Positions 1 to 43,121 of a DNA stretch of 43,121 nucleotides are shown piece by piece. The DNA is taken from the IMG/VR virus record IMGVR_UViG_3300045988_071163, positions 1-43,121 of that record. One strand, given 5' to 3'. The notes beneath the pieces are model-generated. The model was not told where the DNA came from. It did no database searches and worked only from the letters and a program-made list of their open reading frames with translations. The position numbers and the translations under genes were made by a program. The DNA comes from a virus. Each line of letters begins with the position of its first letter. Positions within the stretch are counted from its first letter, which is position 1.

Positions 1-55
1 GAATGAACCTGTAGTAAGAATCTCTTCTACCTTGGCGTGATAACTGCTCCCTATC
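1..55. repeat. Terminal overlap, copy 1 (identical to 43067..43121)
   Basis: Direct comparison of the first and last 55 nt: gaatgaacctgtagtaagaatctcttctaccttggcgtgataactgctccctatc. Confidence 0.95.
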
Positions 56-168
56 ACTAATGCCTCGTTCTCTTTCTTAGGTTTTAATAATTCCCTGTAC
101 TCAAACCAATATCTTCTTCTGCAATCCTTGAAGTTATTAATTTGGCTAGTGGTTACTTCGTAAATCAT
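1..168 (-). CDS. PD-(D/E)XK (Cas4/RecB-like) nuclease, N-terminal 56 codons; the gene continues at 43066..42419 across the circular junction
   Basis: ATG at 168 translates to MIYEVTTSQINNFKDCRRRYWFEYRELLKPKKENEALVIGSSYHAKVEEILTTGSF. The frame is continuous with ORF 42419..43039 through the 55-nt overlap. Confidence 0.75.
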   Translation of the reverse strand, partial: MIYEVTTSQINNFKDCRRRYWFEYRELLKPKKENEALVIGSSYHAKVEEILTTGSF

Positions 169-318
169 GTTTCTTTACCCCTCTCTTTTCTTGCTTACTC
201 GTAAGCACCTAGAGCCGCGGGAATGGATTTTGGAAAATGATAGGAGAAATGACAAATGAGAAAATGTCTTACAACAGTCTTGCTCCCACGGCCGTAGATG
301 CTTACGAATCTACTTTTT

Positions 319-555
319 TTATTTATTTGTGTATTTCTTAAACAATGCTTCTATGACCTCATCAGTTGGACTCATGTTCCATTCGGTCATATAAGATATA
401 AATGCCTTTCTAGGTATGTGGACCGTTCTTCGTCCGTTCTCTCCTTCTACAACAGAGCCAGGCATTACACCCTGCTGTATCGCATTGATGATGAACTCTC
501 TGCTCTTGTGAGTGAGTTCCATCGCTTCGCTGACACTCATGTTCCATTCGTCCAT
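319..555 (-). CDS. Excisionase-like HTH (HTH_17/MerR-type) DNA-binding protein
   Basis: MSVSEAMELTHKSREFIINAIQQGVMPG...GRRTVHIPRKAF fits the Xis-type winged-HTH pattern. I chose the start at 555 because AAAGGAAG lies 6 nt upstream; the longer ORF starting at 585 has no RBS. Confidence 0.55.
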   Translation of the reverse strand: MDEWNMSVSEAMELTHKSREFIINAIQQGVMPGSVVEGENGRRTVHIPRKAFISYMTEWNMSPTDEVIEALFKKYTNK

Positions 556-612
556 ATTCTGCTTCCTTTCTTCCAGTATGTGCATTGTGGATGAACGTTT
601 TGGATAAAAAAA

Positions 613-801
613 TTAGTCTAAGATAATATCTTCAACTTTCACATTGCAAGCATTCGCAATTTTAATAAGTTCTTTTGCTAACCAATTTCTTTTGCCTTGC
701 TCTTTTTTTGCGTAAGTATTTGGATTCATACCAACGAAAGTAGCAAATTGGACTTGATTCATATTCATGCCAACTCTTAATTGTTTTACTGTATAGCCCA
801 T
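613..801 (-). CDS. XRE-family HTH regulator in the Cro-like position (first gene of the leftward early operon)
   Basis: 62 aa with the Cro/CI HTH pattern (QVQFATFVGMNPNTYAKKEQGKR). GGAGG RBS, and divergent from the second XRE gene. Confidence 0.7.
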   Translation of the reverse strand: MGYTVKQLRVGMNMNQVQFATFVGMNPNTYAKKEQGKRNWLAKELIKIANACNVKVEDIILD

Positions 802-834
802 CGCTTCCTCCTTTCTTGTTCATCTACAGTGAAC

Positions 835-863
835 ATAGTACATTAAAAACCGTGCATTGTCAA
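835..863 (-). promoter_or_regulatory. Leftward early promoter TTGACA-N17-TACTAT
   Basis: On the minus strand the -35 is at 863..858 and the -10 at 840..835, with an exact 17-nt spacer. Confidence 0.6.
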
Positions 864-868
864 TGCAC
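852..868. promoter_or_regulatory. Candidate operator: 17-bp palindrome GTGCATTG-T-CAATGCAC
   Basis: Perfect 8-bp inverted arms overlapping the -35 of the leftward promoter. A related half-site CAACGCACA lies at 901..909. Confidence 0.55.
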
Positions 869-922
869 ATTGGACATTTTTTTGTTTTTTTGTACAATTT
901 CAACGCACAGCATTAGTGTTTT

Positions 923-931
923 TGTTATAAT
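923..931 (+). promoter_or_regulatory. Extended -10 element TGTTATAAT for the rightward repressor/integrase transcript
   Basis: The TGnTATAAT motif ends 24 nt upstream of the ATG at 956. No good -35 is present. Confidence 0.45.
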
Positions 932-955
932 AATATCAGAAAGGAGGGAATAAAA

Positions 956-1192
956 ATGAGTGATATCGATGTTAGAATTGGAAGAAAACTCCAAAAATTA
1001 AGAGAATCTAAAAATCTATCACTTAACGATGTTGGTCTGAAAGTAGGCAAAGCACGAAATACCATTCACGCTTATGAGAAGGGCAAAATATCAATAAGTG
1101 TAAATGTTTTAGAGGCTGTATGTAATGCTTTAGATTATAGTTATATTGATTTGCTGGATGAAATTGTACAAGACATGAAAAGAGATAAATAA
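956..1192 (+). CDS. XRE-family HTH regulator in the CI-like repressor position
   Basis: 78 aa with LRESKNLSLNDVGLKVGKARNTIHAYEKGK. AGGAGGG RBS. Same strand as the integrase and divergent from the cro-like gene. Confidence 0.7.
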   Translation: MSDIDVRIGRKLQKLRESKNLSLNDVGLKVGKARNTIHAYEKGKISISVNVLEAVCNALDYSYIDLLDEIVQDMKRDK

Positions 1193-1202
1193 ATATTTAA
1201 AT

Positions 1203-1234
1203 AAAAAAAAGCACCCTAGCGCCAACTAGGATGC
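1203..1234 (-). terminator. Hairpin plus U-run, reading on the minus strand
   Basis: gcaccctag/ctaggatgc stem (one mismatch), followed on the minus strand by 8 U (A-run 1203..1210). Confidence 0.45.
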
Positions 1235-1337
1235 AACGGTTGTAAAAGAAACCATCTCATAAAGTCCTTCTACGTGTTTAATTATATCATGATTGGCACG
1301 TACAAGGCAAAAGTAAATAGAAAGGACGTGCCACATT

Positions 1338-2471
1338 ATGGCTAGAAAGACTAGATTTGGGCGCAGACCCAATAATACTGGGACCGTAGTTAAACTATCG
1401 GGCAAACGAAGAACTCCCTTCTGCGCTCGTGTAATGAGCGATGAAAGAGATATCATAACAGGGAAGAAGAAACAGATATGTATAGGCACTTTCGCAACTC
1501 GTGAAGAGGCACTAAATGCGTTGTCTCTTTATTCTCTAAAGAAATCTAACAGCATCACAAATGAAGATGCTAGAAATATTGCTCCTAATTTATTCGATAG
1601 AATTCAAGAGAAAACTAAAAAACATGTTCCGACATTCAAGGATATTTATCACATCCTAGACGAAGAAGAATTCAGTAAACTATCGAAATCGGCAAGAAAT
1701 GGATATGGCTCATGGATTAAGCATTTTGAAACCATATATAATAGACCGATAGATAATATAACTCTCGCTGACCTACAATATGTATTCGATAATGACAAGT
1801 CAAAGAATGGAACTCAAATGCACATGAAAGTTCTATGTTCCAAGATTTTTGAATACGCAGTGATTCATCAGTATATTTCGAGAGACTTCGATTATACATC
1901 TTATATTAGAACTGCTGAATTCAAGCAGTCAGCAAAGCACTATCCGTTCACCATGGATGAAATCAAGAAATTAAAAACAATAAACACTTCAGAAGCACAT
2001 TTGATACTTATATATATTTACACTGGTCTTCGAGCAGGTGAATTATTAAACATTAGCAGAAGCAACATTCACATAGATGAATACTGCAATGACGATGGCT
2101 CAAATAAATCGATAAGTTACATTGTGACAGGTTCCAAAACAGATGCAGGTAAAAATAGAGTTGTACCGATACACAATGATATTAAACAGTTCGTCATTGA
2201 TGAACTACTTACTTCGGACAAACGATTAATAGATTGTACATACGCATCATTGAATAGTACCGTGTTATCGACTGTAAATGGATATTTGAAAGCGACGCAC
2301 ACAATGCATGATACTCGTCAGACATTTGCATCACTGTGCCAATTATATAAAGTGGATGTATATGCAAGAAAGAAAATACTGGGTCACAAATTAAAAGACA
2401 TCACGTTTGATATCTATACAAATGCCTCCAAAAATAAGTTGTGGACAGAAGTGAATAAGATTATAATATAG
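1338..2471 (+). CDS. int: Tyrosine recombinase / phage integrase
   Basis: 377 aa with the catalytic pattern GLRAGELL ... HDTRQTFAS ... LGHKLKDITFDIYT (R, HxxR, H, Y). Confidence 0.9.
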   Translation: MARKTRFGRRPNNTGTVVKLSGKRRTPFCARVMSDERDIITGKKKQICIGTFATREEALNALSLYSLKKSNSITNEDARNIAPNLFDRIQEKTKKHVPTFKDIYHILDEEEFSKLSKSARNGYGSWIKHFETIYNRPIDNITLADLQYVFDNDKSKNGTQMHMKVLCSKIFEYAVIHQYISRDFDYTSYIRTAEFKQSAKHYPFTMDEIKKLKTINTSEAHLILIYIYTGLRAGELLNISRSNIHIDEYCNDDGSNKSISYIVTGSKTDAGKNRVVPIHNDIKQFVIDELLTSDKRLIDCTYASLNSTVLSTVNGYLKATHTMHDTRQTFASLCQLYKVDVYARKKILGHKLKDITFDIYTNASKNKLWTEVNKIII

Positions 2472-2511
2472 TAGTCAGCGGTAGAAGTACTCTAAGTGAG
2501 CCTACCTGCGA

Positions 2512-2538
2512 AAGGCGCCTCAAGGGGTGCCTTTTTTT
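2512..2538 (+). terminator. Rho-independent terminator after int
   Basis: aaggcgcc / ggtgcctt stem (one G-U pair), 6-nt loop, then a T7 run. Confidence 0.7.
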
Positions 2539-2540
2539 GC

Positions 2541-2559
2541 TACTGATTTGTTACTAATT
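2541..2559 (+). repeat. 19-bp direct repeat tactgatttgttactaatt, copy 1
   Basis: Exact match to 2679..2697. Confidence 0.9.
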
Positions 2560-2678
2560 GTCTCATAACGAGTACTTATGACAGACAAAAAGTCCTGTAA
2601 ATAAGCCATTTTTTAGTAGATAAATTTTTAAAGCTTGAAATTAAAAAGCACGTAAATAAAGGAAAAAATGACCCTTGT

Positions 2679-2697
2679 TACTGATTTGTTACTAATT
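2679..2697 (+). repeat. 19-bp direct repeat tactgatttgttactaatt, copy 2
   Basis: Exact match to 2541..2559, 138 bp away. Confidence 0.9.
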
Positions 2698-2737
2698 ATG
2701 CACTAAATAGAGATAAAATAGTGCATATTAAAGCATT

Positions 2738-2768
2738 AAAAAAAAGACAGACGGCAATCTGTCTTTTT
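2738..2768. terminator. Bidirectional terminator downstream of the endolysin
   Basis: agacag / ctgtct stem with an 8-nt loop, flanked by an A8 run on the left and a T5 run on the right. Confidence 0.6.
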
Positions 2769-2854
2769 GAATAGCAGAAGCAATGATTGTCTACTAAATC
2801 TAAATTTCATTTAATATTTTAGTATTTGTTTCTTAGATTGTCAACATTTCCATG

Positions 2855-3730
2855 TTACATCTTAGTCCCTTTAAGAAGCCAATCCCATGTGTTCGTTCCC
2901 ACGATTCCGTCTTGCTTCAAGCCTCTATTCTTCTGGAATACTTTAACCGCTCTTTCTGTTCCACCGCCAAATTTTCCATCTGTTGATAATTTAAAACCAA
3001 CACTGTTCAAGCGTTCTTGGATTAACTTTGTAATATTTCCTTTCGCTCCTCGCTTAACCGTAACACAAGCGCTTAGCGTTTTTGGTCCTTTTAGTCCATC
3101 AACTTTTAATCCTTTGTCAAACTGATCGTTTAGTTCGCTCTGTAGTCTTGCGACCCAAGCATCATAGCCACTCTTTTGTGGCACTGGAGTATCTGCTTTT
3201 GGAATTGCCACAGGAGCGCCATTTAAGCGACTTTTAAATGCATTCCAAGTTGCATCGTTTAGTAGCCCGTTACAATTAGGACACGCTTTACCATTTACAT
3301 CATAATGACGGATGACATTTTTAATTGGAATATTGTATTTTTTCATCAATACCTTACCCAATTCGATTGCATTTTCAAGTGTCTTGTCAGTGATTTCAAC
3401 AACTCCATTTTTATAGCAATCGCACATTTCGATGCTGATAGAGTTGGCATTCTTACAGATATTATAGAGTGGGTGATGTTTAGACTGACATTTTCCCCCA
3501 ACCGAATACGCTGCATAGTTATCTGGTACTGACTGCGTTACGCTGTCATCATCCACAAAGTAATGTGCTGATGCCTTTACGATATGATTATGAAAATGCT
3601 TGCCATTACATTCGTCAGAATCGCCGTCGTTTCCAGTGTAGTGATAAACTAAATACTTAATAGTGTTTAACGCTCTGACACCACCATAGTTCTGCTTATT
3701 CGCAATATTGGTTTTTAATGTATATCCCAT
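2855..3730 (-). CDS. Endolysin: N-acetylmuramoyl-L-alanine amidase (Amidase_2/PGRP fold) with C-terminal PG_binding_1 repeats
   Basis: YHYTGNDGD...AHYFVDD...SISIEMCD...IRHYDVNGKACPN in the N-terminal part, then two LKVDGxxGPKT / LKQDGIVGTNTW peptidoglycan-binding motifs. Confidence 0.9.
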   Translation of the reverse strand: MGYTLKTNIANKQNYGGVRALNTIKYLVYHYTGNDGDSDECNGKHFHNHIVKASAHYFVDDDSVTQSVPDNYAAYSVGGKCQSKHHPLYNICKNANSISIEMCDCYKNGVVEITDKTLENAIELGKVLMKKYNIPIKNVIRHYDVNGKACPNCNGLLNDATWNAFKSRLNGAPVAIPKADTPVPQKSGYDAWVARLQSELNDQFDKGLKVDGLKGPKTLSACVTVKRGAKGNITKLIQERLNSVGFKLSTDGKFGGGTERAVKVFQKNRGLKQDGIVGTNTWDWLLKGTKM

Positions 3731-3732
3731 GA

Positions 3733-4026
3733 TTATTCCTCCTCAAAATATGCGCCAATTCCATAATTATCGGCACACATATATTCGATTCTGCATCCTC
3801 GTGCAGTATTCCAGTCTTTTACGAAATAGGCTATATCCGCGGTTGATAGCAATTCGATAGATTTTCCAAGACACCACAAAGGAGTGCCATCACTATCAAT
3901 GTAACTGTCAATGATTTCAGCATCATCGCCATAGAGATTTTTGATGTTTTTGATAGCCTTTTCTCTATTTGATTTAATTTCTTTCTCTGATAAGCCTTTC
4001 ATGGGCTGTGAAATAAATACCTTCAT
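3733..4026 (-). CDS. DUF4406 / nucleoside 2-deoxyribosyltransferase-like small protein
   Basis: 97 aa. MKVFISQPMKGL at the N-terminus and ADIAYFVKDWNTARGCRIEYMCADNYGI at the C-terminus fit the DUF4406 pattern as I remember it. Confidence 0.5.
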   Translation of the reverse strand: MKVFISQPMKGLSEKEIKSNREKAIKNIKNLYGDDAEIIDSYIDSDGTPLWCLGKSIELLSTADIAYFVKDWNTARGCRIEYMCADNYGIGAYFEEE

Positions 4027-4028
4027 TT

Positions 4029-4364
4029 TTATTCCTCCTCGTATCTTGTAATAGGCGCTTTAGCCTTGATTACATTGATGTCGCCTAATGCAATATGCAA
4101 GACTTCATTTGTTTTAGAAAATGCTCTGCATTCATAGCAAAGTCTTCTTCCGCATTTTCCTAACGTATCACTAGGTTCTAACTTTGCAGTGATAATATTT
4201 TCTTTTGCTGTCGCTTCTTTCCTTTTAATCTCACCATTGTCAACGATAGCGAATACAATTCTATAATCATCGAAGTAATAAGGTTTGCATTCTGATGAGC
4301 GTGAAAACTTTATCTGATGAGTAGTTCCTTCTACGACATCTATATCGTACTTGTTACATTTCAT
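4029..4364 (-). CDS. Hypothetical protein
   Basis: 111-aa ORF, tightly packed on the same strand (2-nt gap from the next gene). Confidence 0.5.
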   Translation of the reverse strand: MKCNKYDIDVVEGTTHQIKFSRSSECKPYYFDDYRIVFAIVDNGEIKRKEATAKENIITAKLEPSDTLGKCGRRLCYECRAFSKTNEVLHIALGDINVIKAKAPITRYEEE

Positions 4365-4619
4365 TTATTCATCTCCCTTAAAATCTTCTATCTTTCCAAC
4401 ATCTATATTGATTTGTTCGATCAAAGTGAGTTCGGCGTAAGCCCCAACGGATGTTTCAATATTGATGTCATTTTCCGTGATATATATACGAGAGCCATAG
4501 GCAGATGTATTACACACATCGATATCTTGCAAATGTGATAACTCAACATTTATTTCTGTGACATGTGTCTCATCATTTCCCGCTGTATATAGAAAAAGAG
4601 TAAACCAACCTCTACTCAT
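4365..4619 (-). CDS. Hypothetical protein
   Basis: The ATG at 4619 overlaps the upstream stop (ATGA). Abuts 4364. Confidence 0.5.
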   Translation of the reverse strand: MSRGWFTLFLYTAGNDETHVTEINVELSHLQDIDVCNTSAYGSRIYITENDINIETSVGAYAELTLIEQINIDVGKIEDFKGDE

Positions 4620-4903
4620 CCCGACCACACTCCATCACTTGACTTTGCATATATCCTTATGAGATAGTCACCGTCGCCTTTAGATAGTTCTGTATCAATC
4701 ACACTTACTACTCCTGTGCTGCCTGTTTTTAGACTAGCACCACTTTCTACAAGTAATCCTATTCCTCTACCGGAAGATTCACCCTCGCGGGTTGCACGAG
4801 CCTCCCATTCAGTTACATCAATATCGCAATGAAATTTGCACACGCACTCATTTATTCCGAGCACTCTAGATATTCGATACTTATCTATAGTATCAATTGT
4901 CAC
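4616..4903 (-). CDS. Beta-rich hypothetical protein; downstream part of an ORF apparently split at an A9 tract
   Basis: The ORF-track start is a GTG at 4903, but the same frame stays open upstream to 5095 with protein-like sequence (NITVDFGTSLTNTIVCDAWGSSFAAVGDVWLTGGLYTLTYRIAEAPI). Confidence 0.5.
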   Translation of the reverse strand: MTIDTIDKYRISRVLGINECVCKFHCDIDVTEWEARATREGESSGRGIGLLVESGASLKTGSTGVVSVIDTELSKGDGDYLIRIYAKSSDGVWSG

Positions 4904-5037
4904 AATAGGCGCCTCGGCAATTCTATATGTGAGAGTGTAAAGTCCGCCTGTGAGCCATACATCTCCTACTGCGGCAAAGGAAGAACCCCAAGCATCACAT
5001 ACAATCGTATTTGTTAATGATGTGCCAAAATCAACTG

Positions 5038-5268
5038 TTATATTAGTTGTTTTTTTTTGTATGTATCTCCGCCATTTACAGTGAATCTGACTGCGTTAGC
5101 ATATGTGTAATAGCAGTTGAATACGCCAGTGAATTTAGCAGAAACAACAATCGCATTAGAAGGCAAAACAGGAATATCCCATGTCACGTTTTCACGATTG
5201 TGTCCACTTCCAGCAATATGGATTTTAGGCATTGTGGCTTCGGCGGTTACTGTATATTCCTGTGCCAT
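5038..5268 (-). CDS. Hypothetical protein; upstream part of the split ORF
   Basis: 76 aa ending ...GGDTYKKKQLI, just after the A9 run (5050..5058). A -1 shift there fuses it to the 4616..5095 frame. Confidence 0.5.
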   Translation of the reverse strand: MAQEYTVTAEATMPKIHIAGSGHNRENVTWDIPVLPSNAIVVSAKFTGVFNCYYTYANAVRFTVNGGDTYKKKQLI

Positions 5269-5272
5269 GGTA

Positions 5273-5932
5273 TTATGCTACTGACCAAGTACCAACAGTA
5301 TTCTTGACGAATACTTTGATAATCTTTTCGCCATCTCCACTAGAAGCAAGTTCGAGGTCTTTTCCGTAAATCTTGCAAGAGATTGCTGTGCTAGCCTTGA
5401 AAGTGCCAGTTGCGCTCATGTTTGTAGAACCATTTGCAGTGCCGATTAATGTGCCAGCATCATGCAATGACGATTTAGATGGTACGACTTTAATCTTATA
5501 TTCCGTAAACGCTACATCTGAAGTGAAACTGAAAGTTGCAACGTCTTTTGGCGATGTCTTAGAAATTCTAGATACATCTGGTCCGATGATAGTAACCGCT
5601 GGAACTGATGTGTCTAATGTGATACTAGTAGATGTTACTGCTGTTTCATTATAAACATCATCTCTAACTTTCACATATACAGTTTTCAGTCCATCTCCTG
5701 TTGGAAGAGTGATATCTTTAACGTTAGCGAGTGTTTCCCAAACTGCATCTGATTCCTTAGCAATTCCATCGATGCCCCATACTTTCATCTGATATCCGTC
5801 TGCGGATTCATCAGTCACATTAATTGCAAGTTGAACTGCTTTGCTTGTAGTATATTGAGACCCATTATTTAACTTGATAGTCAACCCCTGTGGAGCAAGA
5901 GTATCGAGTGTTAGATTGAAATAACTTGCCAT
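5273..5932 (-). CDS. Ig-like-domain protein (two beta-sandwich-like halves)
   Basis: LTLDTLAPQGLTI and LDTSVPAVTII are typical openings of bacterial Ig-like domains. GGAGAA RBS. Confidence 0.5.
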   Translation of the reverse strand: MASYFNLTLDTLAPQGLTIKLNNGSQYTTSKAVQLAINVTDESADGYQMKVWGIDGIAKESDAVWETLANVKDITLPTGDGLKTVYVKVRDDVYNETAVTSTSITLDTSVPAVTIIGPDVSRISKTSPKDVATFSFTSDVAFTEYKIKVVPSKSSLHDAGTLIGTANGSTNMSATGTFKASTAISCKIYGKDLELASSGDGEKIIKVFVKNTVGTWSVA

Positions 5933-5934
5933 GA

Positions 5935-6393
5935 TTATTCTCCTTTATTGATAGCCTGTTCAGCCACTTCTAAACCTTTTGTGAGGAAGACAGGCACATT
6001 GTCGCCTGCTTCTACAAAGTTCTCTAAGATACTGCGTAACTCATTAATAATTAATGATGCGATTGTAAACCAACCAATATAAGCAGTTACAGATAAGTCA
6101 ATTCCTAAAGTCTTACCAATCTCAATAAAAATCGCTGATGCGAGAAAAGCAACGAGTACCATTAACCAGTACCCCAACTTTTTCCATACACCACGCACTC
6201 CCTTGGCAGAATTATCCTTCCCCGTTAAACGTGACTTTCTAACTCCTGTGATGTAATCAATCACATTAAGAACTAGAAACCCAACAAATAACAGCCAATG
6301 AGTACCAAAAACTGCACTCAGTACTGCCACGATAGTTCCTCCTAATGCATTGATTGAATCCATATACTTTAATGATGTGTTGTATAATTTCAT
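5935..6393 (-). CDS. Holin (Phage_holin_4_1 / toxin-secretion holin family)
   Basis: 152 aa with multiple predicted TM segments. IDYITGV...KGxxKKLGYW...NELRSILEN is characteristic of this family. Confidence 0.8.
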   Translation of the reverse strand: MKLYNTSLKYMDSINALGGTIVAVLSAVFGTHWLLFVGFLVLNVIDYITGVRKSRLTGKDNSAKGVRGVWKKLGYWLMVLVAFLASAIFIEIGKTLGIDLSVTAYIGWFTIASLIINELRSILENFVEAGDNVPVFLTKGLEVAEQAINKGE

Positions 6394-6414
6394 TTTAATT
6401 TCCCCTTGTTTTTT

Positions 6415-8301
6415 TTATTTGTTTGCTGAAACTCTTGGAATCATAACGAATCCTGTTATATAAGCACCTTTGGCAACAGTTACAGAATCCATTGATATGA
6501 GTGCCAATTTATTGCTGGATAAAGAAGGATAGTATCTTATCGCCAATCTGTATCTATTGTCCGTTACAACAGCGCTAAAGAAATTACCTATACCACCAAT
6601 AAGGCTGGGAAGATTTCCATCTCCTGGAGAGTACCCTGTTCCTGCTGAAAATCCTGTGTTGTTAGAAAAAGAACCATCATAAGAAAGAAATACAAAATAT
6701 CCGTTATAGCGATACTTGAATGTGATACCACATGTGCTCCCTAACGTAACTGGTGTAGACCATCCCATAGGTTGCATAACTCTATGCTGTAATTTTCCAT
6801 CCTTAAGAACAGGAATCCATGTATCAGTCTGATTTTCTGTATCAAAATCAAAGGTATAGCCATTGAATGACTGCGCTTCAAGAGGCATATCTACCTTTAA
6901 CTTTCCAGTCTCTGCCTTACACCCTATACCTATTCCTCTGCCATCAGCAGAGAAATCAAGCAACTTGAATGATGGTACGATAGCCGAATACGCTGAAACG
7001 CCATCTACTGTAAAATAATCCTTTACAAGCACTCTGAAGGAATAGGCATTGTCTGTACTGAACTTGCCGGCAGATGATATATACACTTTGTTATCGCCAC
7101 TGTATGAATCTGTATAAGTTGCAAGAGTAGTCCATGTCTCGCCATCCTTATACTGGATCATGACAGTCTTATCATTTTTGTTTGCAACAGGTGCAATTGA
7201 AAATGAATAAGTAATCTTCACTGCCGTGCCGTCATCATCTGCTTTGTTAGTCGATACATTCCAACGTTGCGCACTCACATTCTTTACGGTCGGTGACCAC
7301 CACTCTGTAACACTAATATTCTTAAAGAGTGTAGCCTTTTGTCCTCTTGAATCTGTAACTGTCGTTCTAAGGACTACTGTACCAGAAGATTTAAACGGTT
7401 GAGTAATGAACCAAGTGTTAGGGCCTTGAGCAATTTGTCCGTCAATCTCATTGTAATAGTAAGTGATTTTTGCACCGTTCTTCGCCGTTGCTGATACATT
7501 ACATTTGACTTTTGAAATGCCTTGAATAATTGTTGATGCACCGAATCTGTTCGCAATTGCAGTATCATCGTTTGCGTATGTAATACCTGTGATAGTCGGT
7601 TCGTATCCGGATGGCATCAATAAATCTAATCGACAGTAGTTAGTGCCGATGTACTTTCCGGCGCGATTATACGTATCAACCTTGAAAGTCAGATAAGACT
7701 GAGATGCATTAGTCATCTTATCAATGAGTGATATAGGAACTTTCCACTTGAATTCATCATTCCACTGATTATCAGCAATCTGTACTTTCGTATCATAATA
7801 ACTGTATGAAATTACATGTCCAAAATCAGTAGATGCTCTAGGCGTCTTGATTGTGACGCTGTTCCCAAAATAAACCGATGCTGGAGAACAGTAAGGCTTA
7901 GTCGCCCTAGGAATGACATCGCAGTCGATGCCACCAGAAGCAGATACACTACCTACATAGTGGCCCGAAAGAGTGACTTTTAATTCCTGTGAGAATGAGA
8001 AATCAAAATGCTTGCCACCGTTATTGTCATGAGGAATCTTGATGTTTGTGACTGTCGCAAGAGTCTTAGTTCCACCGCTCGCACCGACACTTACACCACC
8101 CGACCAAATAAGGACACCATTGGCCCACATAGAGCCATATTTTGTAGCACTGGAATTGATATTCCATTTATAGTACATTGTCAATTTAGCAGTCCACAAA
8201 TCATAGTTGCCGTCCACATTGACACTTGTTCGTATCATTGTCATTGTGACATTGCCGTTTCCACTTGCAAAAGAAGCAGAACATGATGAAGATGTTGCCA
8301 T
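6415..8301 (-). CDS. Putative receptor-binding tail fibre / baseplate protein
   Basis: 628 aa, beta-rich with high S/T/G/N content. It is the last large gene of the tail module. Confidence 0.55.
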   Translation of the reverse strand: MATSSSCSASFASGNGNVTMTMIRTSVNVDGNYDLWTAKLTMYYKWNINSSATKYGSMWANGVLIWSGGVSVGASGGTKTLATVTNIKIPHDNNGGKHFDFSFSQELKVTLSGHYVGSVSASGGIDCDVIPRATKPYCSPASVYFGNSVTIKTPRASTDFGHVISYSYYDTKVQIADNQWNDEFKWKVPISLIDKMTNASQSYLTFKVDTYNRAGKYIGTNYCRLDLLMPSGYEPTITGITYANDDTAIANRFGASTIIQGISKVKCNVSATAKNGAKITYYYNEIDGQIAQGPNTWFITQPFKSSGTVVLRTTVTDSRGQKATLFKNISVTEWWSPTVKNVSAQRWNVSTNKADDDGTAVKITYSFSIAPVANKNDKTVMIQYKDGETWTTLATYTDSYSGDNKVYISSAGKFSTDNAYSFRVLVKDYFTVDGVSAYSAIVPSFKLLDFSADGRGIGIGCKAETGKLKVDMPLEAQSFNGYTFDFDTENQTDTWIPVLKDGKLQHRVMQPMGWSTPVTLGSTCGITFKYRYNGYFVFLSYDGSFSNNTGFSAGTGYSPGDGNLPSLIGGIGNFFSAVVTDNRYRLAIRYYPSLSSNKLALISMDSVTVAKGAYITGFVMIPRVSANK

Positions 8302-9065
8302 TAGCCACCACCTACTTTCTTAAATGTTAAAGACCCATCATTATTAACGATGAACCCGAAGTTCCCAATTCTTAGCGAATTAGAAACCTCAATGTTTGAG
8401 TTATACATTCTGTTATTTGCAAAATACGCTACTTCGTCATTGTTCTGAAAAATAGAGTATTTGCTGTTTGTCTGTCTTGTTTTGAACTCCGAATCCTGTT
8501 TACCAATTTCAATTCCTTCTGCATTGAATCTGATATAAGTGTTCAACTGAATCTGATTGTTTGATACAGTATCAGAAAGAGAACTAAAGTCTTCTTTCTT
8601 GACGAAATCCATCTGAATAGTATCTGTAGTCTGCTTTAGTGTAGATACAGTAGAAGAAAGATTCGCTCCATCAACCGCACTGTAATAGTTTTCTGATACA
8701 GTCTGTAAGATAGATGTCTTAGTCTGCTCTATGGATGAAGAAGCATCCTTAGTTGCCTGCTGCAGCTGACTGTTCATATTGTTGATTCTGTTATCATAGT
8801 CATCAATGATTGATTTCAAGTCATTTGCAAGTGTCGGTGTAGTTGTTGTATAAGTTCCATCATCCCATAGTATTCTTGATCTCACCCAGTAATAGTGCTT
8901 ATCAATATAGTCATCCGGAACACTTTTCCATCCGTCACTGTTTTCATCAGGCATTTGTGTTGAAGAGTCAGACAAGTAATATTCTGGAGTGATTGAACGG
9001 ATGCCCTGTCCGTCTTCACCATCGTTTACTTGCACAAGTGTTGTGCTTGCAGATGCCTTAATCAT
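8301..9065 (-). CDS. Tail fibre-associated protein with a central coiled-coil-like segment
   Basis: 254 aa, in the tail module, with an ATGA overlap to the next gene. Confidence 0.5.
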   Translation of the reverse strand: MIKASASTTLVQVNDGEDGQGIRSITPEYYLSDSSTQMPDENSDGWKSVPDDYIDKHYYWVRSRILWDDGTYTTTTPTLANDLKSIIDDYDNRINNMNSQLQQATKDASSSIEQTKTSILQTVSENYYSAVDGANLSSTVSTLKQTTDTIQMDFVKKEDFSSLSDTVSNNQIQLNTYIRFNAEGIEIGKQDSEFKTRQTNSKYSIFQNNDEVAYFANNRMYNSNIEVSNSLRIGNFGFIVNNDGSLTFKKVGGG

Positions 9066-9069
9066 ATAA

Positions 9070-10122
9070 TTAACCTTCTAACTGTGCGCTGAACGTTGCT
9101 TTGTTAGTAACATCTCCTGCGCTGATTGTATATGTAGAACCTGTCGCTACCGCAGTAGTTCCACCGTCCTTATACCATTTGATAGTTCCTAATGATGTTA
9201 GAACAGACCCACTCACTTCAACTCCACCTTTATAGACATGAGCGGTTAGAGTTGTAGCAATGGCGGTATTCTTGAAGATTGTTCCACCACTCGAAGTGAT
9301 TGCCATCGTGATAGCATCTAAGCCATCCTTCCCGTTTGTTCCATTTGTGCCTTTGTAAGATACAGAATATGATTCAGTAGACTTACCATCCGAATACTTA
9401 ACAACTGTCTTTGTCCATAGATACTGACCATTTGCCACATTAGGAACTGTTGGACTCCATGCTCCTGTCGGAGGAGTTGTGCCACTTGTACCTGTTTGAT
9501 ATGTTACAGATGTTGAACTTACAGTAACACTTGTACCGTTTGAACCGTTTGTGCCGTTTGTACCTTTATAAGAGACTGAATAGGCTTCTGTTGATTTGCC
9601 ATCAGAATACTTGACTACTGTCTTAGTCCAAAGGAACTGACCATTCGGTACATTTGGAACAGTAGCACTCCATTCCCCTGTTGGCTTATTGGTACCGCTT
9701 GCCCCGACCTGGTAAGTAACAGAAGTTGAACTTACGGTAACACTTGTACCATTCTGCCCTGTCGCGCCCTTGAATGCAATTGAATAACTGAACGTCTTAT
9801 TGATTGTGATATCCCCATCGACAACAATTGGAATAGTGATTGTTCCGCTCTTAGCCAGAGCCGATGTAGCCGTAATTGTGATTGTTGGTTGTAAAGATTT
9901 TCCATCAGATACTGCTGAAATACCAGTAGGGCATGTAATGTTCCCTACAGTGCACGATACCTGTTCACTCCCACACAATGCCATTACCTGTGTAGTAGTT
10001 GTCTGTGTGCCATTCACTGAATTAGTGGTGCCTAAGAATGTATAGTTATCATTCGTCAATACCACCGAATATCCATCAGTTAAGTCGATAACATCAACTT
10101 GGCTGACTGCCTTAATTCCCAT
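9070..10122 (-). CDS. Tail fibre protein with two tandem 71-aa repeats
   Basis: 350 aa. The repeat PTGxWSxTVPNVxNGQ[FY]LWTKTVVKYSDGKSTE occurs twice. Confidence 0.6.
   Translation of the reverse strand: MGIKAVSQVDVIDLTDGYSVVLTNDNYTFLGTTNSVNGTQTTTTQVMALCGSEQVSCTVGNITCPTGISAVSDGKSLQPTITITATSALAKSGTITIPIVVDGDITINKTFSYSIAFKGATGQNGTSVTVSSTSVTYQVGASGTNKPTGEWSATVPNVPNGQFLWTKTVVKYSDGKSTEAYSVSYKGTNGTNGSNGTSVTVSSTSVTYQTGTSGTTPPTGAWSPTVPNVANGQYLWTKTVVKYSDGKSTESYSVSYKGTNGTNGKDGLDAITMAITSSGGTIFKNTAIATTLTAHVYKGGVEVSGSVLTSLGTIKWYKDGGTTAVATGSTYTISAGDVTNKATFSAQLEG
9328..9753 (-). repeat. In-frame tandem duplication, 2 x 213 bp (aa 124-194 and 195-265)
   Basis: 61 of 71 residues are identical between the units. 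The DNA copies have visibly diverged at synonymous sites. Confidence 0.85.
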
Positions 10123-10132
10123 ATTTTCCCTC

Positions 10133-12079
10133 CTATACGTTTAATTCGCAGTTGAAAACTGCCTTGAATTTAATATCTTTTGCCGAAATTGTGAATATGA
10201 ACCCATTATCATTCAATCTTGAATCGTCTAATGGTATCTTACTGAACTGGGTTTCTCCATGTTTCTTGATAAGCCATTGTAAATATGCACTATCACCGAA
10301 CATTTCTCTTAACTTTGAGGAGTTATCAATCACTACTCCACCTACATAGATGCTTACCGTGAATATAGTTGCCACATCACTATTCTTGAATGTCGTACCA
10401 TTTGATGATTCGATGCATAATAAAATAGAATCCTCACCTTTTGCACCTGTTATACATACTGGTGTACTGTACGTAACAGTATTGTTGATTGTTGTGGCAG
10501 TTCTCTGCCAGATATATATTCCAGCATGCCATGTTGGCGCAGTCTCTGACCACCCTGTTTTGGGAGGCGTAACGCCATCGGTAGAACTAGCATATTCGCA
10601 TACGAATTTCTTAACAGAACCCTGTGCTTCTTTAAGCGCTTCGTCAGCCTTATTCTCAACTCTCTCGAACGCCCTTATTTTCAACTCGCCCTTTTCATTG
10701 AGGTAGAAACTTGGGTCACTTATTTCACCTTCATTGTTTCTTTCACCTATCTTGATGACTCCAGTTTCTAGATTCAATTCAAACATTTCGCCACTGATGG
10801 TCCCTGTGGTAATAGCGTTTGCACTAAAATTGCCTTCTAAGTCAAATGCAATCTTCGTGAATGTCTTACCACCATCAACACTGTAACCTAATCCTCCGCT
10901 AGTGAATTTCCACATCTTAGTGTCATCACGCAAAGTAGGAGTGTTCATGATTGACCATCCGCTCGGGAATCCATCCTCATTGACATCTACTCTATAATAG
11001 CCACCATTATGTCCTAGAATATTCTCACTCGTCTTTTTAAGAGCACTAGTGAGTGTATTGTATAATCGTTTCATTATCATTTGAGTAGGTGAGTTTGATG
11101 TGCTCATCACGATTTCACCGTTTGAGCCTTTACAAGTGATGCTATCTTTCATGCCCGTTAAGACAATTGTGTGTTCACTTAAAATGACATTATGGAACAC
11201 ACCACTGTTATCTTCGACTTTAACAACATCACTTACTTGGATTAATGGATTCCCTCTCCATTCAACTGTTGAAGGACTATAAGTTAATCCGTTTACTTTC
11301 TTATATATTCCATCAAGAATTTCTTGTGTCATATACGGATTCTCAAATGATATGCCATAGCCGTTACCGCTAATCAATCCGTTACATGATACACTCGAGA
11401 TTTTTACATCATCGTCTGTAGTCAGTTTAAAACCACTCTGAAACTGATTATCCCATGTAATCTTGAATCCGCTATCTTCAAACCAATATCCAATCAATTT
11501 ATTGCTTTCATTCATGCGACCATTCAATCCCATAAGACCTAAGCAATAGCCCATGAATGTTTTACAAGTGATATTTTCTTGATAACCATCCAAAGTGATG
11601 TCTGGAATATTGTTGATAACATGCGTGATATTGCATTGACCACATATATCATTGATTGCATTTTCTAATGATGTAGGATATTGAACACGAGGTTCATACT
11701 CTGCATTCATTCTATATACGCTGTCGTAGCCACTAACAGTGACAATCTTGCTCCCCATGCTACTTTCTATTTCATCTATATAGAATGTTCCTTTATCCAC
11801 AAATTCATATTCACCGTCTACAAGCAAACCACTTTGAATGCTAAACATCCCATTTTTTAGTGGTATCACATTGTCCGGCATTTCAAATTGAACAGTGGCT
11901 TTAGCACTATTTAATTCACCGATTGTAAGTGTTTCATTAGAATTTGCTATTTCATTTAATGAAACGGAGATTACTTTATCGTCATCCAATAAAGTGTCTC
12001 CGTTGAATTTCACTCTCGATTTAATACTTCTAGAAGGGCTGATTATAATGTCTTGATATCGTTTACTTGCACCAATCAT
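10133..12079 (-). CDS. Tail tip / tail-associated (Tal-like, prophage endopeptidase tail family) protein
   Basis: 648 aa, two genes downstream of the TMP. The N-terminal region is typical of siphovirus minor structural proteins. The C-terminus carries the same GWSxTAPTW...YIWQRT motif as the fibre repeats. Confidence 0.65.
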   Translation of the reverse strand: MIGASKRYQDIIISPSRSIKSRVKFNGDTLLDDDKVISVSLNEIANSNETLTIGELNSAKATVQFEMPDNVIPLKNGMFSIQSGLLVDGEYEFVDKGTFYIDEIESSMGSKIVTVSGYDSVYRMNAEYEPRVQYPTSLENAINDICGQCNITHVINNIPDITLDGYQENITCKTFMGYCLGLMGLNGRMNESNKLIGYWFEDSGFKITWDNQFQSGFKLTTDDDVKISSVSCNGLISGNGYGISFENPYMTQEILDGIYKKVNGLTYSPSTVEWRGNPLIQVSDVVKVEDNSGVFHNVILSEHTIVLTGMKDSITCKGSNGEIVMSTSNSPTQMIMKRLYNTLTSALKKTSENILGHNGGYYRVDVNEDGFPSGWSIMNTPTLRDDTKMWKFTSGGLGYSVDGGKTFTKIAFDLEGNFSANAITTGTISGEMFELNLETGVIKIGERNNEGEISDPSFYLNEKGELKIRAFERVENKADEALKEAQGSVKKFVCEYASSTDGVTPPKTGWSETAPTWHAGIYIWQRTATTINNTVTYSTPVCITGAKGEDSILLCIESSNGTTFKNSDVATIFTVSIYVGGVVIDNSSKLREMFGDSAYLQWLIKKHGETQFSKIPLDDSRLNDNGFIFTISAKDIKFKAVFNCELNV

Positions 12080-12094
12080 TTCTGCTCCCCCTTT

Positions 12095-12457
12095 TTACTT
12101 CTCGATTAGATTGAATGTGATGTTATCCCATAACCACTCTTTTTTCGCCTTATCATACTTGAATATCTGACAGTTTCTGTCGCCAACATAGGCTGTCATT
12201 GTTCTTTTTCCTAACTCTGGGTCAAGATAAGTGACAGTGACGAATTCGTCTTTCACCGCTTGTAAAAGACGTTCTGCTTTTGATTGTGGAATAGCGGTGA
12301 AGGTCAAGATGACTTTCTTCTTGACCCCCGCTCTATCTCGTAGCATATCTCCGTTTTGGTTTCTTCCGCTTCCGTCCTCTCTGTCAACATCACTTAACTG
12401 TACTTCATATTTGCTAGGGAAGCATCCATAGCCATTTATTGTTAAAATATATTCCAT
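12095..12457 (-). CDS. Small tail component in the distal-tail-protein position
   Basis: 120 aa, directly downstream of the TMP. Assigned by position only. Confidence 0.4.
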   Translation of the reverse strand: MEYILTINGYGCFPSKYEVQLSDVDREDGSGRNQNGDMLRDRAGVKKKVILTFTAIPQSKAERLLQAVKDEFVTVTYLDPELGKRTMTAYVGDRNCQIFKYDKAKKEWLWDNITFNLIEK

Positions 12458-12472
12458 GTTGTCTCCCTTCTT

Positions 12473-15400
12473 TTAGAATAGCAGTGGGCTATGCCCTGTC
12501 TGCTTGACTTTACCGTTGTGATATTCGATGACAGACTCACCGATTGCTCTGCCATTAAGAACGTTCTGCACTGTTATTCTTGTAGTGCCACCACCATTAG
12601 GACTATTTGCGCCAACCATTGCACTTCTTACGGCACTTGCGATACCTTGTACAATCTGGTCATTATTCGCAACGGCAGTTCTACGACCGATACGACCGAC
12701 TAATTCTGGACCCGCTTCTCGAGCAATGAACATCTGACCTGTGTCGGGGAATCCACCTGTAGCATAAGAAAATAAACCGATATCAAAGCCAAAATCGCCA
12801 ATTTTAAATCTCTTTTTATCTGTCTTAAGGTCTAATTTCATAGGCTTAGAACTAGGAATTGAACGCATAAATGCGTCGAGAACACTAGTTGCTGGCTTTG
12901 TGTTAACTTTAAATTCTGCTTGGTGAGACTCAAACTGCTTTTTACTGTTTTTACTAGTCTTATCAACTTCGTTAGTGACTTTTGGACTGTCTTTGCTAAT
13001 CTTCTTGGCTAACTTATCAATATACTGCTGGCCTTGCTGTGTACCGTTCTCTTGTGCTTTTTTCAATTCGCTTACGTAGCGTTTTCCGTCTTTGCTCTTT
13101 TTGTCGATTCCATACTTATCAAGTAAAGACAGCAAGGCATTGTACTGCTCTTTTTTAACCGCTTTGATATCGTCAGCCTGTTTTTTCAGATTGTCATACT
13201 GCTTCTTTAACTCATCCTTATCGGCTTTAGTTAATTCAGCACCTTTTGCTTTTGCGGTAGAAAGCATCTGCTCGTAAGTCTTACCTTGACCGAATGCTTT
13301 CTGAGCCAAGTCGCTAAGCAACTGAATTCTTGCTTGTTTGCTTGCTTCCTGTTCTGTCTTGGTCATTGTCTGCCATACTTTTCCATTTTCATCACACTTA
13401 GCGTTGAGGTCATTAATACCGTTCACTAAAGAACTGTACGTATATGTGCCATCTGCCTTTAATGTTCTATACTGTTCGACAATGAATGCAGTAGAACTTT
13501 CGACTGTGCCATCAGCAGATTGTATTGCTGTATTGTATTCGTTTAAGCCATCAGTGATGCTTGTGACTTTGTCTTTAGCATCTCCCATGGCTTTGCCATA
13601 CTTATTAGTTATCTCTACTTGCTTTTCGTACTGTTTTTGCATTGCAACATCAACTGCCATGCCACTTTCTTTTGACGCATCGAGTATTGCTTTGATTCGG
13701 TTTTCTTCTTTCTTAGATTCGTTGTACTTATTAGTTGCTTCAGTTAACTGTTCTTGGGCTTTGATTCTTTCTTTCTCTGCTTCAATGAATTTTTCACTAT
13801 AAGCCTCCACAACTGCCTTTCGCTTAAGTGCTTCAATAGTTTCGTTGATTGCGCCTTTTTCCTTGTCCCAATTAGAAATCACACCATTGTGAATCTCAAT
13901 GTTAGTTCCCAACTGCCTGTTAAGTTCATCAACGAAGAATTGTGCCTGTTTTACACTGCCTGTGATTTTGCCATTTGCATCGACGATTCCATATAATCTG
14001 CTGGCATAGTCTTGAGCGACAAGAGCATTGTGCTTTCCTGCATCTGCATTTGCTTTCGCTTCGTTGTAAGCATTCTTCCAGTTTTTTGCCTGTTCTTTTA
14101 AGCCGTCAGATAATTTCTCGGCTGATGCTAATGCTACTTCTTGGGAGTCTACGTTCTTCTTGACTCCACTCGTAAATAATGCAATTGCGCCTACAGCAAC
14201 TGTTATGGCACCAATAACTGCCACTAACGGATTTGCAGCAAGGAATGTGAATGCACCACCTAATAAACCTGTTGCGGTAATTGCTCCGCCTTCCGCCATA
14301 CTTAATGCACCAACATTTAAGCCTAAATTAGTGATAGCACCACTAACACCACTCAATATACCAGAAGCATTGTTTAGCGCATGGAATCCTGTAGCAAATG
14401 TATTAAGCATTTTGTTTGATTCAGCAAATGCTGATGTCAATTCATAAATAGCACCTACGCCATAAGTCTTGAACATCTTAAAAATCTCTATAACTCTATT
14501 GATAGCACTTCCTGTGTCATTTAAATCTTTAATGACCTTACCCCATGCCATTGTTGCAATAAGCGATGATATGGCAGTAGTCAGCATTGCTATTAAAGTT
14601 CTTGATTCTCCAACGACTTTCAATGCTTTTCCTAATGCGCTAATGCCAACCAAAATAGTATTCGCAACTAATTTTCCGAGAACTACGACAAATTTCTCAA
14701 GGAAAGTGATGAGCGGTCTTAAATTCTTAAGCGCTCCACTCACTCCCTTTAAAGCATCTGCTAATGCACTGACTACTTTGGGAACGCCCTTTTCAATTCC
14801 CCATTTCATCAATGGCAACAATACATTTTTGAAAGCATCACTTAGATATTTTCCTACAATATCCGAAAGTCCTTTAAAAGCCTTTGACAAACTATAAGCA
14901 CTCTTTAACGCTGGCTTGAAATCGAGAGAATAAGCAAATTTGCTTAATTGCTTGCTTATATCTTCAAGTGAGTTAAGCAAGTTATTTGCACTATCCCATA
15001 AGTTCTGGATAATCTTCGTTCCTAGTCCGGCTTCATCCCACGCTTCTCTGAAACGCTTTGCTAGATATCCAACAAAATCGCATAAGTTCTTAACGATTAG
15101 CAGAATTTCGCTTACCGTCTTCTTGCCTGTGCCGTTCTGCCATACTTCTCCAAATGATTTACCAATACTCTTTATAAGTTTGGATAATTCATCTAAAGAA
15201 AATTTAAAACTGTCCATGACCGCCTTACCATACTCGTTCCAACTGTCAGTGACAGGTTTAAATAGTTCCTTTAACTTCTTTTCAATTTCGTCTGTGTCTT
15301 TCTTTAAACCTTTCAAGAAATCATATTGTGGCAACTTGATATCACCGATGCTACCACCACCGCCGACTCCACCAGAACCAGAGCCACCACCGGAGCCTCC

Positions 15401-16843
15401 ACTATCCGAATTACTCTTCGGATTGTTGAGGATGTTTAATTCATCAAATCCTAACGTTTGAAGTTCTTTCTTTAAGTCCTTGACTTTCTTGGTTGTTCCG
15501 CCCACTGATGAGCCTGCATTCTTAGCACTGTCAGACATGTCATCCATAGCGCCGGAGCCTTTTTCTAAACCACTATAATCAATAGTAGGTAATTTAAATC
15601 CAAATAAACTTGCGACAAAGTTAGCGAACTTATTTAAAAGTTCAACCGCTACTTGTATATATGGAATAACCGCTGTAGCAAATACGCTCGCGATATTACC
15701 GATTGCACGTCTTAGCACATGAAACTGCTGTGCTAAGATACGTACAGCATTACTCGGTGTATTGATTGTACGTGCCATATCATTGAATACATCTACCTTG
15801 CTGGCATTATTCATGATGGTGATGTATCGCATGATTGCCTGTGTATTCTGGTCCCAAGTACTTACATTGCCTTGTAATCCATATTTAAGACCTGTCTGTT
15901 TGACCATCGCAACAGAAACGTTGTTACCATATTCCTTCAAGCCTTTAATCTGCCCAGACATGGCACTTTGGATTTTATCAAACGCCGTGCTTACATCTAC
16001 GTTCATCAAAGAACTATAGTCATATGATAACTGTGTAAGGTTCTGTGACATAATCTGTGCTTTGTCACTCGCTACGCCAAAACCTTCAATCATCATATTC
16101 AACGTTCCTTGGTATTCCATCCACTTGCCCGGGTCAATACCCATAGCATCACTTACTTTTTGAGCAAACGCTTCCGCACTCTGTGATGCGCTACCCATTG
16201 CAACGTCGAATAAGTTCATTTGTTCGATATATTCTGCACTTTCATTATAAAAATAACTAAAAGCAGAACCTATCGCCATTAAAATAGATTTAAATCCTCG
16301 TATTCCACCAATAGCAGAACTAATCGTTGCCATCAACCCGCCTGTGTGAGTCTTAGCACCTCTGGATTTAGAATTATAGTTATCTAAAGACTTAGATGCA
16401 GAGGCTACAGCACTTGGCATTTTATTAAACACATCAGATAACTGGTTGCTCTTCTGTGCAAGTGGTGCCATAGCATCTGAAAGTTGATTCATCTGGCCAC
16501 TAAACTTACCCAAGTCTGCTTGGTCTAGTTTGTTGATTGTTTTAGATATATTTGATAAACTGCTTAAAGTTTTTCCAAGACCGGTTTTGCCGATTTTTTC
16601 TAAAGGCTTTAACGCTTCAACGAGATTCTTTATCCCCTTAGAAAAAGCATCTATGTTTTCAGTTTTTAAACCCGAAACAACTCTATCAAATCTTGAAATA
16701 GCGTTTAAAGTGCCTGCAATGCTACTGTCGATTTTGACACTCTGGTCTAGCCTTTGAAGTGCCCCAGTTAACTTATCTATCGCTTTGACCGCTTCATCAA
16801 CATCGCTTTCAAATACTATCGATAACTTATCTACATCCGCCAT
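12473..16843 (-). CDS. Tape measure protein
   Basis: 1456 aa, helical and Ala/Lys-rich, with TM-like glycine/alanine segments and a GGSGGGSGSGGVGGGGS linker. Lies downstream of the G/GT chaperones. Confidence 0.9.
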   Translation of the reverse strand: MADVDKLSIVFESDVDEAVKAIDKLTGALQRLDQSVKIDSSIAGTLNAISRFDRVVSGLKTENIDAFSKGIKNLVEALKPLEKIGKTGLGKTLSSLSNISKTINKLDQADLGKFSGQMNQLSDAMAPLAQKSNQLSDVFNKMPSAVASASKSLDNYNSKSRGAKTHTGGLMATISSAIGGIRGFKSILMAIGSAFSYFYNESAEYIEQMNLFDVAMGSASQSAEAFAQKVSDAMGIDPGKWMEYQGTLNMMIEGFGVASDKAQIMSQNLTQLSYDYSSLMNVDVSTAFDKIQSAMSGQIKGLKEYGNNVSVAMVKQTGLKYGLQGNVSTWDQNTQAIMRYITIMNNASKVDVFNDMARTINTPSNAVRILAQQFHVLRRAIGNIASVFATAVIPYIQVAVELLNKFANFVASLFGFKLPTIDYSGLEKGSGAMDDMSDSAKNAGSSVGGTTKKVKDLKKELQTLGFDELNILNNPKSNSDSGGSGGGSGSGGVGGGGSIGDIKLPQYDFLKGLKKDTDEIEKKLKELFKPVTDSWNEYGKAVMDSFKFSLDELSKLIKSIGKSFGEVWQNGTGKKTVSEILLIVKNLCDFVGYLAKRFREAWDEAGLGTKIIQNLWDSANNLLNSLEDISKQLSKFAYSLDFKPALKSAYSLSKAFKGLSDIVGKYLSDAFKNVLLPLMKWGIEKGVPKVVSALADALKGVSGALKNLRPLITFLEKFVVVLGKLVANTILVGISALGKALKVVGESRTLIAMLTTAISSLIATMAWGKVIKDLNDTGSAINRVIEIFKMFKTYGVGAIYELTSAFAESNKMLNTFATGFHALNNASGILSGVSGAITNLGLNVGALSMAEGGAITATGLLGGAFTFLAANPLVAVIGAITVAVGAIALFTSGVKKNVDSQEVALASAEKLSDGLKEQAKNWKNAYNEAKANADAGKHNALVAQDYASRLYGIVDANGKITGSVKQAQFFVDELNRQLGTNIEIHNGVISNWDKEKGAINETIEALKRKAVVEAYSEKFIEAEKERIKAQEQLTEATNKYNESKKEENRIKAILDASKESGMAVDVAMQKQYEKQVEITNKYGKAMGDAKDKVTSITDGLNEYNTAIQSADGTVESSTAFIVEQYRTLKADGTYTYSSLVNGINDLNAKCDENGKVWQTMTKTEQEASKQARIQLLSDLAQKAFGQGKTYEQMLSTAKAKGAELTKADKDELKKQYDNLKKQADDIKAVKKEQYNALLSLLDKYGIDKKSKDGKRYVSELKKAQENGTQQGQQYIDKLAKKISKDSPKVTNEVDKTSKNSKKQFESHQAEFKVNTKPATSVLDAFMRSIPSSKPMKLDLKTDKKRFKIGDFGFDIGLFSYATGGFPDTGQMFIAREAGPELVGRIGRRTAVANNDQIVQGIASAVRSAMVGANSPNGGGTTRITVQNVLNGRAIGESVIEYHNGKVKQTGHSPLLF

Positions 16844-16890
16844 ATAGTTATAACCTCCTTCCTCAAAAAAATAAGGCTCTTGGTTAGGCT

Positions 16891-17286
16891 CTATACTTTA
16901 TAGAAATTAACAAAGTTTCGCATCCACGCTTCTGCCTGGACTTCTGCTTCTTTCTTTAATTCTTCTTCTTGCTTTGCCTCATCAAATTCGTAAGGCTTAT
17001 CAGTATAATTTTTACATTGTTCCCCTTCCTTACGGCACCATGTATTGAACATAATAGCCGACACGGCATCATAGATATACATTCCATTTATCCAAGCCAT
17101 CTGATTATCATAATCAAACTTCATTTTCTTGGCTTTTTGATAATGAACCGTAAGATATGGGTCACTACGCCAATACTGTTCATAGGTCATCCCTAACGCA
17201 AGATAATAGGGAAACCACTCATTCATTACTTTCCTATAATCGTTCGTGGACGCATCGGCATCACTTTCGCTTTCTATACTGTCCAC
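16891..17286 (-). CDS. Tail assembly chaperone, T part (expressed as a G-T fusion by -1 frameshift)
   Basis: The frame is entered from ORF 17274..17597 by a -1 slip at A_AAA_AAC. There is no independent ATG or RBS (the ORF-track start is a GTG). Confidence 0.7.
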   Translation of the reverse strand: MDSIESESDADASTNDYRKVMNEWFPYYLALGMTYEQYWRSDPYLTVHYQKAKKMKFDYDNQMAWINGMYIYDAVSAIMFNTWCRKEGEQCKNYTDKPYEFDEAKQEEELKKEAEVQAEAWMRNFVNFYKV

Positions 17287-17597
17287 TCGATTGCGTTTTT
17301 TTCTGGTTCTCCTAGAAATTCGATTGGTTCAGAGAACATTTCTACAAGTACTGTAAAAAGATGCTCTTTGTTTCCGAGATTCTTTAGAATATTTTCTCTA
17401 GTATCGATATCTGTATCTTTGTGATTCATTTCAAACGAATTAATGAATAACTCATAAATCGCATCAAGTGGATTCTGAGATGCTTTTTCAATTTCAAAGC
17501 CTTCCCCAACCATCTTACCTACGATTTCTCTTGTATAACCTAATTCATATTTCTTGTCTTCATATGTAAACTTAATTGTTGTGCTCTTTGTTTTCAT
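17274..17597 (-). CDS. Tail assembly chaperone, G part
   Basis: 107 aa, between the major tail protein and the TMP, with a slippery heptamer 7 codons before its stop. Confidence 0.7.
   Translation of the reverse strand: MKTKSTTIKFTYEDKKYELGYTREIVGKMVGEGFEIEKASQNPLDAIYELFINSFEMNHKDTDIDTRENILKNLGNKEHLFTVLVEMFSEPIEFLGEPEKNAIEWTV
17295..17301 (-). other. -1 programmed ribosomal frameshift heptamer A_AAA_AAC
   Basis: The minus strand reads cca gaA AAA AAC gca in the 0 frame. The -1 frame continues KKRNRVDSIESE..., which is ORF 16891..17286. Confidence 0.7.
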
Positions 17598-17622
17598 GTT
17601 CGTTTTCCTCCTCTAAACTATT

Positions 17623-17647
17623 AAAAAAGGCGCTGATTAAAGCGCCT
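17623..17647 (-). terminator. Terminator/attenuator after the major tail protein gene
   Basis: aggcgct / agcgcct 7-bp stem with a 6-nt loop, followed on the minus strand by U6. Confidence 0.65.
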
Positions 17648-17652
17648 CTAAC

Positions 17653-18126
17653 TTATACGTTATTAGTGCTTTTTGTTTCCCATTCAGGTGCACCTGTAGG
17701 TGTAATATATAAGTTAGTTTCTAAGATACTATTTACTTCGATTGCTGGTAAACCTGTCTTTGATGGCTGTCCACTAAAGTAAACAGATTTTTCTAACTTA
17801 GGATGTCTAATTTCAAACCACGTTGCCTTACCTGCTTCTGTGGCTTCTTCATATTTTTTGATTAGTTCATCCCACACTGTAATCAATTCTTTTGTTAGGT
17901 TTGCTGTAAATGATAATGCACCGCCTAAGTCCTTTAACCCTTCGATATAAGTCTTATATTCTGTTTCCATCAGATTAGTAGACTCTAAAGTTTCTGGACT
18001 TGGGTTTAATTCTGGAACAGATTTAATATCTGGAATTACAGTATATCCAGTAGTTGGTCTAGTCCCTGCTGTTGCTTCAACGGCATAACCTACAGTTACG
18101 CCCGCTGTATTGATTGCTACTCCCAT
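17653..18126 (-). CDS. Major tail protein
   Basis: 157 aa. MGVAINTAGVTVGYAVEATAGTRPTTGYTVIPDIKS is typical of TP901-1/phi13-type major tail proteins. Position is upstream of the chaperones. Confidence 0.8.
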   Translation of the reverse strand: MGVAINTAGVTVGYAVEATAGTRPTTGYTVIPDIKSVPELNPSPETLESTNLMETEYKTYIEGLKDLGGALSFTANLTKELITVWDELIKKYEEATEAGKATWFEIRHPKLEKSVYFSGQPSKTGLPAIEVNSILETNLYITPTGAPEWETKSTNNV

Positions 18127-18136
18127 GTTTTCCTCC

Positions 18137-18526
18137 TTAATACTGTGTTTCGATTTCTTTCTTATATCTCATAACTCTTCTGGCTATGCTGTCATCAACA
18201 TTAATCATCGGCTGATTAAGAGTTCTACAATAGCCGTGAGTTTTCAATACATCATCTATTACCTTTGATATTGATTTACAAACTTCTTCTTTCTGCTCTC
18301 TATCATTAGAATAGATTTCAATGTATTGAGTAATACAAGCCACGTTTTCTAATTCGTTAAACGTGCTATATCGTGCGTTTACTGTGTTATTCTCTTGAAT
18401 GATAGACACTGCTGGAAATCTAGGCGGTTCAGAAGATAATTGTTTTCCGATGATATAAATATCATCGAACTGTTTTCTAAGTTCGCTTGCGATATCTGCG
18501 AATAATTCATTTTCTTTATCAGTCAT
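18137..18526 (-). CDS. Tail completion / neck protein (assigned by position)
   Basis: The ATG at 18526 overlaps the upstream stop (ATGACTGA). Confidence 0.4.
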   Translation of the reverse strand: MTDKENELFADIASELRKQFDDIYIIGKQLSSEPPRFPAVSIIQENNTVNARYSTFNELENVACITQYIEIYSNDREQKEEVCKSISKVIDDVLKTHGYCRTLNQPMINVDDSIARRVMRYKKEIETQY

Positions 18527-19010
18527 TGTTGAACACCTTTGTTGCAATGTTGACTATTTCTGGTCGAAGCGCTTCATAAGTTTCATGAGCGAATGGTCTT
18601 GCTTGCATACCCATCGTCCAGTGCCATCCATCTTCATCAAAATAATTCCATCCTTCTTCGCCATGATTGTTTACATCATAACGATATCCGACAGTGTCAT
18701 GTGGATGCGGTGAACGGGCACCCTTTATCCCCGTGCCAAATTCAACAAACATAGCATACCCACACCTGTTTAAAATTCTGGTTGAGGTACCTGTGCTAGT
18801 ATAGTCAATCCACTTGATAAGATTCGCCTTAGAACATGGCATACGATATTTTGCTATTTCGTCGAACATTACTCCAGACCCACGCACACCAATTTCTTCC
18901 ATCAATTTTGCCTGTTTAGTTTTCATTGAACTTTGATATTCCTTAAGACTAGAGATGGCTTGACTGATACTTTCATCGTTCAATCTTACCTTTATATTCC
19001 TTGATTGCAT
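18519..19010 (-). CDS. HK97 gp10-like head-tail/tail component
   Basis: The AMFVEFGTGIKG motif and the gene position. Confidence 0.55.
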   Translation of the reverse strand: MQSRNIKVRLNDESISQAISSLKEYQSSMKTKQAKLMEEIGVRGSGVMFDEIAKYRMPCSKANLIKWIDYTSTGTSTRILNRCGYAMFVEFGTGIKGARSPHPHDTVGYRYDVNNHGEEGWNYFDEDGWHWTMGMQARPFAHETYEALRPEIVNIATKVFNND

Positions 19011-19323
19011 ATCTCTTCTCCCTCTTACTTGTTGCGACTTTTGCCACTACATAGTTATAGGTCTTTGATGTATCGACACCAATCCATAATCTTGAATACT
19101 CATTGATAGGACAATTTGTATCTGTCGTAGTCATTTCTCTGTCATAATCAGTGTCCTTACCAAACACGTCATAATTCGAATCGCCTTTTGCTACAGAAAG
19201 TGAAATCTTCATTCTTTTTGGTTCAGTATAACCACCTATTTTATTTCCGTACTTGTCAACGCCGTTGTCTTTTAAAAACAACGCATAATATATTGTTGAT
19301 TGGTCTCTTTTGAAATTTCTCAT
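18973..19323 (-). CDS. Head closure / head-tail adaptor protein (assigned by position)
   Basis: 116 aa, between the connector and the gp10-like gene. Confidence 0.45.
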   Translation of the reverse strand: MRNFKRDQSTIYYALFLKDNGVDKYGNKIGGYTEPKRMKISLSVAKGDSNYDVFGKDTDYDREMTTTDTNCPINEYSRLWIGVDTSKTYNYVVAKVATSKREKRYAIKEYKGKIER

Positions 19324-19659
19324 TTAGAACACCTTTGCTTTGGGGATGATTTCCCTTAAAAGTGCAGGTGATACATCTGCACTCGCCCATTGGCGTGTAG
19401 TTCCATTTTCTGTATGAGTCAATTCGCCTTCTGCACCTGCTTTTGCAAATAATTCCACTGCAATTCTAATCTGCAAGTCTTTGTATCTATCTTCGAGAAT
19501 ATACTCCCCATTTTCATCAATAGGGAATTCATGATAAGGGTAGCGATTAGAAAGGATGATGAGTTTGGCACTTTGTAGAAGCACTTCTAAATCATCGTTA
19601 TCAACATCATCGTCTTTTAATTTAATCTTTAGAATTTCTTCTTGTGTCACATTTATCAT
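19324..19659 (-). CDS. gp6-like head-tail connector protein
   Basis: ILKIKLKDDDVDNDDLEVLLQSAKLIILS fits the Phage_connect_1 N-terminal pattern. Confidence 0.6.
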   Translation of the reverse strand: MINVTQEEILKIKLKDDDVDNDDLEVLLQSAKLIILSNRYPYHEFPIDENGEYILEDRYKDLQIRIAVELFAKAGAEGELTHTENGTTRQWASADVSPALLREIIPKAKVF

Positions 19660-19674
19660 CTCCTCTCGTAACTG

Positions 19675-19815
19675 CTAATCCACTTCTTTTGCAAACTCTT
19701 TTTCGATGAGTTCCATTGCTCTAATTTCTGTGACTTTAATCACGTCTCCTACTTTTCGTAGGACTTTTTTGTTTTTTGCATCATAAAATGCTTTAATTAC
19801 TTCTACTTTTTTCAT
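19675..19815 (-). CDS. Small hypothetical protein (46 aa), not in the ORF track
   Basis: MKKVEVIKAFYDAKNKKVLRKVGDVIKVTEIRAMELIEKEFAKEVD with a GAGGGGGA RBS. It fills the gap between the capsid and connector genes. Confidence 0.45.
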   Translation of the reverse strand: MKKVEVIKAFYDAKNKKVLRKVGDVIKVTEIRAMELIEKEFAKEVD

Positions 19816-19829
19816 TCTCTAGTCCCCCT

Positions 19830-20693
19830 CTAGACTGTAGGAATTTCGTCTCCTGCTGCTTGACTAGTAGTTGCACTCTTAACAACCTTGACAATGAAGT
19901 TCTGGTCAGTTAAAGCGAAGATACCATATTTTCTTAGGAAAGCAGTGTTCTCACGCTTATTAGCATTTTCTGCTGAACGGCTTCCTTTAGTTGATACTTC
20001 GGCTTCTGCTCCTAATTTGTTGAAATAAGTGACCGCTTGTTTAGTTGCAACTGCAAACTGCCCTTTAGTTGCTAAAGCAGATGTGTAGATGTTTACACCG
20101 GCAACTGTTCCAATGTAGCCGTTACGCGCATATGCCTCAACATACTTAAGTAAATCCCCTAAGTTCTTACGAAGTTCTGCAACATCATCCTTGTGAACTA
20201 ATGCAAAAACTCCTAATCCTGTGATTTCAGTTGATTCGCTGATTCTTAAATCCTTGATAGATGCTACCGCATCAACAAAACAGTTGAAATCGAACTTAGC
20301 AGTTTCCACTTTCTGAGTGGCGTTTGCAAACTCAGCAATGGCCTTCTGGTTGGCAGTGTTGAACATGTCAACTGCCTGATGTTCTAATCCTTTATCAACT
20401 ACTAATGGGTCTTCCATTTCATCTTCATCATACCAATCGAATCTGTTCTGTAATGTCTTGATTGTGTATTCTGTTTCAGTGTAGCTGGCTGTGATTGACT
20501 TAGTGTTTCCTTCACCTTTTGCTACTGTTTCCGTACCATTAGTTGCTACATAAGTACGAATTTTTTTCTTCATGCCAGGTTCGCCTGTTAATGAGTTATC
20601 AACAGTACAGAACTGCATTAAGTCTAGATATGTCTGGTATTGGTCTTCAAACTTGTTTTCCAATACATAATTAGGATATGGTGTGTTTGCCAT
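19830..20693 (-). CDS. Major capsid protein
   Basis: 287 aa, directly downstream of the DUF4355-type scaffold gene. Strong expression signals. Confidence 0.8.
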   Translation of the reverse strand: MANTPYPNYVLENKFEDQYQTYLDLMQFCTVDNSLTGEPGMKKKIRTYVATNGTETVAKGEGNTKSITASYTETEYTIKTLQNRFDWYDEDEMEDPLVVDKGLEHQAVDMFNTANQKAIAEFANATQKVETAKFDFNCFVDAVASIKDLRISESTEITGLGVFALVHKDDVAELRKNLGDLLKYVEAYARNGYIGTVAGVNIYTSALATKGQFAVATKQAVTYFNKLGAEAEVSTKGSRSAENANKRENTAFLRKYGIFALTDQNFIVKVVKSATTSQAAGDEIPTV

Positions 20694-20698
20694 ATATC

Positions 20699-21274
20699 TT
20701 ATTCTCCTTTGCCGTAAATTGACTGATATTCACTAGGATTTTCTTCGGCGAACTTCATCTGTTCCCTTAATGACATTGTGCTTAACTTCTCTTTTGTCAT
20801 AGTATCGTCGTGATTATCGTCCTGTCCTGGCGTTTTAGTATTGTTTAACGCCTCTGCTTTGTATTTCTTGTTTAATTCAGCATTAAAAATTTCCTGCTGC
20901 TTGAAAAATGATTTCATATCACCCTCGGCTAAAGCACTAGCCACTTTGTGCGCACTCTCCTCGTTATATCCCATAGATATGAATTTTTTCTCATTTTCCA
21001 TGATTGATAGTTTTTTTGTGAGATCAGCGTTTTGACTGGCCAATTCATCTAACTGTCTCTGAGTTTCTTCTTTATTAATCTCTTCCTGTGATTTATTCGC
21101 ATTGAGCTGCTTTCTATAATTGGCTGCTTCCTTTGCGTTTTTATCACTTTTATCTTTCATAGCGTTATATTCTCTGACTGATACAGTAGAATTGTCTGCT
21201 TCTAACATTTCGATTAAATCTTCGATTGTTGTGTCTTCAGTTAATCTAGCGCCTAAAATTTCTCTTACGTTCAT
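20699..21274 (-). CDS. Scaffolding protein (DUF4355-like)
   Basis: 191 aa, highly charged coiled coil, between the portal and capsid genes. Confidence 0.75.
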   Translation of the reverse strand: MNVREILGARLTEDTTIEDLIEMLEADNSTVSVREYNAMKDKSDKNAKEAANYRKQLNANKSQEEINKEETQRQLDELASQNADLTKKLSIMENEKKFISMGYNEESAHKVASALAEGDMKSFFKQQEIFNAELNKKYKAEALNNTKTPGQDDNHDDTMTKEKLSTMSLREQMKFAEENPSEYQSIYGKGE

Positions 21275-21286
21275 TTTGATTCTCCT

Positions 21287-21382
21287 TGCTCTTTAAAGTT
21301 TTTCTCTAACTATGTATGTGCTTTTTAAAGTTTTTCTCTAACTGTATATGTGCTCTTTAAAGTTTTTCTCTAACTCAAATAT
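21287..21382. repeat. Three tandem copies of a 32-bp unit (tgctctttaaagtttttctctaact + variable 7 nt)
   Basis: Units at 21287..21318, 21319..21350 and 21351..21382. Followed by a short ctaactcaaatat x2 sub-repeat running to 21397. Confidence 0.9.
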
Positions 21383-21397
21383 ACTAACTCAAATATG

Positions 21398-22924
21398 CTA
21401 GCCGGAATTTACAAATGACATCTGCATATTCTGGTCATCAGTTACTGTCGCTGGGTTATCTCCCTGTGGATTGCTTTGCAAATCCTTATCTTCGCTATTG
21501 ACAGTTGTATTTAATTCAGTGTTATATGCTGCGTCCAGGTACTCCCTGCTGTCCACATATACCTGCTGAGGGTCGCTGAATAAGTCAGCAGTTTGAATGG
21601 CAACTCTTGGATGGATGCCGAATGTCTTCATGTTTAGAAGCCCCTGTGTCTTGACAAGCATGTTTGTGACCTTGTTTCTAGAGAACTTGATATCAATATC
21701 TCTTAGTTTGACTTCTTCCTTAACAACTGTATTGCTTCGGTCGAGAATGTTTTTAACGATAGCGAGGAACTTTTTTTCCCCTTCATCGAACATCTCTTCA
21801 AGTCGATAAGCATCTTCTTCTGCTTCCTGCCATCCACCACTCAGCATAGATGACTGCCCTGTTGTAGAACCACTCTGCGCTTCTCTAGAAGGCATAGCGC
21901 AGATCTGCAGTAACTGGGCATATAAGTAATCACTCAGACTCTGAATTTCATTCTGATTAAGCGATGTCTCAATCGTCTTTACGGACGCCGTAGTTCCGTT
22001 TCGGCTTGTTGTGGATAATGCACCGTTCTCTCTAAGTTCGTCGTAGTCTTCCTTATTCATGTCAACGTTATCGAACCAAATGAATGACTGTACATTCTGT
22101 GCCAGTCCATTCAGTCTGTCGCTTGTGCATGTATTGATTGCATTTAATAGACCGATGGCTCTCTCAAAGCAGCCCATCTTGTCATAATCCTGTCGATATT
22201 CAACAATAGGAATTGCTCCGATACCATTTACGCTTTCTTCGACCTCACCGACATGTGTATCTGTGAACTGAAACACCCTGTCATTCGTGTAGGCCGTATA
22301 ATGCGTTTCTTCTACAACCCCTTTATCGTTCATATCACGCCAGTATGTGACTGCAAGTAACGGATCGTGAAAAATGTCGGGACTGTAGATGATGAATGTG
22401 TTCATAGGATCCAGGTTGACAATTCTGAAAGGTGTATAAGCAGTTTTATCCTTCTGAGGAAAAACCCCTCTATATCCAACACCGCATGTTAGAAATGTCT
22501 TTGCTAGTTCCTGGTCCTTTGTGTGCTTTCTTTCGTCAAAGCACATGCTGTTTAGTTCACCGATGTACCCATCGTCCTCGTCTGATGTAGTTTCGCTCTT
22601 CAATTCCTGTTCAGCCTTCTGAACATATCTGATTGGCGAGCCAAACACGAAAGCCGTCTTGAAATTAACAATCTGTGATGCGTGATTCTCTACTATCTTC
22701 TCGTTAATTTCGGGCCTTACAGGCTTCTCTCTATCAAGGATGTCCTGTCTTCCCTTCTCGTACTCGATAAGGTACTTTATATCCTTGCGGTTTAATTCGT
22801 GTGTCTGCATCGCATATGTGACTACTCTCTGAACATTATCTCTTGTGATTTCTGATTCACTTGAATAGATTGTCTTTCTGCCTCTGTTAATCACCAACGC
22901 TGCCTCCTTCCACACGAATTTCAA
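21398..22924 (-). CDS. Portal protein (SPP1 gp6-like)
   Basis: 508 aa, downstream of terL. The true start is probably the TTG at 22897 or the GTG at 22894, which follow GGAGG and overlap the upstream stop. Confidence 0.9.
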   Translation of the reverse strand: MKFVWKEAALVINRGRKTIYSSESEITRDNVQRVVTYAMQTHELNRKDIKYLIEYEKGRQDILDREKPVRPEINEKIVENHASQIVNFKTAFVFGSPIRYVQKAEQELKSETTSDEDDGYIGELNSMCFDERKHTKDQELAKTFLTCGVGYRGVFPQKDKTAYTPFRIVNLDPMNTFIIYSPDIFHDPLLAVTYWRDMNDKGVVEETHYTAYTNDRVFQFTDTHVGEVEESVNGIGAIPIVEYRQDYDKMGCFERAIGLLNAINTCTSDRLNGLAQNVQSFIWFDNVDMNKEDYDELRENGALSTTSRNGTTASVKTIETSLNQNEIQSLSDYLYAQLLQICAMPSREAQSGSTTGQSSMLSGGWQEAEEDAYRLEEMFDEGEKKFLAIVKNILDRSNTVVKEEVKLRDIDIKFSRNKVTNMLVKTQGLLNMKTFGIHPRVAIQTADLFSDPQQVYVDSREYLDAAYNTELNTTVNSEDKDLQSNPQGDNPATVTDDQNMQMSFVNSG

Positions 22925-23045
22925 TTTCTTTCTTGTCTACCTTGCACCAGAGATATAGCGTGCCGCTTGTATCGTCGCTTACTCTGCCTAGTATCTTCTT
23001 TTTCCCTCTCTTCAAGCAGAGAGGACAATATATATTCTTTTTCAT
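22887..23045 (-). CDS. Small Cys-rich (KTR-like zinc-ribbon-like) protein
   Basis: MKKNIYCPLCLKRGKKKILGRVSDDTSGTLYLWCKVDKKEIEIRVE. GGGAGGAAA RBS 5 nt before the ATG at 23045. Confidence 0.5.
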   Translation of the reverse strand: MKKNIYCPLCLKRGKKKILGRVSDDTSGTLYLWCKVDKKEIEIRVEGGSVGD

Positions 23046-23165
23046 TGATTTCCTCCCTGTAATGAACAGATATGAGGGATGCCTTGTAGGTGACATAGGG
23101 GGTAGGCAAATGAATGCAGGCATCCCTAATATCATTGTATTTTGCAGAGAGAGAAACGGCGCCTT

Positions 23166-24824
23166 TTAGCACGGTCTTTTGAATATTTCTTTTATCGTTC
23201 CATAGCCTCCGTACAGTCTGTCACACAACTGTGACAAGCTGTCGGGCGCATCGTCATGCTCGTTCTTGCCGAGTATCTTGAATGAGAACAGATTGTTCAT
23301 GAACATTGAATACTCCTTTGAGCGTTTGCCTGGCTCAAGGAAATAGAACTCTCTAATATCGGGCGCATTCTGAAATATACGCACCTCTTTTGCCTTTGTT
23401 GTCGGCGCACTGTGTGATGTTATGACACATTTGTAGCCAAGTCGTTCAAGTTCCTTCTCTACATCTTCAGCGTAGCCTTCACCACCATTATTCTTTTCGA
23501 CATCGCAGTCCTGTACACCCCACGAAGCGATTTTCTTCGCCACTTCCGGCTGCGTTATTCTCTTATCGCCGTTATTGAACACAACGTCTGGTATATATAC
23601 CGTTCCATCTGCATACTGATAGGCTATTGGAGCGCTCACGTAGTCACCGCCGCCCCAGGCAGTGTCTACCACGGTCAGTCTTCTGACTGGTTCCTCATTC
23701 GGCAGTATTCCGTTATAGAACTTCATATCTCCGCCGTTGAACAATGCGCCTTCACGTTCTACAGGCTCTCCCTGGTACTGTGCGAACCAGGATGCCATGT
23801 CATCGTTTCTCTCGAATGATGCCCTTCTCTGCTGATAGTATTCAGTAGAGAATCCAACGCCATAGTCATAGTCGAAATTGGATTCATCATTCTCATTGAG
23901 TGCTGGCAGATTCACAATCTTATACTTTCTTGACTTGAAGTTCGGATCATTCAATATAAGGTCCTGTCTTAGACCAGCCGGGTCAACAAGCGACCATCTA
24001 GTACCTATCCACAATACCTTGCTTCCCTGTTTAGCACGTGTGATGAGGTTGTTATCCACTAGTTTCCAAGTCTTGTACATACGCTCCGGATTGAGTGCTT
24101 CTTCGATACCGCCAATCAAGTCATCACCGATAAGCACGCCGTTACAGTCGCATGAACCATTCAGTGTTCCGTAGATAGAACGACATGTAAGTGTCGGATA
24201 TCTCTTCTTTCGCTCTAAATCCAGTGTGTTCAATCTAGAGTTCTGATTCACTATGACGGATGCTGGAAAAATCTCACTGTATGTATAGGTCATATTGTCA
24301 TTGATGATTTCATTTATACCTTCATAGAACGAATGCGTGATTGTATCGGAGAAACTGCTGTACAGATTCGTCTTCTCTGAATTGATTCCCATGAGCCATG
24401 TAAGAAAGAACATGATCAGTGTTGTCTTGCCTACTCGTGGCGGCATTGAAATAAACAGTTCCTGCAGGTTTCCGTCATGGAGGTCCTGCAGATCTTTTAC
24501 TACGGTTTTCAGTATCTTCATTCGAGGGCGGTAGAACTGCTCATTGACAGGTCTGTTTATCTCGAGATAGAGCATGTAGTCCTCGAACGAATAATGCGCC
24601 GTAAACAGGAATGTCTTCTTATACATCTGATACATGTTGTATCGTTCCTCGATATCCTTGCTTCTGTTGCTGTTTGCTTCAGCCAGTCTGTGCCTTAAGT
24701 CCTTGTTCAGATGTAAAAGCGTATCCTTGTCGTTCGTAGCATAGCAGTTCAGTACGATGTCATACTTGGCAGTAAGACTGTCAGTACTCTTGTACAGTTT
24801 CACTTTCTTCTTATCTATTGCCAT
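23166..24824 (-). CDS. terL: Terminase large subunit
   Basis: Walker A MPPRVGKTT and a C-terminal nuclease-like region. I chose the start at 24824 (MAIDKKK) because of the GAAGGAGGAAAT RBS. Confidence 0.9.
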   Translation of the reverse strand: MAIDKKKVKLYKSTDSLTAKYDIVLNCYATNDKDTLLHLNKDLRHRLAEANSNRSKDIEERYNMYQMYKKTFLFTAHYSFEDYMLYLEINRPVNEQFYRPRMKILKTVVKDLQDLHDGNLQELFISMPPRVGKTTLIMFFLTWLMGINSEKTNLYSSFSDTITHSFYEGINEIINDNMTYTYSEIFPASVIVNQNSRLNTLDLERKKRYPTLTCRSIYGTLNGSCDCNGVLIGDDLIGGIEEALNPERMYKTWKLVDNNLITRAKQGSKVLWIGTRWSLVDPAGLRQDLILNDPNFKSRKYKIVNLPALNENDESNFDYDYGVGFSTEYYQQRRASFERNDDMASWFAQYQGEPVEREGALFNGGDMKFYNGILPNEEPVRRLTVVDTAWGGGDYVSAPIAYQYADGTVYIPDVVFNNGDKRITQPEVAKKIASWGVQDCDVEKNNGGEGYAEDVEKELERLGYKCVITSHSAPTTKAKEVRIFQNAPDIREFYFLEPGKRSKEYSMFMNNLFSFKILGKNEHDDAPDSLSQLCDRLYGGYGTIKEIFKRPC

Positions 24825-24842
24825 ATTTCCTCCTTCATTGCA

Positions 24843-24881
24843 CAAAAAAAAGAGCCTACACCATATGTGGTGCATGGCTCT
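24843..24881 (-). terminator. Terminator directly after the recombinase gene and just upstream of the terL RBS
   Basis: agagcc..cacca tatg tggtg..ggctct compound hairpin, followed on the minus strand by U8. Confidence 0.65.
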
Positions 24882-25437
24882 AGGCTCTATGCTTATAATA
24901 CGTCGCTCTGCTCACATTGCACTGCTTGCAGGCATCTGTTATCGATACACCCTGTCTGACCAGGTTATCTACCTCTTCGATTGAGACAGTCGGTCTTCCA
25001 ATGCTCTTTCCTCTCTTGCGTGCAGCTTTGAGACCTTCAACGGTTCTCTCCACCATCATGTCATGCTCCTGCTGAGCGAGTGATGAAAGCACCTCGAGGA
25101 TTATGTTGTTTATCATCTCGATGATCCATTCCTGTCCGTCCAGTTCAATCATTGTTGTAGGCATATTAAGTATTCTTATTATGACACCCCTGTCTTGAAA
25201 GAATTTAATTTCATCTTTTATGAGTTGCTTGTTTCTTCCGAGTCTATCAAGTGCGTGGATGTATAGTTCATCCCCTTTTTTAATTATTTCCTTTAATTTG
25301 CAGTAGTTTGGTCTGTCGATTCTTGTGCCCGTGTACTTGTCACTGTAAATATAGTCTACATTGTATGAGCGCAGGCTGTCTATCTGTCTGTCGAGAGACT
25401 GCTTTCCTGTGCTCACTCGTGCGTAGCCGTATTTCAT
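24880..25437 (-). CDS. Small serine recombinase (resolvase/invertase family)
   Basis: 185 aa. MKYGYARVSTGKQSLDRQ catalytic N-terminus and a C-terminal HTH (ITDACKQCNVSRATYYKH). Confidence 0.9.
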   Translation of the reverse strand: MKYGYARVSTGKQSLDRQIDSLRSYNVDYIYSDKYTGTRIDRPNYCKLKEIIKKGDELYIHALDRLGRNKQLIKDEIKFFQDRGVIIRILNMPTTMIELDGQEWIIEMINNIILEVLSSLAQQEHDMMVERTVEGLKAARKRGKSIGRPTVSIEEVDNLVRQGVSITDACKQCNVSRATYYKHRA

Positions 25438-25706
25438 CGCTTGAATCTTCCTCTGTTGTCTTTTCTATCGGGCACTTCATCTAGTACGACTGTTCTTTCT
25501 GCTCTGTCATTGCCGCCTCGGGGTCTGATGATGATGTCGTAGTCGAGTTCGTTGCATATGTTGATTAGGATGCTGACCTTTGTGTCGCTTCTTCTAGATA
25601 TCTCACCTATACTTGCACCGCTCTTATATCCTAGTCTATCAGCAAGTCTTGCAAATGAGCTGTTATTGTCATCAATCATCTTTCTTAAGCATTCTTTTAA
25701 GTTCAT
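25434..25706 (-). CDS. HTH DNA-binding protein, translationally coupled to the recombinase
   Basis: 90 aa with SFARLADRLGYKSGASIGEISRR. ATGA overlap with the recombinase start. GGAGG RBS. Confidence 0.6.
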   Translation of the reverse strand: MNLKECLRKMIDDNNSSFARLADRLGYKSGASIGEISRRSDTKVSILINICNELDYDIIIRPRGGNDRAERTVVLDEVPDRKDNRGRFKR

Positions 25707-25726
25707 AATATCTACCTCCTAGGCAT

Positions 25727-25755
25727 AGTATATCATTGCTCTCGGCATCTGTCAA
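25727..25755 (-). promoter_or_regulatory. Promoter TTGACA-N17-TATACT for the HTH-recombinase unit
   Basis: On the minus strand the -35 is at 25755..25750 and the -10 at 25732..25727. Confidence 0.65.
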
Positions 25756-25768
25756 CAATATTTATTGT
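25755..25768. promoter_or_regulatory. Palindrome ACAATA-tt-TATTGT abutting the -35; candidate operator or recombinase site
   Basis: Perfect 6-bp arms. ACAATAAAAA recurs at 25889..25898 and 25903..25912. Confidence 0.35.
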
Positions 25769-25926
25769 ATGGTCTTAAAATTAGGCCGTCGGTGGTAGCG
25801 GGGTTGAGCAGTATTGGTAAAACCATCAAAAAAATGGGGAGGGCGGGGGTATTAAAAAGATTATGTCTAAAAAACGAACGATTAAAAGACAATAAAAAAT
25901 ATACAATAAAAATTATTTATTATCTA

Positions 25927-25954
25927 TTGACATGAACAATATTTAATATATAAT
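25927..25954 (+). promoter_or_regulatory. Near-consensus promoter TTGACA-N16-TATAAT for the amidoligase operon
   Basis: -35 at 25927..25932 and -10 at 25949..25954, about 257 nt upstream of the ATG at 26211. Confidence 0.7.
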
Positions 25955-25960
25955 GATGGT

Positions 25961-25982
25961 GTAATCAATAAATGTTGATTAC
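25961..25982 (+). promoter_or_regulatory. 5'-proximal 8-bp perfect hairpin at the predicted transcript start
   Basis: gtaatcaa taaatg ttgattac. Confidence 0.45.
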
Positions 25983-26073
25983 TTGATAGTTCATTGACAA
26001 TTGAATACGTGAAAATCTCAAAAGGAAAAGAGAAACGTATATATACATATTGCTATGTATAGTATTAAAAATA

Positions 26074-26136
26074 AAAGAGATTAATTCACAACGTACCAAT
26101 CTATATATAGATGTACATATTAGAATTAATCTCTTT
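26074..26136 (+). promoter_or_regulatory. Long leader hairpin: 14-bp perfect inverted repeat enclosing a 14-bp palindrome
   Basis: aaagagattaattc (26074..26087) pairs with gaattaatctcttt (26123..26136). The inner palindrome atctatatatagat is at 26099..26112. Followed by TTTATATT. Confidence 0.5.
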
Positions 26137-26210
26137 ATATTAGTGCTATATGTTTTAGCCGACAAATAGCAACATGATTATATCATATGTTTTTCTTAAG
26201 GTAAAACATT

Positions 26211-27602
26211 ATGGATAATTTAGTAAAGTATTATGACCACAACGAATTTTCATTTATTTCTATGGAGACATTAGAACAATTAGAAGATGAATATTATATC
26301 GAATATTCTACTTTCGAAGATTGCTATATCAATAAAGATACCAGCGATTATGGTTATTGTGATAATGACCTTTTAACTAATGATACTATAGAAAATGGAG
26401 ATTATATTTATTGTGAAGATACAGAAGACTACCAACCAGAAGATTACACTGTTTATCTAACAGACAAAGAAACTTATGTATCAAAAGATTATGATTACTA
26501 TAAATGTGATGAATGCGGCGATTGTTTCAGCAGCGATTATGATATGCATTGTAGAAATGGCAACTATTATTGTGATACCTGTTGGGAAGATATGGAACCC
26601 GTTATTTATGATTACCATTGTTATCGTGATGGTTATTACCCTCGTTCTCTAGCACGTGAAAGCCCGTTATTTATGGGGTTTGAATTAGAAGTTGATGACG
26701 TGCGCGGCGATTGTGAAAGTTTAGCATCAAGCGTATTAGATGGTGATATGGATGACACATTACATTGTGAATATGATTGTACAGTTGCTTTTGAGTTTAT
26801 TTCCCAACCTTGCACATTGGAATATCACAAGAACCAACATTATAATGATTGGTTTTTCAGTGAATTAGATGGCAAGTGTGAAAGTCATGACGCTGGCACT
26901 TGTGGTTTACACGTGCACGTTAACAAGTCGTTTTTTAATGGCCGCGGTTATGACAGATTGAAAACAATCCTTTTCTTCTTTAAGGATGAATTATTTCAAT
27001 TTTCACGCCGTCAATATTGGGGTTATAGTTATAGCGACTTTGGGGAAAAAATCGGTAAAAGCAGCGTGACAATGCATAAAGCAAAAAACACCAAAGAATA
27101 CGGGCATTCTACATGGTTCAATGAAAACAATAGTTCTACTTATGAGTTTAGATTTTTCCGTGGTACATTGAAATATGAAACATTCATGGCAAGTCTTGAA
27201 TTAGTCCACAATATCTGCTTAGCTGCAATGAGTAATACAGATGTTATCACATGGGATTCATTGCTAGATGGTGATTATTGTAGAGAATATAGTAACTCAC
27301 GCGACATCTATTGCGATAGTGAATTAAATTTAGGTGAGTTAGAAAAGAAAGAAAACGAACTAATGCAAGTAATCAAAAAGGCTTTAAATGAAAATGCTTT
27401 TATCAATCTAAATCATGTTTGTGTTGGTGAAATTGTAGGAGATACAATCGTTTTCTATTGTCTCTATAACAATAACGGAGAACTACACAAACGCCGCCAG
27501 AACTATATTAATTTATCGGAGTTTGATACTTTTGAAACACATGGTTATTACTACTTATGTAATAGAAAAGAACTTTCTAACTTGTTAGGAGGTGAATTCT
27601 AA
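26211..27602 (+). CDS. Amidoligase_2-family (glutamine-synthetase/GCS2-like COOH-NH2 ligase) protein with an acidic Tyr/Cys-rich N-terminal extension
   Basis: Motif series GFELEVDD ... CEYDCTVAFEFISQPCTL ... TCGLHVHVNK ... TYEFRFFRGTL. CDECGDC...CDTC zinc-ribbon-like motif in the N-terminal 150 aa. Confidence 0.8.
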   Translation: MDNLVKYYDHNEFSFISMETLEQLEDEYYIEYSTFEDCYINKDTSDYGYCDNDLLTNDTIENGDYIYCEDTEDYQPEDYTVYLTDKETYVSKDYDYYKCDECGDCFSSDYDMHCRNGNYYCDTCWEDMEPVIYDYHCYRDGYYPRSLARESPLFMGFELEVDDVRGDCESLASSVLDGDMDDTLHCEYDCTVAFEFISQPCTLEYHKNQHYNDWFFSELDGKCESHDAGTCGLHVHVNKSFFNGRGYDRLKTILFFFKDELFQFSRRQYWGYSYSDFGEKIGKSSVTMHKAKNTKEYGHSTWFNENNSSTYEFRFFRGTLKYETFMASLELVHNICLAAMSNTDVITWDSLLDGDYCREYSNSRDIYCDSELNLGELEKKENELMQVIKKALNENAFINLNHVCVGEIVGDTIVFYCLYNNNGELHKRRQNYINLSEFDTFETHGYYYLCNRKELSNLLGGEF

Positions 27603-28468
27603 TGTGTATTATTGCAATCAAACCAGCTCATCACAAAATGATTGATGAAAGCATCATAGAAACAATGTTTGATACCAACCCCGACGGCGCGGGTTATATG
27701 TACGCTTATAACAATAGAGTACATATTAATAAAGGTTTCATGACATTAAAAGAATTGTTAAATAGTCTTGATAAACTGAAAAAGAAAATTAATATTGATA
27801 AAATACCTTTAATCTTACATTTTCGTATTTCCACTAGTGGGAAAACAGATGGCGCCACTTGCCATCCTTTTCCTGTCACTAGTGACCTAAACGCTTTACG
27901 AAAAACACACCTTATAACCAACTTAGGAATGGCACACAATGGGATTATTAGTGACTTTGAGGAAAAGAAAAGTATCTATAGTGATACACAATTATTTGTG
28001 AATAAGTGTGTATCATATCTCTATGATATGAACCCTAAATTCTTACACGATGATAGAACGAAAAAGCTGCTAGAACCTATTATAAATGGTTCGCGCCTGG
28101 CGTTCTTAGACAGTCACGGCAATATATACCAATATGGCGATTGGATCGAAAGCGATGGTATCTATTATAGCAATGAGGGCTATATCCCATGGCAATCACG
28201 TTATTATCATTATAACGATGCTTATTATAGTAAGTATTATTATGGTGATGATTATTATTACTATGGTGATGAGGACCAGGAACTAAAAATTTTAGAGAAA
28301 TTAGAAGCCTATGAGGAAATAACAAATTATGAAGATATCTGTTATATTCGTACAATGTATGATATAGTAGAAGAAAGCGGCAACACTGAAATTTATGACG
28401 TAATGGGAATGTTTGTCAAGGTGGACCCAGTCGCAAGCCGTGCTATTCGTATAGAGGGGGTTGACTAA
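27602..28468 (+). CDS. Class-II (Ntn) glutamine amidotransferase-like / thiol peptidase-like protein with a Tyr-rich C-terminal extension
   Basis: MCIIA (Cys2), NPDGAGY, LHFRISTSG, CHPF and MAHNGII. TAATG overlap with the upstream gene. GGAGGTG RBS. Confidence 0.8.
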   Translation: MCIIAIKPAHHKMIDESIIETMFDTNPDGAGYMYAYNNRVHINKGFMTLKELLNSLDKLKKKINIDKIPLILHFRISTSGKTDGATCHPFPVTSDLNALRKTHLITNLGMAHNGIISDFEEKKSIYSDTQLFVNKCVSYLYDMNPKFLHDDRTKKLLEPIINGSRLAFLDSHGNIYQYGDWIESDGIYYSNEGYIPWQSRYYHYNDAYYSKYYYGDDYYYYGDEDQELKILEKLEAYEEITNYEDICYIRTMYDIVEESGNTEIYDVMGMFVKVDPVASRAIRIEGVD

Positions 28469-28612
28469 TTGCTTAGATTATTGATTTATTTGTGTTTCTT
28501 TCCGTTGTGGTTGATATGGTGGTTTATTAAAGCAGTTTTCTTCTTTATGTCATGGTTGGAAATCTGCTTACTTAGTTTCAATGGTAAGAGAATTATAAAA
28601 AGAAGATGGTAA
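28469..28612 (+). CDS. Possible 47-aa hydrophobic membrane peptide (TTG start), not in the ORF track
   Basis: LLRLLIYLCFFPLWLIWWFIKAVFFFMSWLEICLLSFNGKRIIKRRW. It starts directly after the upstream stop, with GAGGGGG 10 nt upstream, and ends inside the operon terminator. Confidence 0.4.
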   Translation: MLRLLIYLCFFPLWLIWWFIKAVFFFMSWLEICLLSFNGKRIIKRRW

Positions 28613-28626
28613 CATCTTCTTTTTTG
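28601..28626 (+). terminator. Rho-independent terminator of the amidoligase operon
   Basis: agaagatg gtaa catcttct 8-bp perfect stem followed by T6. Confidence 0.75.
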
Positions 28627-28660
28627 TCGTTCATAAACATTTAATGATCATAAGTAAATA

Positions 28661-28905
28661 AGCGTTTTAAGCGTTCTAAGAGACTTTTATATAATGGTGA
28701 TATAAATATACCATAACCACATAAACAACGCTTAGAATTGAAATGTGGGCTATTTATATAATGCAGCTCATACACACAAATTCGTACATATAAACTACAG
28801 GGCTTTAAATAGCCCTTTTAAGCGTGTTTAATCATATCGTGATATAATTATCATCTTTCATATAAACGTGTCTTAGAATTGAAATATAGCCTATTTAAGG
28901 CTATA
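28661..28905 (+). repeat. Two imperfect tandem units of ~142-151 bp, each with ttttaagcgt, gtgatataa, cttagaattgaaat and ctattta blocks
   Basis: The block pairs are 28665/28816, 28697/28839 and 28731/28872. Each unit has a TATAAT-like element and a short hairpin (28799..28816; 28886..28904). Confidence 0.6.
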
Positions 28906-28906
28906 G

Positions 28907-28947
28907 GCGCATGTAATCTATACCATGAGCGCACGTAATCTATACCA
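28907..28947 (+). repeat. Two 19-bp direct repeats gcgca[t/c]gtaatctatacca at 22-bp phasing
   Basis: 28907..28925 and 28929..28947 differ at one position. A third partial copy, atctataca, is at 28971..28979. Confidence 0.8.
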
Positions 28948-29000
28948 ATATAAGCATAGAACTACAAAAAATCTATACACAAGAAAAATGGAAAAAATAC

Positions 29001-29068
29001 GGCAAAATTTCAGATGGCGTGCGGCGCCGTCAAAATTTTCGCACGCGTGGTGGCAAAATTTTCACGTG
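29001..29068 (+). repeat. Three g[gt]caaaattt(t)c iteron-like repeats interleaved with GC palindromes (GGCGCC, ACGCGT, CACGTG)
   Basis: Copies start at 29001, 29029 and 29052. The last two are 23 bp apart. Confidence 0.6.
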
Positions 29069-29075
29069 CATATGT

Positions 29076-29108
29076 AAAAAGGTGAGCATAAAACGCTCAC
29101 CTTTTTTT
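29076..29108. terminator. Bidirectional terminator overlapping the terS stop
   Basis: aggtgagc ataaaac gctcacct 8-bp stem, with A5 on the left and T7 on the right. Confidence 0.75.
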
Positions 29109-29589
29109 ATTTCTCTTCAAAATCTGCATCTATAACAACGGCAGAAATTTCCTTTTCAATCTGTTCAATTGACTTGCTTTCAGAAACCATGTGATGAATC
29201 TTCACATCCTGGTTATCTCTATAGCCGAAATTGGATTTCAGCAGGAATACAGAAGCATTTCTATCCATAGTTCCTTGAAGTGCTCCTTGTTCAAGGTTAT
29301 CAGCCATCAGATTCAGCATCTGTGAGAGAAAAATCGTTGTTTCATGATTAGGTCTTTCAGCAATCCATCTATTGACCGTATCTGGTGAAACTCCAAGACA
29401 AACACAGAGTCCTCTCAAAGTAGGAATTCTGTTGTTTTCATCGCAGTAAGTGAGATATTCATAACTTCTGTCCTTGATTACATCGAAATCGTTGATTGTC
29501 GCTCTTTTTAACTTGAGCATCTCTCTTGCACGTGCGACAGGCAGTTTGCTTTCACCTATCTCGTTGTAGTCGAACTTCTTCTTCGCCAT
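29107..29589 (-). CDS. terS: Terminase small subunit
   Basis: HTH GLCVCLGVSPDTVNRW and FLLKSNFGYRD are typical of TerS. I chose the start at 29589 (MAKKKF) because of the GGAGG RBS. Confidence 0.8.
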   Translation of the reverse strand: MAKKKFDYNEIGESKLPVARAREMLKLKRATINDFDVIKDRSYEYLTYCDENNRIPTLRGLCVCLGVSPDTVNRWIAERPNHETTIFLSQMLNLMADNLEQGALQGTMDRNASVFLLKSNFGYRDNQDVKIHHMVSESKSIEQIEKEISAVVIDADFEEK

Positions 29590-29849
29590 TTTTTTACCTC
29601 CAAAAAATCGAAATTCCAAAAAAAAATTGACAAAATAATTGACCGATGGTCAGATTCAACCCCCTTCCCTCATGTGTCACATTCACACATCCCCCCCGGC
29701 AAAAAAATCGCACACACACAAGGGGGATGGGTAGTCTGTATATGCATCCGAGGGGGATTTGGGGGTTTTTAACCCCTTTTCCTATACTCCATATATATAA
29801 ATACATATATACCTCTTTTATATTCTCTATACTATTTACTTATATATAA

Positions 29850-29945
29850 AATACCCCAATACCCCATAATATATAAAAAAAGTAAGTATATATCAGCATT
29901 TTTTACAGGGGTATTTTTCTAACAGTTAGGGGTATTAGGGGTACT
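29850..29945. repeat. Inverted GGGGTATT motif array
   Basis: AATACCCCAATACCCC at 29850..29865 faces GGGGTATTAGGGGTACT at 29929..29945. Extra plus-strand copies occur at 29908 and, degenerate, at 29959, 29993 and 30002. Confidence 0.6.
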
Positions 29946-30036
29946 GTGGTACCATTTAGGGGACTATTATTTAAATAGTGAAAAATACATATGGGGTGTT
30001 AGGGGCGTTTTAAAACACCATAAGTTGTGTACCCCC

Positions 30037-32493
30037 CTACTTTTTCACCAAAAACCACTGCTTATGAATCACCTTCAATTCACAATGGTGTGTTTCTGTT
30101 CCGTCGAAATAAGCGATTGCCCCTTTCAGATTCTTGTAGAAGGTGTTTCTGCCGGCAACTCGGTATCTACATTCATCACACCATTCAGTGTACATCTCAT
30201 ACACTCTGTTTGCTCTCATTGATGTAAGAGTCATGCCGTCATCGACCCAGTCGAACTCATTGAGGAACTCGATAACATGATTACTCTCGATAGCGAACTC
30301 GTATTCCAAGTCCTTGTCCTCATCTATCTCATTGAACTTGTAGCCATTCTCAATCAGTCTGACATAACCATCAATGCTCCATCGCAATACTGCTGGCAGT
30401 ACATCATCACTTGTTAGGAGGGCATCTAATCCCGGTATTGCCTTGAATACATGAATATCATCCACTCTTGATTCATCTGATGTGAATGTATTGGCGAACT
30501 TGTGCTTCGTACCCTCGAATCTTCTGAGCCATCCGCCGTTTGACTTGTTTGCACGTGGCAGTTCGTTGCAGTCAATGAATATCTTGCATCTAGGCTTGAA
30601 TTCGATACGTGGTTTGCCCTTCACATCTGTGGATATGACATCGTTCGATGTGATCGCCTTGAAGATTGGCTCTGCCTCCTTGATATCGCTTGTCGCTTCA
30701 TGACAGAAATTAACATACTTGCCTAATAACTGTAACGTGTCAAAGCGTCCGCCAAGACGGCTCAACTCTAATGTACTGCATAATTTTCCGTCGCCTAGCA
30801 GTGCACTCAGCACCTTTGTCAGTACGCTCTTTCCATTGCTTCCAGTTCCATAGAACAGGTATGCCTTGTCTTGTATGCTGTGTTCCATGAACACCGAGCC
30901 GAAGTATTCTGCAAATCGTTTGATTAACTTCTCATCACTACTTGTGATGCTGTTCAAGAAATCATCCCAATCTTGGCTGTATGCATTTTCTCTGTATTCA
31001 TAGTTGAGTACATAATCATTGAAGTCATCTGGGTTACGCTTGCTAGAGAACCTGTAATATCCATCGAACGGATTCTCCGTGAAGTAAAGCGTACCATTCT
31101 TGAGGTTCAGACAGTTCACTTGGTTTGGTAGGGTATCATCATATACGATAGTTCTGACCTTGTTCAGTATCGCTGATTCGAGATTATACGATACATCGAA
31201 CATCTCCATGATTCCCTGTCTGATGAGTGCATCATCACATCTGCTCCAGTACGTGCCGTTGAAACGGTAGAAGCCGAGTGATGGATTGCATCTTAATTTA
31301 TAGTCATAGTTGGCAATAAACTCGTGAGCATATTCATCGTTTGTCTTGCCTCTCGTCAGTTCCCTTCGTATTTCCTTCATTTCCTCACCGTCAGCGCCTA
31401 AAACTTCCTTGGCATACTGCAATATGGCTTTCTTCTTAACACGGCTCATATAAGGGCTGTGCGCACTGTAGACATATTCCATCAGTTCATCTATATCAGA
31501 CATGGTAGTCTTCAGATACCATAGTGTGCCGTCCACTGCATGCTTTTCTAAGAGTTCGCTAGGTAGAACGCCTGCGCAGTAACAGTCGCTCACATCCTTA
31601 CCGTACTCTCTAGGGATGTTGACTATGTCGAACGGAATATTGTGTGCGAATAACTGCTTTGCAGTCGCTATAGTGAACTGCACACCTCTTCCATCGTTGT
31701 CGTAGCAGATAGCCACACGCTTGAATTTCTTGGCAATCTTGCATAGATATTCTGTCTGCTTATTTGAAAGTCTTGTGGCGCTCGATAGAACTCTATACCC
31801 TTCTTGATAGAAAGTTAAGAAGTCAAACACTCCTTCTGCAATGACGATTGTATCATTGTTGATATAAGTCTCGCTTCTGTTAAGCGTGTCAAGACCATAA
31901 AGCGTATTCTCTTTGAATGCTTCCTCTAGATATGGTTTTTTGTATTTAACGACATCATACTGGCTTCTGTTTCTAGCGCAGTAGTAAACGCAGTTGTTGT
32001 TCTTGAATACAGGAATGATGATACGTGGTACATCTACCATTTCACCATTAGGCGCTTTCTCCTTGAATGTGTGGCTTCCTATGTACAGATTATTGATGGT
32101 ACTGTCAGTTATCTTTCTCTGATGTAGATAATCTATATCATCATCCGTAAGGTCATTATGCCATTGCAGTATTGCATTATTCCATTCTCTATAGTTCTGC
32201 TTGTATTCTGTATCGTTGAACGCCAGATTAAATCGACTGCACATATCCTTGAACGCCATAGACTTATCACCTTCATACTTTGCATATGCAAGCATGTCTG
32301 TGACATCGCCACCGACACCATCACTGAATGAGAACCACGAGTCCTCGCTCACCATAACACTGTTAGGATTCTGGCCATCATGGATAAAAGAGGGGCAACG
32401 ATATGTGCCCCCGTTCTTGTGCAGTTCTATGCCCAGTTCTGTAGCAAGTTCAACGCAGTTTATATTCTGTTTTATTTCGTCATACAACTTCAT
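30037..32493 (-). CDS. Bifunctional DNA primase / SF3 helicase (CHC2 zinc finger, Toprim, D5/P4-type P-loop)
   Basis: CPSFIHDGQNPNS zinc finger, a Toprim-like IVIAEGVFD...YDNDGRG, and Walker A GTGSNGKSV. Confidence 0.85.
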   Translation of the reverse strand: MKLYDEIKQNINCVELATELGIELHKNGGTYRCPSFIHDGQNPNSVMVSEDSWFSFSDGVGGDVTDMLAYAKYEGDKSMAFKDMCSRFNLAFNDTEYKQNYREWNNAILQWHNDLTDDDIDYLHQRKITDSTINNLYIGSHTFKEKAPNGEMVDVPRIIIPVFKNNNCVYYCARNRSQYDVVKYKKPYLEEAFKENTLYGLDTLNRSETYINNDTIVIAEGVFDFLTFYQEGYRVLSSATRLSNKQTEYLCKIAKKFKRVAICYDNDGRGVQFTIATAKQLFAHNIPFDIVNIPREYGKDVSDCYCAGVLPSELLEKHAVDGTLWYLKTTMSDIDELMEYVYSAHSPYMSRVKKKAILQYAKEVLGADGEEMKEIRRELTRGKTNDEYAHEFIANYDYKLRCNPSLGFYRFNGTYWSRCDDALIRQGIMEMFDVSYNLESAILNKVRTIVYDDTLPNQVNCLNLKNGTLYFTENPFDGYYRFSSKRNPDDFNDYVLNYEYRENAYSQDWDDFLNSITSSDEKLIKRFAEYFGSVFMEHSIQDKAYLFYGTGSNGKSVLTKVLSALLGDGKLCSTLELSRLGGRFDTLQLLGKYVNFCHEATSDIKEAEPIFKAITSNDVISTDVKGKPRIEFKPRCKIFIDCNELPRANKSNGGWLRRFEGTKHKFANTFTSDESRVDDIHVFKAIPGLDALLTSDDVLPAVLRWSIDGYVRLIENGYKFNEIDEDKDLEYEFAIESNHVIEFLNEFDWVDDGMTLTSMRANRVYEMYTEWCDECRYRVAGRNTFYKNLKGAIAYFDGTETHHCELKVIHKQWFLVKK

Positions 32494-33082
32494 AATAATC
32501 AATATCCTTTCCTATGAATTCCTTATATTTCTCCACATCTAAGACATCACTTAACTGTATCTCCCCTCTATCAAGTTGCTCTCCTAGCCTTTTAAGTTGC
32601 GCCACTTCTCCATTCTTTGCATATAGCATATTGTTTGGATAGCATTTCTTTCTGAATAGGAAATACATGGCTCGTCTATACTGTTTGAAGTCGCAGTCGC
32701 TCGCAACCCATACATGATAGTTCATCTTGGCGAAGATATACCAGTATCTTCTGAATGCCTTCTTGTTAAGGTAATAATCGAGTGTATGCCTTGTTACATC
32801 TGGTTCGTTCGTGAAGAAGAATTCATTTATCTCATAAATCGTGCCTTCGAAGACAACTTCGTTTGTTGTCTTGTCTACTACTATTCTATCTCTAGCGAAT
32901 GTCTGCGTTATAGGTAATCTGAGTTCTTTTCTGATGTAATTCGGATATGAACCGTATTTTCTCTTGAAATACAGTTCCTTTACTCCTAGACTCTTAAGTT
33001 CCTCTATATATGGTGGTCTATGCTTCTGCTTATAGAAATCCAGTATGATCTTTCTGTATAGTTCACCTCTGTAATCACTCAT
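32480..33082 (-). CDS. Hypothetical protein
   Basis: 200-aa ORF, same strand, tightly packed. Confidence 0.55.
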   Translation of the reverse strand: MSDYRGELYRKIILDFYKQKHRPPYIEELKSLGVKELYFKRKYGSYPNYIRKELRLPITQTFARDRIVVDKTTNEVVFEGTIYEINEFFFTNEPDVTRHTLDYYLNKKAFRRYWYIFAKMNYHVWVASDCDFKQYRRAMYFLFRKKCYPNNMLYAKNGEVAQLKRLGEQLDRGEIQLSDVLDVEKYKEFIGKDIDYYEVV

Positions 33083-33103
33083 GACTTATCACCACCTTTC
33101 CTG

Positions 33104-33580
33104 TTATCTGATAAATTTCTTCTGTAGTTCTCTTATTACTTCTCTGCCTTCCACACTGCTTTTTGCGACCTTCTTATATTTAGTGTGGACTGTATGTATT
33201 AGAAAAGTGTACCTTTTCGTATCGCCTAGTGAATCGGCATTGTTATAGTATTTGTTAGAAATCATAACAACATCATCTATATCAATCATCCTGCCTTCAA
33301 AATTGAATGTGCCATGTTCCTTCTTTGGTTTGAATTCATCAAGATATCTGAGCATGTCTTTGGCTAAGCGTTTATCGTAGAACTTCATCGAATGAATCTG
33401 CTTTCCGTTATGATAGAACTTTATCAGCCATGCATCTCCTCTCATATTATAGTCTGCCGATTCCATGAACCACGTAACATTATCCAGGTTTATCAGATAA
33501 AAGCGATTCTTCAGTGCATAGAACTGTGAAGAATTAATTGGATTTCTGAATGTGCACCACACTTCTGCTAGTCTTGCCAT
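33104..33580 (-). CDS. Hypothetical protein
   Basis: 158-aa ORF with a GGGGGAA RBS-like upstream sequence. Confidence 0.55.
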   Translation of the reverse strand: MARLAEVWCTFRNPINSSQFYALKNRFYLINLDNVTWFMESADYNMRGDAWLIKFYHNGKQIHSMKFYDKRLAKDMLRYLDEFKPKKEHGTFNFEGRMIDIDDVVMISNKYYNNADSLGDTKRYTFLIHTVHTKYKKVAKSSVEGREVIRELQKKFIR

Positions 33581-33601
33581 TTAAGATTCCCCCTTTCCAC
33601 A

Positions 33602-33775
33602 TTACCACATAGCATACAGTACAAGCAGCAGCGTGATAGTTATCAGTCCAGCAAGAACGAAGAAATCTCTGTTCGAGTGTTCCAGTTCTTCATGCAGTTT
33701 ATCGTTCTGCTTCAGCAGTTTTTCGTTGATTTTCTGCATATTGTCAATTACTTTTGTCAGTTCTTCATTGTCCAT
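33602..33775 (-). CDS. Small coiled-coil protein with a C-terminal TM helix (57 aa), not in the ORF track
   Basis: MDNEELTKVIDNMQKINEKLLKQNDKLHEELEHSNRDFFVLAGLITITLLLVLYAMW. AAAGGAG RBS 8 nt upstream. Confidence 0.45.
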   Translation of the reverse strand: MDNEELTKVIDNMQKINEKLLKQNDKLHEELEHSNRDFFVLAGLITITLLLVLYAMW

Positions 33776-34232
33776 CTTTTACATCTCCTTTGACTATATC
33801 CTTATCCAGCGCAGTACAGATATAGCGATAACTGCGCCTTATCATTTCGAAATTTATCATATCGTTTATTAACGATTTATATAAATCCGGCACTTCATCT
33901 TCTAGCCTGTGCATCTCTTCTGTTTCTTCTGTCATATATCCATATAGCAGTTCAAATAATGCCTTCTTTTCTTTTGTTGATAATGGATTTATTTGATTCA
34001 CCCTGTAGATTAATGACATGTCTGCTCCATCATTTACTAGATTATTTATGATGTTTGTTGCTTCTTCATACATAGGATGCTTCTGTATGAGGTAATTCAA
34101 CGTTAGATAATACTTATCAGCATTTGATGATAAATCGATGTCACTTTCTTTGTACGCTTTTTCTATTAGATATCTGTACAGAAGGAGTGCCATGGTGCTC
34201 TTTTCTTCTTTTGATAGTATTCTGAATATCAT
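33765..34232 (-). CDS. Hypothetical protein
   Basis: 155 aa, with an ATGA overlap to the upstream gene. Confidence 0.55.
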   Translation of the reverse strand: MIFRILSKEEKSTMALLLYRYLIEKAYKESDIDLSSNADKYYLTLNYLIQKHPMYEEATNIINNLVNDGADMSLIYRVNQINPLSTKEKKALFELLYGYMTEETEEMHRLEDEVPDLYKSLINDMINFEMIRRSYRYICTALDKDIVKGDVKDGQ

Positions 34233-34501
34233 TTGGCTTCTCCTTTCTTAATAAATTCTATAATCGTATCAAACTCTGTTTTGCTTGGCTTAACTCTAGA
34301 ATGAGGAAAGACATTAAGATTCACTTGCCTATATTCCGGTCTCATCAAATCGTCAAGAACAAGATTGCATAGATACTCTAGTCTCATTCTTTCATCATTG
34401 TAGTAGTCCACCTCACACATAGATAAATATTTAAGCCAGAGTTCCTTGTACCATAACAATTTGATGTCTGCTGGCGTTAGTTCGCTTTTCTTCTGCATCA
34501 T
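34229..34501 (-). CDS. Hypothetical protein
   Basis: 90 aa with a GGAGGGAA RBS. Confidence 0.55.
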   Translation of the reverse strand: MMQKKSELTPADIKLLWYKELWLKYLSMCEVDYYNDERMRLEYLCNLVLDDLMRPEYRQVNLNVFPHSRVKPSKTEFDTIIEFIKKGEAK

Positions 34502-34668
34502 TCTATTCCCTCCTGTTCTATAGGATATAGAGTTAGTATCGCATATTGTTCCTGTGCATACGCTCTATACCCTATGATTCTATATTTGTTTCTTAGTTCA
34601 TCGATTGCATCTCCTAGTTGTCTCATTGAATAATAATCAACTTTTTTGTAGATGTATTTTGCACTCAC
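34498..34668 (-). CDS. Small ORF (56 aa; GTG start) coupled to the MazF-like gene upstream and to the next gene downstream
   Basis: GTGA overlap with the MazF-like stop and ATGA overlap with the next start. Product: VSAKYIYKKVDYYSMRQLGDAIDELRNKYRIIGYRAYAQEQYAILTLYPIEQEGIE. Confidence 0.4.
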   Translation of the reverse strand: MSAKYIYKKVDYYSMRQLGDAIDELRNKYRIIGYRAYAQEQYAILTLYPIEQEGIE

Positions 34669-35177
34669 CCAATCACCTTTTCTAATAAGTTCTCATACAG
34701 TTTCTTGTACATATCTCTTTCAGCAGTAAGTTGGATATTCTCCTGCATTGAGGCCAACTCCATATCCTTGATAGGCGCAGATGGTTCTGGAGCATTAATA
34801 GATACCGTAGATACCGTATCTGTGCCCATACCTAGAGAGTGTCTTAATCCACGTTCGATATTCTTCATCTCTTCATCGCTTACAGTTCTTACATAAGTGC
34901 CGATTCTATCCTTATAAACGGTATGGATGGTTTCGCAGAGGGCAGTAGATGGACTCTTGCAGAATACATCAGCATGAGTAGGCATATCTCTCTTAATTTT
35001 TGTTGTAAGATAGACAGCCTCAACATATTCGCTTCCTCTGTTCAGATGGTCATCTGATACGATTACAGCAGGTCTTCCTGCCGTATCACATGAATATGAA
35101 TCATTGAAATTCTTAGAATATGTGATATAGAAGATATCTCCTCTTTTAACTTCTTTTGGGTTTAAACTATAGTTCAT
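34665..35177 (-). CDS. MazF/PemK/EndoA-like endoribonuclease-fold protein with a ~55-aa C-terminal extension
   Basis: VKRGDIFYI...AGRPAVIVSDDHLNRGSEYVEAVYLTTKIKRDMPTHADV...VSDEEMKNIERGLRHSLGM aligns by eye along B. subtilis EndoA. AAGGAG RBS 7 nt before the ATG at 35177. Confidence 0.75.
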   Translation of the reverse strand: MNYSLNPKEVKRGDIFYITYSKNFNDSYSCDTAGRPAVIVSDDHLNRGSEYVEAVYLTTKIKRDMPTHADVFCKSPSTALCETIHTVYKDRIGTYVRTVSDEEMKNIERGLRHSLGMGTDTVSTVSINAPEPSAPIKDMELASMQENIQLTAERDMYKKLYENLLEKVIG

Positions 35178-35275
35178 AATATTTCTCCTTAATTTATTCT
35201 TTCCAAAAAAATCCAATAGCAATAAGTATGATTGCACCTGCCATGAGCAGAATGCCTATGATATCCATAATTGCA

Positions 35276-35524
35276 CTATTCATCTTCATCCTCCTCTTCG
35301 TCTACAAGACAACCGTTATGTGAGTACCAAAATTGATGAAAGTGTCTTCTGATTACGTGTAGTAGTTCGTTGCAACATTCTTCACACAAATCAAGTTTTA
35401 CAATTGCCATTTTAGTTTGAGACGACCCGACCAATTCGACGGGCACAGTCACGGTTTTAACTTCATCCATCGATAATTCATCCTTGCAGTGGTCGCAGAC
35501 GTAATAATCTTTCAGAATGCGCAT
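35276..35524 (-). CDS. Small zinc-ribbon protein with an acidic tail
   Basis: CDHC ... CEEC pairs and a C-terminal DEEEDEDE. Confidence 0.55.
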   Translation of the reverse strand: MRILKDYYVCDHCKDELSMDEVKTVTVPVELVGSSQTKMAIVKLDLCEECCNELLHVIRRHFHQFWYSHNGCLVDEEEDEDE

Positions 35525-35525
35525 C

Positions 35526-35939
35526 TTACTTGCCTCCTTTTATAATCTTCTTCATTTTTTCAAGCATTTTCGTGATATTCTTTTCACTTGCCCAGGCTTT
35601 CTTCACTCCCATATTTTCATAGAATTCCATAACACCAGAGGCATATGATTGGTTTTGCTTAATGCATCTATCGTATTCAGCGCGTTTGTTACGTGTATCG
35701 GCGTATCTTCCCCATTCACTGACATCGTTCATAGCATCATTAATAGCCATCCATAAAGCCTCTCTCATGCCTTGGTAGTACCTAAATGAGGCGATATCCC
35801 AGTTTTCTAAAATCTTATGCTCTGCTTCCAATTCATCGCAGTATTTCTCCAAGGCTTTAGCATAGCGAAAATCGTTAACGTGTCCATCCCCAAAACGATC
35901 CCACTCAATAAACTCTTCTTGCTTAGGTCTTTTATTCAT
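35526..35939 (-). CDS. Hypothetical protein
   Basis: 137-aa ORF, tightly packed. Confidence 0.55.
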   Translation of the reverse strand: MNKRPKQEEFIEWDRFGDGHVNDFRYAKALEKYCDELEAEHKILENWDIASFRYYQGMREALWMAINDAMNDVSEWGRYADTRNKRAEYDRCIKQNQSYASGVMEFYENMGVKKAWASEKNITKMLEKMKKIIKGGK

Positions 35940-36315
35940 CTTTATTCATCTCCTCTGCAATCAGTTCCATTACTCGGTCGTGTAATTGTTGAACTTCATC
36001 AAGTATCATGTTTTTCGTTCTTTCCGATGATTTTCGGTTGATAAGCAAGGAAATGTTTTCCTCTTGAAGTTCCTTACACTCCTTATTTAATTCTATATAA
36101 TGTGCTTTTAAAGTTTTGTAATTCTCTAGAAGCCTGTTATAGTCTTTGGCGTGTCTTAATCTCTGCTTCTCGTTTTTATCGACCTGTTCATAATATATCT
36201 CTCTTAACTGTTCGTTCACTTTTGACAGATTTTGATAAAGTCTTTTGTAAACTTCACAATCATTTTCAAGTCTCTTGCATTTCTGTTTGAGTGTTTCTCT
36301 TTTATTCTTTAGCAT
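35932..36315 (-). CDS. Coiled-coil hypothetical protein
   Basis: 127 aa, charged with a heptad-like pattern. Confidence 0.5.
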   Translation of the reverse strand: MLKNKRETLKQKCKRLENDCEVYKRLYQNLSKVNEQLREIYYEQVDKNEKQRLRHAKDYNRLLENYKTLKAHYIELNKECKELQEENISLLINRKSSERTKNMILDEVQQLHDRVMELIAEEMNKDE

Positions 36316-36661
36316 TCTTTTCTTCCTCTTTTTCTTTTAACCAATCGTCAAGAGTCATTATTTCTTCAACAGGTTCATTGCTTTTTCTGTTAGATTCTTC
36401 AAGAAGTTCACTGTATTTTTTGTTAAGTTCTCTATTTTCTTTTTTTAACTTTGCCCATTTATAAGATAGTTCGTCATGCCCCTCATAGAGTTCGTCATAT
36501 TCTTCTTGCAGTTTCTCTTTTTCAAGTTCCATTTGCTTAATATAAATTTTGGTTGCACATTCAACAATAGTCTTCTGCATGCCTTCATAATTTAAACCTT
36601 TATAAAAAGCAGTATATGTGGTATCACTTACCATGCTCAATATTTCTTTATAGGTCATCAT
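36302..36661 (-). CDS. Coiled-coil hypothetical protein
   Basis: I moved the start to the ATGATG at 36661/36658, which follows GAGGTGG and overlaps the upstream stop. Confidence 0.5.
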   Translation of the reverse strand: MMTYKEILSMVSDTTYTAFYKGLNYEGMQKTIVECATKIYIKQMELEKEKLQEEYDELYEGHDELSYKWAKLKKENRELNKKYSELLEESNRKSNEPVEEIMTLDDWLKEKEEEKNAKE

Positions 36662-36974
36662 TAACCACCTCACAATTCTTAAGCACATCTTCGATTGACG
36701 TAGGTTCTGAATCTTCCCATTTGATAAATTTGAAAAGATTTTCGAACGGGCCTAAGAATTCTATATCATTCGGCTTAATGTCGCTTCTATTCCAATAAAC
36801 ATAGCCAATGTTATCATCAGTTTTTTCTCTATGAGGTTTATCTTTATAAATACACAAGCACCCATCCTGGTCTCTTGCAATCCACTTAAAATGAGTGCGG
36901 TTTTCAAGATAATTCAAGATTACAACTTCTACAAAAGCGGCGCTAAAGCCAAAATATTCACCTTTCTTATACAT
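36648..36974 (-). CDS. Hypothetical protein
   Basis: Start at 36974 (MYKKGEYFG), following GAGGAGGA. Confidence 0.5.
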   Translation of the reverse strand: MYKKGEYFGFSAAFVEVVILNYLENRTHFKWIARDQDGCLCIYKDKPHREKTDDNIGYVYWNRSDIKPNDIEFLGPFENLFKFIKWEDSEPTSIEDVLKNCEVVNDDL

Positions 36975-37230
36975 CTTTCTTATCCTCCTCGAAAAATTCA
37001 ATAGAAGAGATATTATCTAAATTGAATATGATTTTTGGCACGATAGTTGTCATAGTTTTTTCTCTAATTTCAAAACCATCTGCCTCAGAAAAACCAATCC
37101 ATTTTTTCCCCTGTGCTACAGCATTTCGGATGCTATCCCACGCTATTTCGATATTATTCAAAGGTTTATTCGCTCTAACTGCGATTCTGTAATAATTACC
37201 ATCGTTTGTATTGATATATATTCTATTCAT
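36967..37230 (-). CDS. Hypothetical protein
   Basis: 87-aa ORF with overlaps typical of an operon. Confidence 0.5.
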   Translation of the reverse strand: MNRIYINTNDGNYYRIAVRANKPLNNIEIAWDSIRNAVAQGKKWIGFSEADGFEIREKTMTTIVPKIIFNLDNISSIEFFEEDKKDV

Positions 37231-37606
37231 CCTTCTTGTCCTCCTTGTTTAACTTCTTGAAGATATAGTCAACACCTTCTTTAATGCTTTCTGTAGCCTT
37301 ATCTACGTTTTCATATGTTACGTATTGAGCAACCAGCATCTTATACATCGTTTCTTCAGAAGGAGTAACTGTATATACACCAGCACTGACGCATATAACA
37401 ATCAGTATTTTTTTGAGTGCTTTGACTGACAGCGTTGCAAGACGAGCAGAACTATTGTCGTAACGACTCTCGCTTTTAGCAATCGCACCAACTATCCCCG
37501 TACCGCAAAATACCAAGATTGAGACACCAGCAATAAACTGACTGTTTTGTTTTAAAGTGCTTAATACATCAATTAAATAAAAAATCCATGGATTAATAAT
37601 AGCCAT
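37223..37606 (-). CDS. Membrane protein (about three hydrophobic segments)
   Basis: WIFYLIDVL, FIAGVSILVFCGTGIVGAIA and ILIVICVSAGVYTV. Confidence 0.5.
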   Translation of the reverse strand: MAIINPWIFYLIDVLSTLKQNSQFIAGVSILVFCGTGIVGAIAKSESRYDNSSARLATLSVKALKKILIVICVSAGVYTVTPSEETMYKMLVAQYVTYENVDKATESIKEGVDYIFKKLNKEDKKDE

Positions 37607-37610
37607 TTAA

Positions 37611-37961
37611 TCACCCCCAACTCATGTACAAACAATCTAGTGGAATGTCTTCTGCCTGTTCTAAAATGCAGTCTCTTATTGAAAGTAATGCATTGAGGGC
37701 ACTGGGCGTTTCCCTCCAATTATTTCCGGGTATTAACCCAGCATACCCATAAGGGTTATGCGTTAATTCTTTAATTCCTTTGTTTAGGTGTTCTAACGCA
37801 TGATCGCATCTATAATATTCACTAGAGTTAAAATTCCAATTCATGCAGCTTCTAAATAATTTTCCTAAGTTATAACTAGGAGAAGAATGAAATGGATATG
37901 CGATTTCTGCATATTTATCGCATCCTTCAACCTTCACATAAATGCCAATACTGTAACTCAC
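37611..37961 (-). CDS. Hypothetical protein
   Basis: 116-aa ORF. Confidence 0.5.
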   Translation of the reverse strand: MSYSIGIYVKVEGCDKYAEIAYPFHSSPSYNLGKLFRSCMNWNFNSSEYYRCDHALEHLNKGIKELTHNPYGYAGLIPGNNWRETPSALNALLSIRDCILEQAEDIPLDCLYMSWG

Positions 37962-37962
37962 G

Positions 37963-38298
37963 TTATCTCACCACCTTTTTAAGTGCTCTATCCACTTCTC
38001 GATTTATTTTGAATTTCTGCCATTCTATGACTTTATCGATATCCAAGTACCCTAGAGAAACCAACTCAACGATACAGATTAATACATCAGCAACCTCTTC
38101 GTGCAGATTACGTTCATACACGCCACGGAACCCATGTCTTTTGACTTTTGACATTGCCTGGATTAACTCTGCGCATTCTTCCGATGCAATAGTGAGAGTT
38201 AAATCATCGCCATTAAGATGCGCCACTTTGTCCAATTCAAGTATTCTGCTTTGTGGGAGTTTTAATAATTCCACCAATCTACTTATTTCTTTATACAT
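37963..38298 (-). CDS. MazG-like nucleotide pyrophosphohydrolase
   Basis: ASEECAELIQAMSK ... LHEEVADVLICIVEL (EExxE / ExxD helices). The start at 38298 overlaps the upstream stop (ATGTATAA) and follows AGGAGAAG. Confidence 0.7.
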   Translation of the reverse strand: MYKEISRLVELLKLPQSRILELDKVAHLNGDDLTLTIASEECAELIQAMSKVKRHGFRGVYERNLHEEVADVLICIVELVSLGYLDIDKVIEWQKFKINREVDRALKKVVR

Positions 38299-38917
38299 TC
38301 TTTTCTTCTCCTGTAATGAGTTCTGCATTAGGTAATCTTTCAATCCATTTACAGAAATCTTTCCATTCATCCAACTTGTGATTTCTGCGAGTTTCATAGA
38401 TATTCAACAGATTCTCGTAGTTCATAGTTACTGTTCTCTTTTGGTTGTAAGAAGAAGGCAGTAACTGAATCATCTGCCACCAGTTATCCTTACTATGGTC
38501 TTGGATATAAAGCTGTCTAAAAAAATTCAAACAACTTATGATATCTTTGAATGGCTTATTGAGCACATCATCGTTCAAATGTTCAACGCTGAAATCATCA
38601 AGCGTGAACTCCTTGTCGTGAATCTTATGCATTGTGCTACATGAATTGGGAGTAATTCCGATTTTGTAAGTGTCGAACTGCTTCCACCAATAAAGCGGTG
38701 CAGTGATATCAACACTCACAAAAATCTGTCTTAAGAATTTTCTATGACTAGGACCTGCATGAACTAATCTCTTCATTAGTTCCTTATCTTTTTTACCTAG
38801 TAAAACCAGGTCATAATCAACAAAAGTATCGCTTTTATCCCAACTGTTCATAGGGTTTCGCATACCTCTAACAGCGTGCTCAAATCCCCAAATATCTGCA
38901 TATTTTAAAGTAATCAT
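38291..38917 (-). CDS. ThyX (flavin-dependent thymidylate synthase)-like protein, divergent at the canonical motif
   Basis: Collinear by eye with ThyX (KDKEL..., F.V.I.AP..., LPSSY...N...L.N....R). TYKIGITPNSCSTMH replaces RHRxxSxxxxSxRY. Confidence 0.55.
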   Translation of the reverse strand: MITLKYADIWGFEHAVRGMRNPMNSWDKSDTFVDYDLVLLGKKDKELMKRLVHAGPSHRKFLRQIFVSVDITAPLYWWKQFDTYKIGITPNSCSTMHKIHDKEFTLDDFSVEHLNDDVLNKPFKDIISCLNFFRQLYIQDHSKDNWWQMIQLLPSSYNQKRTVTMNYENLLNIYETRRNHKLDEWKDFCKWIERLPNAELITGEEKNV

Positions 38918-38932
38918 TTAACTTTCCCCCTT

Positions 38933-39241
38933 TTAAATTGCTACTGTCAATGCAACATAAAATGCAATGACTGCCACAAGGATTCCGATTGCAGCTCGGC
39001 AGTTTTCTAACTGTTCTTCCTTGTTAGACAGCATCTCTTCTTTATATCTAAGTTTGCTTCTTAAGTTATTAATTTCAGCGCAGTCTCTTTTGCGACGCTC
39101 ATAGGAACGGCGTTCCAACTCACGGTAATCTTCCATCAAGTCTTCATAATCTTCATAGATTGCGTTTAATTTTGTAACTTTACTTTCGATGCTTTCAGCC
39201 TGTCTTTGAAGTTGTTCTATAGGCGTTGTTATGTACGACAT
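38933..39241 (-). CDS. Coiled-coil protein with a C-terminal TM anchor
   Basis: Start at 39241, following GAGGTG. C-terminal AAIGILVAVIAFYVALTVAI. Confidence 0.5.
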   Translation of the reverse strand: MSYITTPIEQLQRQAESIESKVTKLNAIYEDYEDLMEDYRELERRSYERRKRDCAEINNLRSKLRYKEEMLSNKEEQLENCRAAIGILVAVIAFYVALTVAI

Positions 39242-39464
39242 CAATTTCACCTCTTTCGCTTAATTCTATGTATTTGTCTAAGTACCATCTGGCCTTTTTG
39301 ATATCTTCTAATCCATTCTTGTTAGCGTGACGATATAGATATTTGAATGCATTGCAGATGCAGAAGTTTTTCACTGCTTCTACGCCCTGTGTTTCTTCCA
39401 TTACTTCAATGCACTCAAACTTCCCTGTCTCATAATGAGAAGGGTGGTTCACACAATCATTCAT
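39195..39464 (-). CDS. DUF3310-family protein
   Basis: VNHPSHY...ECIEV...NAFKYLYR...KA.WYL pattern. Confidence 0.6.
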   Translation of the reverse strand: MNDCVNHPSHYETGKFECIEVMEETQGVEAVKNFCICNAFKYLYRHANKNGLEDIKKARWYLDKYIELSERGEIDVVHNNAYRTTSKTG

Positions 39465-39639
39465 TCGTGTCCTCCTCTAATTTATATATCTTGAATTTCT
39501 TATTTCCTTTGATTGACAATTTTGTGTAGAAATGATGAAGAGACACACCAAGATAGCACGCACACTCTTGAGCGTTTCCAACGCAGACACACATATCTTC
39601 TGCATCATAGATGGCATATTGATTCTTTTTCTTTCTCAA
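39457..39639 (-). CDS. Small hypothetical protein
   Basis: 60-aa ORF within the operon. Confidence 0.4.
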   Translation of the reverse strand: MRKKKNQYAIYDAEDMCVCVGNAQECACYLGVSLHHFYTKLSIKGNKKFKIYKLEEDTNE

Positions 39640-39949
39640 TCGCTATGACCTTTTCTATGTCTTCTACGCTTCTTACGACATATACTCTATGATTTATTGA
39701 TTTCAGAAATGCGTGGTAATCTTCTTGAGCCTTTCTTAATCTGCTACCTTTTTTCTCTGTTTTCATTTCTACCCAGAATACTTGCCCATCATCCTTCAGA
39801 ACTAATAAATCTGGCGTTCCTTCAATACCTACTTTTATAGGATTTAAGGTCTTTGTGTAATAAGTCCCAACAACCATTCGATATGGCGTGAAACCTGCTT
39901 GTGACAGTTCAACCATCACTTTATTTTGAATAATATGTTCTAACTGCAT
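39605..39949 (-). CDS. VRR-NUC domain nuclease
   Basis: GTPDLLVLKDDGQVFWVEMKTEKKGSRLRKAQ. I chose the start at 39949 because of the GAAGGGGA RBS. Confidence 0.75.
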   Translation of the reverse strand: MQLEHIIQNKVMVELSQAGFTPYRMVVGTYYTKTLNPIKVGIEGTPDLLVLKDDGQVFWVEMKTEKKGSRLRKAQEDYHAFLKSINHRVYVVRSVEDIEKVIAIEKEKESICHL

Positions 39950-41265
39950 ATCCCCTTCAACCTCATTTGGACATGTACCCATGCAACAGAGTACCCACGT
40001 TCTCTAGCAATTCTCATAAGTTCATCACGACTTCTCGCACGTCCAACTTCCATCCTCATCTCTTTTTTCTTTCTGTTTAATTCTTCGACTTCTTGCTCTT
40101 TCACTGCTTTTAATTTGACATCTTCCATCTGCTTCAGTTCTCTACCCTTGACTTCATATTCATATCCGCAGTAAGGACACTTATCGGCAGTCTTGAATAC
40201 CTTGAAGCACTGTGGACATGTACGAATAGAAAATGACCCATCGTCATTTATCATTTTCTTTTTCTTTGCACCGTCTAAAGACCATTCTCTGTCACTTGTT
40301 GGCAGACCGTGTCTCTGAAAGTTTCCTACATAATCGATGATGACTGCCTTCTTTCCTTCTTTTGGAGTAAGACATCTCATTGACTGCTGAATGTACAGAG
40401 CGAGCGACATTGTTGGCCTGAGCAGTAAGCAGCACTCGCAGTCCGGAACCGTAATTCCTTCACTGATCAGTCCTACATTGCATAGTATTTTGAATCTGCC
40501 CTGTTTGAAATCGTTCATGACTTTTTCACGTTCACTCGATGGTGTGTGACTGTCTAGATGAACAGCACTCACGCCGTTCGAAATAAACAGGTCTCTAACT
40601 TTCTTGCTATGCTCTATAGATACGCAATAAGCAATGGCTTGCTTGCTATCAGCAAGTTCCTTGTAATACTTGAAAATATCGCCATAGACGCAGTTTTTAG
40701 TGAATAGGTCTTGTAGTTCGCACGTACGATAATCGCCCCTTGCAATTGATAAATCAGTTGTATCGATGCCGATATTAGGTGCATAGTAGTCATAATTGCT
40801 GATTGCTCCTTGCTCAATTAATTCATTGGCCGTTATTCCCTGCACGATACAGTCGAACAGTGATAATCTGTCACCGTTCAATCGCGTAGGTGTTGCAGTG
40901 AACCCAACCACAAGTACATCGTAGTGGCTACATACTTTCTTGTAACTGCTCGCTTCACTTAGATGACATTCATCAATGAAAATGACCGATGGTTTTTCAC
41001 GCTCGTCTAAATGATTGGCTTCCGTAAAGACACTCGCAACTCTAGCGTTTGTTATGCTTAACTCATTAAGCAATGCTTTGTGTTGCTTCATCAGTTCTTT
41101 TCTATGAACCAGTACCAAGCCATAACCTTTTAGGTTTTTTATCATCTCAGCCATAAGAAACGACTTGCCACTTCGGCAAGGCATCTGAATAAGTATTCCT
41201 CTCTTGCCTTGCCTAATGGTTTCTATCGTCTTTATGTATAGGTCTTCTTGATAATCCCTTAACAT
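39940..41265 (-). CDS. SF2 DEAD/DEAH-box helicase with a C-terminal zinc ribbon
   Basis: PCRSGKS (Walker A), FIDECH (motif II), TATPTR, and CPQC...CPYC. Confidence 0.85.
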   Translation of the reverse strand: MLRDYQEDLYIKTIETIRQGKRGILIQMPCRSGKSFLMAEMIKNLKGYGLVLVHRKELMKQHKALLNELSITNARVASVFTEANHLDEREKPSVIFIDECHLSEASSYKKVCSHYDVLVVGFTATPTRLNGDRLSLFDCIVQGITANELIEQGAISNYDYYAPNIGIDTTDLSIARGDYRTCELQDLFTKNCVYGDIFKYYKELADSKQAIAYCVSIEHSKKVRDLFISNGVSAVHLDSHTPSSEREKVMNDFKQGRFKILCNVGLISEGITVPDCECCLLLRPTMSLALYIQQSMRCLTPKEGKKAVIIDYVGNFQRHGLPTSDREWSLDGAKKKKMINDDGSFSIRTCPQCFKVFKTADKCPYCGYEYEVKGRELKQMEDVKLKAVKEQEVEELNRKKKEMRMEVGRARSRDELMRIARERGYSVAWVHVQMRLKGICS

Positions 41266-41271
41266 AATTCC

Positions 41272-41739
41272 TTAGAATTGGACATCGTCAATTGATGGTA
41301 GTGTTAATGACTTTGGCTTTGTATCGCTAGATTGTGCATCGCCGGGTTCTTGCCATGCCGGTAAGTTCATTGCCTGTTTCTTGCTTAAGAAATAGTGAAC
41401 ACCTGTACGGTCGCCTCCGTACTGGTCTTGGTCTTTTTTTGTCTTTAATGCGCCAACTTTGCCGACCCATTGGCTTGCTTCCATATTCCCTCTAGGGATA
41501 TCAAAACTATCGTAAATAGACTGTAACTTCTGATTTACGATTGATGCATGGGAAGCATCAAAAACAAGGTTATAGAATAGTTTCTGATTATGACCGCTAA
41601 TATCAAGCATCAGACTAATCATCGGTTTCCCTGTTGATGTTGTTGTTTCTTCTGCCGTGTTGATACGACATCTGTAAATGCCTTGAGGTAACTCAATAAA
41701 CTCGTTTTCTACCTCTTTAAATCCCCAATTAATTGCCAT
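41272..41739 (-). CDS. DUF669 (SSB-like) protein
   Basis: The ELPQGIYRCRI...MISLMLDI pattern, and the canonical position next to the AAA_24 ATPase. Confidence 0.6.
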   Translation of the reverse strand: MAINWGFKEVENEFIELPQGIYRCRINTAEETTTSTGKPMISLMLDISGHNQKLFYNLVFDASHASIVNQKLQSIYDSFDIPRGNMEASQWVGKVGALKTKKDQDQYGGDRTGVHYFLSKKQAMNLPAWQEPGDAQSSDTKPKSLTLPSIDDVQF

Positions 41740-42428
41740 TATTTATTTCCTCCTGTACTGAATAAATCTTCCTGTCTGCATGCTTTTCTATCATCGTGCT
41801 GATTTTTTGCATAAACATTCTTTGTTGAAAGAAGTCTGATTACTCTTTCACCCGTTGATGTGATTTCTAGATGACCAACCACATCGCATAGACCACATAC
41901 GTTATCCCTAGCACTCTTCTGAATTCTAGGCATGAACGATGTATACTGTTCACCTGTCGGTGAAGTTACATCCACTAATTCCTGCCATGCCGTTAATAGA
42001 ATTCTCTTCTGTAATGTTTTTAGGTTTCTGATGATTCTTGCTAAACCAAACTGAAATTTCTGATAATCTCCCTGTGAAGGAACACCATCATTTCTTCCTA
42101 ACATTCCATAATAAGACAAGATACAACTCTGCAATTCACTTACGTTATCGATTGCGATGTTGTCATATTTCTCTTTATTGTTTTCTAGCCATGCAAGTGC
42201 CTCATTCATACTATTCACGATATCGTCTACATCGATATCAATAATTAGAATTCCTTTAGCATTTGGACTGTTTCTTAAAACACCGCTTGTCTTATCAATA
42301 TCTAAGACAACCGTCTTGCCCGGCAATTTGCCGATAGTTGTTGTTTTCCCGTCACCGGGCTTAGCATAAAGCAGACAAGTGAATGTTTCATTTTCAATGT
42401 TATCTGCTGTGTACGTTTTTAAAGCCAT
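41739..42428 (-). CDS. AAA_24 / Sak4-like RecA-fold recombination ATPase
   Basis: LLYAKPGDGKTTT Walker A followed by VVLDIDKTS. Confidence 0.75.
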   Translation of the reverse strand: MALKTYTADNIENETFTCLLYAKPGDGKTTTIGKLPGKTVVLDIDKTSGVLRNSPNAKGILIIDIDVDDIVNSMNEALAWLENNKEKYDNIAIDNVSELQSCILSYYGMLGRNDGVPSQGDYQKFQFGLARIIRNLKTLQKRILLTAWQELVDVTSPTGEQYTSFMPRIQKSARDNVCGLCDVVGHLEITSTGERVIRLLSTKNVYAKNQHDDRKACRQEDLFSTGGNK

Positions 42429-43121
42429 TTCTTTTTACCTCCGTTTTCGTTTAATTCTTCGTTTGTTGATGACTTCTTTTCGAAGTCAACTAACGTTTCA
42501 GCATCTCCGTTATAGGTGCTGCAGATGCCCGAGAAAGGACAGCCAAGAATAGAACACGCTCTATCGTTTCTATAGAAGAACTTCTCTCTGTCACATCTCT
42601 TGATTTCTTTAGCCATGGCAACTAGATTTTTTCTCTGTTCTTCTAGTTCTTCCTTTGTACGGCTTACAGTGAATACTCTGATCTTTCTTTCTGTATCTTC
42701 GTCATACCATGCTTCACAACGCTCAATGTATTCATCTAATGTTTCTGTCTTCTTTAGACGGATTGTTGGCTTAGTGATAACCGTGTAAGTAACTGGTCTA
42801 GTTTCTTCCTTAGCAATCAGATAATTACTTACCTGGTCGTTCATGAAATCAACCTTGTACATATACTCATCGGTAATGTAGTTACCTGTTGTTTTATGCT
42901 CGATAAGTCCATCGACAGATACTGCATCAATCTTTCCTTTTAGATAGATTCCTCTTGCTAATCGATATCTGAATTCCTGCTCAACATCGATAATTTCTGG
43001 CAACTGAGGGAGAATATACTTGATGAATGCTCTTGCCATCGCATCTGTATAATCATGGCTCTCAGTGAATGAACCTGTAGTAAGAATCTCTTCTACCTTG
43101 GCGTGATAACTGCTCCCTATC
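42419..43121 (-). CDS. PD-(D/E)XK (Cas4/RecB-like) nuclease, C-terminal part of the junction-spanning gene (about 271 aa in total)
   Basis: GKIDAV...IEHKT nuclease core and a C-terminal Cys cluster CSILGCPFSGIC, which pairs with the N-terminal FKDC. The frame is open through 43121. Confidence 0.75.
   Translation of the reverse strand, partial: IGSSYHAKVEEILTTGSFTESHDYTDAMARAFIKYILPQLPEIIDVEQEFRYRLARGIYLKGKIDAVSVDGLIEHKTTGNYITDEYMYKVDFMNDQVSNYLIAKEETRPVTYTVITKPTIRLKKTETLDEYIERCEAWYDEDTERKIRVFTVSRTKEELEEQRKNLVAMAKEIKRCDREKFFYRNDRACSILGCPFSGICSTYNGDAETLVDFEKKSSTNEELNENGGKKKWL
43067..43121. repeat. Terminal overlap, copy 2 (identical to 1..55)
   Basis: Same 55-mer as the window start. This is typical of circular-contig closure, although a short true terminal repeat is not excluded. 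Confidence 0.95.

Follow-up and report, generated by a model that had tools for sequence, protein, structure and literature searches.

An old, conserved accessory-gene slot with two moron-type units as the probable content of the gap between terS and terL in a temperate phage

The gap between the terminase genes terS and terL of the virus studied here is probably an old, conserved slot for accessory genes, filled by two terminator-insulated units of the moron type for which a mechanism is proposed below, and the block as such is a phage moron region of an ordinary kind. The window, i.e. the whole stretch of 43,121 nucleotides (IMG/VR record IMGVR_UViG_3300045988_071163), belongs to a temperate siphovirus of gut bacteria, ~43 kb in size, with a tyrosine integrase encoded at 1338-2471, and the gap is the junction of its early and late modules. 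Holdemanella or Catenibacterium is the probable host; the names of homologues trace to genomes of Holdemanella porci and Catenibacterium mitsuokai. The gap spans 24825-29106 (4,282 bp), in agreement with the ~4.28 kb given in a preliminary description of this DNA. Within it lie genes for a small serine recombinase and for a weakly XRE-like HTH protein, a divergent pair of promoters close to the consensus, and strong terminators of the hairpin type. The features are as follows.

23166..24824, minus strand: terL, large terminase subunit, 552 aa (phrog_38, Terminase-T7_RNaseH-like)
24843..24881, minus strand: predicted intrinsic terminator in the spacer between the recombinase gene and the terL ribosome-binding site (hairpin and U8)
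24880..25437, minus strand: small serine recombinase (resolvase/invertase type), 185 aa (PF00239, HTH_7, phrog_125)
25434..25706, minus strand: putative XRE-like HTH regulator, 90 aa (open reading frame; faint HTH_3 in a paralogue and orthologues)
25727..25755, minus strand: predicted sigma-A-type promoter of the HTH-recombinase unit, directed towards terL (TTGACA-17-TATACT with TG)
25786..25850, no strand: G+C-rich island between the divergent promoters (alignment conservation)
25927..25954, plus strand: predicted sigma-A/sigma-70-type promoter of the amidoligase operon (TTGACA-16-TATAAT)
25995..26210, plus strand: near-invariant 5' leader of the operon, with an imperfect hairpin/palindrome of ~170 nt at 26028-26200
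26211..27602, plus strand: amidoligase, 463 aa (PF12224 sub-threshold, phrog_16683, AF2/Foldseek)
27602..28468, plus strand: class-II (N-terminal-nucleophile) glutamine amidotransferase-like protein (GAT), 288 aa (invariant residues, AF2/Foldseek)
28469..28612, plus strand: gene for a hydrophobic (membrane-type) peptide of 47 aa (open reading frame; TTG start, AGGGGG ribosome-binding site)
28598..28625, plus strand: predicted intrinsic terminator at the end of the plus-strand operon (stem, then U6)
28626..29075, no strand: non-coding repeat block (repeats D3, D5 and I1 and sequence reading)
29076..29106, no strand: predicted two-way intrinsic terminator directly 3' of the terS stop (12-bp stem)
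29107..29589, minus strand: terS, small terminase subunit (P22 gp3 / GP3_package type), 160 aa (PF16677, phrog_606)

Both flanking genes are firmly assigned, terS by PF16677 GP3_package (E 8e-14) and phrog_606 and terL by phrog_38 (E 8e-65) and Terminase-T7_RNaseH-like, with dN/dS values of 0.025 and 0.024, respectively; in identical relatives the gene callers agree on products of 160 and 552 aa. The block between them has a constant position: it is there in 24 of 24 IMG/VR relatives with enough sequence on this side and in 9 of 9 contexts of a Logan/ENA set of further metagenomes (some contigs of 55–88 kb), and all 33 contexts with the block are colinear. No empty site, that is terS beside terL without the block, occurs among these 33 close contexts. 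The dS values of the block (0.27–0.82) compare with 0.33–0.55 in the flanks, dN/dS is at most 0.24 in all genes, and the block is not flanked by terminal repeats, direct or inverted. The recent insertion considered earlier is contradicted by this constant position and by a block dS equal to that of the flanks.

The layout of terS, terminator, antisense cargo, HTH gene, recombinase gene and terL is kept down to ~55% terL identity, as seen in L302 (terL 91%), L107 (57%) and L304/L305 (56%). In L306 a single antisense gene of 109 aa follows terS and its terminator, succeeded by two HTH genes, the recombinase gene and terL, and the amidoligase-GAT pair is absent; L107 contains in addition a Gp49/HTH_3 toxin-antitoxin-like pair, YjcQ and a Rha anti-repressor. 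L302, with a terL 91% identical to that of the window, has an amidoligase of 55% and a GAT of only 54% identity, and nucleotide diversity is 2–3 times higher across 25500-27700. The recombinase co-diverges with terL down to ~56% identity (58% for the recombinase vs 56% for terL) and remains beside terL despite other cargo (L306) or 3.2 kb of extra genes (L107). The block is not one unit; it consists of a stable HTH-recombinase pair and a plus-strand operon that is its exchangeable, faster-evolving part. The earlier picture of one self-contained, recombinase-bearing cassette is not supported, because the recombinase tracks terL, the cargo exchanges separately and terminal repeats are lacking.

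Lower GC is restricted to the plus-strand operon and lies inside the genome's own range, with 0.335 for the amidoligase gene (z -1.4) and 0.347 for the GAT gene (z -1.0) at a gene mean of 0.377 (sd 0.030). The highest-GC genes of the genome are terL (0.444) and the recombinase gene (0.432), so that the low GC formerly ascribed to the whole insert is true of the operon and not of the flank-like recombinase gene. Tetranucleotide distance is maximal in the genome at 26–29 kb (z 2.5–2.6), and the earlier account of the composition is thus borne out in part.

The recombinase is matched by Resolvase PF00239 (E 5e-27), by HTH_7 and by phrog_125 'DNA invertase' (E 5e-48). It also matches Sin, gamma-delta resolvase, Tn3 resolvase and Gin, each at about E 1e-22, and its GYARVS stretch (the catalytic Ser motif) aligns with that of Sin, gamma-delta resolvase and Gin. 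Its identity to known invertases is 32–37%, resolvases being equally close, and a dN/dS of 0.049 indicates strong purifying selection. The stop codon of the preceding HTH gene (dN/dS 0.13) overlaps the recombinase start codon (ATGA). The product of this gene itself gave no Pfam match; HTH_3 is weakly detected in its relatives, namely an L292 paralogue (E 0.0017) and an L107 orthologue (E 0.013), and in L302 and L307 HTH_3 is faintly or weakly indicated for the gene ahead of the recombinase. Of the two proteins named previously, the serine recombinase is therefore well founded and the label 'HTH protein' plausible on sequence grounds. L307, which represents another phage type, carries an HTH-recombinase pair of 55% identity away from terL. 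Neither a recombination site nor an inversion was found that would explain the role of the recombinase. Since HTH gene and recombinase are tied to terL across lineages of ~55% identity, they may constitute a core phage function instead of accessory cargo.

The amidoligase combines an acidic, LIM-like zinc-finger N-terminus, for which LIM domains were matched by profile comparison, with a carboxylate-amine ligase core resembling glutamine synthetase and gamma-glutamylcysteine ligase. Its PF12224 score of 19.4 bits is under the cut-off of 22; numerous homologues do carry PF12224, phrog_16683 is matched at E 9e-33, and the core motifs are invariant among homologues. The AF2 model (pLDDT 89) yields Foldseek matches to YbdK, Dop/PafA and GmaS, and dN/dS is 0.24 in the N-terminus vs 0.085 in the core. 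In the GAT, which ends in a Tyr/Asp-rich tail, Cys2, R75, N113-G114 and D128 show no variation in 25 homologues. Its AF2 model has a pLDDT above 85 for most of residues 1-195, with GFAT/GlmS glutaminase domains, PurF and EgtC as best Foldseek matches (E 1e-6 to 3e-3); one homologue carries PF13230, and homologues are labelled 'predicted glutamine amidotransferase' in their sources. The 47-aa peptide is present in all relatives with 61–100% identity and a dN/dS of 0.21; protein-family searches gave no match for it, nor did PADLOC and NCBIfam families for the cargo genes.

Amidoligase and GAT genes are adjacent in many unrelated viral contigs without a recombinase, and a recombinase is lacking in the neighbourhood of most such pairs elsewhere. 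The pair is reported, with no function assigned, from LUZ24-like Pseudomonas phages (PMC3890496) and from OM43 phages (PMC10580990). According to PMC10580990 and PMC11318856, the pairing of amidoligase and class-II amidotransferase genes in phages goes back to a prediction of Iyer et al. 2009.

Promoter and terminator functions are predicted here from consensus, folding and conservation. The divergent promoters had been placed correctly: that of the plus strand (25927-25954) fits the consensus at 12/12 positions, is kept at 10/12 or better in 31/31 distinct upstream regions and faces the amidoligase gene in 31/31 relatives, while that of the minus strand (25755-25727) fits at 11/12 with a TG extension and does so in 31/31 relatives, including carriers of an extra HTH paralogue. 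Both are kept at 10/12 or better within a stretch of nucleotide diversity ~0.18; promoter-like matches in the whole region are not in excess (26 observed vs 29 expected).

The hairpin terminators described at both ends were recovered. That at 24843-24881 (minus strand; dG -28.4, z -5.3, 13-bp stem, U8) is stronger than the first scan implied, its fold is retained in 19/21 spacer variants, and L302 and L304 have a terminator at the equivalent position. The hairpin at 29076-29106 can form on either strand (dG -17.2 / -18.6, z -5.3 / -4.2) and does not vary in 17 aligned relatives, and the distant relatives L302, L304 and L306 likewise have a terminator after terS. L304 and L306 have counterparts of both the divergent promoters and the terminators. 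The third terminator, at 28598-28625 (dG -16.5, z -5.3), is conserved among relatives, with an equivalent after the GAT gene in L304, and the plus-strand operon therefore stops short of 29106: it converges on terS, in line with the convergence on the late genes described before, and ends at its own terminator before reaching it.

No promoter was found between the 24843-24881 terminator and the terL ribosome-binding site, for which reason the earlier question of how terL is transcribed is a real one. The preliminary description had overlooked that the minus-strand promoter on its own list points at the HTH gene, the recombinase gene and terL; it is the sole conserved sigma-A-type promoter upstream of terL. 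Late transcription must either pass the terminators by read-through or initiate at this promoter, and an anti-terminator gene was not recognised. Transcription of terL from the minus-strand promoter sits uneasily with a strong, conserved terminator just ahead of the gene.

The block also contains a few unexplained conserved DNA elements. The leader (25995-26210) has a mean column identity of 94% in 16 distinct relatives amid hypervariable DNA, and 25960-26225 folds with dG -63 (z -5.9). In the 69 pairs of its hairpin there is one compensatory change, ~17 pairs have one-sided changes and 5 cells are broken. In the G+C-rich island at 25786-25850 neither strand shows a sign of folding (z 0.2, -0.5). 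Leader and island are single-copy, and the palindrome (26028-26200) and the island are limited to the close clade, both missing from L107 and L108. The repeat block includes two ~141-bp units, each with a TGnTATAAT-like box, as well as GCGCAYGTAATCTATACCA in tandem and repeats of GTTCATAAACATTTWA, whose copy number differs among relatives; similar CAAAATTTGAC repeats are located at the matching place in L304 and L306. AAATTTTGMC occurs three times in the window (0.55 expected), always in the repeat block (29001-29061, minus strand).

In the mechanism that we propose, host RNA polymerase would express both units in the repressed prophage. Unit 1, on the minus strand, would run from its sigma-A promoter through the small HTH regulator and the serine recombinase to the strong terminator ahead of terL; unit 2, on the plus strand and antisense to the late genes, from its consensus sigma-A promoter through the near-invariant structured leader (~250 nt), amidoligase, class-II GAT and 47-aa membrane peptide to its own terminator. 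The terminators at 24843-24881, 28598-28625 and 29076-29106 would shield terL and terS from expression of the units, and the divergent promoters would be regulated by the HTH protein and possibly by the recombinase too. Amidoligase and GAT may use glutamine-derived ammonia and ATP to form an amide or isopeptide link on some target chosen by the variable zinc-finger domain of the amidoligase, to the benefit of the lysogen, or of the phage when it is up against other phages or host defences. During lytic growth, terL and the structural genes would be reached by read-through of the terminators by a modified polymerase or by leakage from the minus-strand promoter.

Other explanations are less probable. 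That the amidoligase-GAT operon serves the lytic cycle, by hypermodifying bases of the phage DNA or by altering a protein of the virion or of packaging, and is placed between the terminase genes for that reason, we regard as unlikely. In viral metagenomes amidoligase and amidotransferase genes accompany thymidine-hypermodification clusters (PMC8989533), the pair is common among strictly lytic phages (PMC3890496), the window encodes a MazG-type NTP pyrophosphohydrolase and a weakly Thy1-like protein, L108 has a Thy1-like gene between terL and the amidoligase pair, and the structural relatives Dop and PafA have protein substrates. However, the window gave no recognisable 5-hmdU kinase, amino-acid:DNA transferase or dUMP hydroxymethylase, an antisense, terminator-fenced operon with a consensus host-type promoter is the pattern of a prophage-expressed gene, L306 retains everything else without the pair, and the fast evolution of the zinc-finger N-terminus is easier to understand if the target is external and variable than if it is an invariable part of the phage. 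Slightly more doubtful is a core genome-maintenance device, in which the HTH-recombinase pair would achieve site-specific resolution or cyclisation as Cre/lox does in P1, the location by the packaging start bringing the site into the headful terminal redundancy, or replication dimers being resolved; the palindrome at 26028-26200 or the G+C-rich island would be the site. The position directly upstream of terL under any cargo, the purifying selection on the recombinase, the membership of terS in the P22 gp3 headful type, the presence of the resolvases Sin, gamma-delta and Tn3 among the closest proteins of solved structure, the lack of a detected invertible segment and the near-invariant 170-bp palindrome and island adjoining the gene amid hypervariable DNA would all fit. 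Yet the recombinase is far more widespread than these close-clade elements, the palindrome is within the transcribed amidoligase leader, so that an RNA role fits equally well, repeated 12-bp half-sites were not identified, the phage already has a tyrosine integrase, and the pair in L307 is away from terL. Classical resolvases moreover require supercoiled substrates.

Very improbable, in our view, is a DNA invertase of the Gin/Hin/Cin type flipping a promoter or host-range segment: the phrog_125 match, Gin among the best solved relatives and the adjoining divergent-promoter region speak for it, but long inverted repeats are absent around segments near the gene and in the tail-fibre region, no opposite-orientation segment of at least 100 bp occurs genome-wide in 173 locus alignments, the plus-strand promoter always faces the amidoligase gene, and known invertases are no closer than resolvases. 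Least credible of all is a self-contained mobile cassette whose own serine recombinase carried it, in a recent event, into a junction where terS and terL had been adjacent. The block is equipped with promoters and terminators of its own and has the genome's tetranucleotide peak, L029 (terL 52% identity) does have adjacent terS and terL, and a triad of amidoligase, GATase and small resolvase is found in L136, an unrelated integrative mobilisable element. Against it stand the 33 occupied contexts, the equal dS, the missing bounding repeats, the flank-like GC of a recombinase gene that diverges in parallel with terL and stays there under differing cargo, and the amidoligase-GAT pairs that elsewhere mostly do without a nearby recombinase.

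Among isolated phages the closest by terL is Clostridium phage Maintenon (ON453900), a distant relation (42% identity). Its terS and terL are also apart, by ~2.65 kb with two tRNA genes and small ORFs in both orientations, whereas recombinase, amidoligase and GAT are all absent from that gap. In P1, Cre/lox is placed near pac, so that a site-specific recombinase gene near the packaging genes of a headful-type phage has a parallel there; it is purely an analogy, and Cre is a tyrosine recombinase. Tn3/gamma-delta tnpR-res and Sin share with the recombinase protein size, domain order and catalytic Ser motif, and in Tn3/gamma-delta the gene likewise lies beside an intergenic region with divergent promoters, to which the Tn3 resolvase binds, repressing both. 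Unlike in these systems, identity is only ~33–35%, an HTH gene lies upstream and is translationally coupled, a transposase is absent, a res-like half-site array was not identified, and the data give no sign that the element is mobile. With other phage amidoligase-GAT pairs, which recur in many unrelated viral contigs, the operon shares an adjacent Amidoligase_2-type (glutamine-synthetase-like) ligase and N-terminal-Cys amidotransferase. It differs in belonging to a temperate Firmicute phage, in being antisense and terminator-fenced, in the LIM-like zinc-finger N-terminus of a ligase under the Pfam cut-off, in the 47-aa membrane peptide that follows, and in the absence of an ATP-grasp or gamma-glutamyl cyclotransferase partner from the block.

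Morons, a concept of Hendrix and Juhala, are exemplified by bor and lom of lambda and by cases in HK97 and HK022. The present block differs from the lambdoid examples in comprising two divergent units instead of one gene, for which expression in the lysogen is predicted, in an HTH-recombinase unit that is as old and conserved as terL, and in a slot that separates terS from terL. In common with them it has extra genes among conserved late or packaging genes, with their own host-type promoter and terminator, one unit antisense to the late operon like bor, a somewhat off composition, and variable content between flanks that are fixed among related phages.

The terS gene (29107-29589, minus strand; GP3_package, E 8e-14) and the terL gene (23166-24824, minus strand; phrog_38, E 8e-65) are separated by 4,282 bp, exactly as the preliminary description had placed them. 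A split terS-terL pair with a recombinase gene between its halves is the ancestral layout in this group of gut Erysipelotrichaceae phages, and the gap represents an old accessory slot of a generally familiar type, with a known enzyme pair as its cargo, rather than the recent self-contained insertion that had been proposed. The gap contains the following elements:

24843-24881: predicted terminator directly before terL
24880-25437, minus strand: serine recombinase gene (185 aa)
25434-25706, minus strand: HTH gene (90 aa), overlapping the start of the recombinase gene
25755-25727, minus strand: promoter of the HTH-recombinase unit
25786-25850: G+C-rich island between the divergent promoters, conserved and single-copy in the genome
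25995-26210: leader of the amidoligase gene (about 215 nt) with a hairpin/palindrome at 26028-26200, present in the close clade only
26211-27602, plus strand: amidoligase gene (463 aa)
27602-28468, plus strand: amidotransferase (GAT) gene (288 aa), its start overlapping the amidoligase stop at 27602
28469-28612, plus strand: gene of a 47-aa membrane peptide
28598-28625: predicted terminator of the plus-strand operon
28626-29075: non-coding repeat block, flanked by the terminators of the operon and of terS
29076-29106: predicted terminator at the end of terS

The window corresponds to a human-metagenome scaffold in ENA (ERZ28572628, scaffold_251, 43,121 bp; locus L294). Direct comparison of the window ends showed that bases 1-55 are repeated exactly at 43067-43121, and because of this 55-base assembly overlap the window is taken as a complete circular (or circularly permuted) genome of about 43,066 bp. 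According to family and profile matches it has the gene set of a temperate siphovirus, with a tyrosine integrase (1338-2471), endolysin, tail, head and portal genes as well as terL, terS, a primase, a helicase, an exonuclease, an SSB and a Sak4-like annealing protein. Proteins closely homologous to its own are named from genomes of Holdemanella porci and Catenibacterium. As a megablast search of 22000-31000 against 50,697 GenBank phages returned no match, relatives were taken from IMG/VR, Logan and ENA. The best terL match among the GenBank phages is that of Clostridium phage Maintenon (42%), a scan of GTDB genomes with terL gave relatives at 43-45% identity only, and matches to terS were confined to the same close clade.

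Several observations concern the remainder of the genome. The tail protein of 6415-8301 is found at 73-96% identity in many IMG/VR contigs outside the terL set (L187-L266), from which it appears that this tail module is swapped between phages and combined with different head and packaging modules (mosaicism). A small gene between terL and portal (22887-23135; 52 aa in the relatives' calls, up to 82 aa here) encodes a CxxC...C motif, is kept in relatives down to 54-64% identity and contains a 16-bp inverted repeat of 94% (23069-23084 / 23118-23133). The early region encodes a MazF-like growth inhibitor (phrog_1936, 34665-35237), a MazG-type NTP pyrophosphohydrolase (37963-38397) and a phrog_6721 protein (38291-38917) with weak similarity to Thy1 (ThyX-like), the gene of which adjoins terL, near the amidoligase pair, in the related locus L108.

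In IMG/VR, 27 loci encode a terL 92-100% identical to that of the window, and 24 of these extend far enough for the gap to be judged. All 24 carry the recombinase, HTH, amidoligase, amidotransferase and 47-aa genes in the same order and orientation, two incomplete contigs concur over the extent covered, and nine further independent Logan or ENA contigs encoding an identical terL show the same layout. The 11-kb region is colinear throughout, the sole large indel being an extra 300 bp in five loci, where it codes for a second HTH gene copy, and presence/absence variation of the block was not found among the close relatives (terL at least 92% identical). The preliminary description had itself taken a lack of empty-site variants to speak against a recent insertion, and terS lies directly beside terL in none of the 33 close contexts. 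A mobile cassette or transposon carried by the serine recombinase was rejected on the same grounds and because no terminal repeats bounding the block were found. In 17 genomes the mean synonymous divergence was 0.27-0.82 for the gap genes and 0.33-0.55 for terS, terL, portal and primase, and from these similar values it follows that the block diverged along with its flanks; dN/dS values of 0.02-0.24 indicate purifying selection on all genes compared.

The base composition, which had suggested a low-GC cassette, bears this out in part only. The plus-strand operon is indeed mildly atypical, with a GC content of 0.335 for the amidoligase gene and 0.347 for the amidotransferase gene against a mean of 0.377 (sd 0.030, n=48 genes), that is 1.4 and 1.0 sd below, and the tetranucleotide distance has its genome maximum at 26-29 kb (z 2.5-2.6) and its next highest values at 8-10.5 kb (z about 2). 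A flank-like composition is seen, however, in the recombinase and HTH genes, and five other genes are lower in GC than the amidoligase and amidotransferase genes. Since terL (0.444) and the recombinase gene (0.432) are the highest-GC genes of the genome, the two 60-base samples behind the original claim compared extremes, and the contrast is smaller than claimed.

Deeper relatives were reached via recombinase orthologues at 56-73% identity, and the loci obtained are as follows:

L302, terL 91%: same layout with three small HTH-type genes; cargo 54-55% identical
L107, terL 57%: same layout with an additional 3.2 kb between HTH and recombinase genes (YjcQ, a Gp49/HTH_3 pair and a Rha anti-repressor)
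L304/L305, terL 56%: same layout; different replication module (polymerase B)
L306, terL 55%: terS, terminator, a 109-aa antisense gene, two HTH genes, recombinase, terL; neither amidoligase nor amidotransferase

Recombinase identity follows terL identity (58% versus 56%). From these layouts and identities it is concluded that the recombinase and the HTH gene have long been fixed upstream of terL in these phages. In the still more distant locus L029 (terL 52%) terS adjoins terL and no recombinase is present there; in phage Maintenon the terS-terL gap amounts to 2.65 kb and holds small ORFs and two tRNAs. No tRNA was found in the gap region of the window.

The antisense position is a slot with exchanged content: the cargo varies in L306, L107 and L302 while the flanks stay, as expected of a moron. 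Nucleotide diversity is 0.16-0.20 at 25500-27700 versus 0.05-0.08 in terL, recombinase and terS, which agrees with an exchange of alleles and with constraint on the cargo that is relaxed or diversifying.

The two units are separated by an intergenic region of about 500 bp between the HTH gene and the three plus-strand genes. The divergent promoters predicted there are the region's two best sigma-70-type matches (12/12 and 11/12 with TG), and both score at least 10/12 in 31 of 31 distinct relatives, amid the most variable DNA of the locus (local diversity 0.18); over the region as a whole promoter-like matches are not in excess. Each unit would thus possess a promoter of its own, as morons do. 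The boundary hairpins are likewise real: that at 24843-24881 has a 13-bp stem followed by U8 (dG -28.4, z -5.3), and that at 29076-29106 folds on both strands. A third terminator (28598-28625), which had been missed, ends the plus-strand operon directly 3' of the 47-aa ORF and thereby leaves 28626-29075 as a separate non-coding block. All three predicted terminators have z values of -4.2 to -5.3, are conserved and have counterparts among L302, L304 and L306. In L304 and L306 the divergent promoters recur together with the terminators of terS and of the antisense cargo; a terminator behind the recombinase gene was found in L302 and L304, and not in L306.

The puzzle of terL transcription, as originally raised, stands. 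A terminator closes the terS gene, and upstream of terL the single conserved promoter of sigma-A type is that at 25755-25727 on the minus strand, which is itself separated from terL by a strong conserved terminator. A late minus-strand promoter in 28626-29075 was considered and rejected, its sole candidate (28874-28847) matching at 9/12 and not being conserved. No anti-terminator gene was recognised in the window, and a search of 24700-30100 against Rfam (E 1 or better) gave one sub-threshold chance match only (antisense_SR1, 23.6 bits, gathering score 45). The arrangement of terminators and promoter upstream of terL leaves regulated read-through or processive anti-termination as options.

Several related loci (L005, L009, L011, L016, L027, L028 and others) carry a 9-24-bp insert at 24833/24834, just upstream of the terL ribosome-binding site. 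The insert resembles the start of terL (TTCATCTATTGCTGTGTTTCATCA versus TTATCTATTGCCATATTTCCTCC) and, judged by this similarity, appears to be what is left of a tandem duplication of the 5' end of terL. Upstream of terS, 29640-30036 is a variable non-coding stretch of about 400 bp with runs of G and C and a nucleotide diversity of up to 0.21, in which ATACCCCT/GGGGTAT is repeated in both orientations (e.g. 29854-29880 and 29914-29940); it may contain promoter or regulatory sites for terS.

The amidoligase leader is almost invariant in 16 distinct relatives although it is situated inside the most variable part of the locus. About 170 nt of it pair imperfectly into a long hairpin (dG -63, z -5.9), the core of which is a perfect 14-bp inverted repeat (AAAGAGATTAATTC/GAATTAATCTCTTT); one of 69 pairs is compensatory, the sequences being too alike for a covariation test. 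The leader may act as a regulatory RNA, as an operator, or as a site for RNase III or a recombinase. The G+C-rich island gave no folding signal on either strand. The repeat block comprises a pair of repeats, both about 141 bp long and both containing a TGnTATAAT-like box, a tandem GCGCAYGTAATCTATACCA and GTTCATAAACATTTWA repeats in 1-4 copies among relatives. Beside the terS terminator, AAATTTTGMC occurs three times on the minus strand (29001-29061), these being the only three copies in the genome, and similar repeats are found just after the terS terminator in the distant L304 and L306. These motifs and the repeat block may be candidate protein-binding sites, either for pac/terS binding or for a late activator of transcription. 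The ORF at 28925-29077 was rejected as coding because indels in relatives break its frame.

Of the two proteins originally named from the minus-strand unit, the small serine recombinase is well founded. It matches PF00239 (Resolvase, E 5e-27), its GYARVS motif with the nucleophilic serine and its DRLGRN motif align to Sin and gamma-delta resolvase, GYARVS also to Gin, and its C-terminal region aligns through the C-termini of gamma-delta resolvase and Sin, with an HTH_7 match (E 7e-5) that at 23.3 bits is just below the cut-off of 23.8. With a dN/dS of 0.049 the recombinase appears clearly functional. The HTH label is less secure, being taken from weak HTH_3 matches of a paralogue and of orthologues (E 0.0017-0.013). 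In some relatives (L006, L014, L022, L024, L027, L292, L301) an extra gene of about 300 bp is found between 25720 and 25756; its product (82 aa) is paralogous to the 90-aa HTH protein and has a weak HTH_3 match (E 0.0017), it brings its own copy of the TTGACA-17-TATAGT promoter, and in L302 three such small genes stand in a row.

As to the role of the recombinase, its matches among GenBank phages reach at most 37% identity and are equally to resolvases and to invertases, so that its type is not assignable from them. An invertase is nevertheless unsupported, since no inverted repeats flank any segment, no inverted segment of at least 100 bp was found genome-wide among 173 locus alignments (1 to 173 loci covering each kb), and in 31 of 31 relatives the plus-strand promoter points the same way. 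No cognate site, neither a res array nor inverted crossover sites, was identified; the palindrome at 26028-26200 and the G+C-rich island remain as candidate sites. The fixed place beside the packaging genes suggests a role at the level of the genome, and dimer resolution or cyclisation of terminally redundant DNA is our speculation. An HTH-recombinase pair of 55% identity is found elsewhere in another phage type. Furthermore, an integrative mobilisable element in L136 (6400-16400; also in L128, L137, L140, L143 and L147), with relaxase, NikA, tyrosine integrase and large serine recombinase, carries consecutive genes for an amidoligase, a GATase_6 and a small resolvase, all on one strand. This set of gene types is therefore found again in a non-phage mobile element, and this triad together with the pair in the other phage type may point to some general link of these genes to mobile DNA.

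The amidoligase has an acidic, Cys-rich N-terminus with a LIM-type zinc-finger match in profile searches, and a core in which GxELEVD, SHDAGTCGLHVHV, FSRR and EFRxFRGTL are invariant and common to homologues carrying Pfam Amidoligase_2. Invariant residues are E158, E160, D162, D189, E195, H226, H234, H236, R266, R267, E312, R314 and R317. The protein itself scores 19.4 bits against PF12224, below the cut-off of 22, and matches phrog_16683 (E 9e-33); homologues at 30-45% identity do carry PF12224. PDB sequence searches with the single proteins gave no useful match, and as the profiles yielded LIM domains and a weak GlmS match only, the folds were predicted instead. The amidoligase model (pLDDT 89) resembles YbdK-type carboxylate-amine ligases, the Pup enzymes Dop/PafA and gamma-glutamylmethylamide synthetase, with Foldseek matches to YbdK (1tt4, 1r8g), Dop (9cku, 7oy3) and GmaS (9qur) at E 5e-4 to 5e-3 and probabilities of 0.98-1.0; the low TM-scores (0.24-0.27) are due to extra domains in the query. 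The model thus has the predicted fold of the GS/GCL/PafA superfamily together with the acidic/His/Arg active-site set. Constraint on the protein within the clade is weakest in the zinc-finger N-terminus (dN/dS 0.24 versus 0.085 for the core), which would fit an involvement in target recognition.

The amidotransferase starts with MCIIA, and 25 homologues all share Cys2, the residue next to the initiator Met; R75, N113-G114 and D128 are likewise invariant in all homologues. Its profile aligns HFRIxTHG and HNGII to GlmS, and its model matches the glutaminase domains of GFAT-1/GlmS, PurF and EgtC in Foldseek. The window protein has no Pfam or NCBIfam match; one homologue carries PF13230, for which the L304 orthologue is weak. 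PADLOC and NCBIfam gave no matches for the cargo proteins, and the block contains no ATP-grasp or gamma-glutamyl cyclotransferase domain, the pair being followed by the 47-aa membrane peptide alone.

Amidoligase and amidotransferase genes stand side by side in more than 25 distant viral loci, mostly without a recombinase, and are known from LUZ24-like phages (PMC3890496), OM43 phages (PMC10580990) and Clostridium prophages. For this pair, cell-envelope modification or superinfection exclusion was predicted (Iyer 2009, as cited in PMC10580990 and PMC11318856), and it has been named as a possible partner in base hypermodification (PMC8989533). No DNA-hypermodification partners were recognised in the early region of the window. 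The literature on the pair consists of predictions and such mentions as a possible partner, with no experiment.

The anatomy of the gap suggests two morons between conserved phage genes, each with a host-type promoter and its own terminator, both of which would be transcribable from the prophage. The three terminators would keep transcription of the units out of terL and from antisense entry into terS. By its position the HTH protein would regulate the divergent promoters. Tn3 resolvase contributes to regulation at res, and by analogy the recombinase may add to this control. The predicted enzyme pair would form an amide or isopeptide bond on its target from glutamine-derived ammonia and ATP. 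During lytic growth terL would be reached by regulated read-through or processive anti-termination.

For annotation this means that a recombinase between a split terS-terL pair should not be taken as a fresh insertion or an assembly problem. The amidoligase-amidotransferase pair is widespread in phages and has been without an assigned function since 2009, and several features make the region a convenient place to study it: the phage is temperate, the promoter is of host type and matches the consensus, the structured leader is invariant, the zinc-finger domain evolves fast and probably selects the target, and a natural relative (L306) lacks the pair. The strong conserved terminator directly before terL predicts regulated read-through of late transcription, and anti-termination in this phage group is an unstudied field.

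We consider it quite improbable that the HTH-recombinase pair and the palindrome make up a Cre/lox-like device, or that the leader is a new cis-regulatory RNA controlling an amidoligase/amidotransferase conflict system. Such a conflict system could be expressed from the prophage, with its zinc-finger domain evolving along with the target. The Cre/lox-like device could serve site-specific cyclisation or dimer resolution at the packaging start of a headful phage, and its site could, from this location, lie inside the terminal redundancy. The HTH-recombinase pair keeps its place immediately before terL even among phages whose terL proteins are only about 55% identical, and if the Cre/lox-like reading were true, Firmicute siphoviruses would possess an equivalent of P1 Cre/lox built on a serine recombinase.

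Follow-up and report, generated by a model that had tools for sequence, protein, structure and literature searches.

Three open reading frames lie on the plus strand between positions 26211 and 28612 of the window, the whole 43,121-nt stretch of viral DNA that was analysed (IMG/VR record IMGVR_UViG_3300045988_071163). They encode a predicted amidoligase (26211-27602, 463 aa), a class-II (Ntn) glutamine amidotransferase-type protein (GAT, 27602-28468, 288 aa) and a micro membrane protein with a TTG start (28469-28612, 47 aa). All three are real conserved genes under purifying selection, as they have hundreds of homologues, the micro-ORF is found in 28/28 close relatives, and pN/pS ratios were 0.22 (ligase), 0.12 (GAT) and 0.30 (micro-ORF) at a pS of 0.28–0.42, which is beyond what chance ORFs would give. 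The ligase and GAT genes are translationally coupled, as had been proposed in the first-pass annotation, with a GGAGGTG ribosome binding site (27589-27595) and a TAATG stop/start overlap (27600-27604) read directly from the plus strand at 27589..27604. The same junction is overlapping or near-abutting in related loci L001, L002 and L004, in phage MEP402 and in many distant loci.

The carrier is a temperate siphophage of gut Erysipelotrichaceae (Holdemanella/Catenibacterium), and the accessory operon is placed between its small and large terminase genes (terS and terL), running against the direction of all replication and packaging genes, in a moron-like setting with a separate promoter and terminator. 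The module is dispensable, since the GAT gene is disrupted in one relative (L035). Megablast gave zero matches to the locus among GenBank phages, and scans of the three operon proteins against Pfam, NCBIfam and PADLOC returned nothing or sub-threshold Pfam matches only, with PADLOC-DB 2.0 also lacking a match for the adjacent HTH protein and resolvase. Inversion of the operon or its promoter by the adjacent serine recombinase was considered and dropped, since the flanks lack convincing inverted repeats. The operon has no linked gene related to the envelope.

Upstream of the operon is a σ70-type promoter (TTGACA-16-TATAAT, 25927..25954, plus strand) which matches the consensus at 12/12 positions, is located 257 nt upstream of the ligase ATG, and has hexamers conserved in 25 related loci with a variable spacer. 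The near-consensus promoter noted in the first-pass annotation is therefore present, but it is not free-running, being overlapped by predicted operators and followed by a structured leader, which leaves the lysogen-stage expression first called plausible a hypothesis. Three operator-like sites surround it (25901..25982), located upstream of the -35 (25901-25923), within the spacer (25936-25947) and at about +1 to +22, the last being a 22-nt palindrome (GTAATCAATAAATGTTGATTAC, 25961-25982). Mean pairwise divergence in this region reaches 37%, and the changes are coordinated with those in a divergently transcribed HTH-like protein of 90 aa (25434..25706, minus strand), the first gene of a leftward HTH-resolvase-terminase operon. 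Another operator-like palindrome (ACAATATTTATTGT, 25755..25768) abuts the -35 of the leftward promoter (25755-25727), and changes in step with the operators of the plus-strand promoter in each phage lineage. The HTH-like protein has no Pfam match of its own, while the syntenic protein of L002 has a faint HTH_3 match. Its central segment (GYKSGASIGEISRRSDTKV) and the operator palindromes change together in at least 8 classes over approximately 30 loci, and by this co-variation the protein is probably the cognate repressor of the amidoligase operon. At the other end, a terminator-like hairpin followed by a U-run (AAGAAGAUG-GUAA-CAUCUUCUU, 28600..28625, plus strand, dG -16.5 kcal/mol, z -4.4) holds the stop codon of the micro-ORF in its loop, and the same hairpin is shared by L022. 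It was missed by a simple terminator scan, and whereas the terminator first described as strong does exist, that adjective overstates an AT-rich hairpin.

The 5′ leader of approximately 230 nt (25984..26210, plus strand) stands out by its low divergence, with a mean pairwise value of 2.7% versus 16–18% for the coding sequences. It can form a long imperfect hairpin (approximately 26028-26197) ending just before the AAGG ribosome binding site (26198-26201), with a minimum free energy of -55 to -63 kcal/mol (z about -6), and the reverse strand folds about equally well or better in 4/5 lineages. The diverged leaders of L002 and L039 have different sequences and also form long hairpins (z about -5), while RNAalifold predicted zero pairs on a non-structural MAFFT alignment of the diverged leaders. 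A known riboswitch or T-box was rejected, since there was no match to Rfam at E-values up to 1. Outside this same set of phages, the leader motif did not turn up in a pattern scan of IMG/VR.

The ligase (26211..27602, plus strand) was assigned by homologues, a fold model and conserved residues. Residues 1–140 form an acidic Tyr/Asp-rich N-domain, a degenerate LIM-type zinc finger which has lost most of its cysteines and retains one zinc-ribbon-like cluster (C99, C102, C121 and C124), followed by a catalytic core of the glutamine synthetase (GS)/GCS2 fold (residues ~150–394) and a small C-terminal beta domain. The ligases of relatives carry LIM-type zinc fingers, which point to a protein or nucleic-acid partner more than to a lipid-linked precursor. 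The motifs GFELEV, EYDCTVAFEFISQP, TCGLHVHV and TYEFRFFRGT, from which the Amidoligase_2 family had originally been recognised, are all within the 463-aa protein. The direct match to Amidoligase_2 (PF12224) covers only residues 180–264 and at 19.4 bits (E 1.1e-3) falls below 22 bits, the curated gathering cut-off that defines Pfam membership, but homologues found at E-values of 1e-25 to 1e-60 carry PF12224, with 32/34 aligned homologues matching it at E < 0.01, and the ligase itself matches PHROG 16683 (E 9e-33). Profile searches against solved structures matched only LIM zinc fingers on the N-domain of the ligase, and gave one weak GlmS match for the GAT, so that fold searches were needed. 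The AF2 model of the ligase (pLDDT 90.4) had YbdK/GCS2 (1tt4, 1r8g), Dop (9cku, 7oxy) and gamma-glutamylmethylamide synthetase (GmaS, 9qur) among its top Foldseek matches in the PDB, all with probabilities of 0.98–1.0. These three enzymes form or break amide bonds at the gamma-carboxylate of glutamate. In BFVD there were 41 matches at E ≤ 1e-3, the named ones being mostly phage amidoligases, including those of tf, CW02 and Tesla. Eleven residues are invariant in 34 ligase sequences (E158, E160, D189, E195, H234, H236, R266, R267, E312, R314 and R317), and these Glu, Asp, His and Arg residues are likely counterparts of the metal, ATP and acyl-phosphate residues of GS. Transitive homology, fold and catalytic residues thus support the Amidoligase_2 assignment and a predicted activity as ATP-dependent carboxylate-amine ligase of the GS/GCS2 fold.

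The GAT protein (27602..28468, plus strand) was likewise placed by homologues, alignment and fold, since its direct Pfam scores are below the cut-offs (GATase_6 14.1 versus 27 bits, GATase_4 12.2 versus 23 bits), but 15/29 of its homologues match GATase_4 at E < 0.01 (best 2.4e-9). Residues 1–195 adopt the glutaminase fold (block-mean pLDDT 85–98) and are followed by a Tyr/Asp-rich linker and a small C-terminal region, the last 90 residues being modelled with low confidence; no synthase domain is fused to the protein. Foldseek returned the glutaminase domains of GFAT-1, GlmS and PurF (probability 1.0, E down to 2e-7). The motifs MCIIA, NPDGAGY, HFRISTSG, CHPF and AHNGII quoted in the first-pass annotation are all present in the 288-aa protein, and the alignment places the catalytic residues as expected for its class-II (Ntn) assignment. 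M1 and C2 of the N-terminal MCIIA are invariant in 29–32 sequences, N113-G114 and D128 are also invariant, and R75 is nearly so. In a profile alignment with GlmS (1xff), FRIxT and HNGII are in register with TRWAT and HNGII (GlmS R73 and N98-G99), and D128 presumably corresponds to GlmS D123 in the SETD segment. By alignment, the protein keeps the Cys1, Arg, Asn-Gly and Asp residues which bind a free gamma-glutamyl head group, and this argues against the general thiol peptidase initially offered as an alternative. The conserved glutamine-binding residues fit a plain, ammonia-donating glutaminase equally well.

The third gene (28469..28612, plus strand) was supported by conservation, its pN/pS and hydrophobicity. 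It has its TTG directly after the GAT stop codon, as first described, and is kept in 28/28 close loci. Residues 1–37 are hydrophobic and are followed by a basic C-terminal tail (KRIIKRRW), giving a pI of 10.45, whereas the acidic domains of the enzymes have values of 4.05 and 4.19. L004, L040, L039 and L100 have transmembrane micro-ORFs of an analogous kind, but only 4/49 distant loci have a micro membrane protein, which is thus clade-specific and was rejected as a general third component of the pair. With the third member absent from most distant loci, tethering to the membrane cannot be a requirement of the core chemistry. A function as holin was rejected, as a canonical holin (5935-6393) and an endolysin are encoded elsewhere in the window.

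The pairing of ligase and GAT is obligate, with the ligase gene preceding the GAT gene in the same orientation in 52/52 distant IMG/VR loci, and a gap of ≤141 nt in 41/50 of these. Phage pairs of Amidoligase_2 and GAT-II were reportedly predicted computationally by Iyer, Abhiman, Burroughs and Aravind in 2009 (Mol Biosyst 5:1636). Our literature search found no experimental characterisation, substrate or phenotype, with Iyer et al. 2009 cited as a hypothesis and no assay reported, in agreement with the first-pass view that the pair was known only computationally. The operon thus belongs to an enzyme pair known computationally since 2009 and widespread in phages. Its wide annotation, which includes phiEco32, LUZ24-like phages, RIO-1, Marvin and OM43 phages, makes the pair less exotic than had been implied.

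Closest in organisation are the pairs of Marvin (gp105/gp106) and the OM43 phages MEP401 and MEP402 (gp06/gp07), which are of the same families and in the same ligase-then-GAT order, often overlapping, and which the window proteins match by tblastn, Pfam and fold. The window differs from these by the added 47-aa membrane protein, the loss of most zinc-finger cysteines, a temperate Firmicutes phage as carrier, the terS-terL site, an operator-controlled promoter and the conserved leader. Podoviruses (phiEco32, RIO-1, PSA-HP1, LUZ24, PaP3, tf and CW02) carry a 'peptidoglycan modification cassette' of GGCT, GAT, two amidoligases and an ATP-grasp enzyme (PMC5498523), with a hypothesised role in altering the envelope and in blocking superinfection (PMC5498523, PMC3890496). 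This cassette shares Amidoligase_2 and a class-II GAT with the window, and the window ligase is matched in fold by the amidoligases of tf and CW02, but the operon, its flanks and the 30 other window ORFs scanned yielded no ATP-grasp enzyme, GGCT or further amidoligase, no LUZ24-like phage was among the tblastn matches of either window protein, and the LUZ24-type GAT is much longer at 486 aa (PMC3890496). The cassette phages are also lytic, with early cassette expression, unlike the temperate window phage.

Cellular ligases paired with gamma-glutamyl amidohydrolases include EgtA/EgtC (ergothioneine), PuuA/PuuD (putrescine), PafA/Dop (pupylation) and GmaS with N-methylglutamate synthase. These resemble the window pair in combining a ligase of the same fold with a partner cleaving gamma-glutamyl amides. 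The best structural matches (Dop, YbdK and GmaS) are at fold level only, with 10–15% identity, and the window encodes neither a Pup-like tag nor a pathway partner. A ligase and a hydrolase working on the same bond would give a futile cycle without an intermediate step or partner, and none is visible in the operon.

New at this locus are the clade-specific micro membrane protein, the operators co-varying with the HTH protein, and the highly conserved 230-nt leader. Phage amidoligase/GAT modules are now routinely annotated under varying labels ('AMGs', 'peptidoglycan modification', 'superinfection exclusion'), and the locus is a compact, genetically tractable version. It comprises two enzymes and a micro membrane protein, together with a defined set of promoter, operators, cognate regulator and leader, and is carried by a temperate phage whose Erysipelotrichaceae hosts are abundant in the human gut. 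An answer here would give a large viral protein family its function (278 IMG/VR stretches encode relatives of the window GAT subfamily), and would tell whether gamma-glutamyl-type amide chemistry is applied by phages to envelope, proteins or metabolites.

The reading we tentatively prefer, while holding it open to doubt, is that a membrane-tethered enzyme pair makes and cleaves gamma-glutamyl-type amide bonds, perhaps on an envelope component or protein. Ligase and GAT would act as an obligate pair, probably in a complex, following the logic of EgtA/EgtC, PuuA/PuuD and PafA/Dop. The ligase may build a gamma-glutamyl-type amide on an amine-bearing target, and the N-terminal Cys of the Ntn enzyme would attack the gamma-amide of glutamine or of a gamma-glutamyl-amine with free alpha-amino and alpha-carboxylate groups, so that the gamma-glutamyl amide is cleaved or transferred. 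The gamma-glutamyl theme is suggested by phage C75C1, where a GAT-II domain is fused to a GGACT/AIG2 (gamma-glutamylamine) cyclotransferase adjoining an amidoligase, by prophages with an amidoligase and a gamma-glutamyl cyclotransferase (PMC11318856), and by the GGCT of the podovirus cassette (PMC5498523). The third gene product, as a single-pass protein with a basic cytoplasmic tail, may bring the very acidic enzymes to the membrane, and if so the target, which is a matter of speculation, would most likely be an envelope precursor (an amine or carboxylate of the peptidoglycan stem peptide) or a protein near the membrane; the benefit, equally speculative, could be superinfection exclusion or host takeover. 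Expression would be governed by the consensus σ70 promoter, shut by the phage-specific HTH protein, with an mRNA beginning with a structured leader.

Alternatively, and with a lower but still appreciable likelihood, the proteins may form a two-subunit glutamine-dependent amidotransferase, where the ligase phosphorylates a non-glutamate carboxylate and the Ntn subunit channels ammonia to yield a carboxamide. The full glutamine-binding and oxyanion set of the GAT, the GS-fold motifs for ATP and metal that the ligase retains, and a translational coupling and 52/52 co-occurrence typical of heteromeric amidotransferases are all compatible with this. However, we know of no GS/GCS2-fold enzyme taking ammonia from a partner glutaminase, and ammonia-donating class-II glutaminase domains are normally fused to their synthase, the stand-alone ones (EgtC type) being hydrolases. 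Relatives that pair or fuse the GAT with gamma-glutamyl cyclotransferases, which are incapable of supplying ammonia, also argue against it. The substrate could be a metabolite, protein or peptidoglycan stem peptide, and the membrane micro-protein would suit a lipid-II-type substrate, making the pair a functional analogue of MurT/GatD or AsnB-type amidation. Those systems activate a stem-peptide carboxylate at the expense of ATP and hydrolyse glutamine at the membrane face (PMC3267633), the same chemistry as proposed in this alternative, but MurT has a Mur-ligase fold and GatD is a class-I (triad) glutaminase, and hence neither is homologous to the window proteins.

A role in defence or counter-defence, with the pair making or destroying a small amide-linked signal or toxin, or tagging a protein of a competitor phage or of host immunity, seems unlikely. 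It would accord with the moron-like position and the separate promoter and terminator, with the phage-specific switch, with the location of the pair among early or replication genes in the lytic relative MEP402, and with the Lar-type restriction-alleviation gene adjoining it in the L007 prophage. The three operon proteins nevertheless lack a PADLOC match, no immune signal described so far contains an obvious gamma-glutamyl amide, and no sensor or effector is linked. Hypermodification of DNA or nucleotides, by which a modified base in the phage genome would receive an amino acid or an amide, is very unlikely: the site between the terminase genes, the proximity of the pair to replication genes in some phages and the potential of the relatives' zinc-finger N-domains to bind nucleic acid are set against the absence of Pfam matches to a base-hydroxymethylase, modified-DNA kinase or glycosylase-type transferase among the scanned window ORFs, an orientation opposite to all replication and packaging genes with a host-type promoter, and a membrane micro-protein without an obvious role. 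Slightly less likely still is an auxiliary metabolic pair that enhances the nitrogen, glutamine or glutathione metabolism of the host, as has been suggested for Phage-ZRK32, which has amidoligase, GAT, glutathione synthase and GGCT genes and stimulated growth with nitrate or ammonium (PMC10945688), since that effect concerns the phage and not the genes individually, and the window proteins are only fold-level relatives of housekeeping GS, GCS and GlmS, with phage-specific extra domains and a repressible promoter.

Returning to the preferred gamma-glutamyl chemistry, there is a slim chance, a little below that of a defence role, that the operon is a self-contained, switch-controlled tagging system, a minimal phage analogue of pupylation and depupylation. 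In this scheme the ligase would link the gamma-carboxylate of glutamate to amines of lysine or of a diamino acid on a target close to the membrane, with the micro membrane protein serving as docking platform, and the mark would be removed by the Ntn enzyme. The highly conserved 230-nt leader might be a new cis-regulatory RNA through which the system senses its own state.

The first-pass annotation, made from the sequence alone, had proposed a coupled operon encoding an amidoligase, an Ntn-type class-II glutamine amidotransferase and a micro membrane peptide, and its three plus-strand ORFs proved exact, including the MCIIA N-terminus of the second and the TTG start of the third. The amidoligase gene (26211–27602, 463 aa) and the gene for the amidotransferase-type protein (GAT; 27602–28468, 288 aa) are translationally coupled, with a TAATG stop-start overlap and a GGAGGTG sequence 6 nt 5′ of the GAT ATG, both read directly in the sequence, and the micro-ORF (28469–28612, 47 aa) begins on the first base after the GAT stop codon. 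The operon is closed on the same strand by a hairpin followed by a U-run (28600–28625, ΔG −16.5 kcal/mol, z −4.4), a terminator-like element that is AT-rich and falls below the level of a simple terminator scan. The G+C content of the operon is 33.7%, versus 38.3% for the window.

As a temperate siphophage or prophage, the window encodes a tyrosine integrase on the plus strand (1338–2471) and, on the minus strand, an endolysin (2855–3730), a holin (5935–6393), the large terminase (23166–24875), the small terminase (29107–29619), a primase-helicase (30037–32502), a VRR-NUC nuclease (39605–39982) and a SNF2-type helicase (39940–41265). The phage early region also contains minus-strand genes for a PemK/MazF toxin (34665–35237), with PemK toxin genes likewise found in the related loci L001 and L004, and for a MazG nucleotide pyrophosphohydrolase (37963–38397). 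Holdemanella porci and Catenibacterium are the sources of the named homologues, which makes the host a gut member of the Erysipelotrichaceae. One relative is situated within a 471-kb bacterial contig. The operon is flanked by terS and an HTH-resolvase-terL block, in the opposite orientation to both, and this placement beside terS and terL recurs in other related loci (L001, L002, L004, L039, L040 and L041), where the ligases are 39–59% identical. The serine recombinase of the flanking block (185 aa, 24880–25437, minus strand) is invertase-sized, has a Resolvase domain plus HTH_7, and directly precedes the large terminase gene, a position kept in all related phages; a search for inverted repeats flanking an invertible segment nearby found none.

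The direct match of the ligase to the Pfam Amidoligase_2 family (PF12224), expected from its motifs, was sub-threshold (19.4 versus 22 bits), but the assignment itself stands, as the family was matched by 32/34 aligned members and the fold agrees. Homologues of the ligase number hundreds, with the more distant ones carrying PF12224, and the alignment defines an invariant core of G156-E158-L159-E160, D189, E195, S225-H226, C231-G232-L233-H234-x-H236, R266-R267, N304 and T310-x-E312-F313-R314-x-x-R317-G318-T319, and catalytic residues are present in this enzyme and in the GAT. AlphaFold modelled the ligase with high confidence (pLDDT 90.4), and the best matches among solved structures were YbdK/GCS2, the depupylase Dop and gamma-glutamylmethylamide synthetase (fold-search probability 0.98–1.0); the solved relatives all form or cleave amide bonds at the gamma-carboxylate of a glutamate. 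Matching predicted viral structures included annotated phage amidoligases, with the tf, CW02 and Tesla enzymes among them. Relatives of the ligase carry 2–4 N-terminal LIM-type zinc fingers, of which the window protein retains one Cys cluster (C99, C102, C121 and C124) in an N-domain that is extremely acidic (pI 4.05) and tyrosine-rich.

Direct Pfam matches of the GAT were weak, with GATase_4 matched by 15/29 homologues. Residues 1–195, modelled at high confidence, matched the glutaminase domains of GFAT-1, GlmS and PurF (fold-search probability 1.0), and in the profile alignment FRIxTxG and HNGII line up with TRWATHG and HNGII of GlmS; the last 90 residues are Tyr/Asp-rich and of low model confidence. 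Invariant residues are C2, N26, G29, G31, K44-G45, F74, I76, T78, H88-P89, H112-N113-G114 and D128-T129, with R75 nearly invariant. By the established roles of their counterparts in GlmS and PurF, the conserved residues comprise the nucleophile, the oxyanion Asn-Gly, and the Arg and Asp that bind glutamine through its free alpha-carboxylate and alpha-amino groups. The GAT is therefore suited to glutamine, or to a different gamma-glutamyl amide whose glutamyl head is free, and unsuited to internal peptide bonds, which speaks against the thiol peptidase named earlier as an alternative. In one relative (L035, IMGVR_UViG_3300045988_071633, about 5390–5900), the GAT gene is broken after residue ~125 by an internal deletion or frameshift next to an intact ligase gene, which is either decay of the module there or an assembly error.

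The two enzyme genes are obligately paired. In all 52 distant viral loci retrieved with a GAT profile (36–48% identity), an amidoligase homologue lay upstream on the same strand, and the gap was ≤141 nt in 41 of the 50 loci with both ORFs scored, several overlapping. The pair is found as gp105/gp106 in mycobacteriophage Marvin, as the overlapping gp06/gp07 in OM43 phage MEP402, and in a Christensenellales phage. Four small genes 3′ of an amidoligase, phage C75C1 (OQ984151.1; locus L060, 4001–4897) encodes a GAT-II-type N-domain fused in one protein to a GGACT/AIG2 gamma-glutamylamine cyclotransferase, a fusion which points to gamma-glutamyl amides as substrates. In some prophages (L007, L124 and L133) the GAT is flanked by two amidoligases; the second, which bears several zinc fingers, is separated from the GAT by a 91-aa protein. 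In L007 the set (6001–10167) has a Lar-type restriction-alleviation gene and an integrase nearby.

The proposed triad holds less widely than the pair, as the micro-ORF was present in 28/28 close relatives but in only 4/49 distant loci. Since most distant loci lack one, the micro protein is a lineage-specific third component; analogous, non-identical single-pass micro-ORFs occupy the same place in more distant relatives (L004/L087, L040, L039 and L100), and only three database homologues were found, one from Catenibacterium mitsuokai. The product has membrane character, with residues 1–37 hydrophobic and a basic C-terminal tail (pI 10.45). Through a 1-nt indel, its start (28466–28471, and the same junction in L012–L038) alternates between two forms: TAATG, whose ATG overlaps the GAT stop, and TAATTG, in which a TTG directly follows the stop. 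The reading frame is intact in both. The pN/pS ratio was 0.30 for the micro-ORF (pS 0.40, 22 distinct alleles), 0.22 for the ligase and 0.12 for the GAT.

The ligase and GAT would form a pair that makes and cleaves (or transfers) gamma-glutamyl-type amides. We tentatively favour this reading because the solved relatives of the ligase all act on such amides of glutamate, the GAT has retained what is needed to bind a free gamma-glutamyl head, class-II domains that stand alone are typically hydrolases (e.g. EgtC), and in relatives the GAT is paired with, or fused to, gamma-glutamyl cyclotransferases. The logic may be likened to that of EgtA/EgtC, PuuA/PuuD and PafA/Dop. Its main rival, a MurT/GatD-like glutamine-dependent amidotransferase, fits the GAT residues and the tight coupling equally well, and we consider it rather unlikely. 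Any assignment of a target is speculative: the membrane micro protein and published hypotheses point to the cell envelope and superinfection exclusion, and the zinc-finger domains of relatives to a protein partner. Less likely are a defence or counter-defence module, for which a PADLOC match was absent, DNA hypermodification, whose supporting enzymes were absent among the scanned window ORFs, and nitrogen auxiliary metabolism, which PMC10945688 asserts without testing the genes.

No substrate or gene-level phenotype is reported for the phage amidoligase/GAT pair in the literature found, and PMC3890496, PMC5498523 and PMC10580990, and likewise PMC11318856, PMC11706807 and PMC10945688, treat it as a prediction from Iyer et al. 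2009, in agreement with the earlier statement that the pair is known only computationally. The interpretation in the first-pass annotation is supported overall, with corrections to the promoter and to the claim of novelty, as the window locus belongs to a known kind of phage pair and most resembles the pairs of Marvin and MEP402. It differs from the seven-gene podovirus cassette (phiEco32/RIO-1/LUZ24-type), since an ATP-grasp protein, GGCT and a second amidoligase were not found in the scanned window ORFs. The window locus is distinguished by its micro membrane protein, a degenerate zinc-finger domain, a fixed inter-terminase position, the HTH/operator switch and the conserved leader; the type of enzyme pair is already known by prediction, and the regulatory findings are new here. 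The locus thus offers a compact, well-delimited way into a very widespread viral enzyme pair predicted in 2009.

The operon promoter (25927–25954, plus strand), previously read as near-consensus, is a perfect consensus (TTGACA, 16 nt, TATAAT), but it is surrounded by palindromic operator-like sites. When 25 distinct loci were aligned over the 512 nt 5′ of the ligase ATG, both promoter hexamers (−35 and −10) were conserved and the sequences of the sites varied by lineage; in the window, the leftward promoter carries ACAATATTTATTGT and the spacer ACAATATTTAAT, with GTAATCAATAAATGTTGATTAC around +1. The sites (25750–25982) co-vary with the middle part of a 90-aa HTH-like protein encoded divergently (25434–25706, minus strand) in at least eight specificity classes (L001–L041), which is strong comparative evidence that this probable cognate repressor binds them and can shut the operon promoter. 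At the promoter of its own gene, the site adjoins the upstream edge of the −35 hexamer and could mediate autoregulation in either direction. This set looks like an immunity-type switch, located mid-genome and far from the integrase.

Mean pairwise divergence was 2.7% in the 227-nt leader (25984–26210), 16–18% in the coding sequence and 37% in the operator region, so that conservation is ~6-fold higher in the leader than in the coding sequence. On folding, the leader gives a long hairpin (z about −6), with the reverse strand folding about equally well or better in 4/5 lineages, and comparable hairpins of different sequence occur in the diverged leaders of L002 and L039; a comparison with Rfam gave no family match. 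Between the divergent promoters lies a conserved, G-rich non-coding element of ~125 nt (25775–25900, CCGTCGGTGGTAGCGGGGTTGAG...GGGGAGGGCGGGGGTAT...ACGAACGATTAAAAGACA), with alternative versions of an internal segment, which is still recognisable in relatives with ligases only 39–55% identical; its possible roles are those of a small RNA or of a site for protein binding or packaging. A stretch between the operon terminator and terS (28655–28950), possibly regulatory or else a pac or terS-related site, contains two copies of a ~100-nt unit (28655–28756 and 28806–28897; ~142 nt apart, ~72–85% identical over matched stretches) and a tandem 19-nt repeat, GCGCAYGTAATCTATACCA, at 28907–28947, and a similar sequence is found in the related locus L022.
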